Assembly (NCBI GenBank): GCA_965197905.1
Contig: CBDAOB010000005.1
Location: 1,632,001 to 1,696,000 of the forward strand
Source of the DNA: Candidatus Latescibacterota bacterium
GTDB lineage: Bacteria > Latescibacterota > UBA2968 > UBA8231
DNA: 64,000 nucleotides
Direction of reading: 5' to 3'
A program made the position numbers and the translations under genes. Positions 1 through 64,000 of this stretch are shown in pieces (the stretch's first letter is position 1; the number at the start of each line of letters is the position of its first letter). Below the pieces are notes generated by a model. The model was not told where the DNA came from. It saw nothing but the letters and a program-made list of their open reading frames with translations, and did no database searches.

Positions 1-375
1 GCTTGTGCTTGCCTGATAGAAACGAATCTTATCGTTCGCCCCTCGAATCGCTTCCAGAAGCCGAATTACGCCCAGGCCGGTGATCTCTCCCGTCAGTAGC
101 GGTTGCTCCCACGAGGCGGGCACGAACGACTGAGCGCCCAGGTTGTAGACCTCATCAGGTTTGGACTTCCGCAACGCCGAATCCAGCGAATTTTGATCCA
201 GCAAATCACCCGACAGGATCTCCACCTTGTCCTGGAAATGCCGGATGCGCTCGAAATTGACTGTACTGCTACGCCGGATCAGACCGTAGACCTCATATCC
301 CCTGTCCAGCAGAAACTCCGCCAGGTAAGATCCGTCCTGGCCCGTTATCCCCGTAACTAGTGCGCTCTTGTTCAC
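1..375 (-). CDS. gmd: GDP-mannose 4,6-dehydratase, 5' part (runs off window start)
   Basis: Manual translation of the minus strand: VNKSALVTGITGQDGSYLAEFLLDRGYEVYGLIRRSS...YNLGAQSFVPASW...FYQASTS; GTG start overlaps the gcvP stop (GTGA). Confidence 0.93.
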   Translation of the reverse strand, partial: MNKSALVTGITGQDGSYLAEFLLDRGYEVYGLIRRSSTVNFERIRHFQDKVEILSGDLLDQNSLDSALRKSKPDEVYNLGAQSFVPASWEQPLLTGEITGLGVIRLLEAIRGANDKIRFYQASTS

Positions 376-3260
376 GAGAGAGCCTTCCCTTCCTCTGTGT
401 AGGATTCCACAGGTGGACAGGAACAAACAAGCTGCCTGTCCCCCTTTGCGTTGTCCACACGGGCAACGCTTGGCCAGAACTTTCGCTCCTTTAACCAGGA
501 GGCGGGCAATGCCGCCTTCTCTCTACAGTACGGCCTCTTCCAGTCGGAAGATACCACTGCTTCGAGGGTGTGTGGTGCATTGATCAGCACATTGTCCTCG
601 AGATCGGCGGCGCCGGTTTCCAACTCTGCGATCTCCTCGCGTATCGAGATCATGGCGGAGCAAAATCGGTCTAGCTCTCGCTTCGACTCGCTCTCCGTCG
701 GTTCGATCATAAGGGTGCCCGCTACCGGAAAACTGACGGTGGGGGCATGATACCCATAGTCCATGAGACGTTTGGCCACGTCCTCCACGGTGATCCCGGC
801 TGAACCTTTGAAGTGCCGCAAGTCGATGATCGCTTCGTGGGCTATTAATCCGCTTTTGCCCCGGTAAAGCACAGGAAAGTGCGAATCGAGTCTATGGGCG
901 ACATAGTTCGCGTTTAGAATCGCTATTACGGTCGCGCGACGCAGTCCGGGACCGCCCATCATCTTGATATAAGCCCACGAAATGATGAGAATGAGGGCGC
1001 TTCCCCATGGCGCCGCGGCCACCGGTCCGATCGCCGCCGATCCCCCACAAGGGACGATGGGATGAGAAGGCAAAAACGGTTCCAGGTGTTCGGCCACGGC
1101 AATGGGCCCCATGCCCGGCCCACCCCCGCCGTGGGGAATACAGAAGGTCTTGTGCAGATTGAGATGGCACACGTCTATGCCAATTTTCCCGATCCTGCTG
1201 AGACCGACAAGGGCGTTGAGATTGGCACCATCCATATAGACCTGACCACCCCAGCGATGCACCGTTGCACAAATCTCGGTAATCCCTTCTTCGAAGACTC
1301 CGTGAGTCGACGGATATGTAACCATGAGCGCCGCGAGGATTTCGGCGTTCGCCTCCGCTTTTGCGGCCAAATCCTCAAGATCGATGTTACCCTGGTCATC
1401 GCAGCGAACGACCACCACCTCGTAACCGGCCATTATTGCGCTCGCTGGATTGGTACCATGGGCCGAAGCCGGAATCAAACACAACCTGCGTTGCGACTGC
1501 CCTGTCGACACGTGGTAGGCTGCAATCGCCAGGAGTCCCGCCAACTCACCCAGCGAACCTGCGTTCGGTTGCAGCGATATGCCCGGAAGCCCAGTAATCT
1601 CGCGCAGCATGGCGCTCAGTTCGTCTATGATTTCGGCGTAGCCCAAGCCCTGGTCCGCGGGAGCAAACGGATGCAGACGCGCAAACTGTGGCCAGGTAAT
1701 CGCCAACATCTCTGCGGAGGCGTTCAGTTTCATCGTGCACGATCCGAGCGGAATCATGGAAGAGACCAAGGAAAGATCCCGTTCCTCAAGACGCCGCATG
1801 TATCGCAGCATCTCCGTCTCCGACTGGTAGCTGTTGAAAACCGGATGGGCCAAATAGCTAGATTGCCGCCGATGGGGTTCTTGCCACGAAAAATCCCCCT
1901 CGGCGCCGGAGGAAGCGCCTGCAGCCACGCCCAAACATGACGCGATCTTCTCGATATCCGCTGGGCGGCTGGTCTCATCCAGAGCGACACAGAACTCGTT
2001 CGCAGTCAGCAGGCGAAGGTTGTATCCCGCATCTTTCGCTCGGGTCACGACCTCGCTGGCACCGCCTGAAATGCAACAAATCTTCAGACAGTCGAAGAAT
2101 TGATCATGCCCAATCTCCCAACCCTGATGGCTAAGGGTCGTCGCCAAGTCCCGCGTCAACTGGTGAATGCGACTCGCTATGGCTTTGAGTCCGTCGGGTC
2201 CGTGAAATACAGCGAACATGCTCGCGACCACCGCGGGCAACACCTGGGCGGTGCAAATGTTGCTGGTGGCTCGTTCTCGCTTGATGTGCTGTTCCCGAGT
2301 TTGGAGTGCCATCCGCAACGCCCTCTTTCCCCTGGCATCCTCTGAGACCCCGATGATCCGACCCGGAACGTGTCGCCTGAAATCCGCCCGCGTCGCGAAA
2401 AACGCAGCGTGTGGCCCGCCGAATCCCAAAGGCATGCCCAATCTCTGAGTGCTGCCCACCACCACATCGGCGCCGAACTCGCCAGGAGGTGCAAGCAGGC
2501 ACAGACTAAGAAGATCGGCTGCAACGACCACGAAAACGTCATTCGACCGTGCTGCGGAGCAGATTCCGCGCAGATCGCGGATCTCACCACTTGTGGATGG
2601 ATACTGCAGTAGCGCGCCGAAGCTTTGACCAGTGAGGTCGAATCTCTCCGGGTTTTCCACCACCACGTTCCATCCACGGGCACGGGCGCGTACCCGAACC
2701 ACTTCGATCGTTTGCGGATGGCAATCTGCGGCAACCAGAAACCGGGGCTCTCCCTCAACCTTCGATAGAGCGTGCAACATGCTCATCGCTTCTGCGGCTG
2801 CCGTCGCCTCATCGAGCAGCGATGCATTCGCCAACTCCATGCCGGTTAGATCAATGACCATGGTTTGGAAATTTAACAGCGCTTCCAGGCGCCCCTGAGC
2901 TATCTCGGATTGGTACGGGGTGTATTGGGTGTACCAGGCTGGGTTCTCCAGGATATTGCGCTGGATTACTGGCGGCGTATGACAGTCGGAGTAGCCCAAG
3001 CCCAGCAGGTTGTGAGCAATCCGATTTTTCGATGCTTTAATACGCAACTCCTCGAGGAGCTCCGGTTCGCTGAGCGGGTCATCAATATCTAGGGGTCGAG
3101 TCGCGCGAATCTGCTTCGGAACCACGCGATCGACGAGTTCCTCCAGCGTCCGAATCTCCAGCTCTTGCATCATGCCGCCGATCTCGTCGACGTCTGGTCC
3201 GATGTGACGACGCGAAAAACTGCCCACTTCCGCTAGCTGGTCGTCATCTCTGGGACGCAT
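372..3260 (-). CDS. gcvP: Glycine dehydrogenase (decarboxylating), single-chain P protein
   Basis: YTPYQSEIAQGRLE, TSNICTAQ, LGSCTMKLN, HLNLHKTFCIPHGGGGPG motifs; start placed at ATG 3260. Confidence 0.97.
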   Translation of the reverse strand: MRPRDDDQLAEVGSFSRRHIGPDVDEIGGMMQELEIRTLEELVDRVVPKQIRATRPLDIDDPLSEPELLEELRIKASKNRIAHNLLGLGYSDCHTPPVIQRNILENPAWYTQYTPYQSEIAQGRLEALLNFQTMVIDLTGMELANASLLDEATAAAEAMSMLHALSKVEGEPRFLVAADCHPQTIEVVRVRARARGWNVVVENPERFDLTGQSFGALLQYPSTSGEIRDLRGICSAARSNDVFVVVAADLLSLCLLAPPGEFGADVVVGSTQRLGMPLGFGGPHAAFFATRADFRRHVPGRIIGVSEDARGKRALRMALQTREQHIKRERATSNICTAQVLPAVVASMFAVFHGPDGLKAIASRIHQLTRDLATTLSHQGWEIGHDQFFDCLKICCISGGASEVVTRAKDAGYNLRLLTANEFCVALDETSRPADIEKIASCLGVAAGASSGAEGDFSWQEPHRRQSSYLAHPVFNSYQSETEMLRYMRRLEERDLSLVSSMIPLGSCTMKLNASAEMLAITWPQFARLHPFAPADQGLGYAEIIDELSAMLREITGLPGISLQPNAGSLGELAGLLAIAAYHVSTGQSQRRLCLIPASAHGTNPASAIMAGYEVVVVRCDDQGNIDLEDLAAKAEANAEILAALMVTYPSTHGVFEEGITEICATVHRWGGQVYMDGANLNALVGLSRIGKIGIDVCHLNLHKTFCIPHGGGGPGMGPIAVAEHLEPFLPSHPIVPCGGSAAIGPVAAAPWGSALILIISWAYIKMMGGPGLRRATVIAILNANYVAHRLDSHFPVLYRGKSGLIAHEAIIDLRHFKGSAGITVEDVAKRLMDYGYHAPTVSFPVAGTLMIEPTESESKRELDRFCSAMISIREEIAELETGAADLEDNVLINAPHTLEAVVSSDWKRPYCREKAALPASWLKERKFWPSVARVDNAKGDRQLVCSCPPVESYTEEGKALS

Positions 3261-4371
3261 GTTTCCTCTTCTTGACCCGGGACGGAACAAATGGCAAAGA
3301 AACGACCTCGGCCCGTTTTCTTTGTCCGCGGATCTCTATCTGCAGCTCAGTTCCTTTTCTTGCCTCGGTATTATCGACATAGCCAAGAGCTATTCCGCTT
3401 TTGATTGTCATCGAATAGGTTCCGCTGGTAACCCTGCCCACTTCTTTTTCCTCCGCTGCGAAAACCACCTGCCCCCGCCTGGGAATCCCTTTCTCCAAGA
3501 GCCTCAGCCCAACCAATCGCTGTCTGTCCCCCTGCTCCCGCAACCGCTCCAGCGCCTCTCGGCCGACGAAATCAGCCGTTTTGTCGAGGCGTAGGGTCCA
3601 GCCTAGCCGCGCCTGCAGCGGATCCGTTGAGACGTCGATTTCGTTCCCGTACAAACAGAACCCCATCTCGGTGCGCAGCGTATCGCGACACCCGAGGCCA
3701 CATGGCTCCGCTTCTTTACCAAGCACAGCATCCCAGAGAGCTGCAGCATGGTCGCTCGAACTCACGATTTCGAATCCGTCTTCTCCCGAATAACCGTTGC
3801 GACTGACGAGCAGACTTCCGTACGAACCGGTCATCTCCAAGAAAGTATAGTATGCCAACGACTCTACATCGTCACCGATCAATCCCTGCAGCAACTTCTC
3901 CGACTCGGGGCCTTGTACGGCGACTATAGCTCGCCTCGCGCCAACCGATTCGATCTCGACGTTTGCGAAACGCTCAGCAGCGCCTTCTATCCAACGCAGG
4001 TCTTCCGCTGTCCGGCTGGCGTTCACCACCAGCAGAAACTCGTCAGCATCGAATCGATAAACCGTCAGATCATCGATGATTCCGCCTTGCTCGTTGCAGA
4101 GGACCGAGTACAACATCTGTCCCAGCTCGAGCTTGCCGGGCTCCGCCGGGAGCAGGTACTCCAGGAGGGCGATCGCGTTGCCCTTGGCGATGCGTATCTG
4201 CCCCATATGAGAGACGTCGAACGCACCAACCGCGGTCCGGACCGCCTCATGTTCAGCGCCAATACCGCGGAATTGGACGGGCATCTCCCAACCTGCAAAC
4301 GGTGCCATTCGTGCGCTTCGAGCGAGGTGGTTGGGATGCAATGGTGTCTTGCGAAGCTCAGCTTCCGTCAT
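3244..4371 (-). CDS. gcvT: Glycine cleavage system aminomethyltransferase T
   Basis: KTPLH, FAGWEMP, FDVSHMG, GYSGEDGFE, GLGCRDTLRTEMG motifs; adjacent to gcvP. Confidence 0.96.
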   Translation of the reverse strand: MTEAELRKTPLHPNHLARSARMAPFAGWEMPVQFRGIGAEHEAVRTAVGAFDVSHMGQIRIAKGNAIALLEYLLPAEPGKLELGQMLYSVLCNEQGGIIDDLTVYRFDADEFLLVVNASRTAEDLRWIEGAAERFANVEIESVGARRAIVAVQGPESEKLLQGLIGDDVESLAYYTFLEMTGSYGSLLVSRNGYSGEDGFEIVSSSDHAAALWDAVLGKEAEPCGLGCRDTLRTEMGFCLYGNEIDVSTDPLQARLGWTLRLDKTADFVGREALERLREQGDRQRLVGLRLLEKGIPRRGQVVFAAEEKEVGRVTSGTYSMTIKSGIALGYVDNTEARKGTELQIEIRGQRKRAEVVSLPFVPSRVKKRKHASQR

Positions 4372-4375
4372 TTGT

Positions 4376-4981
4376 TCAATCAGAGGCGCAACTCTCACCC
4401 GACAGTTCCCGCCACAAGCTCTCGGCCTCATGTTCCAGATCAGTCAGTGTGCCGTGGTTGTGTATCACGTAGTCTGCCATGGTGCGTTTTGCGTCCGAGG
4501 GCAGCTGAAATGCCATGCGCTTCTCTATCTCCTCGCGTGTCAGCCTTCCTTGACGGATGACTCGCTGAATGCGCTCCTCCTCGTCGGCATCGACCACGAC
4601 GATGACATCGTACGCCTTCTTGTCACCCCACTCAAAGAGCACCGCCGCCTCGACAGCTATGATTCGTTCGCTACTTCTACCGATCTCCTCTACCTCTCTC
4701 CGCAACGCCGAGGACAGCGCCGGTTGAACAATCTGGTTCAACCGTTCATAGCTGTCTCTGTCGGTAAATGCCTTCCGCCCGAGCCGTCGCCGATCGACCT
4801 TGCCGCTTTGGTCGACGATCTCCTCACCGAAACTCTCGAGCAGCCGCTGTTTGACGGAGGTTTGCTCTATGACTCGGTGGCCAATCTGGTCTGCATCGAC
4901 GACCACGGCTCCACGACTGCGGAAATACTCCGTCAGGTATGACTTTCCAGCTCCGATTCCGCCGGTGATTCCGATAAGCAC
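4376..4981 (-). CDS. coaE: Dephospho-CoA kinase
   Basis: IGITGGIGAGKS P-loop, DADQIGH, VDRRRLG. Confidence 0.95.
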   Translation of the reverse strand: MLIGITGGIGAGKSYLTEYFRSRGAVVVDADQIGHRVIEQTSVKQRLLESFGEEIVDQSGKVDRRRLGRKAFTDRDSYERLNQIVQPALSSALRREVEEIGRSSERIIAVEAAVLFEWGDKKAYDVIVVVDADEEERIQRVIRQGRLTREEIEKRMAFQLPSDAKRTMADYVIHNHGTLTDLEHEAESLWRELSGESCASD

Positions 4982-5097
4982 GAGAGAGCAGGTTCTCTGT
5001 CAACCAGGATGGCCAGAAGGAGATTCTTGGGGGAGTGAGCGGCCCAACGGCCGTGCTACCGAGGGGAGAGTGGAGCGCCGCAGCGAAACAACCGTCG

Positions 5098-5955
5098 CTA
5101 TCGATCGCCTCTCAAATATTTGAAGAATTCGCTCTCCGCCGGCAATACGAGCACCGTATTGTCGTCCAGAGATTTTTCGTACGCCTCAAGAGTACGGGTA
5201 AACTGGTAGAAGCGTTCGGCATTTCTATAGGCCGCCGCATAGATACGCAGCGCCTCCGCGTCACCTTCACCGCGGATTCCCTGCGCTTTCTCGTATGCTC
5301 CCGCGCTTATGCGTGCCGCATCCAGGTCTGTTATGGCGCGTATCTTGAGGGCCGCTTCTTCCCCTTCGGAGCGATACCCCTTCGCCTCCCGATCGCGCTC
5401 CGCACGCATGCGATCGTAAACCGCCGCTTCGTTTTCTGGAGGCAGATCGGCCCGCTTGATGCGCACGTCGAGAACCTCGATTCCATAGACCCGTGCCGCT
5501 TCGTTGGCGCGCTGGGCCACCAATTGCATGAGCTCTTCTCTGTTGATGGAAACGACTTCCGTCAGATCGTGTTGGCCCAACTCCTTTCGGAGCTCCGAGT
5601 AGATGATATCATCCAGACGGGACTGTCCTTCCTCCGTAGTTCGCAAGGTCTGCATGAACAGTAGCGGATCGACGATTCGCCACCTGGCGTAGTTGTCCAG
5701 GATGAGAATCTTCTTGTCCTTGGTGTAGATCTCCTCGGGGTTGGCGTCGTAGCCCAGCAACCATTTATCGAAGAAGGTTACCTTCTGCACCGGATTGGGA
5801 AGCTTGAAATAAAGTCCAGGTTCGCGCACCACCCGAACCGGTTCACCGAACTGGGTCACGACCCCCTGTTCCCATTCGCCAATGGTAAACGCAACTAGGT
5901 TCAACCCGAAAAGAGCGACCACGATAGCGATGAGGAGGCCGACGGGACCTTTCAT
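5098..5955 (-). CDS. hflC: FtsH protease modulator HflC
   Basis: SPFH domain; QFGEP, DVRIKRADLP, RMRAER motifs; coupled to hflK. Confidence 0.93.
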   Translation of the reverse strand: MKGPVGLLIAIVVALFGLNLVAFTIGEWEQGVVTQFGEPVRVVREPGLYFKLPNPVQKVTFFDKWLLGYDANPEEIYTKDKKILILDNYARWRIVDPLLFMQTLRTTEEGQSRLDDIIYSELRKELGQHDLTEVVSINREELMQLVAQRANEAARVYGIEVLDVRIKRADLPPENEAAVYDRMRAERDREAKGYRSEGEEAALKIRAITDLDAARISAGAYEKAQGIRGEGDAEALRIYAAAYRNAERFYQFTRTLEAYEKSLDDNTVLVLPAESEFFKYLRGDR

Positions 5956-6950
5956 TTGTCACCGCCTTTTTGGGTCAGATTCAACAGGTTCAGAAGCCCT
6001 CCGCTGTTGTCGTTTTCAATAACGTACTTTTGCAACGTTGGAAGAATCTTTTCCATCGTTTCGAGATAGAGGCGAGTCTCGGTCACAGCAGGCGCCTTCT
6101 TGTATTCCTCATATACCGAGGCGAAACGGTCTGCGTCACCCTGTGCCCTTCGGACGCGTTCGACCTTATAGCCTTCCGCCGCCTTGAGCGCTTTTTCGGC
6201 CTCACCTCTGGCCTTCGGAATAATGTCGTTCTGGTAACCCTTCGCTTCGTTGATCAGTCGTTCTCTATCCTCTTTGGCGCTAGCCACGTCCTTGAAGGCG
6301 GCGTCGACCTGGCTTGGGGCACTCACCGTCTGCAATTGAACCGTCTCCACTACCAGACCGCATTGGTAACGGTCAAACTGTTCCTGCAATTTTGCTTCAA
6401 TCTCGGTCTGAATCAACAGCTTCCCTTCCGTCAGCGCCTCCTCGATCTTGTGCCGGCCAATTACCTGTCTGAGAGCGGCTTCGCTGGCGTCATGGACCAA
6501 GCCCTGGTTGCGCTCCTCGAACGCTCCGAGCCCCTCCACGTTAAAAAGAGCATCCACTACACTCTTGATGCGATACTGAACCACCATCTCCACATCGATA
6601 ATATTCTCGTCCCCCGTAAGCATTAAGGCTTCCTTCGGAATATCGCGGTAGCGGGCGGGGGGACCCGGGTCGATCGTCCGAAAACCCACCTCGTCGCGAT
6701 AGACCTTGGTAACCGACTTGACGATGACGACCTCGATGGGCGGAGGCAGATGGTAGTGCAGTCCCGGCTCCACCACGTAATGGAGCTTTTTGAAGCGGAG
6801 CACGACCCCTTTTTCATCCGGATCTACCGTGTAAATTCCGCTTAAAAACCATAGAGCGAGCAGAATGCCCACGATCATGTACAGCATCTTTGGGCTCAGG
6901 TTCAGCTGAGGTACGGATTTCTGGCCCGGAAATTCAAACTGTTGTGGCAT
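5952..6950 (-). CDS. hflK: FtsH protease modulator HflK
   Basis: MLTGDENII, AQGDADRF, TETRLYLETME motifs. Confidence 0.93.
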   Translation of the reverse strand: MPQQFEFPGQKSVPQLNLSPKMLYMIVGILLALWFLSGIYTVDPDEKGVVLRFKKLHYVVEPGLHYHLPPPIEVVIVKSVTKVYRDEVGFRTIDPGPPARYRDIPKEALMLTGDENIIDVEMVVQYRIKSVVDALFNVEGLGAFEERNQGLVHDASEAALRQVIGRHKIEEALTEGKLLIQTEIEAKLQEQFDRYQCGLVVETVQLQTVSAPSQVDAAFKDVASAKEDRERLINEAKGYQNDIIPKARGEAEKALKAAEGYKVERVRRAQGDADRFASVYEEYKKAPAVTETRLYLETMEKILPTLQKYVIENDNSGGLLNLLNLTQKGGDK

Positions 6951-7129
6951 TCAATCCCTTTCGCGACACACATGCCGGCTGGAGTACCAAAACGGTTGAA
7001 AATCTATGCGGTGTCGATTCGGCTGTCAATCTGTGGAGAGCCACTGTCCGAGCTCGAATGCGTTGACACTCGAGAAACGAAAACGTATTCTCTCGCCGAG
7101 CCACAAGAGGCAACTGAAAGGAATTCTCC

Positions 7130-7741
7130 ATGGCCATTGTGCCAATCGTAATCGAGCAGACGGGAAGGGGCGAGCGCGCCTACGATATATTCTCCATGCT
7201 TTTGAAGGAGAGGATCATCTTCATCGGCTATCCCATTAACGACAGCGAAGCCAACCTCATCGTCGCTCAGCTCCTCTATCTCGCTTCTGAAGATCCCAAT
7301 AAAGACATCTCCATCTACATCAACAGCCCGGGCGGAAGCCTGACAGCCGGGTTGGCCATTTTCGACACGATTCAGCACATAAGCTGCGACGTTCAGACTT
7401 TGTGCGTCGGTCAAGCTTACAGCATGAGCGCCATCTTGCTGGCGGGGGGAACAAAAGGAAAAAGGCATGCCTTGCCCCATTCCCGGTTCATGCTGCACCA
7501 ACCATGGGGCGGGGTTCAGGGTCAAGCATCGGACATAGAGATTCACGCCAAGGAGATCATGGACTGGCGTCAGCGGCTCAATCAGATCCTGGTGGAATCC
7601 ACAGGCCAATCGGTAGAACGTATTGTAGAGGTGACGGAAAGAGACTACTTCCTCTCTCCTGCCGAAGCACTGGAGTTCGGCCTGATCGACACAGTACTCA
7701 CCTCCGAGCGGGAAACCGAGGAGATCGATTCGGGGCCCTAG
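7130..7741 (+). CDS. clpP: ATP-dependent Clp protease proteolytic subunit
   Basis: [15 protein letters not shown], Ser (AYSM), His (MLHQP) and Asp (ERDY) catalytic residues present. Confidence 0.97.
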
Positions 7742-7742
7742 C

Positions 7743-8632
7743 CTACTCCAGACCTACCACCTGGTTACGCCCTCCCAGTTTCGCCCTGTAGAGTCGCTCA
7801 TCGGCCCGCCGCACCAACTCCTCGACCGATTCCACATCGTCGTTCGGATAGGTGGCGATCCCCATACTGATGGTAACCCTCACTCTTGCACCTCAGGCTC
7901 GAATCGTGCGCTTTCGATTGCGCTAAGTATGCGTTTACCCAAGATCGCGCTACCCCGGGCGTCGGTGTGATTGAGAACCAGGGCAAACTCCTCACCCCCA
8001 TACCGGGCGATCAGATCCTCCCCACGCATCAGCGTTCGCGTCAGGTTGGCTACCCCGCGTATCACCGAATCGCCCACCTGGTGCCCCCACGTGTCGTTGA
8101 TGCTTTTGAACCGATCGATGTCCAGGAGTGCGCAGGAACACGGATGTCCGTAACGCCGTGCCTCTTTCAGCTTCACAGCAACCTGGGCGTCGAGATATCG
8201 TCGGTTATACACCCCGGTGAGTTCATCCACCAGGGCATCGGATTTTAAGTCATCGATCCTCTTCTTGGTGCGCAGACGTGCCGCGATCAGTGCCCCGAGC
8301 TCCCGGGGCTCGAATGGTAGGTCGATAAAATCCGAAGCGCCGGCACGCAGTTCCCTCGCACGAAGCTCCCAGGCGGTATTGCTGCCCAAAAGTATTACCG
8401 GGATGTCGACCTCGCGCGGATCCACCGCCGGCAATGCGGCCACCAGGTCGGTCACCGGCAGAGGCGTCGTTGTCCGATCCACGATGACGAGATCAACCTG
8501 GCGATCGGCCAACGTTACTCGCGCGAGATCCCAGTTTTCGACAATCTTCGCGAATATCCCTTCGTCCTCCAGGGCGCGAAGAGCCCCCCCACGCGATTCG
8601 GGATCGGCGGATATGAACAGTATCTCGCTCAC
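7743..8632 (-). CDS. Response-regulator diguanylate cyclase (REC-GGDEF); one-base frameshift near 7890
   Basis: REC-like N-terminus, DELTGVYNRR, LDIDRFKSIND, RYGGEEF. The C-terminal part (VTISMGIATYP...RADERLYRAKLGGRNQVVGLE*) continues in another frame to TAG at 7743. Confidence 0.88.
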
Positions 8633-9657
8633 GCGAGTTGCCTGGGGAACGGGAAGGCGACCACCTCATCGATATCCGCGGAATCGGTGAGCAGCATACA
8701 TAACCGGTCCACCCCCAAAGCGAAACCTCCGGCCGGCGGCATGCCATGTCGCATCATATCCAGAAATTCGGCGTCCATAGGGTAAATAGGATTTCCTGCA
8801 GCTCGGCGTTTTTCTCGTTCCACCAAAAATCGCTTCTCTTGTTCCAACGGATCGTTGAGCTCGCTGAAGCCATTGCCCAACTCGAGGCCGCCTATATAGG
8901 CCTCCACCCTCTCGGCCAGCTCGGGCGCGCCCGGTTTGAACCGTGCCAATGCAGCCATTCGAGCCGGATAGTCGACGATAAATACGGGGCCCATCTCTGA
9001 CAAGGCAGGTTCGACCCGCTCTAGAAACACCTTGAAGAATAATTCGTCCCAGCTGTCGGCTGGATCGGCACTCAAAATCCCGGTTTTGCGCGCCGCGTTG
9101 AGGAAGTCCGCTTCTCGGATGCAGCTTTCGAGGCAAATGTCGGCGTGTTTTGCAAAGGCGTCAGCGACGGTAATTCTCTTCCACGGGAGTGACAACTCGA
9201 GATCCCGCCCCTGATAGGCAACTGAGGTCGATCCGCACACGGTGTGGGCTACGTGGGCGACGAGCTGCTCGACGTCGCTCATGACGTGGACGTAACTGTG
9301 CCGCGCCCTGTACCACTCCAGCATCGAAAATTCGGGATTGCTCGTGGCGGAGGCATCTTCGTCACGAAAACAGTGGCTGATCTGGAATATACGTTCCAAG
9401 CCAGAGCCGAGAAGGCGCTTCATGTGGTGTTCGGGGGAGGTGATTAGGTAGTACTGCGCTTTGGAACCTGCCACGCAAAAGGGCTCGATGGTAGCTTCGG
9501 AACTTGGAGCACGCACCAGTTGGGGTGTGTCTACCTCCAGGAATCCCCGCTCTTCCCAAAATGCGCGTATTGTCCGGACCACTTCACAGCGCACTGCCAT
9601 GTTGTCGCGCAACCGAATCAGGCTGCGGGGGATTTCGCTTGAGGATGGCTTTACCAA
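8629..9657 (-). CDS. epmA: EF-P lysine-(R)-beta-lysine ligase (LysRS catalytic-domain paralog)
   Basis: FLEVDTP, LITSPEHHMKRLL, PEFSMLEWYR, ELGNGFSEL, GFALGVDRL; no anticodon-binding domain. Confidence 0.92.
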   Translation of the reverse strand: MVKPSSSEIPRSLIRLRDNMAVRCEVVRTIRAFWEERGFLEVDTPQLVRAPSSEATIEPFCVAGSKAQYYLITSPEHHMKRLLGSGLERIFQISHCFRDEDASATSNPEFSMLEWYRARHSYVHVMSDVEQLVAHVAHTVCGSTSVAYQGRDLELSLPWKRITVADAFAKHADICLESCIREADFLNAARKTGILSADPADSWDELFFKVFLERVEPALSEMGPVFIVDYPARMAALARFKPGAPELAERVEAYIGGLELGNGFSELNDPLEQEKRFLVEREKRRAAGNPIYPMDAEFLDMMRHGMPPAGGFALGVDRLCMLLTDSADIDEVVAFPFPRQLA

Positions 9658-9675
9658 GATCTGCTCTGGATATAA

Positions 9676-9709
9676 AGGCGGCCTGCCTCAGGATGGGCGA
9701 AAGCCGCCT
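9676..9709 (-). terminator. Possible terminator hairpin between clpX and epmA
   Basis: AGGCGGC...GCCGCCT stem followed on the minus strand by TTTATA (weak U-tract). Confidence 0.35.
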
Positions 9710-9769
9710 GATACAGGCCTCGGTTGAGCGCTTCGTATGGAGAAAGAAGATTTCAGTACCTAGACATCG

Positions 9770-10999
9770 CTAGGCTCGTTTCCTCCTGAACAAGTATGTC
9801 GGCGGCGCCTTCGACTCGATGAATTCTCGGGTAATCACACATTCCTTGATGTCGTCGCGAGCCGGCAATTCGTACATGATTTCGAACATCGAGGTTTCAA
9901 GGACTGCTCGCAAGCCGCGGGCGCCCATCGATTTTTGCTGCGCCGACTCGACGATTTTTTCCAATGCCTCATCCTCAAAGCGAAGCACGAGACCATCCAT
10001 CTCAAACAGCTTCTGGTACTGCTTCACCAACGCGTTCTTTGGTGTGACGAGGATCTCCATCATGGCGCGATCGCTGAGAGGATGTAGAGTGCTCACTACC
10101 GGCAGGCGACCGATGAGTTCGGGAATCAGACCGTATTGAATCAGATCCTCCGGTTCGACGCGGCTGCATAGCTGAGCATCGTCCAACTCTTCAACCTCGC
10201 CAACCTGACTGCCAAATCCCACAGCTCTCCTCCCGAGCCGCTGGTGCACGATGCGATCGAGGCCGTCAAAGGCCCCACCGCAAACGAACAGAATATTCTT
10301 GGTATTTATCTGTACGAGAGGCTGCTCCGGATGTTTGCGACCCCCCTTTGGCGGCACGCCTGAGATGGTGCCCTCAAGAATCTTCAAGAGTTCCTGTTGC
10401 ACGCCTTCTCCAGATACGTCTCTCGTGATGGACGGATTTCCGGACTTGCGAGCGATCTTGTCGATTTCGTCTACGAAAAGGATTCCCCGCTCAGCCTGCC
10501 TTACATCGTAGTCGGCCGCCTGTAGGATTCGAACGAGGATGTTCTCCACATCCTCCCCTACGTATCCCGCTTCTGTTAATACCGTCGCATCTACAATGGC
10601 AAACGGAACCTGCAGCATTCGGGCTAGGGTTTCCGCAAGGAGTGTCTTGCCGGTGCCAGTGGGACCGATCAAGAGAATGTTGCTCTTGCTCAACTCTACA
10701 TCCGAAGCGCCAGAATATACGCGCTTGTAGTGATTGTAAACGGCAACGGAGAGCGCTTTCTTCGCCCGCTCCTGCCCGATGATATGTTCGTCTAGGTGTT
10801 CCTTGATTTCCGCCGGCTTGGGCAGGGGCTTGCCGTTGAGATTTGGCTCTTGGCGATTTTCCTCATCCAAGACCTCATTACACAGCCCCACACATTCATT
10901 GCAGATGTGGACAGATGGGCCCTGAATGATCTTTTCGACCTGGTCGATGCCCTTGCCGCAAAATGAACAGCTAACGCTGCTACGGGTCTTTTTTAGCAT
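9770..10999 (-). CDS. clpX: ATP-dependent Clp protease ATP-binding subunit ClpX
   Basis: CSFCGK...ICNEC zinc finger, [24 protein letters not shown]; start placed at ATG 10999. Confidence 0.97.
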
Positions 11000-11018
11000 A
11001 CGTGGATGAAAACCTCTT

Positions 11019-11792
11019 TTAACTCCGGAAACTGGTCGGATTATCCGTAGTATTATCGTCCTCTTGGCGACTCTCATTAGAAACCAAGGAGTCACCCTGC
11101 TCGCTTCCCCCTATTGCTTGCCCTGACGCTTCTTCTTCAATCACTTCTGCCACAACAGGTTCGGGCGAATCGCCAGCAAGCTCTGTTGTCCGCGAGCTGG
11201 ATTCGGAATCTTCTTCGCTTGCGGACACTGGTTCAGCTTGCGGCCGAGCGTCCACCTGATCTTCAACCTCAGACTCCGCGTCCTGAACAGGCTCCCCTGC
11301 CTCATCCGCGTCAGATTCGGTTTCCCCCTTCATTACATTGATCGCCTGGAACCCCTTGGCAGTTTTGGTCACCATAAATTCTACTCGGTCACCTTGTCCA
11401 AGGCTACGATCCCAGGATGAAATGTCGCGCCAGTGCACAAAGACATCGACGTTCCCTTCGGTGGAGATAAAACCGTACCCTTTGTCATTGTTGAACCATT
11501 TCACCGTTCCCTGTATCCACGAGTTCTCCGGCAGCGGATCGGATGAAGAGTCTTGAGGCGCCGAAGCTTCTCGTGGCGCAGGTGCCTCGGCTCTAGATTC
11601 GAATTCTGCGATCGCTTTTCTGAGCTCACTATTTGCTACATCCGCCTCAGAACTGCCCTCTAATAGCCACTCGAAACCAGTAATCAGGCCAACGACGTAC
11701 AGACTATCGGGACCGTACAGCTTCCTCGCATCCGCAATCTTCTTGGCAAGGGCGGTGATCATATCACTGCCAACCGAAAATGCGCCGTTCAA
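11019..11792 (-). CDS. Cold-shock-domain protein with N-terminal extension and long acidic tail
   Basis: [15 protein letters not shown]...DVFVH (RNP1/RNP2); TTG start preceded by GGAGG. Confidence 0.85.
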
Positions 11793-11814
11793 AAAGATTC
11801 CTCCTGTGTGGGCC

Positions 11815-13260
11815 CTATTGCGCCCGGTATCCCTTGATGCCCTGGTACACGGTTTGACCGCTGACCTTGGCGATTCCGGTAAGCGGCACGGCCACCAGCA
11901 TTCCAACTATGCCCATCAATTGGCTACCTACCATAACTACGAACAGCACCACGAGCGGGTGAAGATCCACATTCTTCGCGACGATGGTAGGCTGGATCAC
12001 GATATTGTCGATCAGCTGGACCAGCAAGAATACGACTATTACGTGCGTAACCAAACTCATCCCCCCCCCCGTTGCCAGAGCAACGATCGAACCGGTCAAT
12101 ATCCCGATCAACGGCCCAAGGTATGGAATCATGTTCGCGAGTCCTGCGATTATCCCGACGGGCACCGAATACGGCATGCCGATAATAGTCAATCCAACAA
12201 CTGAAAGTAAAGCGACCACCGACACAGCGAGAAGCTGACCACGAATGTAACCACCTATCTGACCGTTTATCTGGTACAGAAGATTCAAACATAGTTCGAA
12301 GTAGGAGTTTGGCACCAACTCGATCAGGCCGCGGGTGATCCTCCTCCCCTCTCGCAAGAAAAAGAACGCAACAAACGGGACGATAACAAGGAATGTAATT
12401 CCGGAGACCAACCCGCCGACGAAGCCAGACGTCCCGCCCAGCAACGTATCCGTCAAACTGCGGCCGTACTGTGTCACCAGATCTGCCAGATCGAGATCGG
12501 CGCCGATGTACGGTTGGATTTTGGGTTGGATCTCCTTCGCCTTATCCGAAATGTGGGAGATGATATTCGGTCCTGCGCGACCGAAATCGATTCCTCGCGC
12601 CGAAACGATGACTGTCTGCGCGCTGAGCTCATCCTCGTGCCCGCCCCTTTCCCAGAATTCGTAAGCAATCGATCCTTCAGCCAACGGTCTAGCATTGCCT
12701 CGCATCCGCAGCGCTACCTGGCGCTGCAGATTCGATACGGAAAACAGCAACACTGCCTGCGACGGGTTGGTATTCTTGGGGGCGAACGTGAACCGAAGCT
12801 GCTGCTTACCGCCAACGGCCAGGCTCAGAGGAAACTTGGTAGAGTCGACCAGGGCAAAGGTTCGATTCAGGTTGGAGCCGGTCCACCGGTAGTCGATGGT
12901 CTGCACGGATTTCCCCGTATTGGAAATGGCGATCTCCCGCTCGACGATCTCCTCCCGGAGAAACTGATCGCTGAGATCGATCATCTCGTCCGTCAGTTTT
13001 CCCCCCGCTTTGAACGCACCGAACGCCAGGCTTCCAACGACGGTTAGAAAGACAGTGACAATACTGATCGTTCGGTTGATCCCCCGACTCTCCATCCAAT
13101 CGATCAACGGTGCCAGTACATAGGCCAGGACGAACGCCAGGACGAACGGGGCGAGCACCCCCCGGATGGCGTAGAGGAACCAGATGGCGCACAACAGGCC
13201 GGCGACCCAGAGCACGATCTTTAGCTGGCGGCCTATAACGGTTGGTTTTTCCTGGTTCAT
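11815..13260 (-). CDS. AI-2E family transporter with an inserted soluble Ig-like domain
   Basis: PFVLAFVLAYVLAP, YIRGQ, NMIPYLGP, LHPLVVL motifs; ~140-aa hydrophilic insert. Confidence 0.88.
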   Translation of the reverse strand: MNQEKPTVIGRQLKIVLWVAGLLCAIWFLYAIRGVLAPFVLAFVLAYVLAPLIDWMESRGINRTISIVTVFLTVVGSLAFGAFKAGGKLTDEMIDLSDQFLREEIVEREIAISNTGKSVQTIDYRWTGSNLNRTFALVDSTKFPLSLAVGGKQQLRFTFAPKNTNPSQAVLLFSVSNLQRQVALRMRGNARPLAEGSIAYEFWERGGHEDELSAQTVIVSARGIDFGRAGPNIISHISDKAKEIQPKIQPYIGADLDLADLVTQYGRSLTDTLLGGTSGFVGGLVSGITFLVIVPFVAFFFLREGRRITRGLIELVPNSYFELCLNLLYQINGQIGGYIRGQLLAVSVVALLSVVGLTIIGMPYSVPVGIIAGLANMIPYLGPLIGILTGSIVALATGGGMSLVTHVIVVFLLVQLIDNIVIQPTIVAKNVDLHPLVVLFVVMVGSQLMGIVGMLVAVPLTGIAKVSGQTVYQGIKGYRAQ

Positions 13261-13284
13261 TATTGGCAGCCGTCCGGCTCCGGT

Positions 13285-13875
13285 TCACCCGGCATCGGGT
13301 CCCCCGTTCGAGGATTCTTCCATAGGAGGTTTTTCGTCTCCATTCCCGGCAAGGGCAAGCTCATCTGCCTTCGCACGGGCCTCCTTAAGAAGGCGGTTGG
13401 TATGCCGCAACCTGGCAGAAACCATTTGCGAGAGCCTCATGATGATCTTCAGCCCCAGTTGCGGGTTTTGTTCGATGAGTTCGAGAAGATCGGGCCGGAA
13501 AAAACCAACAGCCTTGCACGTTTGCACGGCAATCGCCGAGGCAGTTCGCGGCGACTCCTCATCCAAAAGCGCTTGTTCGCCGAAGAAATCTCCTTCGCCG
13601 AAGGTGGCGAGACGGAGGACTCCCCCCTCTTCTGACTTCTGGACGATCTCTACTTCGCCCGAAAGAATGGTGTACATCCCGACTCCCACCTCTCCCTCGC
13701 GCACGATCGCCTCGTCCGGAGCAAAACTTCGTCGGTGGAGAATTCCTTCAAGTTTCTGGAACTCCCGGCGGCTCAGATCCTGGAAAATGGGGATTTCCTT
13801 GAGAATCTGCGCCAATTCATCGCCGTCCTTCGTGCGCCGGCGGAAGAGATTGCTCCAGAATGGATCTTTAGCCAT
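13285..13875 (-). CDS. Cyclic nucleotide-binding domain protein
   Basis: IVREGEVG, SGEVEI, GDFFGEQALL, PRTASA; no HTH seen. Confidence 0.9.
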   Translation of the reverse strand: MAKDPFWSNLFRRRTKDGDELAQILKEIPIFQDLSRREFQKLEGILHRRSFAPDEAIVREGEVGVGMYTILSGEVEIVQKSEEGGVLRLATFGEGDFFGEQALLDEESPRTASAIAVQTCKAVGFFRPDLLELIEQNPQLGLKIIMRLSQMVSARLRHTNRLLKEARAKADELALAGNGDEKPPMEESSNGGPDAG

Positions 13876-13903
13876 GAACCTTGCGAATCAGGCTAGATGG
13901 TTG

Positions 13904-13937
13904 AAAAAAAAAGACTCCTCATGAGAATGAAAGAGTC
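13904..13937 (-). terminator. Rho-independent terminator after trxA
   Basis: Minus strand GACTCTTTCAT-loop-ATGAGGAGTC followed by T9. Confidence 0.7.
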
Positions 13938-13973
13938 GTTTTTCGGTGCCGCCTGGTGCTGGATCAGCGCCTG

Positions 13974-14312
13974 CTAAGTGGTCAAGGCGGCGTCCAGCTT
14001 TTCAGCGATCTGCTCCTTTGGAATCGCCCCAATCACCTGATCGGAGACCTTTCCCCCCTTAAAGATCAACAACGTCGGAATGCTGCGAATTCCAAACTCC
14101 ATGGCGGTTTTCTGGGCAGCATCTACATCTAGCTTGGCAATTTTTGCCTTGCCATCGTATTCAGTCGCCAACTCCTCTACGATTGGAGCGACCATGCGGC
14201 AGGGACCGCACCAGGCAGCCCAAAAATCGACCAGCACCGGCAATTGCGAGTCCAGCACTTCCTCCGAGAAGTTGTCGTCAGTGAGTGCGATCGGAGCGCT
14301 CATTGAAGCCAC
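13974..14312 (-). CDS. trxA: Thioredoxin
   Basis: DFWAAWCGPC, IRSIPTL. Confidence 0.97.
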   Translation of the reverse strand: MASMSAPIALTDDNFSEEVLDSQLPVLVDFWAAWCGPCRMVAPIVEELATEYDGKAKIAKLDVDAAQKTAMEFGIRSIPTLLIFKGGKVSDQVIGAIPKEQIAEKLDAALTT

Positions 14313-14380
14313 ATCTCCTTACATAACTAGAATTTTTTCAAGATGTTACCGCCAAATGAATCGAGCCCAATATAATCACC

Positions 14381-15418
14381 TCAAAATGTTCTGTCAACCC
14401 GATCCCGACCCGTCGCAGAGCAGAGCTTGTGCACCAGTAGGTCCAGAACTACGGCTTCGAAATGCCGCCCTTTGGACTTCAGCTGCACATCCGCTGCCAG
14501 CATCGCGCTCAATCCGTTCCACAGCTCTTCCCGAGAAAAATTTCGTTCCTGCGCGACATATTTCCCCACGAAATAGGGAGAAATTCCCAACTCAGAGGCA
14601 AGTTGCGCCTGGGATCTCCTGCGGGCAATCAGCTCCTTGGTGTTGAGCAGGAGCTGGAAATGGCGCTGAATCATGGCGAGCGCGAACGAAACCTCCGAAC
14701 CGTCGCGCAGAAAGGATCGCACGAGTTGGATGGCGCGCTGATAATCCCGGGTGCCAATTTGATCTGTAAGCTCGAATACGCTGGTTTCGCGACGCTGGCT
14801 GGCCGACCTTTCCACATCCTCACGGCTGATGTTCTTGTCGTTGACGGCGATCTTGTCGAGTTCGGTCGCCAACTCCCGGAGATTTGCCCCATTATATAGA
14901 ACCAGAAGGTCCGCGGCCTCCGGGTCCAGGCCAATACCCTGGTCGCGGGCAAACTGCAGCAGCCAGGGCCGCACCTGATTCTCGTAGGGAACGCGGAAGC
15001 GGGCGGCGAATCCCAGACGGGACATCTGCGCGAAGACTCGCCTTCGCATGTCGAGTTTGGCACCCACCGCAATCAGGATCGATGATTCTGCCGGAGCGTC
15101 AAGTACGACCTCGAGCTCCTTGCATTGGGCCGGCGACAGCCGCTCACAGCGCTTCAAAACGATCACGCGGCGATCGCTCATCATAGGGTAGGAATAATAC
15201 GCCTGCGTCACCTCTTCGAGGTTCAAGGCATAGGCAAAGAATCTATCGAGATTGAAATCCGGGGCCTGATCAGGGGTGAGTTTTGAAACCAGATGATCCG
15301 CCGCCCGGTCGCGAGTAAAACCCTCCTCGCCATGGAGCAGGTAGTAGGATCGCACGCGTCCGGAATCCAGTTCCGCACGGACTGCGGATTCGCCGGCTGG
15401 CTCAGACTTCCTGGCCAC
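14381..15418 (-). CDS. holA: DNA polymerase III delta subunit
   Basis: YLLHGEE, PMMSDRRVIV, ELDKI, SVFELTD; GTG start after GAGGAG. Confidence 0.9.
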   Translation of the reverse strand: MARKSEPAGESAVRAELDSGRVRSYYLLHGEEGFTRDRAADHLVSKLTPDQAPDFNLDRFFAYALNLEEVTQAYYSYPMMSDRRVIVLKRCERLSPAQCKELEVVLDAPAESSILIAVGAKLDMRRRVFAQMSRLGFAARFRVPYENQVRPWLLQFARDQGIGLDPEAADLLVLYNGANLRELATELDKIAVNDKNISREDVERSASQRRETSVFELTDQIGTRDYQRAIQLVRSFLRDGSEVSFALAMIQRHFQLLLNTKELIARRRSQAQLASELGISPYFVGKYVAQERNFSREELWNGLSAMLAADVQLKSKGRHFEAVVLDLLVHKLCSATGRDRVDRTF

Positions 15419-15605
15419 GCTCCTCTTCTCCCGGGGTCGGCTCACAATCGCTGAACTCGGCGTCCTCGATATCGTCCCGCGGCACGCGCGAAACGTCGTT
15501 TTTGCGCTCTCCACCGATTACTCGCGATGCGGGATTGCCCCACGCTGCTCTGCAGAGTTGGTAGAGCAGAAAGCCGACGACTAGAAGCAGAACAACCTTC
15601 AACAT
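15402..15605 (-). CDS. Small membrane-anchored hypothetical protein
   Basis: N-terminal hydrophobic helix, C-terminal DIEDAEF motif; fills the purM-holA gap in operon orientation. Confidence 0.6.
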   Translation of the reverse strand: MLKVVLLLVVGFLLYQLCRAAWGNPASRVIGGERKNDVSRVPRDDIEDAEFSDCEPTPGEEERGQEV

Positions 15606-15621
15606 GGCGGTATCAGCAGGG

Positions 15622-16668
15622 TCAGCGCAGCAACACGACGGGCGGTGCCCCGTCTTCGACGTGCCCGATTCGAAACGCCGTTTCTCCGAAGTCTGTCAAC
15701 GATTCCAAAGCTTTCTCCGTCTCATCCTTGGAAACGACAACGATCATGCCGATGCCCATATTGAAGACGTGATACATCTCCCGCTCGCCGATCTTTCCAA
15801 GCTTTTCGACAAGACGAAAAATCGCCGGAATCTCCCAGCTACTCGAGTCAATCCGAGCCCCTAGGTTTTGCGGCAGTACGCGGGGGATATTGTCCCACAG
15901 GCCCCCTCCCGTGACGTGGACCAGACCTTTGACATTTACCAGCCCCAGCAGGTGGTGAATGACGTTCACGTACGGCCTGTGGATTCGCAACAGTTCGTCG
16001 GCAATCGTCGTGGCTTCCCCCGTTTCTTGCTCGAACGGTGTCTCGAGTTCGAGACCGGCTTCACCGAACAACACCTTTCGAGCAAGCGTGTAGCCGTTGG
16101 TGTGCATGCCGTTTGATGCCAGACCGATCAATTGGTCCCCGGCGGCAATGGCCGAACCGTCGATGATCTTGGCGCTATCCACGATGCCGACAATGCTCCC
16201 AGCCAGGTCGTACTCGCCTTCGTTGTAGAATTCGGACAGCTCGGCAGTCTCTCCCCCGATGAGTGAACAACCAACCTCACTACATCCTCGGGCAACCCCA
16301 CCCACCAAAGCCTTTACGACCTCTGGGTCGTGACTGCCCAGCCCCAGGTAGTCCATGAAGAACAGCGGGCGCGCGCCCTGAACCAGGATATCGTTGGCAC
16401 AGTGGAAAACGATGTCCATGCCAACGGAATCGTGGATCCCGCTGGCGAAGGCGATCTTGAGCTTGGAGCCGACGCTGTCGACGCTGGACACCAAAATGGG
16501 ATCATCGTATTCCTTCCACGGAGGTCGAAACAGTCCCCCGAACCCACCCAGTTCGCCGATCACCCCATCGCCATGGGAAGCGCGCACTAGTTCCCTCAAC
16601 TGCAGCTTTGTTTCGTTTGCTCGCTCGATATCCACACCTGCGACTGCGTAGGCGTCTTTGCGAACCAT
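15622..16668 (-). CDS. purM: Phosphoribosylformylglycinamidine cyclo-ligase
   Basis: YAVAGVDI, GGFGG, DSVGSKL, GGETAE, HVTGGG, VFNMGIG. Confidence 0.97.
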   Translation of the reverse strand: MVRKDAYAVAGVDIERANETKLQLRELVRASHGDGVIGELGGFGGLFRPPWKEYDDPILVSSVDSVGSKLKIAFASGIHDSVGMDIVFHCANDILVQGARPLFFMDYLGLGSHDPEVVKALVGGVARGCSEVGCSLIGGETAELSEFYNEGEYDLAGSIVGIVDSAKIIDGSAIAAGDQLIGLASNGMHTNGYTLARKVLFGEAGLELETPFEQETGEATTIADELLRIHRPYVNVIHHLLGLVNVKGLVHVTGGGLWDNIPRVLPQNLGARIDSSSWEIPAIFRLVEKLGKIGEREMYHVFNMGIGMIVVVSKDETEKALESLTDFGETAFRIGHVEDGAPPVVLLR

Positions 16669-16809
16669 TGGCTGAACCTAACGAGGAGATTGGTGTACGG
16701 AGAGAATGAAATAATAGAAGGTGCCAATGGGTCCGTCAATCAACTTCATTGACCACCCCGGTTGGGCCTCATACCTTCTTCCACCCTCCTCAACAACGGT
16801 GTACCGTCG

Positions 16810-17930
16810 GTGAATCTCACCTCAATTCGCAGGGCGTTTCCCATCTCAGACCGATGGATCTACATGAACCACGCCGCGGTCGCCCCGCTGTCGCGACCGG
16901 CCGCGGACGCGATGGGCGCATTCGCTCAGGATGCGGCGCAGAACTCCATGGCCCACTACGACGAATGGAACGAGATGGTGCGAACAGCACGCCACAGTGT
17001 TGCACGCCTGATCGGCGCCAGTGGCGAAGAGATCGCGTTCTTGAAGAACACTACCGACGGTATCATCGCCGTTGCGGAAGGCCTCGACTGGCGCACCGGC
17101 GACAACGTGGTATTGGCTTCCTGCGAGTTCCCCGCCAACGTCTACCCCTGGAAGAATCTGGCATCCAAGGGAGTGGAGATTCATTGGGTCGACGAAGCCG
17201 ATGGGCGGCTCTCGCTCGAAGCCTACGGTGCGGCAATCGATGACCGCACTCGAGTGGTCTCGGCCAGCGCCGTCCAGTTCCACTCCGGCTTCAGGAACGA
17301 CCTGGCCGGACTGTCGAAAATATGCAAGCAGCACGGGGCACTCTTCGTAGTGGATGGCATCCAGAGTGTGGGGGCCCTGCCCATGGATGTGGAGGCGCAG
17401 GGCATCGATTTCCTGGCAGCCGACGGTCACAAGTGGATGTTGGGTCCCGAAGGATGTGCTCTGTTCTACTGCTCCACCAACGTGCTCGAATCGATACGGG
17501 TGGCATCCTTGGGGTGGGCCAGCTCAGCGATGCGGACTTCTTTAACTATGACACGACCCTGCACGGAGATGCTCGGCGCTTCGAGACCGGCACCCTCAAC
17601 ACGATTGGCATCGCCGGTCTGAAGGTCGCCGCCGAACTGCTGTTGGAGGTCGGTATCGAGCAGGTAAGCGAACGCATTTTACATTTGACTGATTCGCTGT
17701 GCGACGGACTCTCCGATCTCGATTTCAATATTCTGACGCCGAGGAGTCCGGGCGAAAAATCGGGCATCGTCACCTTCACGAGGAAGGGGTGGGATCTTGG
17801 GTCGGTGGAAAAACTCCTCATAGACCGCAGGATCATCGCCACTGCCCGCAACGGCTGCGTACGCCTGTCTCCGCATTTCTACAATTCGGACGAAGAGATC
17901 GACGAGGTGTTGTCCGCTCTTGCACCGTAA
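16810..17930 (+). CDS. Class V PLP-dependent aminotransferase (cysteine desulfurase-like); one-base frameshift near 17523
   Basis: YMNHAAVAP, VDGIQSVG, DGHKWMLGP in the first frame; DARRFETGT...RLSPHFYN in the second frame. Confidence 0.88.
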
Positions 17931-17939
17931 ACAGCGGGA

Positions 17940-18806
17940 CTAATCCAAACCCCTGCGATTCTCTCGCAGGAGTCTGCCGTTCAATTCGCCGCCTAGCAGC
18001 AGCACGAATGACACCAGATAGGCCGACAGCAGTAGTACGATCACGGCACCCAGCACGCCATATACCACGTTGTAGTAGCTAAAATTCTGGACGAAAAAGG
18101 CGAACCCGTAGGCGATTGCCGACCAGAGGGCAACGAACAACAGGCTCCCCGGCAGCACATCCGACCATCGCTGTTCGATATTGGGCCCGATTCTGTAGAT
18201 ACAAGCCGCCGCGACGATGGTCCCTCCGATGCCCGCCGTGGGTCGCAGGATTCCCGCCAACGAAGGAAAGCTCCTGGTCAGATCCCAGTGGGCGTGAAGC
18301 CAGTTTTCCACTTGGGCGCTGAACACGATCAGGTTGAACAGAAACACCAGGGACAACCCGCCACTTACCAACAAGACGATGGAAAGCGCACGTTTCTGCC
18401 AAAACGGCCGCAACTCCTCAGCACCATAGGCACGGTTCAACGCACTCATGGTGGTTGACATGCTGGCGGAGGCAGGCCAAATAACACCAAGAATTCCCAC
18501 GAAGAACAGGCTCTGGGACGAATCCCAGACATGCTGGATGTTCTCTTCGACGACGATGAGCAGCGGAGCGGGAAGGATGAGGCCGAAATCCTCAAGTAGA
18601 GTCTTGAAATCTTCCGGCGATATCTCGGATATGCCCAATAGAGCGGTGAGCACCAGAATGCCGGGAAAAGTGGCAAAGACGAAATCGAACGCCATTGCCG
18701 CAGCGGCATCGGTAATGTCGTGGCGATACGCTGCAGCAACCGTATCCTTGAATACCGATCCCCAGGGGCGGCGCAGGTAGTTCAATAGGCCGGACGTCAC
18801 TGCCAA
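17940..18806 (-). CDS. YihY/BrkB family membrane protein
   Basis: AAAMAF, ALNRAYG, VVYGVLGAVIVLL, LLGGELN. Confidence 0.9.
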   Translation of the reverse strand: MAVTSGLLNYLRRPWGSVFKDTVAAAYRHDITDAAAAMAFDFVFATFPGILVLTALLGISEISPEDFKTLLEDFGLILPAPLLIVVEENIQHVWDSSQSLFFVGILGVIWPASASMSTTMSALNRAYGAEELRPFWQKRALSIVLLVSGGLSLVFLFNLIVFSAQVENWLHAHWDLTRSFPSLAGILRPTAGIGGTIVAAACIYRIGPNIEQRWSDVLPGSLLFVALWSAIAYGFAFFVQNFSYYNVVYGVLGAVIVLLLSAYLVSFVLLLGGELNGRLLRENRRGLD

Positions 18807-18812
18807 TCGACC

Positions 18813-19580
18813 TCAGCGAAGATGGTCTGTGACCTCCTTATACAGGTGCCCGTTGGTCGACACCGCGTTCTTACCGTAGATGGTCGCCGTCCCTTCCCAA
18901 TCGGTGAAGGTGCCGCCCGCTTCCTCCAGAATAGGTAGCAGGGGACCGCAATCCCAGGGGCTCATGACCGGATCGAAACTCGCGTCAGCCCTGCCCGTGG
19001 CCACCAGGATGTGCCCGTAACAATCGCCCCAGCCTCTCACGATTCGCGCACTAGTGGCCAACCGTTCCCAGCGATGGCCGCAACCTTGCTCGGTAAACGC
19101 GGTGGATTCCGTATAACAAAGACATGCCTGAGAAAGCTCACTCACGTTGGAAACACGCGCACGCCGGCCGTTCCACCAGCACCCTTCGCCTTTGGCCACC
19201 CAGACCATTTCTCCCAGTGCGGGCATATGGACGACCCCCACCTGGACCCCTTCGGGGTCTTCGAAAGCGAGAAGCACCCCGTAAAGCGGAACCCCGTGCA
19301 CGAAGGATTTTGTGCCGTCAATCGGATCGACGATCCAGGAACACCCGGAGCTGCTTTCTACGTCGTCGAATTCCTCGCCAACAATACCGTCCTTCGGGTA
19401 GGCGCGTCCGATCATCTTCCGGATCTTCTGCTCCGACTCGCGGTCTGCTTCGGTCACGGGCGACTGGTCAGCTTTCCAATCCGGCTCCAAGCCCGTCTGA
19501 AAACGACTCAAGGTCGACTTACCCGCTTGATAGGCCACCTCAAGCGCAAACTCCATTCGCTGCGGAATGGTATCTACCAT
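18813..19580 (-). CDS. hisN: Histidinol-phosphatase, inositol monophosphatase family
   Basis: KADQSPVTEAD, GEEF, WIVDPIDGTKSF, GDCYG, PWD. Confidence 0.82.
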   Translation of the reverse strand: MVDTIPQRMEFALEVAYQAGKSTLSRFQTGLEPDWKADQSPVTEADRESEQKIRKMIGRAYPKDGIVGEEFDDVESSSGCSWIVDPIDGTKSFVHGVPLYGVLLAFEDPEGVQVGVVHMPALGEMVWVAKGEGCWWNGRRARVSNVSELSQACLCYTESTAFTEQGCGHRWERLATSARIVRGWGDCYGHILVATGRADASFDPVMSPWDCGPLLPILEEAGGTFTDWEGTATIYGKNAVSTNGHLYKEVTDHLR

Positions 19581-20438
19581 TCAAGCTCCGAGAATCTTGC
19601 CCCGCAAGTGCACCAGCAGCTGGAGAGCCTGCTCGATGTCTGTCTTCTGATCGGCGGAATACTCCCGCTCCACCGTCAACGGTCCATGGTACCCCAGCTC
19701 GTTCAGCTTGTGGAGAAACCGTTCGATGTCCACGTCGCCGCTGCCCAGCGGTGCATCTGCGTGCCATGGTTGTCCCTGCTCGCGGAGCTTCTTTGCGTCC
19801 TTGCAGTGGACGCTTTTCACGTGTCCACCGATCAACTCCAGGGCTTCGAGCGGTTCACCGGAACCGTAAAGGATCATGTTCGCCGGATCGAAGTTCACCG
19901 CCAGGTTCTCTCGTCCGACGGCGTTGATGAACTCGAGCAGCTCGCTGGCCGTTTCCTGGCCAGTCTCCAGGTTGAAGGTCTGACCCATGCTTGCGCAGTG
20001 GTCGCAGATCTCTCGCGCCGCGGCGACGACCGCGGCAAACTCCGGGTCCCGGGTATTTGACGGAACGAACCCAAAGTGCATGCCGATGGCGCCAACGCCG
20101 AGTTCGGCGGCAAAGTCGGCTATTTCCAGGGTCTCCTTCAACCTCGCAGGTCGTCGGCCGCTGGGTACCAGACCGACCGTTTCGATGACGGATTCGACAG
20201 TGCTGTAGTCATCTTCCGGAAAACCGACGAAGACGACAGTGATTTCAATATTTGCCGCAGCAAAATCCCGCTTGATCTCTTGCGTCCGAGATCTGATCCT
20301 TTGATCAGGTTGTGGCGCATGCAGGTGAACGGTGGGCACGCTCAGTGCGTTCACGGCATCCAGATCGGCCCCGAGTCCGGAGCCGATCGATGTAAATATC
20401 CCGGTCGCCCATTTATCCATACGCTCAGTCCCGATCAA
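19581..20438 (-). CDS. Sugar phosphate isomerase/epimerase (xylose isomerase-like TIM barrel)
   Basis: LETGQE, NFDPANMILYG, HCKD, LTVERE. Confidence 0.88.
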   Translation of the reverse strand: MIGTERMDKWATGIFTSIGSGLGADLDAVNALSVPTVHLHAPQPDQRIRSRTQEIKRDFAAANIEITVVFVGFPEDDYSTVESVIETVGLVPSGRRPARLKETLEIADFAAELGVGAIGMHFGFVPSNTRDPEFAAVVAAAREICDHCASMGQTFNLETGQETASELLEFINAVGRENLAVNFDPANMILYGSGEPLEALELIGGHVKSVHCKDAKKLREQGQPWHADAPLGSGDVDIERFLHKLNELGYHGPLTVEREYSADQKTDIEQALQLLVHLRGKILGA

Positions 20439-22215
20439 AACTTTGTACTGTTACTGACTTCCACGGTGTTTCCCCCTTTGTCCTTGGCTCGATAGAGGGT
20501 CAACACGAGGGACTGGTATATGGCATTCGCCAGGTCGACTACCGAACCACCGGTAGTGCGCTCAATGGTTACAACCGCGATGCTCGACACCAAGGGCAAC
20601 TGGGTCTTGTCGATCTGAACGGTTGCCGCAGCCAAACGTCGACGCATATCGGAAGCCCGCTGCCGTGCGACGTTGTTGGTCATCGACCCGATGAGCACAA
20701 AGTTGGCGCCATCTAGCCGGTAAAGCTGCTCTCCGTCACTCAGGAACTTGCGCAACCCTTTGGCGCTCTCCTGCAACATCCGATCACCCATCAGCCAACC
20801 ATGGCCCTGGTTCACTTTGTCCACCTGATCCAGACCGATTGCAATACAACTCATGGGTCCGGAATCCTTCAGCTGTTTTATCGCCTTTGGAAGAATCAGG
20901 TTGAACAGCATCGTCTTGTTCGGCAATCCGGTTAGCATGTCCCGGCCCGCCAACTGGCGCCACTTCTTGTTGTCCTCCTCGACCGACTCCAGACGCCCTT
21001 TCAAGGAAGTCAGTTCGTCCTTGAGCATGTTGACCTGTCGCGTCGCCTGATCCAGGGAGCCGAAAGCCTCCTCGACCGGCTCCTCCTTAGGGCTTTCGGC
21101 GCCGTTACCCGATGGTTTCGGCACCGCCTTTTTGGGTCGCTCCGCGCCTTTGGGCGCTACCCCCTTGCCATTCTGCTTCTTGGAATTCTTGCCTTCCTTC
21201 GCTGCTGCCGCCTTGGCTTTCTTTACCGGCTCCTCTGTTGTTTGGGCGGCCGCAACTTCGGCCTCCGCCCCCCCCCCCGACTCTTGTGAAGCTCGCGAAG
21301 CTCGCGACCCCGCTCACCGGTCTTGTCGAGCATTTCGCGGGCTCGATTGACCGCCCCGCCGACGATGCTCTTGTCGCTGATAATACCCACGCACCGTTCT
21401 ATCACGCCGCTGAAAAAACTTGAGGCTTTCTTGAAATCCTCCGCGCTGTTGGTCAGTTCGTAGAGCCGAAAACCGATCTCGGCCAGGAGCTGCTGGAGTC
21501 GAAGCTCGTCCTCGGTTTTTGCCTCTTTCAGCGTTTCGAAATTGCGCTCAAAGTACGAGCGGGCATAGCGCAGGGCGTCGGCCTCATCGAGGGTGAGCTT
21601 GGGAACGGCCGGGTAGCCCTTGTTCTCGGGAATGGCTTTCTGCCAACGTTTTTTCACCTTCGCGAATCGCGCCGTCGCCGCTTCGAGATCCGCGCCCGGA
21701 TAGAATTTTTCTAGGTCTCGAAAGAGCCACGCGATTCGCAGGTAATAACGTGCCACATTGCCGTGTATAATCCGCTGGCGCAGACACTGGGAGTAGATCC
21801 CCAGGAAGAACTGGGCCATCACCTTAACCAGTGGATCTGCGTCCTCGGTCAGCAATCCGAGGCTATGCGTGATGCCTTTGCCCGTTGCACTCCAGGTGAG
21901 ATGCTGGCGTAGCGCGTCGGCCGCAAAATCGCTGCGGAAGGCGTCAGGATTCTTTGACGCTTGGCGAAAATCGGCATCATCCAACTCGCCGGTGAAGCGG
22001 CATTTCGGGCAGACTCCAAAGAAGAACTGCTTCGGATCTACGGAATCGAATCCCGCCTTTCCCCACTTGAATTCAGTGGGATGTCCATCGCCCTCCGATT
22101 TTTGGGGGCGGACCATGTCACGCTTAAGACGGTAGAACTCCTTCGTTGTGTCGCACAGCGGACACTGAATGTCATACTTGCGACATATCTGCAGCATTTC
22201 TTGGTCAGAGAGCAT
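20435..22215 (-). CDS. DUF2225-like Zn-ribbon/helical domain fused to a degenerate GGDEF domain; frameshift in a G11 tract
   Basis: CPLC/CPKC and YLRIAWLFR in ORF 21223..22215. The frame of ORF 20435..21124 stays open up to the C11 run at 21268-21278 (AEAEVAAAQTTEEPVKKAK linker). GGDEF fold with DGANF. Confidence 0.75.
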
Positions 22216-22301
22216 CAGTTTATCCCTTACGTACGCGCATCTGAATACAAAGCCCTACGAGAAAATATTATGCGTTTCCAACTTTTTGCACAACAATAAG
22301 T

Positions 22302-22329
22302 AAGAGGGGGCGGTTGCCCGCCCCCTCTT
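22302..22329. terminator. Intrinsic terminator hairpin downstream of the sigma factor and small ORF
   Basis: Perfect 12-bp stem AAGAGGGGGCGG/CCGCCCCCTCTT with a 4-nt loop and T-rich flanks. Confidence 0.75.
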
Positions 22330-22357
22330 TACTTTCCAACGTTGCTGTTGGAGCCGG

Positions 22358-22507
22358 TCAGTCAGCTGCGTTCCCCGCCGCTGTTTGACCCACATCCGCT
22401 TGCACATCCGCCAGGACATCTCGCAATTTCCGGCGGAAGTTCAAGATCCTAGATTCCACTTCTTCTATTGACTGTAGAAGATCTTCTTCCTTTGTGTCGT
22501 TGGCCAT
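22358..22507 (-). CDS. 49-aa small helical hypothetical protein (below ORF-track cutoff)
   Basis: MANDTKEEDLLQSIEEVESRILNFRRKLRDVLADVQADVGQTAAGNAAD; GAGGGG RBS; lies between the sigma gene and the terminator. Confidence 0.6.
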   Translation of the reverse strand: MANDTKEEDLLQSIEEVESRILNFRRKLRDVLADVQADVGQTAAGNAAD

Positions 22508-22564
22508 GAAAACCCCTCAAGGTAAAAAGGGGACGGAGCGTGGGGGGATAGGGTCTGGATCATA

Positions 22565-23425
22565 TTAGGCGTTGCTGTAAGTGCGCAATTGGTCACATCT
22601 ACTTGGATGCCGGAGGCGATGGAGCGCCTTTTCCTTTATTTGACGGACACGCTCGCGAGTAAGCCCAAATCTCGCGCCGATCTGATCGAGTGTCATCGGT
22701 TCCTCGCCGCCAAGTCCGAAATAGAGACGCAGGATCTCTCCTTCTCTTCCGGCGAGACCGCCAAGGGCGGAGTCGATCTGGCCGCGCAAACATCCGCGCA
22801 TCACGTTGTTTTCCGGGGATTCCTGTCTGTCGTCTGGAAGCACATCTAGAAGGCTTTGGTCCTCCTCCTCTTTGAACGCCGCATCGAGCGAACGCACGGA
22901 GCGCCCGCACATCAGAGTTTCTTTGACCTCGTGCACCGGTACATCCAACTGCATGGCGATCTCCTCAGGGTTGGGATCGTCGGCCCGCTCTTGCTGCAAA
23001 GCCCGCGAAGCCTTCGATATCTTGTAGAGGAGACCGATCTTGTTCAGCGGAAGTCGAACTGTGCGCGATTGCTCAGCAAGGGTTTGCAGGATCGCCTGGC
23101 GTATCCACCAAACGGCGTAGGAAATGAACTTGAAACCTTTGTCCTCATCGAAACGCTCGGCCGCGGTTATCAACCCCATGTTGCCGGCACTGATCAGATC
23201 GGCAAGCGGCACACCCCGATTCTGATATTCCTTGGCGACGCTTACCACGAAACGGAGATTCGCCTCCACCAGCTGATTGCGGGCCTCCTCGTCCCCCTGT
23301 TTTATTTCTTTGGCCAGTTGCACCTCTTCCACAGCAGACAGTGGGCTCGAACTGGCGATTTCAGCCAGGTAGCTGCCAAGAGAATCATCCATGTCCCAAA
23401 ACGAGGCTTTTGTCATTTCCGGCAT
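22565..23425 (-). CDS. RNA polymerase sigma-70 factor, RpoD/SigA-like, lacking region 1.1
   Basis: ANLRFVVSVAKEY, FKFISYAVWWIRQAI, RTVRLP, LTRERVRQI. Confidence 0.95.
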   Translation of the reverse strand: MPEMTKASFWDMDDSLGSYLAEIASSSPLSAVEEVQLAKEIKQGDEEARNQLVEANLRFVVSVAKEYQNRGVPLADLISAGNMGLITAAERFDEDKGFKFISYAVWWIRQAILQTLAEQSRTVRLPLNKIGLLYKISKASRALQQERADDPNPEEIAMQLDVPVHEVKETLMCGRSVRSLDAAFKEEEDQSLLDVLPDDRQESPENNVMRGCLRGQIDSALGGLAGREGEILRLYFGLGGEEPMTLDQIGARFGLTRERVRQIKEKALHRLRHPSRCDQLRTYSNA

Positions 23426-23539
23426 CGGAAATTCCTTCGCGTGTGGGGTTCTAAGGAAAACAGATTCAACTGGTTAAGCAAGTATTAAAAGTATGCCGGA
23501 CCGTCTGTGCCTGTCAAGCGGATTTTGTTTTAGAGGCGC

Positions 23540-24268
23540 CTAGGCGTCGCCATTCAGGGCCGCTTTCTGTACCGCGATGAGCTGTTCGATTCCCTGTGCC
23601 GCCAGGTCCAACAGGGCGTCCGACTGTTTGCGGCTGAAGGGCCGATCCTCCGCCGTGCCCTGGATTTCGACGAACCCGCCACCCGCCGTCATGACAACGT
23701 TCATGTCGGTTTCCGCCCGTGCATCCTCGGCGTAACAAAGGTCGAGTAGGGCCTCGCCGTCGACGATCCCGACGCTCACCGCCGCAGCCGCTTCGAGCAC
23801 CGGATTTTCACCTAATATTCTATCTCTCAAGAGGTTCCTAACCGCTTCTGAGAGAGCAATATAACCTCCTGTAATACTGGCGGTCCGCGTACCGCCGTCA
23901 GCCTGAATAACATCGCAGTCGACGTGGATGGTACGCTCGCCGATCATTTTCAGGTCGACGATGGAGCGCAGCGATCGCCCGATAAGACGCTGAATCTCTC
24001 GGTTGCGGCTATTCACCCGGCCAGTACTCGACTCGCGGGCAACCCGCTGTGACGAGGATCCAGGAAGCATGCTGTATTCGGCCGTAAGCCAACCCTTGCC
24101 CGAGCCGACCAGAAACGGCGGAACCCGATCTTCGATCACAGCAGTGCACAGTACTCTAGTATCTCCCATCGATATCAGCACCGAGCCGGGGGCGGTTTTC
24201 AGGTAGCCCAAGGCGAAGTCGACGGGTCGCAGCTCGTCGGCCCGGCGATTGTCTACTCGGTGACCCAT
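23540..24268 (-). CDS. rph: Ribonuclease PH
   Basis: GWLTAEYSMLP, EIQRLIGRSLR, DCDVIQADGGTRTASITG. Confidence 0.97.
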   Translation of the reverse strand: MGHRVDNRRADELRPVDFALGYLKTAPGSVLISMGDTRVLCTAVIEDRVPPFLVGSGKGWLTAEYSMLPGSSSQRVARESSTGRVNSRNREIQRLIGRSLRSIVDLKMIGERTIHVDCDVIQADGGTRTASITGGYIALSEAVRNLLRDRILGENPVLEAAAAVSVGIVDGEALLDLCYAEDARAETDMNVVMTAGGGFVEIQGTAEDRPFSRKQSDALLDLAAQGIEQLIAVQKAALNGDA

Positions 24269-25137
24269 CAGTCCGATCTCAGGAACTGGCGGTAATCCGT
24301 GCCGATCATGTCCACCGTATAACACATCTCGGTAAGTCTCGAGAATATGCGGCCGCCGGAGAGCTCGCGTATTTCGTCTAGCGACTGGTTCGTGGTTATC
24401 ATGGTGAAACGCTGCTCGCCATATCGCGCATCGACGAGGTCGTATAACATCTCAGTCTCCCAGTCGGTGCCTCGTTGAACGCCGAAATCATCCAGCACCA
24501 GATAAGGGATCTGGCAGAGCGCATCAACGATCTGCCAGGTCTGACCGTAATGTTCGCTGTCGTGAGAGTAGGTATCGCGCAATTTCTGGAAGTACTTCCG
24601 CGACAGATTCAGAAAACGACCGGCGCGGGCGCGATGCAGAATGAGCTCGTTGAGGATGATGCTTCCTAGAAGGGTCTTCCCAGTGCCCGGGCTTCCGTAT
24701 AGCAGGAATCCCCGCTGGGGTTCCTCGTCGCTGCCAACCACCCACGATACAAGATCCAGCGCTTTTTTGGCTTTCTGTTCCACCGGTATCGGCGTCTGAC
24801 CATCGGGGGCGAAAGCGGAGAAGTCTCGACGGAATTTCCAACGAAAACGCTCGGGAATCTCCGCTTGTTTGAAAAGCTGGCTGACATGTGTGAGCCTGCG
24901 CCGGTATTGCCGACACGGGCATGGCCGGTTCTGCCCTTCTTCGTCCCAGTACCGGAAGGGCGGTGTTCGATCACAGCGACAGGAGTCCAGAATACAGCGG
25001 CACAGCTCCAGAGTTCCGTAGCGACCCACTTCTATATCGGCCTCGTAGCGAATGCCGGCACCACCGCAGACTTCACATGGGGCCCTAGAGGCTGTCGGCG
25101 CTGCGGTTTCGCCTTCTTCGCTGCTGGCAAGACTCAT
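24268..25137 (-). CDS. DnaC/IstB-like AAA+ ATPase with Cys-rich N-terminus
   Basis: CEVC, CRC, CPC; IPERF; GSPGTGKT; LVLDDFG; ITTN; RIFSRL. Confidence 0.87.
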   Translation of the reverse strand: MSLASSEEGETAAPTASRAPCEVCGGAGIRYEADIEVGRYGTLELCRCILDSCRCDRTPPFRYWDEEGQNRPCPCRQYRRRLTHVSQLFKQAEIPERFRWKFRRDFSAFAPDGQTPIPVEQKAKKALDLVSWVVGSDEEPQRGFLLYGSPGTGKTLLGSIILNELILHRARAGRFLNLSRKYFQKLRDTYSHDSEHYGQTWQIVDALCQIPYLVLDDFGVQRGTDWETEMLYDLVDARYGEQRFTMITTNQSLDEIRELSGGRIFSRLTEMCYTVDMIGTDYRQFLRSD

Positions 25138-25601
25138 TGTCGCTCCTTGAATTCCCTCTCTAGGTCGCGCTGTGCGTCGCGGCTGGCTATATCCCTCCGC
25201 TTGTCATACTGACGTTTTCCCCGCGCCAGAGCCAGCTCGACCTTAGCGCGCCCCCTCTTGAAATAGATCTTCAACGGGACGAGGGTAAGACCTCGTTGCT
25301 GGCTGCGTCCCAGCAAGCGTCGTATCTCGCCACGATGCATTAGGAGTTTCCTTCGCCGTTCCGGCTCGTGGTTGAATCTGTTGGCGGGCTCGTACGCGCC
25401 GATGTGGAGGTTGTAGAGAAACAACTCCCCCTGGTCCACGGCGGCAAAGGAGTCTTTCATGTTGGCTTTGCCCGCCCTCAAGGCTTTGACCTCGGTCCCC
25501 ACCAAAACAATGCCAGTTTCGTAGGAATCGAGGATTTCATAGTCGTGTCGAGCCTTGCGGTTCTGAGCGACCAGTTTGGTCCCGTTTGCCGTACTGTTCA
25601 A
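25134..25601 (-). CDS. smpB: SsrA-binding protein
   Basis: NRKARHDY, LVGTEVKALR, RRKLLMH, GKRQYDKR. Confidence 0.97.
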   Translation of the reverse strand: MNSTANGTKLVAQNRKARHDYEILDSYETGIVLVGTEVKALRAGKANMKDSFAAVDQGELFLYNLHIGAYEPANRFNHEPERRRKLLMHRGEIRRLLGRSQQRGLTLVPLKIYFKRGRAKVELALARGKRQYDKRRDIASRDAQRDLEREFKERQ

Positions 25602-25654
25602 GCCGGTCCTACCTCTTGACGATGCATGTCCCTGGAAATACTTTTCGAGGTGCT

Positions 25655-25742
25655 GCCGAAGTGGCGAAATTGGTAGACGCGCTGCGTTCAGGGCGCAGTG
25701 GGGTTTATCCCCGTGGAGGTTCGAGTCCTCTCTTCGGCACCA
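25655..25742 (+). tRNA. tRNA-Leu(CAG)
   Basis: GCCGAAG/CTTCGGC acceptor stem, anticodon arm CTGCG-TTCAGGG-CGCAG, long variable arm, GTTCGA T-loop, encoded CCA. Confidence 0.96.
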
Positions 25743-25774
25743 CTTCTATCTCGAAAGAAATTAGGCGGTTATCG

Positions 25775-25807
25775 AGAGCCGGGCAACTGACGTGCCGGGC
25801 TCTTTTT
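25775..25807 (+). terminator. Terminator after tRNA-Leu
   Basis: AGAGCCGGGCA...TGCCGGGCTCT stem (one mismatch) followed by a T-tract. Confidence 0.65.
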
Positions 25808-25903
25808 GCGTTTGATGGCCAGACCCAACATTGTTCCCAAGCCCGGCATTTCGCAGGAAAGGAATGTTGGTATCTGGCGGAAGAAGTTGTAAGAAAACGA
25901 TGC

Positions 25904-27781
25904 CTACGCGGCTCTCCAGACGCCATCCTTGCCCTTTTCGACGATCCGCTTCGCCCCGCGTTTCATCTGTGGCACAAGCTCTCCGGTATCTGGATCGCGC
26001 TGGCAGACCACGTGCCGGGTAGGATCCTCTTGATCGGGCATGATCTTGTACGGGATGCGCCGCTGATTGCCCGCCACCCGCATCTCTACGCGTCCGATAA
26101 CCACCCCCAGTTGTTTTTCATCCTCGCTGAGCTCGAGATCATCCTCCGCGGCGGTGCCGGATGAGGCAGGCTTAGACTTCTCGGCTTCTTCGGCTTTCTT
26201 CCGCTGCTCTTCTACAGCCTCCTGGCGCTCATTGAGAATCTTCTGCTCAATCTCATCGATCATCTGGGCACCGCGCAGCTTGATTTCGGCCCCTTCGTCG
26301 GTAGACATATCGGGAAACAGCCGCCGCACGCGAACATTGAGAAAATTCTCGGCTTGATGTCTTGCCTCTTTGAGATCGGATGTCGAGCGGAAGAATTCTT
26401 CCAGGCTGTGAGCTATACGGAGCATGCGAAGCTCTTTGCGAAACCACGTTCGTTTGGTCACGTGATCGATCAGATTGATCAGACAAACCGTGTCTGCCGC
26501 GGGCCGCACCCTGACCACCGCATCGGCGGAGTTGAGCCGATCGGAGATGTCGTCCAGGGTAGACATGCGGAGATCGGAGAAAAAGTCCTCCTCGATGGTC
26601 AAATTGGAGATCCGCTCCATGCCTCGCCCCGCCACACTGTTGTACGGTGGCAACCGAACCGACACCATGCGCAGCTCGTGGTCCTTCCGCTCCATAACAT
26701 CGATCAAACCCTCAAGAAGAGCAGAGTCATCCATCAACTCTTGCAGCGTGGGGACGGGGTTGACGCCGGCTCCATCGTTCGACACAACCACCTGCTTGTG
26801 ACGAATCAGAAACTTCAGTGCCGGATCTGCCTGTTCGCCTATCCTGCGCATCGCTTCGAACACCTCCAGGTACCTTACCGAGTGTTCTACGACGGCCTTC
26901 ACTTTTTTGTCCAGTTCGTCCCGGGACGCGCCCGCCAACAAACTGTTGCGAATCCGACTTGCCTCGGTCTCGTCGATCTCGCCTTTTTTTAATCGACGTT
27001 CGACGTCGCTCAAGCCTTTTACCTTCTCGGCTTCCTCCTCGGTCAGGTCTCCGCGTTCAACATATGAAGCGACGTTCTGCGGCACCTTTTCCGTTTCCTG
27101 CTTTACCAGCTCGGATCTGCGCTTTTGCTGTTGTTTGGCACGTTGCTGCGCCTCCTGCTGACTCACTTCCCCCGAGGCGACTGCTTCCTCGACGGCAGAA
27201 TCCGCCTCCCCTGACCCGGGAGAAGTGTCCGCAACATCTGGACCCATAATCCCCCTGAGCTGAGCCTTGAAAGCTTCGAGCTGGGCATCTGTTGCAGCCT
27301 GGGCCGGCGCCGAGTCCTGATTCCCCTCAAGCTTCACCAATACATCTTTCACGCAGTTGTAGAAATCGATTTTCCTGGGATCGATATTCGCGTCCGCCAG
27401 CAAGTCGAGAATCCCTTCAAGCTTGCTGAATCTGCGGACGGTGTTGGCACCCTGCGACTGAATCTTGGTGACATCCCATTTAAGTTTCCGCACACCCTCA
27501 TCGAAAGCGCGGCTGACCGCGTTCCGAACGCCCCTGGCGACATACGTCTCCAGATGCCTTTTGTTCACTTCGGTGACCATATGGCGAATCTTCGTCTTCG
27601 CGGAAGCCGAGGCCTCAACTCCGGTAAGCTCCTCGAAATCAGACTCGAGAGCGTCTTGAAAGTGCTGGTTCACGATCAACACCTCACCCTTCTCCAATCG
27701 CGAAAGCACTCGAGTCCAGAGCGCGGTACACAATTCCTTCGGCAAGTTGCCCTCAGGTTTTTGTTGATCGATTGAGCTCAA
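25904..27781 (-). CDS. Hypothetical ~625-aa protein, paralog A of 34872..36782
   Basis: Long ORF, colinear along its full length with the 34872..36782 protein; start placed by alignment. Confidence 0.85.
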   Translation of the reverse strand: MSSIDQQKPEGNLPKELCTALWTRVLSRLEKGEVLIVNQHFQDALESDFEELTGVEASASAKTKIRHMVTEVNKRHLETYVARGVRNAVSRAFDEGVRKLKWDVTKIQSQGANTVRRFSKLEGILDLLADANIDPRKIDFYNCVKDVLVKLEGNQDSAPAQAATDAQLEAFKAQLRGIMGPDVADTSPGSGEADSAVEEAVASGEVSQQEAQQRAKQQQKRRSELVKQETEKVPQNVASYVERGDLTEEEAEKVKGLSDVERRLKKGEIDETEASRIRNSLLAGASRDELDKKVKAVVEHSVRYLEVFEAMRRIGEQADPALKFLIRHKQVVVSNDGAGVNPVPTLQELMDDSALLEGLIDVMERKDHELRMVSVRLPPYNSVAGRGMERISNLTIEEDFFSDLRMSTLDDISDRLNSADAVVRVRPAADTVCLINLIDHVTKRTWFRKELRMLRIAHSLEEFFRSTSDLKEARHQAENFLNVRVRRLFPDMSTDEGAEIKLRGAQMIDEIEQKILNERQEAVEEQRKKAEEAEKSKPASSGTAAEDDLELSEDEKQLGVVIGRVEMRVAGNQRRIPYKIMPDQEDPTRHVVCQRDPDTGELVPQMKRGAKRIVEKGKDGVWRAA

Positions 27782-28015
27782 CTCGCCTCTTAAAGCCCAG
27801 CACCCCACCCTCGGGCGCTGCGGCTGGAATCGTCCGACAAGACATAACAGGTAATATATTATGGATCTTGCATGCTCGAAAGTCAAGCAGAACTAGGCTG
27901 TTTGGCTGCTCCAAGCGGTCAATTTCGCTGATGAGCCGAGATCTACTTACCGGCGCTAGTCGATTGCGTACTATCGAGGAACCACGGAGTGTACACACCG
28001 AAAAAGGGGGCAATT

Positions 28016-28396
28016 ATGACTATCTTTCTTCACACCCGGATCAGGGTGAGCGATTTGGACCGGTCGATCGACTGGTACACCGAACATTTGGGATTTCAGC
28101 TGCAGCGAAGATCCGATAAGTCGCCTGCCGGAAATCACATTGCCATGCTGCAGCTTCCGGATAACGACCACCTCCTGGAGCTCACCTGGTCCGCTGATTA
28201 CCAGTTGGAGGTGCCCGAGGACTTGATGCACCTGGCGATAGGCGTCGAGGATCTGCTAGGTTGCTGCGCGCGCTTGGAAGGGGCGGGCATCGAAATCTGG
28301 CCCGACGGGTGGAGGCAGAAACTGGTTGACAGCAAAATGGCGTTTATCGACGACCCGGATGGTTACGAGATCGAGCTACTCGAGCGATCCGTCTGA
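28016..28396 (+). CDS. VOC/glyoxalase (lactoylglutathione lyase-like) protein
   Basis: FLHTRIRVSDL, LELT, HLAIGV, FIDDPDGYEIELL. Confidence 0.92.
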   Translation: MTIFLHTRIRVSDLDRSIDWYTEHLGFQLQRRSDKSPAGNHIAMLQLPDNDHLLELTWSADYQLEVPEDLMHLAIGVEDLLGCCARLEGAGIEIWPDGWRQKLVDSKMAFIDDPDGYEIELLERSV

Positions 28397-28573
28397 TAGT
28401 GTTGTTTCCCATCCTACCCCTACCTGCTTATTTTTCAATCACTTAACGACGTCATCCTGGTCACCGCAAGAAATTGCTATCAATTCCTGTAGATTTCGAT
28501 GGCGTCGCCGATATAATTAGTATCACATAGTATCATGAATGCGCCTACAATTTAGACAAGGAGGTCTTTATTT

Positions 28574-28828
28574 ATGGCAGCAAGAAAGCCAAAGCTCATC
28601 GGTATTGAGGAAGCCGCCCACTTGTTCGGCAAGTCGATTCACCAGATGCGTCAATATAAGTCTAAGGGACTTTTGAAGGTCGCGGATTGCGTCGGCAACA
28701 AAGATCTGTTCGATATGGCGGAAGTCATTCTGTTGAAAAACCTGATTCACGAGTTGCGGGTAACGGAAGGGCTATCACTCGCCCAGATTTCCCGCAGACT
28801 CGACCAGATGATGGGACGTGCGGCATAA
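28574..28828 (+). CDS. MerR-like helix-turn-helix protein
   Basis: IGIEEAAHLFGKSIHQMRQYKSKGLL...GLSLAQI pattern; AGGAGG RBS. Confidence 0.8.
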   Translation: MAARKPKLIGIEEAAHLFGKSIHQMRQYKSKGLLKVADCVGNKDLFDMAEVILLKNLIHELRVTEGLSLAQISRRLDQMMGRAA

Positions 28829-28971
28829 CGGCAACGAAGTTGAATTAGCAGGGCGGGCAGGCTTTTCCAGAAGAGGGTGCGAGAAGGTATCCCTACTCGC
28901 GGTACAGGGAAGTACGACCTTTTCCAGGGAGAAGTCCGCCGCCCTGTCTATTTCGTTTCAATCCCTCAAAC

Positions 28972-29330
28972 TCACTTGCTCCCCTTCGTGCGATCGCACG
29001 CTTCATTGATTATTCCGAGAATCGCCTCCAGGACCGCTCCTACCCAGGCCGGCAACTGCTCGACTCGATCGGGATGAAAGACAGCCGCAAACCTGCGTCG
29101 CACCTGGCTGAGTTCCTGCTCACTCACGGGGCCATCGATGCCGAGGATCTGACCGGGCGTATAGTTGCGAATAGCCCCCAGATCGAAACTCTGTGTAGTG
29201 CTTGCCGAGCGTTCCGCGGCAGTAGCTCTCGCCGCCATGCTGCGCAAGCGCTGATCTAATTTCAGATACTCGCTTTTCAGGCGTTCGAAATCTCTTCCCC
29301 CCTCAGTAGTCTGGCGCTCCAATTTTATCC
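28972..29330 (-). pseudogene. 3' half of an IS-interrupted coiled-coil/J-domain gene
   Basis: ILGI...ELSQVRRRFAAVFHPDRV...INEACD J-domain pattern; begins directly at the left IS end. Confidence 0.75.
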
Positions 29331-29359
29331 CGCAATTAGCATTTTTGGCCTTGACAATC
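29331..29359 (+). repeat. Left terminal inverted repeat
   Basis: CGCAATTAGCATTTTTGGCCTTGACAATC, exact reverse complement of 32725-32753. Confidence 0.93.
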
Positions 29360-29388
29360 CCGCATTTGCTACCCTACCTTTGCCCTAT

Positions 29389-29524
29389 TCTACAATCACG
29401 CGGTGGACTCTTTTTAGTCGGGTTCTCCGCTGAATACAACAGCCCTGCAAGACGGGCCAGGGTAGCTCCTTGGCCCGAGGGTGAATAGGTGGAAACTTCC
29501 CGCATTTCATTGCGTGATTGTAGA
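29389..29524 (+). ncRNA. Putative rod-shaped structured RNA or 5' leader inside the IS
   Basis: 19-bp closing helix (29389-29407 with 29506-29524), nested helices, 10-bp apical stem; lies downstream of TTGACA-N18-TACCTT. Confidence 0.4.
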
Positions 29525-29586
29525 GACGGCCCGGCATTTTTTGCCGGGGGCAATCTCTCACTCCATCCAAAGGACGGTGTGCAATC

Positions 29587-31185
29587 ATGCGCCCCATCAT
29601 CATTTTGTTCTGTGCCACCATTGGCGGACTACTCGCCTGTGCCTCGGATAAAACCCGCGCTGTAAACAGCGAGCCGATATTTCCGTACATCGAGACAGAG
29701 AACAGCCAAACCTCACCCGAGCTGCAAAATTGGCTTGATCGCCAAGCGGAACCCCTCGGCTTGGCGCCGCGGGCAAAGATTGTTGTCGATGCGGGGCTCA
29801 ATCCAATCCCTTCCAATTCGTATTTCAGTGCGCTGGAAACCTGGAGCGATACCGCGCATATAGCCTATATAAATCCCAACTTGCCATTGGAGGGCGGATT
29901 GCGTTTCGTCGCCAATCCAAGCGGAAGTGACAAAATCGTAGAACTGGCTTGGAGCCCTAAATCAGGCGTTGCGCCCAATTGGTGTCCGGCGGAGGGGAAT
30001 GACACCAAAAACCAGATTATCGGCGGGCCTATTTACGTCCAGGCGTGCGGCTCAGGCCGCGCAAAAATAGATGTGTATAGCCTGAATGACATCCTGATCG
30101 ACTCCTTTGTCTTCAATTTGGGGGATGTCGCCTTGGCGCAGATAGGAGGAGAGGATGGGATCAGCCATTGCGACGTGTTCTACAAGGCGGTTGACTCCAA
30201 AATCTACCGGATAAACATGAACCCCGACATACATTACGCTTCCGGCAAGCACTGGGAAACTATTTTTTCAGGAGCAAGCAGTTACGGAGAAATTACGGGC
30301 TTGGCGGTGGACATTCCGGGGGGGAAATTATACTGGATAAGGGGAAGCCGGGGAACTTTGCACCGAGCCGGTCTCGATGGGGCCAACCCGGAGACCGTTG
30401 CTGAAATTGAAGGGATGAGCTCCACTTACCAAAAGGGATTCACGCTTTCCGGGGACTTTTTTTATTGGGGTGAGCAAGAGCCCGACCGCGACGAAGGTGG
30501 CGGCAGCTACCCTTGGCGCATTCAACGCCTCTCGAAAGATGGACAACAACTGACAACCGTAGTTGCAGACATTGGATCCATGCGCCGGATTTTCATCGAT
30601 GCGGATGCGGAGAAAGCATATTGGGTCGATTCGCGGGGCACACCGTATGGCGGAACCGACGGGGAAGATGACGAGGAAGACGAGGGCGGAGCAGTACTCG
30701 AGGATGGGGTTCAGCCGGATGGAAGCTATTTTTATGCCAATGGAAATTTGATCTATCGGTTCCACTTCCATGAGGCAAGGTTGGATGGCTCGGAACGGCG
30801 GGTATTAGGTGAATTCTCTTGGCATGACGCCCGTTATCTTTCCGGGCTCGCCGTTGATTCCAAGGCGGGGAAAGTGTATTGGCAAAGCGCTAAACAAGAA
30901 GAGGGGGTATGGACCGAGAAATTGCTGCGACGCGCCAACCTGGACTTGACCGACGTTGAAGTGCTTCACGATGATGTCAACGCCGGCGGCAACTGGCCCG
31001 ACCGGATAAGCAGCATTGGAAACACCGTCTTCCTGGATGTGCCCAACGAAACGATTTACTTCGCGCCCGGTGGGAATTATCTGCATCAAACCAATCTTGA
31101 CGGATCGCTGCCCACCGAGAGGCTGCCGACAGAAGTGATTAGCCAAATTGGCAGAGCACACGCGATTTCCTTCTGCTCTGGGTAG
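29587..31185 (+). CDS. Lipoprotein with YWTD/LDL-receptor class B-like beta-propeller repeats
   Basis: Lipobox LLAC; repeats GLAVDIPGGKLYW..LHRAGLDG, IFIDADAEKAYWVD, GLAVDSKAGKVYW..LRRANLD. Confidence 0.8.
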   Translation: MRPIIILFCATIGGLLACASDKTRAVNSEPIFPYIETENSQTSPELQNWLDRQAEPLGLAPRAKIVVDAGLNPIPSNSYFSALETWSDTAHIAYINPNLPLEGGLRFVANPSGSDKIVELAWSPKSGVAPNWCPAEGNDTKNQIIGGPIYVQACGSGRAKIDVYSLNDILIDSFVFNLGDVALAQIGGEDGISHCDVFYKAVDSKIYRINMNPDIHYASGKHWETIFSGASSYGEITGLAVDIPGGKLYWIRGSRGTLHRAGLDGANPETVAEIEGMSSTYQKGFTLSGDFFYWGEQEPDRDEGGGSYPWRIQRLSKDGQQLTTVVADIGSMRRIFIDADAEKAYWVDSRGTPYGGTDGEDDEEDEGGAVLEDGVQPDGSYFYANGNLIYRFHFHEARLDGSERRVLGEFSWHDARYLSGLAVDSKAGKVYWQSAKQEEGVWTEKLLRRANLDLTDVEVLHDDVNAGGNWPDRISSIGNTVFLDVPNETIYFAPGGNYLHQTNLDGSLPTERLPTEVISQIGRAHAISFCSG

Positions 31186-31514
31186 ATTTCACGGAGGGAC
31201 GCAATTGGATTGACAAACAAGGGCACGAGCATACCTTACTGAAGTAGTATTCTCATCGTGCAGCCTGACAGCTCTCCACAATGCCGGGTTGATAAATGCG
31301 TACAAATACCGGTGCCTGCTTTCTCTGGCTGTCCATGATTTTACTCCTGGAATAGCGTGAATTGGACGGATAAACGTCCGTCCTCGCTTCGGACGATCCG
31401 ATAGATTGACTAGGTTGGAACTGTTTTCAAATAATCCTTGACTTTTTATGATGGCAGACTTTACGTTTGGGCCGGCTTTTTTGTAATGGCGGATTTCATA
31501 TTTAGGGGTGAGTT

Positions 31515-31778
31515 ATGCCCGATCAAAAAGAGGACGCAATGAATAACGGATCTGTGCAAAAGCTGGCCGAGGCCCTATCCGAGGTGATCCATCATGAGCA
31601 TGAGCATCCGCATCCGGAATTGATCATACATATTGACGGCAAATTCAAGGCCGTCATGGGCGAAATTCACGGCCTGAAGCAGGATATGACTGTCGAAATT
31701 GACGGCCTGAAGCAGGATATGACTATCGTGAAAAATCATATCCTGAACGGCGGGAGCGATCCTACACCAGCAGGATAA
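31515..31778 (+). CDS. Small His-rich protein with an 11-aa tandem repeat
   Basis: HHEHEHPHP; EIHGLKQDMTV/EIDGLKQDMTI. Confidence 0.6.
   Translation: MPDQKEDAMNNGSVQKLAEALSEVIHHEHEHPHPELIIHIDGKFKAVMGEIHGLKQDMTVEIDGLKQDMTIVKNHILNGGSDPTPAG
31662..31727 (+). repeat. 33-bp tandem repeat, two copies
   Basis: GAAATT(C/G)ACGGCCTGAAGCAGGATATGACT(G/A)TC. Confidence 0.9.
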
Positions 31779-31793
31779 ATTTGCCGCTACCGC

Positions 31794-32666
31794 CTATGCA
31801 AAACACCCGCTGATAAAAGAACCGAAGGCGTTGTCGTCCTTCCTGTGGTTGTACTTGAAACAAGCCTCGGCCACGTAAAGCGGCGTGTAGTGATGATGCG
31901 ATCCGTACCAGGCGCGCTTGAGCAGGGACCACACGCCTTCGATCGTGTTCGTGTGAATCTCGCCATCGACGTAATGCGTGGAATGCTGAATCACGCAGTG
32001 ATCCATGATCCGCCGCACCGCGTTGTAGGCCCCGTTCTCGTCCGTGACCAGCGTCGCCGCTTCGGGGTCGATGGCGCGTTTGATAAAGGAAAGCACGCCC
32101 TTAGCGGAGAGATCGTCGGCGACTTCGGCCACAACCTTTCCTGAACGCTCCACAGCGCCGATTACAGCGGTCTTGCGCGTTCCCCGTCCTCTGTGGGGGT
32201 TGGGCTTATCGTCGTCGCGCCTGTTGGGCTTCCTGGGCCGCCCGCCGACAAACGTTTCGTCGGCTTCGATCAAGCCGCTTAACCTGATTCTTCCCTGCTT
32301 GGTAGCCATTTCAGCCCGGATGCGCTGTTGCATGTACCAGGCGGACCGCTGATTCAGGTTTAAGTCACGCCCGAGCTGGCAACTGGACAGGCTTTTCTTG
32401 GCGTTCACGATCAAGGCGATCGCACAAAACCACTTCTGCAAGGGAAGATGCGTCCCCTGAAACATCGTCTTGGACAAAACGTTGAAACTGGTTCCGCAGG
32501 CGTGGCAGTTCCAGCGCCCGATTCTATTCCCTTGCTTCTTGCGGGCGCATTCCCCGACCGTGCCACACAAGGGACAAAAGGGCTCATCGCCGAAGCGTAT
32601 CCGCTCCAAATGAGCAATGCAGGATTCCTGCGTCGGAAATCTTTCTGTCACGGTTATCAAGTTCAT
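31794..32666 (-). CDS. IS1595-family transposase
   Basis: CPLC/CHAC zinc ribbon, IEADETFVGG, LVTDE, HTNTIEGVWSLLKR. Confidence 0.95.
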   Translation of the reverse strand: MNLITVTERFPTQESCIAHLERIRFGDEPFCPLCGTVGECARKKQGNRIGRWNCHACGTSFNVLSKTMFQGTHLPLQKWFCAIALIVNAKKSLSSCQLGRDLNLNQRSAWYMQQRIRAEMATKQGRIRLSGLIEADETFVGGRPRKPNRRDDDKPNPHRGRGTRKTAVIGAVERSGKVVAEVADDLSAKGVLSFIKRAIDPEAATLVTDENGAYNAVRRIMDHCVIQHSTHYVDGEIHTNTIEGVWSLLKRAWYGSHHHYTPLYVAEACFKYNHRKDDNAFGSFISGCFA

Positions 32667-32724
32667 GCTCCACGCCCCCTTATTTGTTTGTTTTTACTAT
32701 ACTTAAGATACCAAATAAAGGGCT

Positions 32725-32753
32725 GATTGTCAAGGCCAAAAATGCTAATTGCG
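32725..32753 (-). repeat. Right terminal inverted repeat
   Basis: GATTGTCAAGGCCAAAAATGCTAATTGCG on the + strand. Confidence 0.93.
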
Positions 32754-33397
32754 ATTTTTTTTAGTCGCTGATGAGCTCGGTGCCCACGATCTTCCGCGAA
32801 CTCGAGATCCTGTTCCATGCGGGCTAACTCAGCCGTCTTGGCCTCGATCTCTTCTCGATATCGGTCAACTCCGTTCGCCCCTGTCTCCCCATCCCCTGCG
32901 ACATAGATCGCACCCGAATGGTTTACAGCTTCCAAACACCGCAAGAAAATCGCGGATTGCTCGGCATCTGCGCTGCCTGCTCCAAGTGCTGAGGCCGAGT
33001 CCTGTATCCAGCTCCAATGCTTTCGGTATCTCTCTGCGAAGAGCTGCGCGAATGCCGCGCGCCGCTGCCAGCTCTGGTTACAATCCAGGATCATGAAGTA
33101 CAACACCGCTTTATCGAGCGGTCCCCCAATAGTGACCACCTCGGGTACGGCGTTTTGAAGATCGCCCCAATGGAGCCCAATGCTGTCGCAGGCGCCGACC
33201 TCGAAGGCGAGGGCTTTCTCTTTGAGGCCATACACCTTGCCGTCGTCGAGCAGGATCTTGCCGAGCCACTGGCGAAACTCCGTTAACCCTTCGCCGCTCT
33301 TGATGCGTTTGTCGTGGTCCAGATTTCGCCGGACGCTGCGAAGACTCTGGCTCTCCACCAACTCGCGGAACCTAGGTATCTCTTCCGCGGAGATCAC
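32754..33397 (-). pseudogene. 5' half of the IS-interrupted coiled-coil/J-domain gene
   Basis: GTG start overlaps the ATPase stop (GTGA); the coiled coil (REEIEAKTAELARMEQDL...QRLKK) runs into the right IS end. Confidence 0.75.
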
Positions 33398-34857
33398 TCT
33401 GCCGACTCCTTTTCGGATGGAGATCGCAACCGTGCATAATCCGGCAGGTGCGCGGCGACAAAATCTCGTGCGGTGCGTCCGCCGACCAGGTCGTGACCGT
33501 GACGCATGCGCCAAACATTGAATTCCATCAGCAGCTGCTCGGAATCGGTATCGATGCCAGCCCGTCTAGCGTAGGACATTACCAGATGCTCGTATTGCGA
33601 TTTGCTCGGAAAATCGATGAACACCTTCAGGGCGAAGCGGTCATCGAGCGCCCGAAGCTCGTCGTACCGCTCCGCCTGCTGCGCATCGAAAGACGACGGC
33701 CTGATGCCGGTGTCGCGGGGTACGGCGTCCGTTGGGGAAGGATCCATCTGCATGCGCCCCAACCCCGCCATATGCTCCCCCTCGCGATCCACCAGATCCT
33801 TGAAGTTTGACGTGGCGTAAAACACGAGGTTGTCGGGCACCTGCTCCAGAGATCCCTCGAGCACGCTCGACAGGTAGCGAATCGAGGCATCCCCTTTGTT
33901 GAGCGAGATATTGTCCAATACGCCAACGAATTTCTCGGGTCGGCCGCGCACCAACGACAGCAACTCCGGTAGCGCCGAATAGTTCTCCGGGGCGACCTCG
34001 ATCCCACGCAAACCCGCGGTGTAGTATTTGCATATGAGAGCCCGGATCAGCGAAGACTTACCGCAACCGCGGGGACCCCAGATAAGGGTATTTCCGGCTC
34101 TGTGGCCCTCGACGAGGTTGCGGGTGTTGCGGTCGATCAGCTCTATTCGCTGGCGATTTCCTTCCAACCAATCCAATGGGAACACCGCGAAATCGGCAAC
34201 AGGGTCCAATGCGGCGCGCCCACCGCTTTTCCGCAGCACGAAAGCTGGCGCCCCCCGGAAGATACCCCGCCCGTTTTCCCGGACATGGTCCGCCAATGGC
34301 CGCACCATCGACGACCAGTCAGCTGCATGGAGAAATTTCATTGTCAAGGAATCAAGCCTTGGGCGGTAGTCCCATGGCTCGGCCGATGATTCGCTTCCAG
34401 TGCAAGCGACGGCTACCGCTTCCGATCCAAGCCAGTCGCTGTAGTTCGTGGCGGCAAGCCCCTGTAACACCTGGAGGTCCGCAACCATAAGCTTGGTCAG
34501 GCTGGAGTGAATTCGTTCGCTGGAGGTAAGCTCCGCCGCTTTGAGAAACGGGTGATCGTCCTCGATGATACGGCGGATGAAACGGGCGGCCACAGACTCT
34601 TCCAGGGCACCAGAGGTTGTGGAGCTTTCCGTCGCGACCCACTGCTGCAGCTGTCGCAGCAACTGCTCAGCCTTCTGCTGCAGACGGACCTCTTCTCTTC
34701 CGTCCGCTCGGCGGCGAAACAGCTCCCCGAGGCTGTCCAAGAAGCGTCGGAAAAGATCTCCAAACTCGCCGTCGAGAACACCGCACCACGTGGACAACTC
34801 AGCGATAGACTGGCGCAGCCGTCGAACTTCGATCAAACATTCCAGATCGCTGGCCAC
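33394..34857 (-). CDS. DUF815-like AAA+ ATP-binding protein
   Basis: NTLIWGPRGCGKSS Walker A, SSVLEGSLEQVPDNLVFYATSN, ALDDRFAL, GRTARDF. Confidence 0.85.
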   Translation of the reverse strand: MASDLECLIEVRRLRQSIAELSTWCGVLDGEFGDLFRRFLDSLGELFRRRADGREEVRLQQKAEQLLRQLQQWVATESSTTSGALEESVAARFIRRIIEDDHPFLKAAELTSSERIHSSLTKLMVADLQVLQGLAATNYSDWLGSEAVAVACTGSESSAEPWDYRPRLDSLTMKFLHAADWSSMVRPLADHVRENGRGIFRGAPAFVLRKSGGRAALDPVADFAVFPLDWLEGNRQRIELIDRNTRNLVEGHRAGNTLIWGPRGCGKSSLIRALICKYYTAGLRGIEVAPENYSALPELLSLVRGRPEKFVGVLDNISLNKGDASIRYLSSVLEGSLEQVPDNLVFYATSNFKDLVDREGEHMAGLGRMQMDPSPTDAVPRDTGIRPSSFDAQQAERYDELRALDDRFALKVFIDFPSKSQYEHLVMSYARRAGIDTDSEQLLMEFNVWRMRHGHDLVGGRTARDFVAAHLPDYARLRSPSEKESAE

Positions 34858-34871
34858 CTTCGGCCGGATTC

Positions 34872-36782
34872 CTATATCGACTTCCAGACGCCGTCTTTGC
34901 CCCTTTCGACCACGCGCTTCGCGCCCCGTCTCAATTCTGGCATCAACTCGCCCGTGTCGCGATCGCGCTTGACGATGATGTGTCGTGAACCATCCTCCGG
35001 GTCCGGCATGATCTTGTACGGAATGCGCCGCTGGTTGCCGGCGATACGTACCTCGACGCGTCCGATTTGGACGCCGAGGGTCTTCTCATCGTCGCTCAAC
35101 TCCATATCATCCTCGGCGCCCCCACCTTTGGTCGATTTGGTATCCCACTCCTCCGCTGTGGCGCCTTCTTCTCCCTCCTCCTCCTTGGGCCCTTCGCGCT
35201 CGGCCAACACCTTCTTCTCAATGCTCGATATAATGCTTTCCTTGCGCTCACTGATTTCCGATTCCTCGTCGGTGGAGAGATCTGGAAACATTCTGCGCAT
35301 ACGCCGCTCGATGAAATTCTCCGCCTGTTTTCGCGCCTCGGCCACATCGGTTGCGGAACGGAAGAACTCCTCGATAGTCTGCGCGATCTTCATCATGCGC
35401 AATTCCTTGCGAAACCTCGTGCGTTTGACGACGTGGTCTATGAGACTGACGAAACAACGAATGTCGGCTGCGGGGCGAATCCTGGTTATTGGATCGCTCG
35501 AGTTGAGTCGATCGGACATCCCCTCCAGACTCAGGTCGCGCAGATCGTCGATGAATTCCTGTTCGATGATCATGTTGCCAATCTTCTCGAGACCCCGCTT
35601 CATGACGTGGCTGTACGGAGGAAAGCGGACCGAAAGCATGCGGATCTCCTGGTCGGTCCGGGCGCTGACGTCGCAGACCTTCGTGAGCAGGCTATCCCCG
35701 CCGTCGGGTGCCGGCCCCATCAACTCCTCGATCGCCGGACCCATGTCAATTTGAGCATCGAAGCTGGTGGTCACTCGGTGTTTGTGCCGGATAAGAAACT
35801 CCAACGCCAGATCGTAGTCGGTGCTGATCTTTTTCATCGAATCGAACACCTCCAGGTAGGCGACAGCACTGTCAATCGCCTCCTTTACCTTCTTGTCCAG
35901 CTGGTCTCGAAGCTCGCGTTCCAGGATACTGTTGCGCACACGATCAGCTTCCGCCTCGTCGATTTCGCCCCTCTTCAGCCGCTCATCCACTTCGCGGAGA
36001 GCCTTCACCTTCTCGGCTTCGTCAGAAGTGAGCGTACCCTGCTGCACGTAGGCTTCGAGATTCTGCGGTAGCTTCGCCTTTTCGCTTTCCTCGATCTCAG
36101 AACGCACGCGCTCTTGTTGCTGCAAGCGGCGCCCGGCCTCCTGGCGATCTATTTCCCCTTCGGCTATAAGGTCCTTCGCCTCGGGGCTGCTCTCGACCAT
36201 GGCCTCGCCCGGGTCGGGTTCTGGTTCTGGTACGGGTTCGGGCTCCGGCGGTGGAGACGCTTCGAGATCGGGCAGTTCGAAAGTCGGCTTGGGTCGCTGT
36301 TGTGCCGCCAGCTCCCCTCGCCGGTTCTCACTCGATACCACGGCGCCTTTGATCAGGTCCATGGTGTTGTTGGTGTCTAAGTTGACATTGATGTCGTCCA
36401 GCAGATCACGCATGCCCTCGGTTCGACTGAAGCGTCGCAGAGATTTGACCCCGGTTTCCTGAATTCGGGCGGTGTCCCATTTAAGCTGCGAAACGCCTTT
36501 TTCGAACGCATTCTTGACGCAGTTTTGCACCCCTTGAGCCATATAGGTTTGGGGGAACCGCTCGTTGACGTAGTCCACCATGTGGCGGATAGACCGTCTG
36601 TCGCTCTCGCTCGGCGCTCTACCGGTAACCGCGGTGTACTCGCTTTCGAGCGCTTCCTGGAAACGGTCGTTGGTAATCAGGATCTCACCCGATTCGAGAC
36701 GCAGCAGAACGCGAGCCCAGATTTCGGCGCTCACTTCGCTGGGAAGCCCGTCGAAACCAACGGATGGAGGGTGTTCGGACAT
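34872..36782 (-). CDS. Hypothetical 636-aa protein, paralog B of 25904..27781
   Basis: Long ORF with full-length similarity to paralog A; sits between cysS and the ATPase. Confidence 0.87.
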   Translation of the reverse strand: MSEHPPSVGFDGLPSEVSAEIWARVLLRLESGEILITNDRFQEALESEYTAVTGRAPSESDRRSIRHMVDYVNERFPQTYMAQGVQNCVKNAFEKGVSQLKWDTARIQETGVKSLRRFSRTEGMRDLLDDINVNLDTNNTMDLIKGAVVSSENRRGELAAQQRPKPTFELPDLEASPPPEPEPVPEPEPDPGEAMVESSPEAKDLIAEGEIDRQEAGRRLQQQERVRSEIEESEKAKLPQNLEAYVQQGTLTSDEAEKVKALREVDERLKRGEIDEAEADRVRNSILERELRDQLDKKVKEAIDSAVAYLEVFDSMKKISTDYDLALEFLIRHKHRVTTSFDAQIDMGPAIEELMGPAPDGGDSLLTKVCDVSARTDQEIRMLSVRFPPYSHVMKRGLEKIGNMIIEQEFIDDLRDLSLEGMSDRLNSSDPITRIRPAADIRCFVSLIDHVVKRTRFRKELRMMKIAQTIEEFFRSATDVAEARKQAENFIERRMRRMFPDLSTDEESEISERKESIISSIEKKVLAEREGPKEEEGEEGATAEEWDTKSTKGGGAEDDMELSDDEKTLGVQIGRVEVRIAGNQRRIPYKIMPDPEDGSRHIIVKRDRDTGELMPELRRGAKRVVERGKDGVWKSI

Positions 36783-36808
36783 AGGAGATTACTTCTCGGC
36801 GATTGAAG

Positions 36809-38251
36809 TCATGTTTGAAAGGCGCTCTCCGGGTCTGAAATCGGGGTTTTCCACGCCCACGTCGTACCTACGGGCGCGTCGCGAAGCTCGATGCCGGCCC
36901 GCGCCAGTTGGTCCCGCAACTCGTCGGAGCGCGACCAGTCTTTACGAGCCCGGGCATCGGCGCGCTGTTCCAGGAGTTCGGCCAAATGCGCGGGCAATTC
37001 GTCCGCCCCCGGGACCTCCTCGTCTAGTTCGTAGAAAATGCCCAGGACATCATTGATCTCATCCAAGTACCCCAATACGGCTTTTGCACCCAAAGTGGAA
37101 ATCGACCGCTCGCTCAACGATTTCTCGGCAGCATTGACCAGCCCGAACACCGATGCCAGCGCTCGCGGAGTATTGAGATCGTCGTCCATGTGGCGCACGA
37201 ACTCCTCTCTTGCCGCGGTTACTTCAGGCTCGAACGTATTACCTGTCTCGCCCTCGCCCACATTGGCCAGCCGCGTTCTCAGATTGGTCAATCGCCGATG
37301 GGCACTGGCACTGGCATTCAGTGCCTCAAGAGTAAAGTTCATCCGGGTGCCGTAGTGGTTGCTTATGAGCAAATAGCGGTACGCCTTGACGCGGTCCGCT
37401 CCATCGGCGATGTCCTGCAGACGATAGAAGTTACCCAGGCTCTTGGACATCTTTTTGTGATCTACCGTGAGAAACTCGTTGTGAAGCCAATAGCTTGCCA
37501 GAGGTTTTCCGGTGGCCCCTTCGCTCTGAGCGATCTCGTTTTGGTGGTGGGGAAAGATCAGATCTATACCACCGGTATGTATGTCGAAGCTTTCGCCCAA
37601 GTATTTCATCGACATGCAGGAACATTCGAGATGCCAGCCTGGCCGGCCTCTTCCAAACGGTGATTCCCACGCAACGCTGCCGTCCTCGTCCACCCAGGCT
37701 TTCCACAAGACGAAATCTCGCGCATTGTCTTTGTCATACTCGTCGCTGTCCACCCTTGCCCCCTGGCGCAACCCGGACAAATCCAAACGGGCGAATTTTC
37801 CGTAGTCGGGAAACGCGCCGATGCGGAAGTAGACCGAGCCGTTGCTCTCGTAGGCCAACCCCTTCGCTGTCAACGCCTGGATCAGCTGGATCATCTCCTG
37901 GACATGGTCGGTGGCCCGGGGATAAACGTCGGCAGGCACGACGTTCAACCGCTTGACATCCTCGAAGAAGAGCTCGGTATATTTGCCTGTGAGATCCCCG
38001 ATCGACTTGCCTTCGGCCCTGACTCGGGCGATGATCCTATCCTCGACGTCTGTAATATTCATTACGTGGTACACGCCAAAACCACGATACCTCAGATATC
38101 GCTTTAGTAGATCGGCCATGACGAACTGTCGGAAGTTGCCGATGTGCGCGTAGTCGTAAACAGTGGGTCCGCAGCTGTAGATTCGGACCCTGTCTGGATC
38201 CGCTGGCTCGAACGGCTCCAGAGCCCGTGTCGCGGTGTTGTAAAATCGCAT
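36809..38251 (-). CDS. cysS: Cysteine--tRNA ligase
   Basis: CGPTVY, HIGN, DFVLWK, GRPGWHLEC, FPHHQNE, KMSKS. Confidence 0.97.
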   Translation of the reverse strand: MRFYNTATRALEPFEPADPDRVRIYSCGPTVYDYAHIGNFRQFVMADLLKRYLRYRGFGVYHVMNITDVEDRIIARVRAEGKSIGDLTGKYTELFFEDVKRLNVVPADVYPRATDHVQEMIQLIQALTAKGLAYESNGSVYFRIGAFPDYGKFARLDLSGLRQGARVDSDEYDKDNARDFVLWKAWVDEDGSVAWESPFGRGRPGWHLECSCMSMKYLGESFDIHTGGIDLIFPHHQNEIAQSEGATGKPLASYWLHNEFLTVDHKKMSKSLGNFYRLQDIADGADRVKAYRYLLISNHYGTRMNFTLEALNASASAHRRLTNLRTRLANVGEGETGNTFEPEVTAAREEFVRHMDDDLNTPRALASVFGLVNAAEKSLSERSISTLGAKAVLGYLDEINDVLGIFYELDEEVPGADELPAHLAELLEQRADARARKDWSRSDELRDQLARAGIELRDAPVGTTWAWKTPISDPESAFQT

Positions 38252-38416
38252 GCCTATTGGCGTATTGTCCTTGCGGGACAGGAAGTTAGACGAGTTTATG
38301 GTAAACTAGGACGGACGCTACTACATGTCAAGCACCCGTCTGCTTGTGACCCGATGATATATGCATTTAATTAGCGCTTTCACGATGTGCACCAACGAAT
38401 CGGAAGGATCGACAGC

Positions 38417-39637
38417 GTGAACAAGATTGCTTTGCACTGGCAGATTTTGGTGGCGGTGGTGGTTGGCGCACTCGCGGGTGGTGTCATCGGCGACACGGTG
38501 CTACACGTCGAGTTCCTGGGAACATTGTTTCTCAAAGCGCTGCGTATGATCATCGTACCGCTCATCGCCACGTCGATCATCACCGGTGTTGCAGGGTTGG
38601 GCGGGGCCGCGGGCTTCGGTCGAATGGGGATCAGGACCCTCCTCTAGTACACGGCGACCAGCCTGTTAGCCATTCTGACAGGATTGCTCCTGGTAAACCT
38701 CCTGAAACCGGGAGTCGGGGTGAATCTGGGATTGGCCCAGGCTCCTGAGAAACTAGCGGAGTCGATGGAGCAGTTCGGAGATTCCCCTTTCGATGCGGTG
38801 GTCCGGCTTCTCCTCGATATAGTTCCAGCCAACCCGTTCGAATCGATGGCGGAGGGCAAGATCCTGCAGATCATCTTCTTCTGCCTCCTCTTCGGCTATT
38901 TCATCACGCGCCTGCCCAAAACGCCTAGGGAGACCTTGACACACTTCTTCGAATCCTGCTTCGAAGTGATGATGCAAGTAACCAACCTCATCATACGTTT
39001 TGCGCCTATCGGAATCTTCGCCTTAGTGAGCAAGACCGTCGCAACCACGGGGTTCGAAGCGCTGGGTGGATTGGGTATCTACGTAATCACCGTATTCGTT
39101 GGCCTCGCCATTCACGCCGTCTTCACGCTGCCGGCTGTCTTGCTGATTGCGGGGAAAGGGAGTCCTCGGCGCCACGCCCAAGCGATGGCACCGGCGCTGT
39201 TGACTGCATTCTCCACAAGTTCGTCCTCTGCGACGTTGCCTTTGACCATGGAGTCGCTCGAGAAAAGAGCCGGTGTGTCCAATCGCACGACCAGCTTCGT
39301 GGCACCTCTGGGTGCTACCGTGAACATGGACGGTACGGCCCTCTACGAGTGCGTGGCGGCTATGTTCATTGCCCAGGCCTACGGCGTTGAGCTCGGCTTC
39401 GCGCAACAGCTGTTGGTGGTGGTAACCGCCCTGCTCGCTTCCATCGGGGCAGCCGGGATACCAATGGCGGGCCTCGTAATGATATCGGTGATTCTTACGG
39501 CGGTGGGATTACCTCTGGAGGGCGTCGGATTGATTCTTGCGGTCGACCGCGTGCTCGACATGTGCCGCACGACCGTGAACGTTTGGAGTGATTCGTGTGG
39601 CGCGGCGGTAGTTGAGCGCCAAATCGGCCCCGCCTGA
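38417..39637 (+). pseudogene. Dicarboxylate/amino acid:cation symporter (DAACS) with an in-frame TAG at 38645-38647
   Basis: FLKALRMIIVPL before the stop; same frame continues to AFSTSSSSATLP, NMDGTALY, AVDRVLDMCRT. Confidence 0.85.
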
Positions 39638-39652
39638 TGGAGGACCGGAGAT

Positions 39653-40299
39653 TCAGTCGTCGAGGAGATGTTCTGGCAGGCGTGTTTGATCGTCGATCTC
39701 AGCGGAGTCCAGCTGGCCACGGCTCAATCCGCTACAGCCGAGAAGGTCTGCCCCTTGGAGCTGGGTTTTCTTGAATATGGCCCCCCCATTTTCGCATCTA
39801 GGAGTCGAGCGCCCGTGAGGTCTACGCCACTCAAGTTCGCCCCTTGAAGGTCTGCCCCCTCCAGGTCTCCTTCCCGAAAATCGGCCGCCTCCAGGTTCAC
39901 CATAAAGAGGTTGGCGCTGCGCCCGATGGAATCGGCCAAATTCGCGCCCTGAAGATTTGCCTCCAGCAGATCGGCCTCCCTGAAGTCGGTCTTCTGCAGA
40001 TCGGCCTCCTGCAAATCGGTTTCCCGCAGCTTCGCTTCGATTAGACTGGCCCCCTCCAGCTTCGCCCCTTTCAATCGGGCACGAGTGAGGTTGGCCCGCT
40101 GCAGGTTCGCGTGTCGGAAATCGGATTTGTAGAGATTTGCCAGCTGAAGCTCGGACCCTTGCAGATACGCCTCACGAAAATCGGCGCCGCGCAGATCCGC
40201 CCCCTGCAAATACGCCTCGAGAAGATACCCCTGCCGAAAAACAGCCTTCTCGCCCTCCTCGCCTTTTGTTTCGATCCAGTCCCGATGGAGACTGAGCAT
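39653..40299 (-). CDS. Pentapeptide repeat protein; frameshift in a G7 run near 39784; true start may lie upstream
   Basis: A(D/N)Lxx repeats; shifted frame gives GAIFKKTQLQGADLLGCSGLSRGQLDSAEIDDQTRLP. Confidence 0.85.
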
Positions 40300-40527
40300 C
40301 TCCTCTAATTTATTCGGAGGAAATTCGACACGTGGCTGTTCGGCGGGTGTCTCCTCCGGCTGAGCGTCTCTTTCTGTTTTCTCCGTCAGGATGCGACTCT
40401 CCGGAAAAAGCGTCGAGGTTGAACGGCCCGTACAGCATCGCGGGCAATCTCATAGGTCGCTATAATACAATAAGTTGAGAGTCTTAACAAGTAGAAAAGC
40501 AGCGTCTAGTCGGGCGCGTCGAGTTGC

Positions 40528-40604
40528 TGGTACCCTCGGCGGGATTCGAACCCACGACCCACAGATTAGGAATCTGTTGCTCTATCCTACTGAGCTACGA
40601 GGGC
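40528..40604 (-). tRNA. tRNA-Arg(CCT)
   Basis: GCCCTCG acceptor stem, ACAGA-TTCCTAA-TCTGT anticodon arm, GTTCGAA T-loop, CCA. Confidence 0.96.
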
Positions 40605-40616
40605 ACTAACTTTGCG

Positions 40617-40817
40617 TCAGCTACTCTTGATGACGTTGGCGGCTATTGGACCCTTTGGCCCTTCTTCCGACTCGAAGGCCACTTCATCGCCCTCGTCCAG
40701 TTCCTGGTCTTCCTGGATATCCGAATAATGCACGAAGATGTCTTCGCCATCCTCAGTATGGATGAATCCGTAACCAAGCCCACGGTTAAACCACTTGACG
40801 AAACCGGACTTTTGCAT
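40617..40817 (-). CDS. Cold-shock protein
   Basis: [30 protein letters not shown]. Confidence 0.93.
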
Positions 40818-40967
40818 TTCGGTGCCTCAGTGGTCAGGAGACAGATGACTAGCGGTGGCCTGAGGTTTTTGACGGTCCCGAAAAAATTAGGAGTGTCAAT
40901 CATTTGGGTCAACAATTTGGCGCGCTGAACCAACCTCCGCCCACGAGCGCGTTGGCCAATATACTTG

Positions 40968-40995
40968 TTGACATCGGCTGGATCGGCTGTAACTT
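40968..40995 (+). promoter_or_regulatory. Candidate sigma-70 promoter of the act-cox operon
   Basis: TTGACA-N16-TAACTT about 95 nt upstream of actA. Confidence 0.4.
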
Positions 40996-41089
40996 TACAG
41001 CTTCGATTTTCGACGAACTCTTTGGCTGTTGATTCTCCCCCCCTTTTTACGGATCGATCAAGGCCTCCAAGCCACCGCGCAAACAGCGT

Positions 41090-41749
41090 ATGCCGCCGCA
41101 GATATTTCGCCGTAGCATCAATTGGTTTGCCAATTTAACCATCATTGGCACCGTCGTTGTCGTCGGACTTCTGCTGGCTATTCTCCTCAACATCAATCGG
41201 CTCGACTACGTCAGTCAGGTGGGCATGGCCAAAGACCAGCCTGTGCCGTTTAGCCACAAGCACCACGTAACTGGCATGGGTCTCGACTGCCGCTTTTGCC
41301 ACACGACGGTGGAGGAAACAGCGTTTGCCGGCATCCCGCCGACGGAGACTTGCATGAGTTGTCACTCCCAAATCTGGACTGAGGCACCCATTCTCGAGCC
41401 AGTGAGGGCGAGCTTTCGAGATAACACCTCCTTACAGTGGACACGCATCCACGACTTGCCGGATTTTGTCTACTTCAAGCACGACATACATATCAACAAA
41501 GGCATCGGGTGCGAAACCTGTCACGGTCGCATAGACGATATGCCGCTGGCCAGGAAAGCGGAAACGCTGAATATGGAATGGTGTTTGGAGTGCCATCGCG
41601 CTCCTAGCAAGTTCATTCGGCCCCGAGAGGAAGTCTTCAACATGGCCTGGACCCCTCCCGTCGATCAAGAGGCAGCGGGACGGAAACTGGTCCAGAAGTA
41701 CGGCGTTCAGAAGTCGCAACTCACCGATTGCTCAGTGTGCCATCTATGA
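41090..41749 (+). CDS. actA: Alternative complex III pentaheme cytochrome c
   Basis: One TM helix; five CxxCH motifs; QPVPFSHKHH. Confidence 0.92.
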   Translation: MPPQIFRRSINWFANLTIIGTVVVVGLLLAILLNINRLDYVSQVGMAKDQPVPFSHKHHVTGMGLDCRFCHTTVEETAFAGIPPTETCMSCHSQIWTEAPILEPVRASFRDNTSLQWTRIHDLPDFVYFKHDIHINKGIGCETCHGRIDDMPLARKAETLNMEWCLECHRAPSKFIRPREEVFNMAWTPPVDQEAAGRKLVQKYGVQKSQLTDCSVCHL

Positions 41750-44700
41750 CCGAACAGTTCGTTACACGCAAACAGCTGGACATGAACGATCTGCACGCTC
41801 GCCTCGCGCAGGGTGGCGGCAAGGAGTACTGGCGCAGCCTGGATGAGTTGGCTGAAACCGAGGAATTCGAGGAACTGCTCCACAGGGAGTTTCCGGAGAG
41901 CGCTTCGGAGTGGGCTGACGGTGTGAGTCGGCGCAATTTTCTCAAGCTCATGGGTGCATCGCTGGCATTTGGCGGCCTCACGAACTGTACGATCCAACCC
42001 GAAGAGAAGATCGTTCCATGGGTGAGGGCACCGGAGAACCTGATTCCCGGCAAGCCTCTATTCTACGCCACTGCCGTGCCTCTGAGCGGCGTCGGCACCG
42101 GCATCCTGGTGGAGAGCCACATGGGGCGGCCGACGAAGATAGAAGGAAACCCCGGGCATCCCGCCAGTCTGGGCGGCACTGACGCCATTACCCAGGCTTC
42201 TATCCTCGACTTGTACGATCCCGACCGCGCCACCGCGGTCAAGAACGCGGGTCGGATAAGCACGTGGAGCAGCTTCCTGCTGAGTCTCGACAAGGAACTC
42301 GCCCTCCAGCGGTTGAAGAATGGCGCAGGACTGAGAATCCTCACCGAAACAGTAGGCTCACCCAGTCTCGGACAGCAGCTGGGCTTCTTCCTGGAGGAGT
42401 TCCCGGAGGCTCACTGGCATCAGTACGAGCCTGCCAACCGAGACAATGTCCGCATCGGTGCGGCGCTGGCTTTCGGTGAGCCCGTCAATACCTATTTCGA
42501 TATCGCCAAGGCAGATGTCATTCTATCTCTGGACGCCGATTTCCTTTACAGCGGCCCCGGAAGTGTGCGCTATGCCCGCGATTTCGCATCGCGGCGCCGG
42601 CTTCATGGTGGGGGGAAGCAGGAGTTCAATCGGCTTTACGTCGTCGAGACGTCCCCTTCTTCGACCGGAAGTATGGCCGATCACCGGGTGGCTCTGGACA
42701 GCGGCTCCATCGAGGCCTTCGCTTTGGCTTTGGCCGGCCAGTTGGGAGTGAAATTCCGCGCCGACGGAGAGATCCCACCCTTCAACGACCCCACGGGGTG
42801 GCTTGCGCCGCTGGCCCGGGATCTACGAAATGCAGGCAGTTCCGGCCTCGTAGTCGCCGGCGCCTACCAGTCTCCCACCCTTCACGCTCTGGCACATGCC
42901 ATCAACGATGCCCTCGGCAACGTTGGCACTACGGTCCATTACACAGATCCTCTAGAAGTGGAACCCGTGGACGAATCCGAATCCCTCCGGGAACTGGTGA
43001 CGTCCATGAAGGCAGATGAGGTCGAAGTTCTCATCATCGTCGGCGGCAATCCGGTCTTCAACGCTCCGGCCGACCTCGACTTTGCAGAAGCCTTAGGCCA
43101 TGTGGGGTTCCGGGCGCAGTTGAGTCCGTTCGAGGACGAGACCTCCGCGTTGTGCCACTGGCACGTTCCCGAGTCTCACTACCTCGAATCGTGGAGTGAT
43201 ATCAGGTCGCATGACGGTACCGCCGCGATAGTGCAGCCGCTGATCCAGCCCCTCTACAACAGCAAGTCCGCTCACGAGTTGGTGGGGGCCATGATCGGAC
43301 AACCCGGGCTTGTGGTCAGAGACTTGCTTAGGGAGTTCTGGCAGCAGGAGACCTTCGCCCCGGATTTCGAGGAGTTCTGGGTCCGGGCCCTCCACGATGG
43401 CGTACTTGCCGATATGGCTTTCTACCCACGCCGTGTGAGCTTGCGCACGATCAAGATCGCGACGGGATTCGCTACCCCCATCGGCGAGGAGCAGATGGAA
43501 CTTGCACTGCGCCCCGACCCCCTCGTCTGGGATGGCCGCTTCGTCAACAACGGCTGGCTCCAGGAGACTCCCAAACCGGTGACTGAGTTGACCTGGGATA
43601 ACGCCGCTCTGATGAGCCCGAAAACGGCCCAGAGACTGGGCGTGAAGAACGAGCAGGTGGTCGAACTGAGTCACGGCGGTCGATCCGTAAGAGCGCCGGT
43701 GTGGATCGTACCAGGTCAGGCTCGTGATGTCGTAACCGTTCACCTCGGATACGGTCGCCGCCAGTCAGGTCGGGTGGGCAAAGGCACCGGATTCAATGCC
43801 TATGCGGTGCGGACCTCCTCTAGTATGTGGGGAACAACAGGTCTGAAGGTCATCAAGTCCTTCGATCGGCATGCCCTCGCCTGCACCCAGGACCACCAGC
43901 TCATGGAAGGGCGACACCTGGTCAGGCACGCCGACCTGGAGCACTACAGGCATCATCCCGATTTTGCGCAGCACGAGGGCCATGTGCCCCCCGCCTCTCT
44001 CACGCTCTTCAACAACGATGAATTCCAGTCCAGCACCGGCAACTCCTGGGGCATGGCCATCGATCTCAACGCCTGCATCGGCTGTAACGCCTGTGCCGTC
44101 GCCTGCCAAGCGGAGAACAACATTCCCATAGTGGGCAAGGACGAGGTCCTCAATGGCAGGGAGATGTCGTGGATCCGCATTGATCGATACTACGCGGGGG
44201 ATCTGGACGATCCTGAGATTCTCCACCAGCCTATTCCATGCCAGCAATGTGAGAACGCTCCCTGTGAGCTGGTCTGTCCGGTCGGGGCCACTGTGCACAG
44301 CGAAGAAGGCCTTAACGACATGGTCTACAATCGGTGCGTCGGAACTCGCTATTGCTCCAACAACTGCCCCTACAAGGTGAGGCGTTTCAATTACTTGCAA
44401 TACGCGGATCGAGATACTCCCAGTCTCAAACCCCAGCGCAACCCCGACGTAACAGTCCGGTCTCGGGGGGTCATGGAGAAATGCACCTACTGCACCCAGC
44501 GCATCAATGCCGCCCGCATCGTCGCGAAGAAACGTGGTGCCCCGATACAGGATGGGGAAATCCAGACCGCGTGCCAGCAGGTGTGTCCTACCGAGGCTAT
44601 TGTCTTCGGTAACATCCAGGATGAAAACAGTCGCGTGTCCAAATGGAAGGACTCGTCGCTGAACTACAGTATCCTCCCCGATTTGAACACGAGGCCGCGC

Positions 44701-44751
44701 ACGACCTACCTCGCCAGAGTCAAGAACCCCAACCCCGAGATCAAGGGATAG
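41746..44751 (+). CDS. actB: Alternative complex III molybdopterin-oxidoreductase-like/Fe-S subunit
   Basis: YWRSL, Tat signal SRRNFLK with lipoprotein Cys, CIGCNAC, CQQCENAPC, CVGTRYC, EKCTYC. Confidence 0.94.
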   Translation: MTEQFVTRKQLDMNDLHARLAQGGGKEYWRSLDELAETEEFEELLHREFPESASEWADGVSRRNFLKLMGASLAFGGLTNCTIQPEEKIVPWVRAPENLIPGKPLFYATAVPLSGVGTGILVESHMGRPTKIEGNPGHPASLGGTDAITQASILDLYDPDRATAVKNAGRISTWSSFLLSLDKELALQRLKNGAGLRILTETVGSPSLGQQLGFFLEEFPEAHWHQYEPANRDNVRIGAALAFGEPVNTYFDIAKADVILSLDADFLYSGPGSVRYARDFASRRRLHGGGKQEFNRLYVVETSPSSTGSMADHRVALDSGSIEAFALALAGQLGVKFRADGEIPPFNDPTGWLAPLARDLRNAGSSGLVVAGAYQSPTLHALAHAINDALGNVGTTVHYTDPLEVEPVDESESLRELVTSMKADEVEVLIIVGGNPVFNAPADLDFAEALGHVGFRAQLSPFEDETSALCHWHVPESHYLESWSDIRSHDGTAAIVQPLIQPLYNSKSAHELVGAMIGQPGLVVRDLLREFWQQETFAPDFEEFWVRALHDGVLADMAFYPRRVSLRTIKIATGFATPIGEEQMELALRPDPLVWDGRFVNNGWLQETPKPVTELTWDNAALMSPKTAQRLGVKNEQVVELSHGGRSVRAPVWIVPGQARDVVTVHLGYGRRQSGRVGKGTGFNAYAVRTSSSMWGTTGLKVIKSFDRHALACTQDHQLMEGRHLVRHADLEHYRHHPDFAQHEGHVPPASLTLFNNDEFQSSTGNSWGMAIDLNACIGCNACAVACQAENNIPIVGKDEVLNGREMSWIRIDRYYAGDLDDPEILHQPIPCQQCENAPCELVCPVGATVHSEEGLNDMVYNRCVGTRYCSNNCPYKVRRFNYLQYADRDTPSLKPQRNPDVTVRSRGVMEKCTYCTQRINAARIVAKKRGAPIQDGEIQTACQQVCPTEAIVFGNIQDENSRVSKWKDSSLNYSILPDLNTRPRTTYLARVKNPNPEIKG

Positions 44752-44761
44752 CCTCTGCACC

Positions 44762-46147
44762 ATGTCACAGCCGGCCAGGTCGACGCGACAGCAGTACACA
44801 CCGCCTCCTTCCGAGTTGGGTCCGGGTCAGACGTCGCACACGTCGATAACGGAAACGATCAGCGCTGTAGTTCTGACGCCACACACACCTATACAATGGT
44901 TCATCGTAGTCTTCGTGGGTCTGATGGGTGTGGGTCTCCTGCAGCTGGCCATCGGCTACCTGTTGTACGAGGGAATCGGCATCTGGGGTCTGAACGTCCC
45001 CGTCGGCTGGGGTTTCGCCATCGTCCACTTCGTCTGGTGGATAGGAATCGGCCACGCGGGCACGCTCATTTCCGCCATTCTTTTGCTCTTTCGCCAGAAG
45101 TGGCGCACCTCGATCAACCGCTCGGCCGAAGCCATGACCATCTTCGCCGTCATGTGCGCTGGCATGTTCCCCATAATCCATACCGGGCGCCCCTGGCTAG
45201 CCATATACTGGTTGTTTCCGTACCCCAATTCCATGGATATTTGGCCCCAGTTCCGCTCTCCCCTGATCTGGGATGTCTTTGCGGTGAGTACCTACTTCAC
45301 CGTGTCGCTCGTCTTCTGGTATATGGGGATGGTTCCCGATATTGCGAGTTTTCGCGATCGAGCCAGATCGCCGATCCTCAAGCGCATCTACGGGTTTGTG
45401 GCCATGGGCTGGCGCGGATCGGCGATCCATTGGGAGCGGTACGAGATGGCATCCCTCATGTTGGCCGGCCTTGCCACCCCGTTGGTCCTGTCCGTACACA
45501 GCGTCATCAGTCTGGACTTCGCCGTCTCCATCATACCCGGGTGGCACACCACGATATTTCCTCCCTATTTCGTTGCTGGCGCTATCTACGCCGGATTTGC
45601 CATGGTGCTCATTCTGGTGATTCCTCTGAGGCGCCTCTACGGATTGCAGGATTTCATCACTGTGCGGCACCTGGAGAATATGGGCAAGGTGATGCTCACT
45701 GCCGGGCTCATCGTCGCTTACGGCTACTTCATGGAGCAGTTGATAGCCTGGTACAGCGCCAGCCTTTATGAATCGTTCATGATGTACAATCGGATGTTCG
45801 GCCCCTATGGCGGCTACTACTGGTGGCTCATAATCTGTAACATCCTCATCCCCCAGGCGCTCTGGTCCAAGAGGGTGCGACAGAACACCATCTGGCTCTT
45901 CCTCATTTCCGTGGTTATTAGCGTGGGCATGTGGCTGGAGCGATTCGTCATCGTCATTACCAGTCTGCACCGAGACTACATGCCCTCTTCCTGGGACATG
46001 TTTTACCCCACCTTCTGGGATTGGGCCACCTACGCGGGAACCATCGGCTTCTTCCTCCTCGCCTTCTTTCTGTTCGTGCGAGGTCTGCCGTTGATCGCCG
46101 CCCACGAAATTCGAACCCTTCTCCCGTTCGGGAACAAGGGGAAATAA
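44762..46147 (+). CDS. actC: Alternative complex III NrfD-type membrane subunit
   Basis: WIGIGHAGTLISA, HTGRPW, SPLIWD, SVHS, GMWLERF. Confidence 0.94.
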   Translation: MSQPARSTRQQYTPPPSELGPGQTSHTSITETISAVVLTPHTPIQWFIVVFVGLMGVGLLQLAIGYLLYEGIGIWGLNVPVGWGFAIVHFVWWIGIGHAGTLISAILLLFRQKWRTSINRSAEAMTIFAVMCAGMFPIIHTGRPWLAIYWLFPYPNSMDIWPQFRSPLIWDVFAVSTYFTVSLVFWYMGMVPDIASFRDRARSPILKRIYGFVAMGWRGSAIHWERYEMASLMLAGLATPLVLSVHSVISLDFAVSIIPGWHTTIFPPYFVAGAIYAGFAMVLILVIPLRRLYGLQDFITVRHLENMGKVMLTAGLIVAYGYFMEQLIAWYSASLYESFMMYNRMFGPYGGYYWWLIICNILIPQALWSKRVRQNTIWLFLISVVISVGMWLERFVIVITSLHRDYMPSSWDMFYPTFWDWATYAGTIGFFLLAFFLFVRGLPLIAAHEIRTLLPFGNKGK

Positions 46148-46175
46148 CGGGGTCGTCGAACCTGCTCCGATTGTT

Positions 46176-46718
46176 ATGAACCAGACTGGATCCGACATCT
46201 ACGGCCTCATGGCCAAGTTCGAGACCCCCGAGGATCTCCTGGAGGCTGCCAAGCGCACCTACTCGGAAGGATACCGAACCATGGATGCCTATGCGCCTTT
46301 GCCCATCCACGGTCTGGCTGCTGCCATCGGATTCCCAAGAACCAATCTGCCCATTCTTACCTTCATCTGCGGTGCGCTAGGCGCGATCGCCGGGTACGCC
46401 TTGCAGTACTGGGTCCACGTTATCGACTTCCCCATGAATATCGGGGGAAGACCCCTGCACAGCGGTGTCATGTTCATCCCCGTCACCTTCGAGCTAACCA
46501 TTCTGTTTGCCGCCTTGGGGACCTTCATTGGCTTGTGGATTCGCAACCGGCTGCCCATGCCTTACCACCCGGTTTTTAATGTGGAAGGTTTCGAGCGCGC
46601 CAGTCAGGACGCCTTCTTCCTGTGCATCGAATCCGGGGATCCCCTCTTCGATACCGACCGCACTGCGTTTTTCTTGCAGGGCTTGAATGCAGAGGAGGTA
46701 TCGACCGTTGACTGGTAG
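46176..46718 (+). CDS. actD: Alternative complex III subunit D (DUF3341)
   Basis: DAYAPLPIHG, NIGGRP, PVTFELTILF. Confidence 0.9.
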   Translation: MNQTGSDIYGLMAKFETPEDLLEAAKRTYSEGYRTMDAYAPLPIHGLAAAIGFPRTNLPILTFICGALGAIAGYALQYWVHVIDFPMNIGGRPLHSGVMFIPVTFELTILFAALGTFIGLWIRNRLPMPYHPVFNVEGFERASQDAFFLCIESGDPLFDTDRTAFFLQGLNAEEVSTVDW

Positions 46719-46719
46719 C

Positions 46720-47304
46720 ATGCCGACGCGCCATCGAGCGACCATCTCTACCGCACTCGCCTTGACAGGAGCGCTGCTCGTGGGTGGCTGCGAGCTCCGG
46801 CAGGCGATGTACAATCAGCCGAAGTACGAGAGTCTCGAGGCCTCTGATATGTTCGAGGACGGGCTCTCTGCCCGCCAACCTATTGAGGGAACAGTGGCTC
46901 GGGGACAGCTCCGCCTTGACGCCCATCTCTACGAGGGCAAAGTGAACGGCGAGTTGGCAACCACCCTGCCTCTGGAGCTAACAGAGGAACTCCTCGCCCG
47001 GGGCAGACAGCGGTACGAGATATTCTGCTCGCCCTGCCATGACCGCACGGGCACCGGCAACGGATTGATCGTGAAGCGGGGGCTCAAGCAACCTCCCTCA
47101 TACCACATGGACCGTCTTAGAGAGGTACCTGTCGGACACTTCTTCGACGTCATGACCAACGGCTTCGGTGCGATGTACAGCTTTGCCGCTAGAATTCCCG
47201 TCAGGGACCGGTGGGCTATTGCTGCGTACGTACGCACTCTCCAGTTCAGCCAGGGCGCCCAGTTCGACGAACTGCCCCCAGAGGATCAGAGACAGCTGCA
47301 ATGA
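46720..47304 (+). CDS. actE: Alternative complex III monoheme cytochrome c lipoprotein
   Basis: Lipobox VGGC, MYNQPK, GTVARG, CSPCH, DRWAI. Confidence 0.9.
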   Translation: MPTRHRATISTALALTGALLVGGCELRQAMYNQPKYESLEASDMFEDGLSARQPIEGTVARGQLRLDAHLYEGKVNGELATTLPLELTEELLARGRQRYEIFCSPCHDRTGTGNGLIVKRGLKQPPSYHMDRLREVPVGHFFDVMTNGFGAMYSFAARIPVRDRWAIAAYVRTLQFSQGAQFDELPPEDQRQLQ

Positions 47305-48509
47305 ACGAGGAGATCATTCGTCAGTCGGAGGCTCTGAAACCGCTGTTCGACACCACGAGGAAGAAAGCCCTCGTCATCGGCGTCGTGGCTGCCGCCTTCT
47401 CGATCTGGGGGTTATACCTCGAACACGACCAGTTTTTCCGATCCTACCTGCTGGCGTTCATCTACTGGGTGAGCCTGACTCTGGGCAGTCTCCTGCTCCT
47501 CATGGTCCACCACCTGGTGGGAGGAAGATGGGGATTCGCGACTCGTCGCCTCATGGAGGGCGGTACGCGGACGATGCTACTCATGTTCGTACTGGGCATC
47601 CCAGTCCTCTTGGGTATCCACGAGCTTTATGAGTGGAGTCACGAAGACGTCGTGGCCAGCGACGAGATCCTCCAGAAAAAGGCCGTGTTTCTGAATCCGA
47701 CCTTCTTCGTGATCCGCTACGTTATCTACTTTCTGATATGGGGCGCCATGGCTGTTCGCCTCAACAGGTGGACAGCCGAGCAAGACTCCACGACAGATAC
47801 CTCCCCAACGCGGAGAATGCAGGTCCTCAGCGGACCGGGCGTGTGTGTGTTCGTCCTCGTCGCTACCTTCGCGTCCATCGACTGGATCATGTCCCTGGAA
47901 CCTCACTGGTTCTCCACCATCTACGCAGCTATCTACATCATCGGACAAATGCTCTTGACGTGGGCGTTCATGACCATTGTGTCGGTGCAACTGTCGCGAT
48001 ACCAACCCTTGAGTGCGTTACTGACCAACGAGCGCTTGAGAGATTTGGGCACTTTCATGCTCGCCTTCGTTATGCTCTGGGCCTACACTTCCCTCTCCCA
48101 GCTGCTGATCATCTGGTCCGGCAACCTGCCCGAGGAAATCACCTGGTACTACACCCGTCTCAAGGGCGGCTGGCAACACGTGGGGTATCTGCTGGTGTTT
48201 TTTCATTTCGGCCTGCCATTTGTTCTGCTGGTCTCCAGCCGACTCAAAGCGCGAATCCCGATCCTGGTCTCCATTGCAGGAGGTCTAATGGTCATGCGGC
48301 TAGTGGACCTCTTCTGGATCACCGCCCCTGCTTTCGGCCAAGCTGGGTTAACCATCCACTGGCTGGACGTGACGCTGCCTATCGCCATGGGTGGCCTCTG
48401 GGTGTTCGTCTTTTACGGGCAACTGAGCAAGCGATCCCTCGTCCCCCTGAATGATCCGCGCTTCGATTTCGCGGCTCTGGCCGCCGCCGGAGAGGAAGCC
48501 CATGACTGA
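47301..48509 (+). CDS. actF: Alternative complex III membrane subunit F
   Basis: DWIMSLEPHWFSTI, IWSGNLPEE; multi-TM. Confidence 0.9.
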   Translation: MNEEIIRQSEALKPLFDTTRKKALVIGVVAAAFSIWGLYLEHDQFFRSYLLAFIYWVSLTLGSLLLLMVHHLVGGRWGFATRRLMEGGTRTMLLMFVLGIPVLLGIHELYEWSHEDVVASDEILQKKAVFLNPTFFVIRYVIYFLIWGAMAVRLNRWTAEQDSTTDTSPTRRMQVLSGPGVCVFVLVATFASIDWIMSLEPHWFSTIYAAIYIIGQMLLTWAFMTIVSVQLSRYQPLSALLTNERLRDLGTFMLAFVMLWAYTSLSQLLIIWSGNLPEEITWYYTRLKGGWQHVGYLLVFFHFGLPFVLLVSSRLKARIPILVSIAGGLMVMRLVDLFWITAPAFGQAGLTIHWLDVTLPIAMGGLWVFVFYGQLSKRSLVPLNDPRFDFAALAAAGEEAHD

Positions 48510-48915
48510 GCCGACGGCACAGGGCGGAAACGAAGCTCGTGGATACGAGCAGTCGGATGCGTCGGCCGGCCCGCTGGCAAAGGCGGCTCTTTTCCTGGCG
48601 GTTTCCCTGGTCTGTATCTTCGTCGGGATCATCGTTCTTTTTAAAGTGTTCAACTATGTCCAACCTCGGTTGTTCGATCAGGAGCCGCACCCTATGGCCC
48701 AGACGAGACAGACGGCTACTGGGCCCCGCCTGCAGCTGGATCCTCCGCAGCAAAAGATCGATATGCTGGCCACCGAGAATCAGGTCTTGACTACCTACGA
48801 CTGGGTAGACCGCGAGCAAGGGCTGGTGCGCATTCCCATCGATCGAGCTATAGCTATCCTGGTAAAACAGGGCGAACTGCCGCGGAAAACGGACAGCACG
48901 GAGGTCGAGGAGTAG
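48502..48915 (+). CDS. Probable alternative complex III subunit G
   Basis: One TM helix, PRLQ, YDWVD...RIPIDRAI; position between actF and SCO. Confidence 0.7.
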   Translation: MTEPTAQGGNEARGYEQSDASAGPLAKAALFLAVSLVCIFVGIIVLFKVFNYVQPRLFDQEPHPMAQTRQTATGPRLQLDPPQQKIDMLATENQVLTTYDWVDREQGLVRIPIDRAIAILVKQGELPRKTDSTEVEE

Positions 48916-49811
48916 TGATGATCGCCATCGACTACGCCCGATTCAATCTCCTGCATGCACGCGGTGCGGCGGTGTGTCGTAAGACCGCTTGGCGCAGCGC
49001 CCTGAGTGCCGTCGCCGTCGTGGCCATCCTGACGTCAACGGTCCGCGCCCAGCCTCTCGACCTGCAGCTGCTGGACGACATAGGTTTGGATCAGAACCTG
49101 GATGGGCAGATACCTCTCGAACTCACGTTTATCGATGAGAAGGGCCGCACCGTTGCTCTTGGAGACCTACTGGGCGACAAGCCGGTGCTGCTGAGCTTTG
49201 TGTACTACGAGTGCCCCATGCTGTGCACCCAGATTCTCAACGGGCTGACGAAAAGTTTGCGGGTGCTCTCCTTCGATGTGGGGAAGGAGTTCGATGTTAT
49301 CACCGTCAGCATTGACCCCGGTGAGACACCGAGCCTCGCTGCGGCGAAGAAGCAGGAGTACGTGAAGTGGTACGGCCGGTCCAGCGCAGAACGCGGGTGG
49401 CACTTTCTCACTGGGCGCCAGGATCAGATCGAGCTACTGACACAGGCCGCAGGATTCCGTTATCAGTACGACCCGGAAACCGATCTGTACCGTCACGCCA
49501 GCGGCATCATGGTACTTACCCCCGAGGGAAAGCTCGCCCGTTACTTCTATGGGATCGACTACGCTCCCAAGGACGTCCGACTTGGCCTCATCGAGGCATC
49601 GCAGAACAAGATCGGCTCTCCGGTGGACCAGTTACTCTTGTTCTGCTATAAGTACGACCCGTCAACCGGAAAGTACGGTCTGGTAATAATGAACTCCGTG
49701 CGCATCGCCGGCGCGCTGACGGTGGTGACCATAGGGGCGTTCGTAGTCCTCATGTTGCGCCGGGAACGCCGCGCGAGATTGACGCACGGGACCGCCGGCG
49801 CCCCTGCATAG
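48915..49811 (+). CDS. SCO family copper chaperone
   Basis: YYECPMLC, WHFLTG, HASG. Confidence 0.92.
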   Translation: MMIAIDYARFNLLHARGAAVCRKTAWRSALSAVAVVAILTSTVRAQPLDLQLLDDIGLDQNLDGQIPLELTFIDEKGRTVALGDLLGDKPVLLSFVYYECPMLCTQILNGLTKSLRVLSFDVGKEFDVITVSIDPGETPSLAAAKKQEYVKWYGRSSAERGWHFLTGRQDQIELLTQAAGFRYQYDPETDLYRHASGIMVLTPEGKLARYFYGIDYAPKDVRLGLIEASQNKIGSPVDQLLLFCYKYDPSTGKYGLVIMNSVRIAGALTVVTIGAFVVLMLRRERRARLTHGTAGAPA

Positions 49812-49871
49812 GTAACCCGACTAGTCTGTGCCGCCGAGGTGACGACGAATCGTGAAATGGGCTGACTGAAT

Positions 49872-50807
49872 ATGTCCGACAACTTTAAACTGTTTCCGGA
49901 GCAAGCCTCCACTTTTGCACTACAGGTGGACGGCCTCTATTTCCTGTTGCTCTTCCTGGGTGTGTTTTTCGCGGTAGGTGTAGTCTTCTTCCTCATCCTG
50001 TTTGCGGTCAAATACCGGCGGCGATCCGAGGACGAGCGCCCTGTGCCGATCGAAGGCTCCATGCCGCTCGAATTGACCTGGAGTATCATTCCTCTCGTTC
50101 TCTCGCTTGTTGTTTTTGCCCTCGGTGCGGGAATCTTTTTCAGGATGTACAATCCCCCTGCGAATGCGATTGATATCTACGTCGTGGGCAAGCAATGGAT
50201 GTGGAAGGTCCAGCACCCTCAGGGCAAGCGCGAGATCAATGAGTTGCACGTCCCGGTAAACCAGCCAGTGCGGCTCACGTTGGCCTCAGAGGACGTGATT
50301 CACGCCTTCTTCGTTCCAGCCTTCCGCGTTAAGAGAGACGTTGTCCCGGGGCGATATAACACCATGTGGTTCGAAGCTACCAAGGTGGGAGAGTATCACC
50401 TATTCTGCGCCGAATACTGCGGCACTCAGCATTCCGGTATGATCGGACGCATCGTCGTCATGGAGCAGGAGGAGTTTCAAAACTGGCTGAGCGGCGGAGC
50501 TACGGGCGAAACGATGGTAGAAGCGGGCGCGCGCCAGTTCCAACAATTGGGTTGTGACACGTGCCACAAAGAGTCCGACCAGGGCCGCGGCCCGAAATTG
50601 ACAGGAGTTTTTGGGAAGCCGGTGCAGATCACTACCGGCGAAACAGTGATCGCAGACAAGGATTATCTGCGAAGCTCGATCCTGGACCCCGGCGGCCAAA
50701 TCGTCGGCGGATACAAACCTATCATGCCCACCTTTCAGGGGCAGATCAGTGAGGAAACGCTGATGCAGATCATCAGTTACATCGAATCCTTGAGTGACTC
50801 CGAGTAG
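49872..50807 (+). CDS. coxB: Cytochrome caa3 oxidase subunit II with C-terminal cytochrome c
   Basis: DVIH and CAEYCGTQHSGM CuA site; CDTCH. Confidence 0.95.
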   Translation: MSDNFKLFPEQASTFALQVDGLYFLLLFLGVFFAVGVVFFLILFAVKYRRRSEDERPVPIEGSMPLELTWSIIPLVLSLVVFALGAGIFFRMYNPPANAIDIYVVGKQWMWKVQHPQGKREINELHVPVNQPVRLTLASEDVIHAFFVPAFRVKRDVVPGRYNTMWFEATKVGEYHLFCAEYCGTQHSGMIGRIVVMEQEEFQNWLSGGATGETMVEAGARQFQQLGCDTCHKESDQGRGPKLTGVFGKPVQITTGETVIADKDYLRSSILDPGGQIVGGYKPIMPTFQGQISEETLMQIISYIESLSDSE

Positions 50808-50831
50808 GGCCGGTCGGAAAGCAGGCAACGG

Positions 50832-52547
50832 GTGACAACGGACACAAAGGTCGAAACGAACACAACGGCCAATCAAAGCAACGGCGGGGACGTGAATTAT
50901 CTGAACGTTCGCTACGGCATCAAGTCCTGGCTGCTGACCCTCGATCACAAGCGCATCGGCATTCTGTACTTGGTCACGACCACCGCGTTCTTCATGGTCG
51001 GCGGTGTATTCGCGACGCTGATTCGACTCGAGTTGCTGACCCCAGGCGGCGATCTGGTTGAAGCCGACACGTATAACAAGCTGTTCACGATGCACGGCGT
51101 GGCAATGATCTTCTTCTTTCTCATTCCCTCCGTGCCGGCTGTACTGGGAAACTTCGTCTTGCCGATCCAGATAGGCGCTAAGGATGTGGCATTCCCCAGG
51201 CTCAACCTTCTGAGCTGGTACTGCTTCATGGCCGGCGGCACCCTGGCAACAGTGGCGATCGTCATGGGCGGCATCGACACGGGATGGACCTTCTATACAC
51301 CTTACAGCAGCACCTACTCAAGCTACTACGTGGCGCTAGCCCTTACCGGCGTATTCATCAACGGCTTCTCATCCATCCTCACCGGTGTGAACTTCCTGAC
51401 CACCGTCCACAAGATGCGGGCACCGGGCATGACATGGTTCCGGCTGCCGCTCTTCATCTGGGCGCAGTACGCCTCCAGCATCATCATGATCCTCGGTACA
51501 CCGGTCGTGGCTATAACACTCTTGCTCGTGGCCTTGGAGAATCTGTTCCGAATCGGAATTTTCGATCCTGCCCTCGGTGGGGACCCGATCCTGTTCCAGC
51601 ACATGTTCTGGTTCTACTCGCACCCGGCGGTGTACATCATGATCGTGCCCGGTTTCGGTGTGATCAGCGAGGTGATTGCCTGTTTCGCCCGCAAACGCAT
51701 TTTCGGATACTCTTTTGTCGCTTTTTCCAGCCTCGCTATTGCCGTGCTCGGCTTCTTAGTGTGGGGGCACCACATGTTCACGACCGGCCAGTCGATGTAC
51801 GCCGGAATGGTCTTCTCCTTTATCTCCTTTCTCGTTGGTGTCCCAACCGCGGTCAAGATCTTCAACTGGACCGCCACCCTTTACAAGGGGTCGATCTCCC
51901 TGGAGACACCGATGTACTACGCTCTGGGGTTCATAGGCCTGTTCATCATGGGGGGTATCACTGGCCTATTCCTGTCCACCATCGCCGTGGACATCCATCT
52001 CCACGACACCTATTTCGTCGTCGCTCACTTTCACTTTGTCATGGTGGGAGGGATGGTGATGGCGTACCTGGCGGGAATCCACTTCTGGTGGCCGAAGATA
52101 ACCGGGCGGGTGTACTCCGAAGGATGGGCTAAGGCCAGTGCTCTTCTGATCTTCTTCGGATTCACCCTCACCTTCTTCCCCCAGTTCGTTCTCGGCTATC
52201 TGGGCATGCCGCGAAGATATCACGTATACCCGGAGGAATTCCAGATCCTGAACGTCATGTCCACCGCAGGTGCTTCCATCCTTGCCGCAGGCTACGGAAT
52301 CCTTTTTGTCTACCTCTTTGTTTCCTTGTGGACCGGGCGCAAAGCTGGACCGAACCCCTGGCGAGCCAAGGGGCTGGAGTGGGAGATACCCTCCCCACCC
52401 GGTCCTCACAACTTCGATGCTACACCGATAGTAACGCAGGAAGCCTACGCCTACGAGGAAGAGGATGTCATTTTAATCACAACCGATGCGGGGGTCCGGG
52501 AGGTTCCGGCAAGAAGAAAAACGCCTAGAAGAAGGCAAGATAGATGA
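50832..52547 (+). CDS. coxA: Cytochrome c oxidase subunit I (A2 type)
   Basis: [31 protein letters not shown]. Confidence 0.96.
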
Positions 52548-53209
52548 GTTCGCACGCCCATCCTGTAGCGCTGAATCACCAGTTCGAGGATCTGCAGCAG
52601 CAGAACGCAGCCGCCAACATGGGAATGTGGGCGTTTATCGCCCAGGAAATCATGTTTTTCGGCGGGCTCTTCGGCGCCTACACCGTATACCGCTACAAGT
52701 ATCTGGCGGCGTTCACCGAGGGCAGCAACCACCTCTCCATCGAGTGGGGGGCACTCAACACAGCGGTTTTGATCGCCAGCAGTTTTACCATGGCCATGGC
52801 CGTCCGAGCCGCCCAGCAGGGAATGAAGAACGGACTCCTCGGGTGGATTCTGGCCACCATGGCCCTGGGAACGACCTTCCTGGTCGTCAAGTACATCGAG
52901 TACTCCCACAAGTATCACGAAGGCCTGATTCCCGGAGCTTCCTTCTCCTACGACAGTCCGATGGCCGGACAGCTGAAGATCTTCTTCTCCTTTTACTTCG
53001 CCATGACGGGGATGCACGCCCTGCACATGATCATCGGGCTTGGAATCATGATCTGGCTGATTCCGCGAATTCGCCGCGGCACCTATACACATGAGTATTT
53101 CTCCCCGATCGAGAACTTCGGCCTCTACTGGCACTTCGTCGACATCGTTTGGATCTTCCTGTTTCCTCTGCTCTACCTGATCGGACGGGACCCATGGATA
53201 GTCATGTAG
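52544..53209 (+). CDS. coxC: Cytochrome c oxidase subunit III
   Basis: [25 protein letters not shown]. Confidence 0.94.
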
Positions 53210-53502
53210 TTCCGATAAAGCTGTACGCGACGATTGTCGGGTGCCTGTTCTTCCTAACCGTGATTACGATTTTGGCCGCGTTCGTCGAACTGGGCGCCCT
53301 GAATACTCCCTTAGCTCTTGGAATCGCCCTTCTCAAGGGAACGCTCGTCGTCCTGTTCTTCATGCACGTCCGCTACAACAGTCCGCTCATGTGGGTGTTT
53401 GCCGCCGGCGGGTTCTTCATGTTGCTCATTCTTTTCGCCCTGCTGATGCAGGACTACATGAGCCGTGGCTGGGAACAGCCCCCAGCGGAATTCTTGCTCT
53501 AG
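53194..53502 (+). CDS. coxD: Cytochrome c oxidase subunit IV
   Basis: Three TM helices, [12 protein letters not shown]. Confidence 0.88.
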
Positions 53503-53604
53503 TTCCTTCTGCTAGAACGTCGTAGCTCCAGTTCCGGCCCGTTACAACGGGTGCCAGCGATGGCACGGGTCTCCACTGGCGGGTAGGACCGCAGACCACC
53601 CAGA

Positions 53605-53639
53605 AAATGAAAGAGGCCGACCACATGGGGTCCGCCTCT
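53605..53639 (-). terminator. Terminator between the convergent respiratory operons
   Basis: AGAGGCGGACC/GGTCGGCCTCT stem (one mismatch) followed by TTCATTTT on the minus strand. Confidence 0.55.
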
Positions 53640-53693
53640 CGTTGTACGCGAATGCGTCTTTTGCCTGTCAGATCTATAGCAGTTTTGACCGCC

Positions 53694-54425
53694 TCACTTC
53701 TTCTTCTTCCGACTGGGCGGCTTAAGACCGAAATTCACCGTCACCGCACCATCCGCTACCTCGACCTCCTGGACCTGAGTCGTGAAGAACTCGTGCCACG
53801 CTTCGAGGGTGTATTTCCCGGCGGGTAGGTTCTCGATGGTGAAGCTGCCGTCGGCCGCGCTCACGGCGAAGAAGGGGTGTGGCAGGACGCCGATGTAGGC
53901 TGCCATCCAGGGGTGTACGTCGCACTTGAAGGGGACCATGACCTCCGGCTGCGAAAACATCTTGCCCGGCACCGGCAGCTTCTTGATGCGGGCTGGCATG
54001 GCCTTGTTGAACTCCTCGTTGAGCTTGGGCATCATGTGCACGTTGTGCATGATGCGGTCGCTGTTGAGGATCCTCAGGGGCTGTCCCACCATCAAGCCCA
54101 GAACCCGCGGCGTGTAGGCACAACCGACCTGATCCAGCTCCCCCGGTCTCCTAGGGGTTTCGAATGTCTGTCCTTCGAGTCCGGTCTTTATGTAGACAAA
54201 GACGTTCTTCACGTTCTTGTTCGCATCGACGACGTAGCGCTCCGAGATGTGTGGCTCCGTGTGCTTGGCTACGCAATCGGCGTCGCTCTCCATCTTCACC
54301 GGCTTTGCCGGCGGGATCTTCTTAGCATCTATCTTCACCACACCGCTAATCGTGCCCGACACCGCGGGGCCTACCGCCAAAGCGACAGCAGCGGCGATTA
54401 CCATTGACAGCTTTCCAACACCCAT
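53694..54425 (-). CDS. Exported cupredoxin-like / carboxypeptidase-regulatory-like domain protein
   Basis: Signal peptide; DQVGCAYTP, HNVH, CDVHPWM, GKYTLEAWHE. Confidence 0.8.
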   Translation of the reverse strand: MGVGKLSMVIAAAVALAVGPAVSGTISGVVKIDAKKIPPAKPVKMESDADCVAKHTEPHISERYVVDANKNVKNVFVYIKTGLEGQTFETPRRPGELDQVGCAYTPRVLGLMVGQPLRILNSDRIMHNVHMMPKLNEEFNKAMPARIKKLPVPGKMFSQPEVMVPFKCDVHPWMAAYIGVLPHPFFAVSAADGSFTIENLPAGKYTLEAWHEFFTTQVQEVEVADGAVTVNFGLKPPSRKKKK

Positions 54426-54582
54426 CTCATCCTCCTTCTACAGTTGAGTTCTGTTGATTAGCCGGAACCTTGATACATTCGCGAAACCCTCCACAACGAT
54501 CTCGTTTGTTGCATGTTGTGCTCACCTTGTCTGCCTGAGTGGATTCTGCGGGACCGAGCTTTGCGCGACCGTTGCGAAACGG

Positions 54583-56214
54583 TCATTCGCTCCCGCGCCG
54601 CAAGCTCCTCCTTGCCGCGAACTGCATGGCGATCGTCAGCAAGGCGCCCGCCAGTGCGAGGAAGTAGGGCCTCCTGGTAGCGGGCTTCTCGAGGAGCAAA
54701 TAATACCAGGTGGATATCGAGCGTCTAGTACCCACCTCACCGTTCCACCCATCCCAGGCCGTAAAGGCGATCGGAATGAAAGCTCCCGCCTCGAGCTGTA
54801 GGTCGTTTTTATCCTCCGTGTGCAAAGATCTGTGGATCAATAGCTGGTAGCGACCGTCGGCATAGGCGATTCTGCCGCGCACGTCCTGGGCATCGGCCGG
54901 CTGCTCTTGGAACCGGGTCATACCCTTCGCCCTTCCCTCTCTGACCTTCGCCGACACCCCCTCGCGCAGTTCCGGGGACGGAGATGGACTAGCTTCCCAG
55001 ACCCACGCGTATGCGGCGCGGCGCGCGTCACCCATGAGGAAGTGCGGGCGCTCCGCCCCGTCGGGAATCTTCGTGGGGAACTGCACGGCCAGAGCGTCGC
55101 CCAGCATCGATGCTCCCTGCTCTTCGTCTGACACGGCCGCGTCTTCGTCGCCCGCCTCGTCGACGGTAGCGAGGCTCAGAGAGGGGTCATGCCAGGTCAA
55201 GAGAATCGCCACCTCCTCCCCGTTGTGCATGGACTTGACAAAAACGGCCGTCACGGTGGGATCAAAAAGGCGAGGCTCGATGATCACCTGCCCAGCGAGC
55301 GGAAACATCGCACCCTCCCCCGCGCCCCAGCGCGGGTCGTCTGCGCTCTGTGGCAGTTCGCCTTCCACCAAGGCAGATTTCAGGACGATGGCGGCTTCCG
55401 GTTTCTCCGCCGGCGACAGGGAGCGCACATAGTTGGCCAGGTGCCAGGTCTTGACGCGGATGTCGCGCATAGCATTGTCATACATCTCCTGCTGCTCAGG
55501 GGAGATCTCCTCCTCGTCCTCGATCATGATCTGAATGTCCTCGACCTCCATATCCATCGGAAAACCATCTTTGATCGAGGGCATGGGAGTCCCAGCCAGA
55601 CCGGCCATGAAGCGCCTGTAGAGATCCTCCTGCGCATCCCCACCCCGAAATTGCCAGCTCATGGTCAAATCAGCCGGTCGCGTCGGAAACTTCCACTCAT
55701 CTACTAGAGTGAGACCCGAAGGACCGTCGCCGCGTCCCTGCTCGCCGTGACACTTGGCGCATTCGAGCATCTCGAAGATTTTGCGTCCCTCTGACACACT
55801 TTCCTCAGAAGGAGGCACTCTATCCACCATCGCTATCTCCACGGGCGGTGCCGTGGCGCGCTCGAATTGCTTGGAGAAGGTCTTGAGGTAAGCCACGACG
55901 GCGCGCCGCTCCTCGTCGGTGAGCCCGGGCCACCCCGGCATGGAGGTGCCCGGCATACCGTCGGTGACGATGCGGAGCAGGTCGTCGTCGGTGGGCAACT
56001 CGCGCGACTCGGTGGAACGGATCTTGTACTGCCCCCGCGTGAAGTCCCGCGGGCGCGGGTTCAAGGTCTCGGCCCCAGAACCGTCGCCCTTTCCCTTCTC
56101 GCCGTGACAATGGGCGCACTTGTCGTCGTATATTTCCTTTCCTCGGCCAAAGTCCCCGGCTGTAGCCTGCGCCTGAGCTTGTCCCATAACCCCAAGCGCC
56201 AGTGCGCTGGCCAT
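54583..56214 (-). CDS. Diheme cytochrome c fused to an ethylbenzene dehydrogenase gamma-like (DOMON heme b) domain with C-terminal TM; start uncertain
   Basis: CAHCH and CAKCH, PRPRDFT, LTWHDP, DALAVQFP, PHFLMGD, IAFTAWDG. Confidence 0.83.
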   Translation of the reverse strand: MASALALGVMGQAQAQATAGDFGRGKEIYDDKCAHCHGEKGKGDGSGAETLNPRPRDFTRGQYKIRSTESRELPTDDDLLRIVTDGMPGTSMPGWPGLTDEERRAVVAYLKTFSKQFERATAPPVEIAMVDRVPPSEESVSEGRKIFEMLECAKCHGEQGRGDGPSGLTLVDEWKFPTRPADLTMSWQFRGGDAQEDLYRRFMAGLAGTPMPSIKDGFPMDMEVEDIQIMIEDEEEISPEQQEMYDNAMRDIRVKTWHLANYVRSLSPAEKPEAAIVLKSALVEGELPQSADDPRWGAGEGAMFPLAGQVIIEPRLFDPTVTAVFVKSMHNGEEVAILLTWHDPSLSLATVDEAGDEDAAVSDEEQGASMLGDALAVQFPTKIPDGAERPHFLMGDARRAAYAWVWEASPSPSPELREGVSAKVREGRAKGMTRFQEQPADAQDVRGRIAYADGRYQLLIHRSLHTEDKNDLQLEAGAFIPIAFTAWDGWNGEVGTRRSISTWYYLLLEKPATRRPYFLALAGALLTIAMQFAARRSLRRGSE

Positions 56215-56417
56215 GGCGACCGCAAACAGGGCGAGCCGTCTCGAAACCAGTGCCGTTTCACAGAAGTAGGATTGAGATTTGGGCGCCAAGTCACCCGGCC
56301 TGCAAGGCGCACTATCGAGGCGTATTGACGGAATACACCGAGGGAGTGCAACGCAGAAGGACGGGATGAATCGGCGCCCAAATACAAGCATAGTTCTGTG
56401 ACACGGCACTATCATAC

Positions 56418-57158
56418 TCACTCCCATGTCCTAGGCACTTGGTCAGTGGCGTCGTACATGAAGAGGATGACCTGCCAAATCTCCTCCTCCGTAAGCATCT
56501 CCTCCCAGGCGGGCATGGCCGAACTCCACGGCGCTGAGACCACGGGCAATCCCGGTCCACCCTTGCTCACGCGCCAGAACACGAACGATTCCTGCAGCAT
56601 GGCGATGGTCCCAGGGTCTCTGAAGTCTGCAGGCGGGGGATTGAAGGCGTGGGCGAACATACCGTTGCCGGCCAGGTCGTCGCCGTGGCAGAAATGGCAA
56701 TTCTGATAGTAGATGTCCCGTCCCGCCTCCACGTGCCCGCCGTAGTTCTCGCTGTCGTGACGCAGGGGATTCTCCAGCCCGGCGAGGTCGATGTCTCGAC
56801 CGCGGAACTGAATCGTCGCTGGAGGCGCCGGGTGAACGGTCCTGAGCTCTGCCGGGGGATCGCTGCTGACGGACGTGTTGGAGAAGACGATAGCTGCTAC
56901 CATCACCGGCAAGAGCGTAAAAACAACCATACGACGGCCGGCTTTGCCGTCGTCGACCAGCAGTTCTCGTATGGGTCGGACGAACTCTCCGAGCTTTTCG
57001 TTCTCGACGCCGATCTGCGACAGGATCCCGACGATGATGAGACCCATATACAGGTAGAGGATAACCGCAGGCAGCGGGGGACTGATACCGTAGGCCAGGC
57101 CGACGTAACACACGGCCAACAGGATCAGCGCCTTGGAGAAACTGGAGAGCCGACTCAT
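56418..57158 (-). CDS. Membrane-bound monoheme cytochrome c
   Basis: N-terminal TM helices, HPAPP, CHFCH, WSSAMPAWE. Confidence 0.88.
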   Translation of the reverse strand: MSRLSSFSKALILLAVCYVGLAYGISPPLPAVILYLYMGLIIVGILSQIGVENEKLGEFVRPIRELLVDDGKAGRRMVVFTLLPVMVAAIVFSNTSVSSDPPAELRTVHPAPPATIQFRGRDIDLAGLENPLRHDSENYGGHVEAGRDIYYQNCHFCHGDDLAGNGMFAHAFNPPPADFRDPGTIAMLQESFVFWRVSKGGPGLPVVSAPWSSAMPAWEEMLTEEEIWQVILFMYDATDQVPRTWE

Positions 57159-57165
57159 GTTCTCC

Positions 57166-58551
57166 TCACTCGGCGCTCGCCGGCGCAGAGCCCTTGAGGC
57201 TGGCCAGATAGGCGACCAGATCGCGAAATTGCCTCACCGTGATGACGTCGTCGAATTTGGGCATCTTGGATTGCAGCAGAAGCCTGCGCCCGGTAACGCC
57301 GGAGAGATCGCTTTTGGCGATCGTCAGGGTCGTGTCGGCGCTGCGGATCGTCAGGCTGGCCTCATCCTCGCGCTCTATTGGGCCACTCACCTTCTTCCCT
57401 CCGTCGCCGACGACGGCGCTGATCCAGAAGTACCCCCGCTTGGAAATTGACTGTGTGTCAGCTATAGGCAAAAGCGCCAGATCGTCGCGTTGCACGATGC
57501 GCTCGGCACCCTCCGCTGCAGTTTCCTCCAGTGCCACTTCCTCCGTCTCTGCCTCCTCCTCGTCTTCCTCCTCACCCCAACCCCAGTCGTCGTCCTCCTC
57601 TTCCTCCACCTGATCGAGCTGCAACACCAGGGCGTCGCCCTCTTCCCTGACGAGCCTTCCGGTGAGTTCCTCACCGTTTGCGAGGCTAAGTGTCGTCGAT
57701 CCGTACCCCTGAACGATCTTGGCGTTGGGATCTAAGATCGACTCCTCCATGTAGTCCAACGTGTTTAGGGCCCCGATCTCCGTCAGGTCGGGACCGACCT
57801 CCAGCAGGACCTCGGCTGCGCCCACTCGGTGGCACTTGCTGCATTGCAGCTCTTCGACAAAGACCACCTGACCCGCCTGAGGATCTCCCTGGGGTAGCTT
57901 CACTGGGACTGCAGCGGCCGCGGCAATGTCGATGGGCGGGACAATGGCCGTAACATCCGGTTCTCCGCCCTGGCTTTGGAGAAAGGCGATCAACGTTTCG
58001 ATTTCCAGGGGGGAGAGGGCAAGCGGTGCCTTCCATGCTGGAGGCATTATGTTGCCGTATCCCTTTACCAGATAGACCTCCGGCAGGTAAAGCGCTTCCA
58101 CCAGATACGCCCGCGCCGACATGCCTTCCCGGCGTCCTCCGCCGGTGACGCCGATACCGCTCAGGTCCGGACAACGCGGCGTCGTCGCCGACGCCCCTAT
58201 GACGTGGCAAGTAGAGCATTTGCCCTTGCCGTAGAAGATCGACTTCCCCGCCGCGACAAAAGCTTCCGGAGTCCGTTCGATGTCACCCACGGCCACCGCG
58301 GGACCGGAGCTGGACTGGGGGATGAGATTACCCAGCAGGGCGTAGGACCAGATCACCGCCAACGCGAACGTCGCCAGCCGCATCAGCTTGTCCCACACCG
58401 CCATGTTGACGCAGATGGCCAGGAAGACCCACACCGACCACGACAGAATATTCTGGTCGGCCAGAGGAAAGGGCTCAGCTCCCACCAGGAAAGCCCCGAG
58501 GCACACCAAAAGAAGGATGAAGAAGAGACTCTTGACAGCTGGATGGCGCAT
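57166..58551 (-). CDS. Membrane-bound diheme cytochrome c
   Basis: TM helices, CSTCH, CSKCH, GPDLTEIG, ESILDP. Confidence 0.85.
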   Translation of the reverse strand: MRHPAVKSLFFILLLVCLGAFLVGAEPFPLADQNILSWSVWVFLAICVNMAVWDKLMRLATFALAVIWSYALLGNLIPQSSSGPAVAVGDIERTPEAFVAAGKSIFYGKGKCSTCHVIGASATTPRCPDLSGIGVTGGGRREGMSARAYLVEALYLPEVYLVKGYGNIMPPAWKAPLALSPLEIETLIAFLQSQGGEPDVTAIVPPIDIAAAAAVPVKLPQGDPQAGQVVFVEELQCSKCHRVGAAEVLLEVGPDLTEIGALNTLDYMEESILDPNAKIVQGYGSTTLSLANGEELTGRLVREEGDALVLQLDQVEEEEDDDWGWGEEEDEEEAETEEVALEETAAEGAERIVQRDDLALLPIADTQSISKRGYFWISAVVGDGGKKVSGPIEREDEASLTIRSADTTLTIAKSDLSGVTGRRLLLQSKMPKFDDVITVRQFRDLVAYLASLKGSAPASAE

Positions 58552-58568
58552 GGATCCCCCGGCCGCCC

Positions 58569-60344
58569 TCAGTTGGCGGCTTCCTCCTTCTTCTTGTCCC
58601 CCAACGACCCGATCCAGAAGATGAAGCAGATCAAAGCGCCGAAGGTGATGACGATGGCGGCGATGATGTTGGAAGCGTCACCCACGGTCGGGGTGAAGGC
58701 GTCTGGTGAAGTGTCTCTCATGACCCCGTATATATGCCAGTCCTCCCGGATGCCCGACCGCACGTACCCCATGAGTCCCATCATGGCGGTAAAGGTGACA
58801 GCCAGCATTATGAGGATGTACTGAGACTGGTCCGTCATCTTGCCCCACTGCACCTCGCCGGTGGATGATGCCCGTCGATAGAGGATGACATCGAGGACGG
58901 TCACCGAGAACAGCACGGCCAGAACTACCAGCACCTGTCCCGGCGTCAGGACGTTCACCCGCTCGAGGCTAGGCACGTAGTACCCCATCACGCCGAAAAC
59001 CACCACGATGACTGCGGCGACGGCGAAGATGGTGCCCACCACGACGTTGACGGGCTTGGACCAGCGCACTGTCGGAGTCTTGCCGGATCTGCGGTAAAAG
59101 AGAAAGGTCAAGAAGGTGGTGAGAATGATGAGGTTTACCGCCGTGTTCTTGGCCGACATGACTCCGAAAACCCCCACGAGCGGATGGTGTTCACCGCCTA
59201 TGGCCGCCTTCTCCACCTGGCTCAGGATCAGGGTCCTGGGAGTCGCCCACACGGCGATGCAGGCGACGAGAACGGCGAATACGAAAGGCCGATATCGGGC
59301 GTATCTCTCGGCGCCTTTGATGCGGCCCATCCCCGACCACAGGTAGAAGTTCACACCCAGGAAGAGCACCCCTATCATGGCCGCCTGGATGATGAAGAGC
59401 CACGAGAACAGGCTGCCCATCATGTTGATGCCCATGGTCTGGTTGAACTCGTAGATCTCCTTGGCGAGCCAATACCCGGCGAAGGGCAGGGGGATGAGGG
59501 CGCTCACGGCGATGAAGTTTCCAGTGTAGCCCATCCAGTCGTAGTGGGCCTTGTCGGATGCGCTCGTGGCTGTGAGGAATCGGACTGCCGCGTAGGCCCC
59601 TACGACTGCTCCCCCGAAGGCGATGTTGGCGATGAAGCGGTGAATGTTGATCGGCATCCAGGTGAAGTTATAAACCGCATCCCCCAGGCTGATCAGAGCC
59701 CCGTTCTCGTCTATCCCGCCAGGACTCGTCATGAAGGTGAGCCAGGCGTTGGCCACGCACATGATCGCCGTGCCGAAGACGTTGAGTAGCACGCCGATGG
59801 TCAGGTGCAGCCACTTCCGATTCATCAACCGTTCCCACGAGTACCAGTAGAGATAGAGGCTGAAGGTCTCGCCGAAGAAGAGGGCCACGTAGAGCACGTA
59901 GGTAGGAGTGAAGATATTGCTCATGTAGCCGAAGAATTTGGGATAGAAACCGATCATCAGGAACAGGAGCACGGCACCAAACATGGCGGTGGTGGAGAAA
60001 GCCACGAGACACAGCTTGATGAACTCGCGGGCCATGCGGTCGTAGCGCGGATCGCCGGTGCGCATGCCGACGAACTCGATGATCACGGCAAAGAGTGGGA
60101 CACCGAGAATGAAGGCGGCGAACATGAGGTGGAGCTGCCCTACGACCCAGACCGCCACCCGGCTGCCTATCACCGGGAACTCCCGGTACTCTGGGATGTC
60201 GGAGAGCGCGGCTTGGGGCCAGGCCGATGTGCTCGTGAAGAAGAGAACCAGACCGAAGGCGATGGCCGTTAGTGCCGGCGGCGAACTGAGGCCCTCAGGC
60301 AGGCATTTGCCTTTCGTACGGTAGGGAGCTGTTTGGTGGATCAA
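58569..60344 (-). CDS. Cytochrome bd ubiquinol oxidase subunit I-like protein; start uncertain
   Basis: HLMFAAFILGVP, FFGE, NAWLTFMTSP, HRFIAN, MGYVRSGIREDWHIYG; many TM helices. Confidence 0.83.
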   Translation of the reverse strand: MIHQTAPYRTKGKCLPEGLSSPPALTAIAFGLVLFFTSTSAWPQAALSDIPEYREFPVIGSRVAVWVVGQLHLMFAAFILGVPLFAVIIEFVGMRTGDPRYDRMAREFIKLCLVAFSTTAMFGAVLLFLMIGFYPKFFGYMSNIFTPTYVLYVALFFGETFSLYLYWYSWERLMNRKWLHLTIGVLLNVFGTAIMCVANAWLTFMTSPGGIDENGALISLGDAVYNFTWMPINIHRFIANIAFGGAVVGAYAAVRFLTATSASDKAHYDWMGYTGNFIAVSALIPLPFAGYWLAKEIYEFNQTMGINMMGSLFSWLFIIQAAMIGVLFLGVNFYLWSGMGRIKGAERYARYRPFVFAVLVACIAVWATPRTLILSQVEKAAIGGEHHPLVGVFGVMSAKNTAVNLIILTTFLTFLFYRRSGKTPTVRWSKPVNVVVGTIFAVAAVIVVVFGVMGYYVPSLERVNVLTPGQVLVVLAVLFSVTVLDVILYRRASSTGEVQWGKMTDQSQYILIMLAVTFTAMMGLMGYVRSGIREDWHIYGVMRDTSPDAFTPTVGDASNIIAAIVITFGALICFIFWIGSLGDKKKEEAAN

Positions 60345-60950
60345 AGCTGTTCGGATCTTCCTGCTATTCTTGTGGCCTCGCCTGATGGGCAAACTGCTGA
60401 GGAAGGGGCGCCATGGTAACTCCCCCGAAAAAAAACGGACACCCTCCTTCCAGAGGGATGCCGACGAATAACCAGCCCCTGAAGCAGGTATCCTATAGTA
60501 CGTGGTTACAAATAGCAAGTGGTTACAAAAAAATTACCCGAGGACCTGCCAGTGTTGCGCGCAGCGCCCATACCGCGGCTCGACCAGAATCCACTTGACC
60601 TCTGCCGATGATACCGTTTATCCTTCCTAACCGTCCTTGGCAAAAATGGGAATCGAGTAGCGTGCCCGGGAAAATGGGCATACCGAAACGAGTATCGTAT
60701 TTCCCTAACAGTTGGTCTCTGTTGAGACGAATTCGTGACAAAACTGGAAGTGAAAATAGCAATCGTCTGCTTCGCGACGCCGGAAAATCTAACGCCGTCT
60801 TACAACCCCCGTCATAGACCACTACGAAGATCGAGCCAGTTTAGCTCGCAATGATGGCTCCGCCGATCCGGACCAGGTTTTGAAAACATCTTGGAACACC
60901 TGGAGTCGATCAAGCGCTAGATTTGACAGCTTGGTGCAGCCCTACGCGAC

Positions 60951-61451
60951 GTGCTGACCTTCAAAACCTTCGTTCTTTGGTTACATTTGACAGTCGCAGT
61001 AATTTGGCTCGGCGGCATGTTTTTCATGACAGTCGTACTGTTGCCAATGTGGCGACGCTCCACGGCCTCCCCCAGAGAATTCTCTGGGACAATCGAAAGG
61101 ACGGTGAAGCGTTTTCAGACCATAAGTTGGGAGGCGGTCGGAATCATATTTCTTACGGGAATTTTCAATCTAACCAATGCCGGGCTCGTGCGTGAGTTTA
61201 ATTTCAGCGCGGCCTATCTATATATAGTGGTAACTAAGCTGTTTCTCCTGGTCGTGATCGTTGCAAACCAGTCGTTTCAAAGCTACAGCATTTTGCCAAA
61301 ACTAATTTCTGCGTCATCGACAGACGACAATTTGCCGGCGAGGTCGGATTCGTTCGACAGACTTCACAAGAAGACCATGATCCTGTCGATTCTGAATTTA
61401 GTGTTGGCCGGCTTAGTGATTTATTTAGGGTTGGGGCTGAAGTATCAATAA
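60951..61451 (+). CDS. CopD/DUF4149-like four-TM membrane protein
   Basis: WLHLTVAVIWLGGMFF, TGIFN, KLFL. Confidence 0.72.
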   Translation: MLTFKTFVLWLHLTVAVIWLGGMFFMTVVLLPMWRRSTASPREFSGTIERTVKRFQTISWEAVGIIFLTGIFNLTNAGLVREFNFSAAYLYIVVTKLFLLVVIVANQSFQSYSILPKLISASSTDDNLPARSDSFDRLHKKTMILSILNLVLAGLVIYLGLGLKYQ

Positions 61452-61471
61452 AGAGAAGCGGAGGCTTGCTG

Positions 61472-61984
61472 CTAAGGTTGGGGTCCCTTCAGTCCTTCTG
61501 TGAATATAACTCGCAAATCCGGGCGGTGGAGTGACTTGCCCAAGAAGTCCCTAAACATCTCGTATATTCCACACCGCAGCGCATCTGCATCCACCGGGAA
61601 TAGGTTTAAGAGATTCCTGGCGTCTTTTACCATATTGCTCCAGGTGTCGTTTTGCGGCCAATCGCCCGTTTCCCTTGTAGAGGCCGGCACCATTTCGAGT
61701 CTAAGTTCGAAGAAATGATGGAAGCGTTCCAAGGCTTTGAATTCGTCCTGGGTGAAACCGTCTGTAAATTCTGCAACAGCCTTCTCAGAATTGTCGCCCT
61801 TCAAGCCGCCATCAAGGTACCGTATTCCCGGCAAATAAATGTCGTCGAACCAGATGCGGGCCAATTCGAAGGCCAATTTCCCAGGAGCGATGAACTTGTG
61901 GCACGCCTTCAAACTCTCCTCCGAGGTGAGAAACAGGAGGAAAACGATCACGTGTTTCCTGGTCTTTTCTGTCTCCGTCGCCAT
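61472..61984 (-). CDS. Hypothetical protein
   Basis: 170-aa ORF, ATG start, protein-like composition. Confidence 0.65.
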   Translation of the reverse strand: MATETEKTRKHVIVFLLFLTSEESLKACHKFIAPGKLAFELARIWFDDIYLPGIRYLDGGLKGDNSEKAVAEFTDGFTQDEFKALERFHHFFELRLEMVPASTRETGDWPQNDTWSNMVKDARNLLNLFPVDADALRCGIYEMFRDFLGKSLHRPDLRVIFTEGLKGPQP

Positions 61985-62059
61985 ATTATTCGTCCCGAAA
62001 TTTCACGAGCAGTCGTGCGTCTTTGTCCGGCAACGTCAAGATCCCCAAATCCGTGGGCT

Positions 62060-62584
62060 TCACCTCGCCTCTTTCGGTTGAGGAAGTTCCGGAGAATAGT
62101 CGAAATTGTCCGAAAGCGCTGCCTGGGCCGCAAAAGCGAAAAGGGTAACCAATCCCCAGGATAAACCCATGGCAACGCCCACGTCGATGATGCCCCGCCA
62201 GGGCTGGTCGATACCCTGTATGATGGTAATCAAGATGATTATTGCCGCCGTGAGCGCGATGACATTTCGCTGTCGATTTCGAAGTACGTGAAAGTAGCCA
62301 ATACAGAACAGCGGTGCTAGGAAAACATGCAAGACCTTCGGATTTTGGCGCAGATGTTTACACCTTGCAACGACCCTTGGCGAGAAGCCTTTCTGGAAGC
62401 CGCGATATCCCTCCGAATAGACCATGAATAACGAATTGATCACCAGCGCCACCCAGTGATACCAAAACAATTCATACAGAAAAGCCTCTACCGCAACTGG
62501 TGCCAATCGATATAATGCAAAACCGATCAACAATCCAATTCCTGCAAATCCCCAAATTGCTCCCAATAAACCGATCAAATGCAT
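62060..62584 (-). CDS. Hypothetical membrane protein
   Basis: Hydrophobic segments; EGYRGFQKGFSPRVVAR and QPWRGIIDVG read like conserved motifs. Confidence 0.75.
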   Translation of the reverse strand: MHLIGLLGAIWGFAGIGLLIGFALYRLAPVAVEAFLYELFWYHWVALVINSLFMVYSEGYRGFQKGFSPRVVARCKHLRQNPKVLHVFLAPLFCIGYFHVLRNRQRNVIALTAAIIILITIIQGIDQPWRGIIDVGVAMGLSWGLVTLFAFAAQAALSDNFDYSPELPQPKEAR

Positions 62585-62594
62585 CTGAAAAAAA

Positions 62595-62957
62595 TCAAAA
62601 GTCGATTCCCGGCGAATCCTTCCATTTGGGCTCGCCCTCTGGCTTGAAATTCCGCGTGCCAACGAAATTCAATTCGTGATGATGAAAATTTAGTTTGAAT
62701 TTGCCGCCGCCGAAATTGTCCAATAGATAGTTCATGGGATCGTTAACCAGCGGGGTCATGTCTTTGCCATTGTAGCGTGCAAGTCCTTTGAATCGGACTG
62801 AATTTTGCCAGGGTTCCTGAACCAATACCGTTACCGATGATTCGCGCAATGTTTGGAAAAAAGCATTTTGCAGGTCGTCCTGAGAAGGACTTTCATTTCC
62901 CAAGCGTTCCAGCTCCCTGGTAACGTATTCTTCGTAGATTTCCCAAACCCAATCCAT
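62595..62957 (-). CDS. Hypothetical protein
   Basis: 120-aa ORF directly upstream of the previous gene. Confidence 0.65.
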   Translation of the reverse strand: MDWVWEIYEEYVTRELERLGNESPSQDDLQNAFFQTLRESSVTVLVQEPWQNSVRFKGLARYNGKDMTPLVNDPMNYLLDNFGGGKFKLNFHHHELNFVGTRNFKPEGEPKWKDSPGIDF

Positions 62958-63381
62958 ACATAGCCTGTGCGGTACGAATTTCGTTAATGTGAGTGACAGA
63001 GAAAACTTTCAGCGATTATGATGGCGACACTGACAGAAAATATCAATAGTCATTACAGCCAATTCGTCATCCAAACGACGCGACCAGACCGACTTGACCG
63101 CTACCGATAGTACCGTTTATCCTTCTACCCGTCCGCGGCTCTGATGGGATGCCAATTCGTGGGAAGGAATTCATCAGACCCCAGCCGCGTGATTTTACAG
63201 CTGCTATCTTCAAGCTCCAGACGAGTGAAAGTGGCAAACTGCCCACCCACGAGGACATCAAGAAGGGCATCAAAAATGGCTCAATCCAGATTGACATCTG
63301 GAATTTCGGACCGTCAAACGAAATCTGCAAACCGAGATCAATCCATTGACTCTGGGTCTCCCATCTAATCAACTTAGCCAG

Positions 63382-64000
63382 TTGACTTCCCCTACCGAGT
63401 ACCGCCCGTCCCTCATCTCCTGGAACCTCACCAAAATGTGCAACCTGCGGTGTCCGCACTGTTATCTAGACGCCGGCAAGAGGGCGGAGGATGAGCTCAC
63501 CACCATTGAATGCTTTGCGCTTATTGACGAGATGAAGGCATTGGGAACGGAAATGCTGATTCTTACCGGTGGGGAGCCGTTATTACGAAAGGATATCTAT
63601 GACATCGCAAGATATGCTTCCGAGCGGGGCATTTGGGTTGTTATGGGTACAAACGGCGTTTTGATTACTGATAAAGTTGTGCAGAAGATGTTGGAATGTG
63701 GGGTGAAGGGCGTGGGCATCAGCATCGATTCAATGGATCCCGAGAAGCACGATGGATTTCGCGGGGGTCCGAAATCGTGGGAATATTCGGTTCAGGCTCT
63801 GGAAATATCTCGAGCCCACGGTTTGGAAGTTCTGGTTCAAACGACGGTCATGGAAACGAATTACTACGAGATTCCTCAGCTGATTGACTTTGCAAAGGAG
63901 AAGGGAGCCTGGTCGTTCAACCTTTATTTTCTGGTGCAGACGGGCCGCGGAGAGGAAATGAACGATCTGTCTCCACAGCAGACCGAGGCGATGCTCACGA
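63382..64000 (+). CDS. Radical SAM protein (NirJ/AhbC/AhbD-like), runs off window end
   Basis: Manual translation: SWNLTKMCNLRCPHCY, LTGGEPLLR, GTNG, ISIDS, LVQTGRG. Confidence 0.9.
   Translation, partial: MTSPTEYRPSLISWNLTKMCNLRCPHCYLDAGKRAEDELTTIECFALIDEMKALGTEMLILTGGEPLLRKDIYDIARYASERGIWVVMGTNGVLITDKVVQKMLECGVKGVGISIDSMDPEKHDGFRGGPKSWEYSVQALEISRAHGLEVLVQTTVMETNYYEIPQLIDFAKEKGAWSFNLYFLVQTGRGEEMNDLSPQQTEAMLT

Follow-up and report, generated by a model that had tools for sequence, protein, structure and literature searches.

An undescribed protein family of one Latescibacterota lineage shares its fate with flagellin and not with the DUF815 ATPase encoded beside it

Introduction

The closest functional counterparts of the proteins described here are presumably the flagellar accessory and polar scaffold proteins of the HubP, TipF/TipN and FlgX type, which share with them lineage restriction, modularity with acidic linkers and loss together with motility; in other clades the core flagellum can likewise do without such proteins. 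Our paralogs differ from them in that no sequence or fold match was found, and in being soluble, dispersed in five or more copies per genome and never placed in a flagellar operon.

Several parts of the locus also resemble known systems. CbpM and HspR genes lie beside J-protein genes (PMC4063869), and here, too, a small MerR-like protein is encoded beside a J-domain gene. In contrast to the CbpA-CbpM and DnaJ-HspR pairs, however, the two genes are convergent, the MerR-like gene has a putative sigma-28 promoter, the J-like domain is C-terminal (after a helical domain of unknown type and a coiled coil), and its HPD motif is often HSD. The ATPase of the locus is a DUF815 (PF05673) member, but with an extra N-terminal region and a Walker B that reads DN. 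The paralogs also carry three G-x-[IL]-x3-E-A helical hairpins in mid-protein, like those of SHOCT and SHOCT-like families (PF09851, PF08044, PF10925), which match weakly in 1-4 of 55 paralog-family members; SHOCT is C-terminal, whereas these hairpins are internal and reach a best E of only 0.001-0.02. No oligomerisation was found for SHOCT (PMC3581485).

The gene order of the locus is old

The window, as we call the whole 64,000-nucleotide stretch of DNA that was analysed, contains the following features:

20435..22215, minus strand: gene for DUF2225 plus a degenerate GGDEF domain, with flagellin-linked distribution
25904..27781, minus strand: paralog A, 625 aa, subfamily 1 of the undescribed family, a genus-level duplicate of B
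27858..27886, minus strand: sigma-70-like promoter of A, TTGACT-17-CATAAT, a consensus match only, also present in genome G002
28016..28396, plus strand: glyoxalase-family gene, a bystander retained in non-flagellated genomes
28488..28514, plus strand: putative sigma-28-type promoter of the MerR-like gene, -10 box GCCGATAT intact, -35 box degenerate in this genus
28574..28828, plus strand: MerR-like HTH gene, 84 aa, orthologs 86-96% identical, convergent on the J-like gene
28972..29330, minus strand: J-like gene, 3' part, with the end of the coiled coil and the J-like domain (here with HPD)
29331..32753, no strand assigned: IS1595-type element of 3,423 nt, interrupting the J-like gene
29587-31185, plus strand: passenger ORF of the element, 532 aa
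31515-31778, plus strand: passenger ORF of the element, 87 aa
31794-32666, minus strand: ISXO2-like transposase of the element
32754..33397, minus strand: J-like gene, 5' part, with the helical domain and the start of the coiled coil
33394..34857, minus strand: DUF815 AAA+ ATPase (PF05673, E 1.5e-50), Walker A intact
34872..36782, minus strand: paralog B, 636 aa, in the ancestral subfamily-1 position behind cysS
36809..38251, minus strand: cysS, the housekeeping gene at the head of the operon

An earlier, sequence-only reading had described a tight operon running from cysS through B and the ATPase to a J-domain gene. The order, the 14-nt gap and the GTGA overlap were as described (the spacing from cysS to B is 26 nt), but the J gene is split by an insertion sequence. 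The MerR-like gene does converge on this operon, as proposed, and matches PF13411 (E 1.4e-5). As for linkage among homologs, the order cysS, paralog, ATPase, J and convergent MerR recurs in six genera and is old, although adjacency of J to a paralog is often missing (13 of 28 flagellin-positive loci have J with no adjoining paralog).

The DUF2225-GGDEF gene, in most relatives a single ORF (about 590-620 aa), is split here at a G run. An identity of DUF2225 with SmiA found no support: DUF2225 was not met in the literature found, and PMC9204741 does not contain the string 'DUF'.

A and B belong to a family without recognised relatives

That A and B are colinear paralogs was confirmed (306 of 624 positions identical, 49%), as was the absence of a recognised family: no cut-off was reached in Pfam, NCBIfam, PHROGs or PADLOC. 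The C-terminal domain is indeed their best-conserved part, but at 71% identity it is not near-identical. Nor do the two form a two-member module, since the genome has five paralogs, three of them located elsewhere. Among the genomes compared, the A/B duplication was found in one genus only. Both copies are under purifying selection (dN/dS 0.095 for A, against G002, and 0.14 for B). A stands outside the operon, with the glyoxalase gene intervening and a sigma-70-like site of its own.

The AF2 model of the paralog reached pLDDT 87 and pTM 0.57, with disordered linkers. Searched in full, it gave a best Foldseek E of 0.6 and a best VIA hit (Z 7.6, rmsd 3.2, 74 aligned) to a generic three-helix bundle; the C domain folded alone gave Z 4.0, rmsd 3.0 and 63 aligned in VIA. 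None of these matches was usable, and searches of PDB sequences and of the ESM Atlas produced no usable match either (one PDB match, E 0.04, was to a ribosomal protein). No membrane segment was predicted. The architecture is modular, and forms with internal deletions retain the N and C domains. Among 45 longer proteins the C domain was in no case fused to a known domain, which is a weak test.

Three marginal matches outside the family (E 1.6e-5 to 6e-4) covered short stretches and were taken as noise, and PilZ and MshEN c-di-GMP motifs were rejected on by-eye comparison. The paralog and J profiles are unrelated; co-folding of the J-like protein of G021 with a subfamily-1 paralog of that genome scored 0.00, which is evidence neither way. 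A and B are real genes of a protein family undescribed so far and confined to one Latescibacterota family; the open-access literature, supplements apart, yielded no description of this family or of the flagellar expansion presented below.

The J-like gene is broken beside intact A and B

The element within the J-like gene is assigned to IS1595 by its ISXO2-like DDE transposase with zinc ribbon and its terminal inverted repeats, which are perfect over 29 nt (29331-29359 and 32725-32753). It has an adjacent deletion instead of a clean target duplication, and the J gene lacks about 29 codons at the junction. The junctions are crossed by contigs from two public runs, one of them possibly the source of the assembly, and none of the contigs listed from public runs joins across the element. 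Two genomes have the intact A/B pair, and in each of them the J gene has been broken independently by an insertion sequence.

By sequence, the J-domain fold is supported by a profile that matches many solved J domains (best E 0.0014), while Pfam DnaJ gives 12.8 bits, below its cut-off. J-domain co-chaperones require an invariant HPD motif. Among 17 orthologs, by contrast, ten have HSD and seven HPD, the copy in the window having HPD but being broken.

The paralog family is lost together with flagellin

We compared 76 genomes of one Latescibacterota family, 37 flagellin-positive and 39 flagellin-negative. The paralog family was present in 34/37 and 0/39 of them, respectively; the J-like gene and the DUF2225-GGDEF gene were each present in 29/37 and 0/39, and the MerR-like gene had the same distribution as the J-like gene in the 25 family genomes tested. 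The paralog family is absent from three flagellin-positive genomes (G001, G119, G120), and among the 34 positives several have only remnants of it (G009, G016, G018, G159, G163). Flagellin-negative genomes are not smaller (median 5.9 vs 5.1 Mb), and many are closed.

In a quick ATPase tree, from which 5 of 61 ATPase-positive genomes were left out in addition to 15 genomes with no ATPase match, the flagellin-negatives fall in four separate groups. Of the well-supported independent pairs, about 3 of 3 show the paralog family tracking flagellin, but there are only 3-5 independent losses (sign test p = 0.25), and Fisher values across related genomes make the case look stronger than it is. The contrast also exists within one genus, g9 (G023 positive, G010 negative). 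Two genomes show decay in progress. In G159, both the paralog family and flagellin persist only as fragments. In G002 an IS-linked deletion removed fliR to flgB, and the J gene and the subfamily-2 paralog are broken; A and B are intact although the basal body is gone. Flagellin is present in all five family-positive, FlhA-negative genomes checked, and in a sixth, G136.

The A/B family thus shows the co-occurrence and co-loss expected of a flagellar accessory. Among the loci listed, an orphan fliN flanks the subfamily-2/groESL locus in 13/13. It is missing from 32 FlhA-positive genomes of other families, so the paralogs are not needed for a flagellum. As a type IV pilus control, PilM was sought in five genomes and did not exceed the cut-off in any, so this control was uninformative.

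The ATPase is probably a conserved bystander

The ATPase is a clear DUF815 member (172 bits vs a cut-off of 23.8, Walker A present), and its Walker B reads DN in 55/56 orthologs. DUF815 is mentioned once per paper in the literature found. The distribution of the ATPase is different from that of the paralogs: 26/37 flagellin-positive and 35/39 flagellin-negative genomes have it. At all 30 flagellin-negative loci fetched, it abuts the glyoxalase gene, and no paralog, J or MerR match was present there. The ATPase was retained independently while the flanking genes on both sides were deleted, and is best read as a conserved bystander. A tight and old operon can mislead, as its central ATPase is independent of its neighbours.

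The MerR-like gene has a candidate sigma-28 promoter

A strict sigma-28 pattern (TAAA-N13-16-GCCGATA type), chosen after the sequences were viewed, precedes 15/20 MerR orthologs and 0/219 control upstream regions; the window's own MerR promoter misses it. The upstream motif is the one that precedes this genome's flagellins, and it fits the SigD consensus quoted in PMC3865298. By this promoter the MerR-like gene would belong to the sigma-28 (FliA/SigD) regulon. The protein is weakly HspR-like (21.7 bits vs a cut-off of 105, E 1.5e-4) and was not assigned to HspR/CbpM, as the score is below the cut-off and the gene is convergent rather than co-operonic.

A lineage-specific flagellar accessory is favoured

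On balance, we favour the view that A and B represent a soluble, multi-domain, probably non-enzymatic family within the flagellar gene set of this lineage, with the ATPase as an independent neighbour. The proposed shared module survives in part: the paralogs, the J-like and the MerR-like genes share their fate, which we attribute to the flagellar gene set as the common factor, but the ATPase does not. The DUF2225-GGDEF gene would join the other three in this motility gene set.

More tentatively, the paralogs may be cytoplasmic adaptors or scaffolds. Partners would be tethered by two domains on acidic, flexible linkers, a helical one at the N terminus and a basic beta domain at the C terminus, and the helical core with its SHOCT-like hairpins could hold them together. 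The task of the paralogs may be to organise, or to regulate, a flagellar apparatus with unusual duplication. This genome has 8 FliG_C, 5 FliM-like, 4 FliN-like and 10 flagellin-domain matches, and across genomes the FliG_C matches reach 19 in a single genome, with flagellin domains at about 10. Sigma-70-type or housekeeping promoters probably drive the paralogs early, whereas the MerR-like protein would be a late, sigma-28-driven regulator; the J-like protein may be its target, as CbpA is that of CbpM.

It is a speculative and rather unlikely extension that a cytoplasmic scaffold of new fold organises many parallel switch and filament copies under a private circuit of MerR-like, J-like and DUF2225-GGDEF receptor proteins. 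If true, flagellar motors would here be built, or selected among, in a manner not described before, and a protein of apparently new fold would enter flagellar biology. The favoured reading itself gives four unannotated gene families of an uncultured phylum a place in a biological process, with repeated natural losses serving as knock-outs, and draws attention to a lineage whose flagellar switch and filament are strikingly duplicated.

Other explanations

The family could instead serve a free-living or dispersal stage (signalling, polarity, differentiation) and be lost for ecological reasons alongside flagella with no flagellar role, which we consider unlikely. The syntenic dicarboxylate symporter is missing at all 30 flagellin-negative loci, so non-flagellar genes can show the same pattern of loss; yet it is also missing at the locus in five flagellated g12 genomes, and homologs persist elsewhere in 3/4 flagellin-negative genomes. 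Likewise, the flagellin-negative genomes tested lack CheW (0/3) and most GGDEF genes, flagellar operons contain none of the paralogs, and the sigma-28 pattern was found in 0/50 paralog upstream regions, but the MerR neighbour is tied directly to sigma-28. Chemoreceptors are missing from 7/7 genomes with degraded paralogs; however, only five of eight genomes with intact paralogs have MCPs and three have no chemoreceptors, so this correlation is not specific, and chemoreceptors were rejected as a specific correlate.

The sequence-only reading had placed A and B in an assembly system; the pair would be assembled or remodelled by the DUF815 ATPase and by the J protein together with DnaK. This now seems very improbable, even though the tight operon is conserved in six genera, the J-like domain is real, and the MerR protein weakly resembles HspR, whose gene and that of CbpM adjoin J-protein genes (PMC4063869). 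There are 37 genomes with the ATPase but not the family, including 35 of the 39 that have no trace of it and no flagellin, and ten with the family but no detected ATPase. The two independent breaks beside intact A and B and the change of HPD to HSD speak against a role of J as an assembly factor, while J often has no adjoining paralog and the pair itself is limited to one genus.

A factor working with GroESL/DnaK in a sigma-54 heat-shock regulon can hardly be credited: subfamily 2 is divergent from the groES-groEL operon at most of its loci, sharing an intergenic region with a sigma-54 site and three palindromic upstream sites, but that site is directed at groES and not at the paralog, the remaining subfamilies adjoin cysS, hemA/ccsA or a coiled-coil gene, and the whole family is missing from 39 genomes, whereas chaperonins should be essential.

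Paralogs A and B belong to an undescribed protein family

The sequence-only reading had described A and B as colinear paralogs of no recognised family. It placed B between cysS and the DUF815 ATPase gene, followed by the J gene, towards which a MerR-like gene converges. This holds: A and B are identical at 306 of 624 positions, searches returned no family assignment, and the gene order is as described. Three further paralogs in the same genome, and an IS1595-type element, had been overlooked. The features of the window are:

24268–25601: run of smpB, DnaC/IstB-like ATPase, rph and RpoD-like sigma factor, conserved in flagellated and non-flagellated relatives
25904–27781: paralog A, preceded by a sigma-70-like site
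28555–28570: leader of the MerR-like gene
29331–32753: IS1595-type element
29587–31185: passenger ORF of the element, 532 aa, lipoprotein-like, single-copy in the genome
31515–31778: passenger ORF of the element, 87 aa, single-copy in the genome
33394–34857: DUF815 ATPase
34872–36782: paralog B

Both paralogs are intact in this genome (G000) and in a relative with a closed genome, G002 (dN/dS 0.095 and 0.14). Several isolated frameshifts, of which one falls in a G run, were seen at 21223–21240, 38387–38684 and 7880–8632, as well as in flhA, motA and two paralogs of G000, and are probably assembly errors.

Word-based searching recovered 77 homologs, of which those with a name come from Latescibacterota or from MAGs labelled Gemmatimonadetes, and an exhaustive profile search gave 305 matches. 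In a survey of 168 genomes from the phylum, the paralog family turned up in 34 of the 76 belonging to one Latescibacterota family, and elsewhere as just three marginal, short matches. No description of it was found in the open-access literature searched. A FastTree tree of 42 members resolved subfamilies with fixed neighbours. The one including A and B lies behind cysS; its second copy was seen solely in genus g1, and G001, a relative, retains a remnant of it. Subfamily 2 is transcribed divergently from groES-groEL, on whose far side lies an orphan fliN (13/13 loci listed), another lies beside a long coiled-coil gene, and another, without the C domain, near hemA/ccsA.

The AF2 model (pLDDT 87, pTM 0.57) starts with an N-terminal helical domain and a disordered acidic linker. 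Three SHOCT-like hairpins then run into a helical core, a three-helix bundle follows, and a beta domain lies beyond a second linker. Modelled alone, the beta domain reached pLDDT 92; its net charge is +5/+6. PMC3581485 speaks against assuming SHOCT oligomerisation. Structure searches with the full and beta-domain models gave no match above background, no membrane segment was predicted, and in-frame deletions in several relatives leave the N and C domains only.

The family co-occurs with flagellin

Orphan fliG and fliN genes lie near paralog loci, and we therefore tested co-occurrence with flagella by scoring presence in the 76 genomes, 37 of which have flagellin. The paralog family was present in 34/37 flagellin-positive and 0/39 flagellin-negative genomes, while the J-like and DUF2225-GGDEF genes each occurred in 29/37 versus 0/39; the MerR ortholog was distributed identically to J in the 25 family genomes tested (16/25). 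With FlhA as marker, 28 of the 34 family-positive genomes scored positive, and all six exceptions carry flagellin. The paralog family is absent from 32 FlhA-positive genomes of other families. In all 30 flagellin-negative loci the ATPase abuts a glyoxalase gene, its upstream and downstream neighbours being wholly gone; of 28 flagellin-positive loci, 15 have a paralog, whole or fragmentary, ahead of the ATPase or J, and 13 have none. Flagellin-negative genomes are not reduced (median 5.9 vs 5.1 Mb). On an ATPase tree of 56 genomes from a quick search they form four groups; there are three well-supported independent pairs, and in almost every pairing the family's presence matches (p = 0.25), and genus g9 adds one contrast. 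Several family-positive genomes hold only remnants. G159 has only fragments of both family and flagellin, and G002 has its subfamily-2 paralog in pieces and lacks the basal-body, hook and stator block; here decay is caught in progress.

We conclude that the family is real and undescribed, and consider it somewhat probable that it serves as a lineage-specific motility accessory. Beyond the observed distribution, deletion pattern, promoter and architecture, the paralogs would act as a cytoplasmic adaptor or scaffold in assembly, placement or control of the duplicated flagellar apparatus, a mechanism we put forward tentatively. A lifestyle package, of which the family would form part, is rather unlikely, and stays a serious rival because a symporter of the same region is likewise absent from flagellin-negative loci.

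The DUF815 ATPase and chaperones

An ATPase- or chaperone-assisted (J, DnaK) assembly system built on the A/B pair had also been proposed. The linkage to the ATPase failed in the 76 genomes: 61 have the ATPase, 37 of them without the family, and 10 family-positive genomes lack it (26/37 flagellin-positive vs 35/39 flagellin-negative genomes carry it). This model is highly improbable, and the ATPase would be a neighbour with a separate role. It adjoins the glyoxalase gene where retained, and its Walker B motif reads DN in 55/56 orthologs. Profile searches confirm the J-like domain as genuine, but HPD is replaced by HSD in 10/17 orthologs. The MerR protein falls far under the HspR cut-off; by analogy with the system in PMC4063869, it could plausibly act CbpM-like on the J-like domain. 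That the paralogs are a chaperonin factor is likewise highly improbable, and is kept alive by a sigma-54 site and upstream palindromes at the groESL operon that neighbours subfamily 2. Sigma-54 sites and a palindrome like TTCYCA-N3-TGRSAA precede groES, dnaK and what is probably a small heat-shock gene (C5:1309312, C5:2264444 and C4:1287561, contigs of G000), an apparent sigma-54 heat-shock regulon.

A flagellin-like promoter motif precedes most MerR-like orthologs

The pattern T[AC]AAG-N13-16-[CT]CGAT[AC], defined after the sequences had been viewed, lies upstream of 15/20 MerR orthologs versus 0/219 control genes of the same loci, and also before flagellins of G000; in the window the -35 box of this promoter is degenerate. 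The motif matches the SigD consensus in PMC3865298. This sigma-28-type pattern was found upstream of 0/50 paralogs, which would be expressed ahead of the sigma-28 tier, while the MerR-like, J-like and DUF2225-GGDEF proteins may be regulators of the same flagellar system. The leader ACAAGGAGGT is common to the MerR-like gene and several flagellins, and resembles a CsrA site that overlaps the ribosome-binding site. Four more 84-aa MerR-like copies, each with a sigma-28-like -10 box, lie at C5:299129, C5:303352, C3:258285 and C4:396827; in three of them the upstream sequence is shared and includes a hairpin, which suggests that they were duplicated recently. A fifth match corresponds to the N-terminal part of an ORF of roughly 250 aa.

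Flagellar genes are duplicated and partly disrupted

G000 has 8 FliG_C and 10 flagellin-domain matches, with 5 FliM-like and 4 FliN-like sequences. Five of the FliG_C matches are full-length, about 81% identical to one query, and the matches are scattered beside housekeeping genes (e.g., C5:1998384, C3:590138, C3:761587, C5:314336, C3:987809). Relatives, those of family f3 too, carry up to 19 FliG_C matches, with about 10 flagellin domains per genome. In G000 a group II intron splits flgE (L163:2199–2338; C5, about 2488118–2488874). At about 750 nt it cannot hold a complete maturase gene, and it may or may not be removed by splicing, which hook synthesis would require. In G002 an IS-linked deletion removed the fliR to flgB block (locus L151:6900–10200), and 10 flagellin-domain and 12 FliG_C matches, flhA, flhF and fliA are retained. 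In G001, which lost the paralog family, flgD and flgE are seemingly one 865-aa ORF (locus L154:13587–16184).

The J gene is broken by mobile elements

The IS1595-type element, with 29-nt perfect inverted repeats, splits the J gene, of which about 29 codons are missing at the insertion; contigs from two public runs, X1 and X3, span these junctions. Neither passenger ORF matched Pfam or PHROG. An IS1380-type element interrupts the G002 J gene at a different site. The J-gene breaks are recent, since the J halves give dN/dS 0.2 and 0.1.
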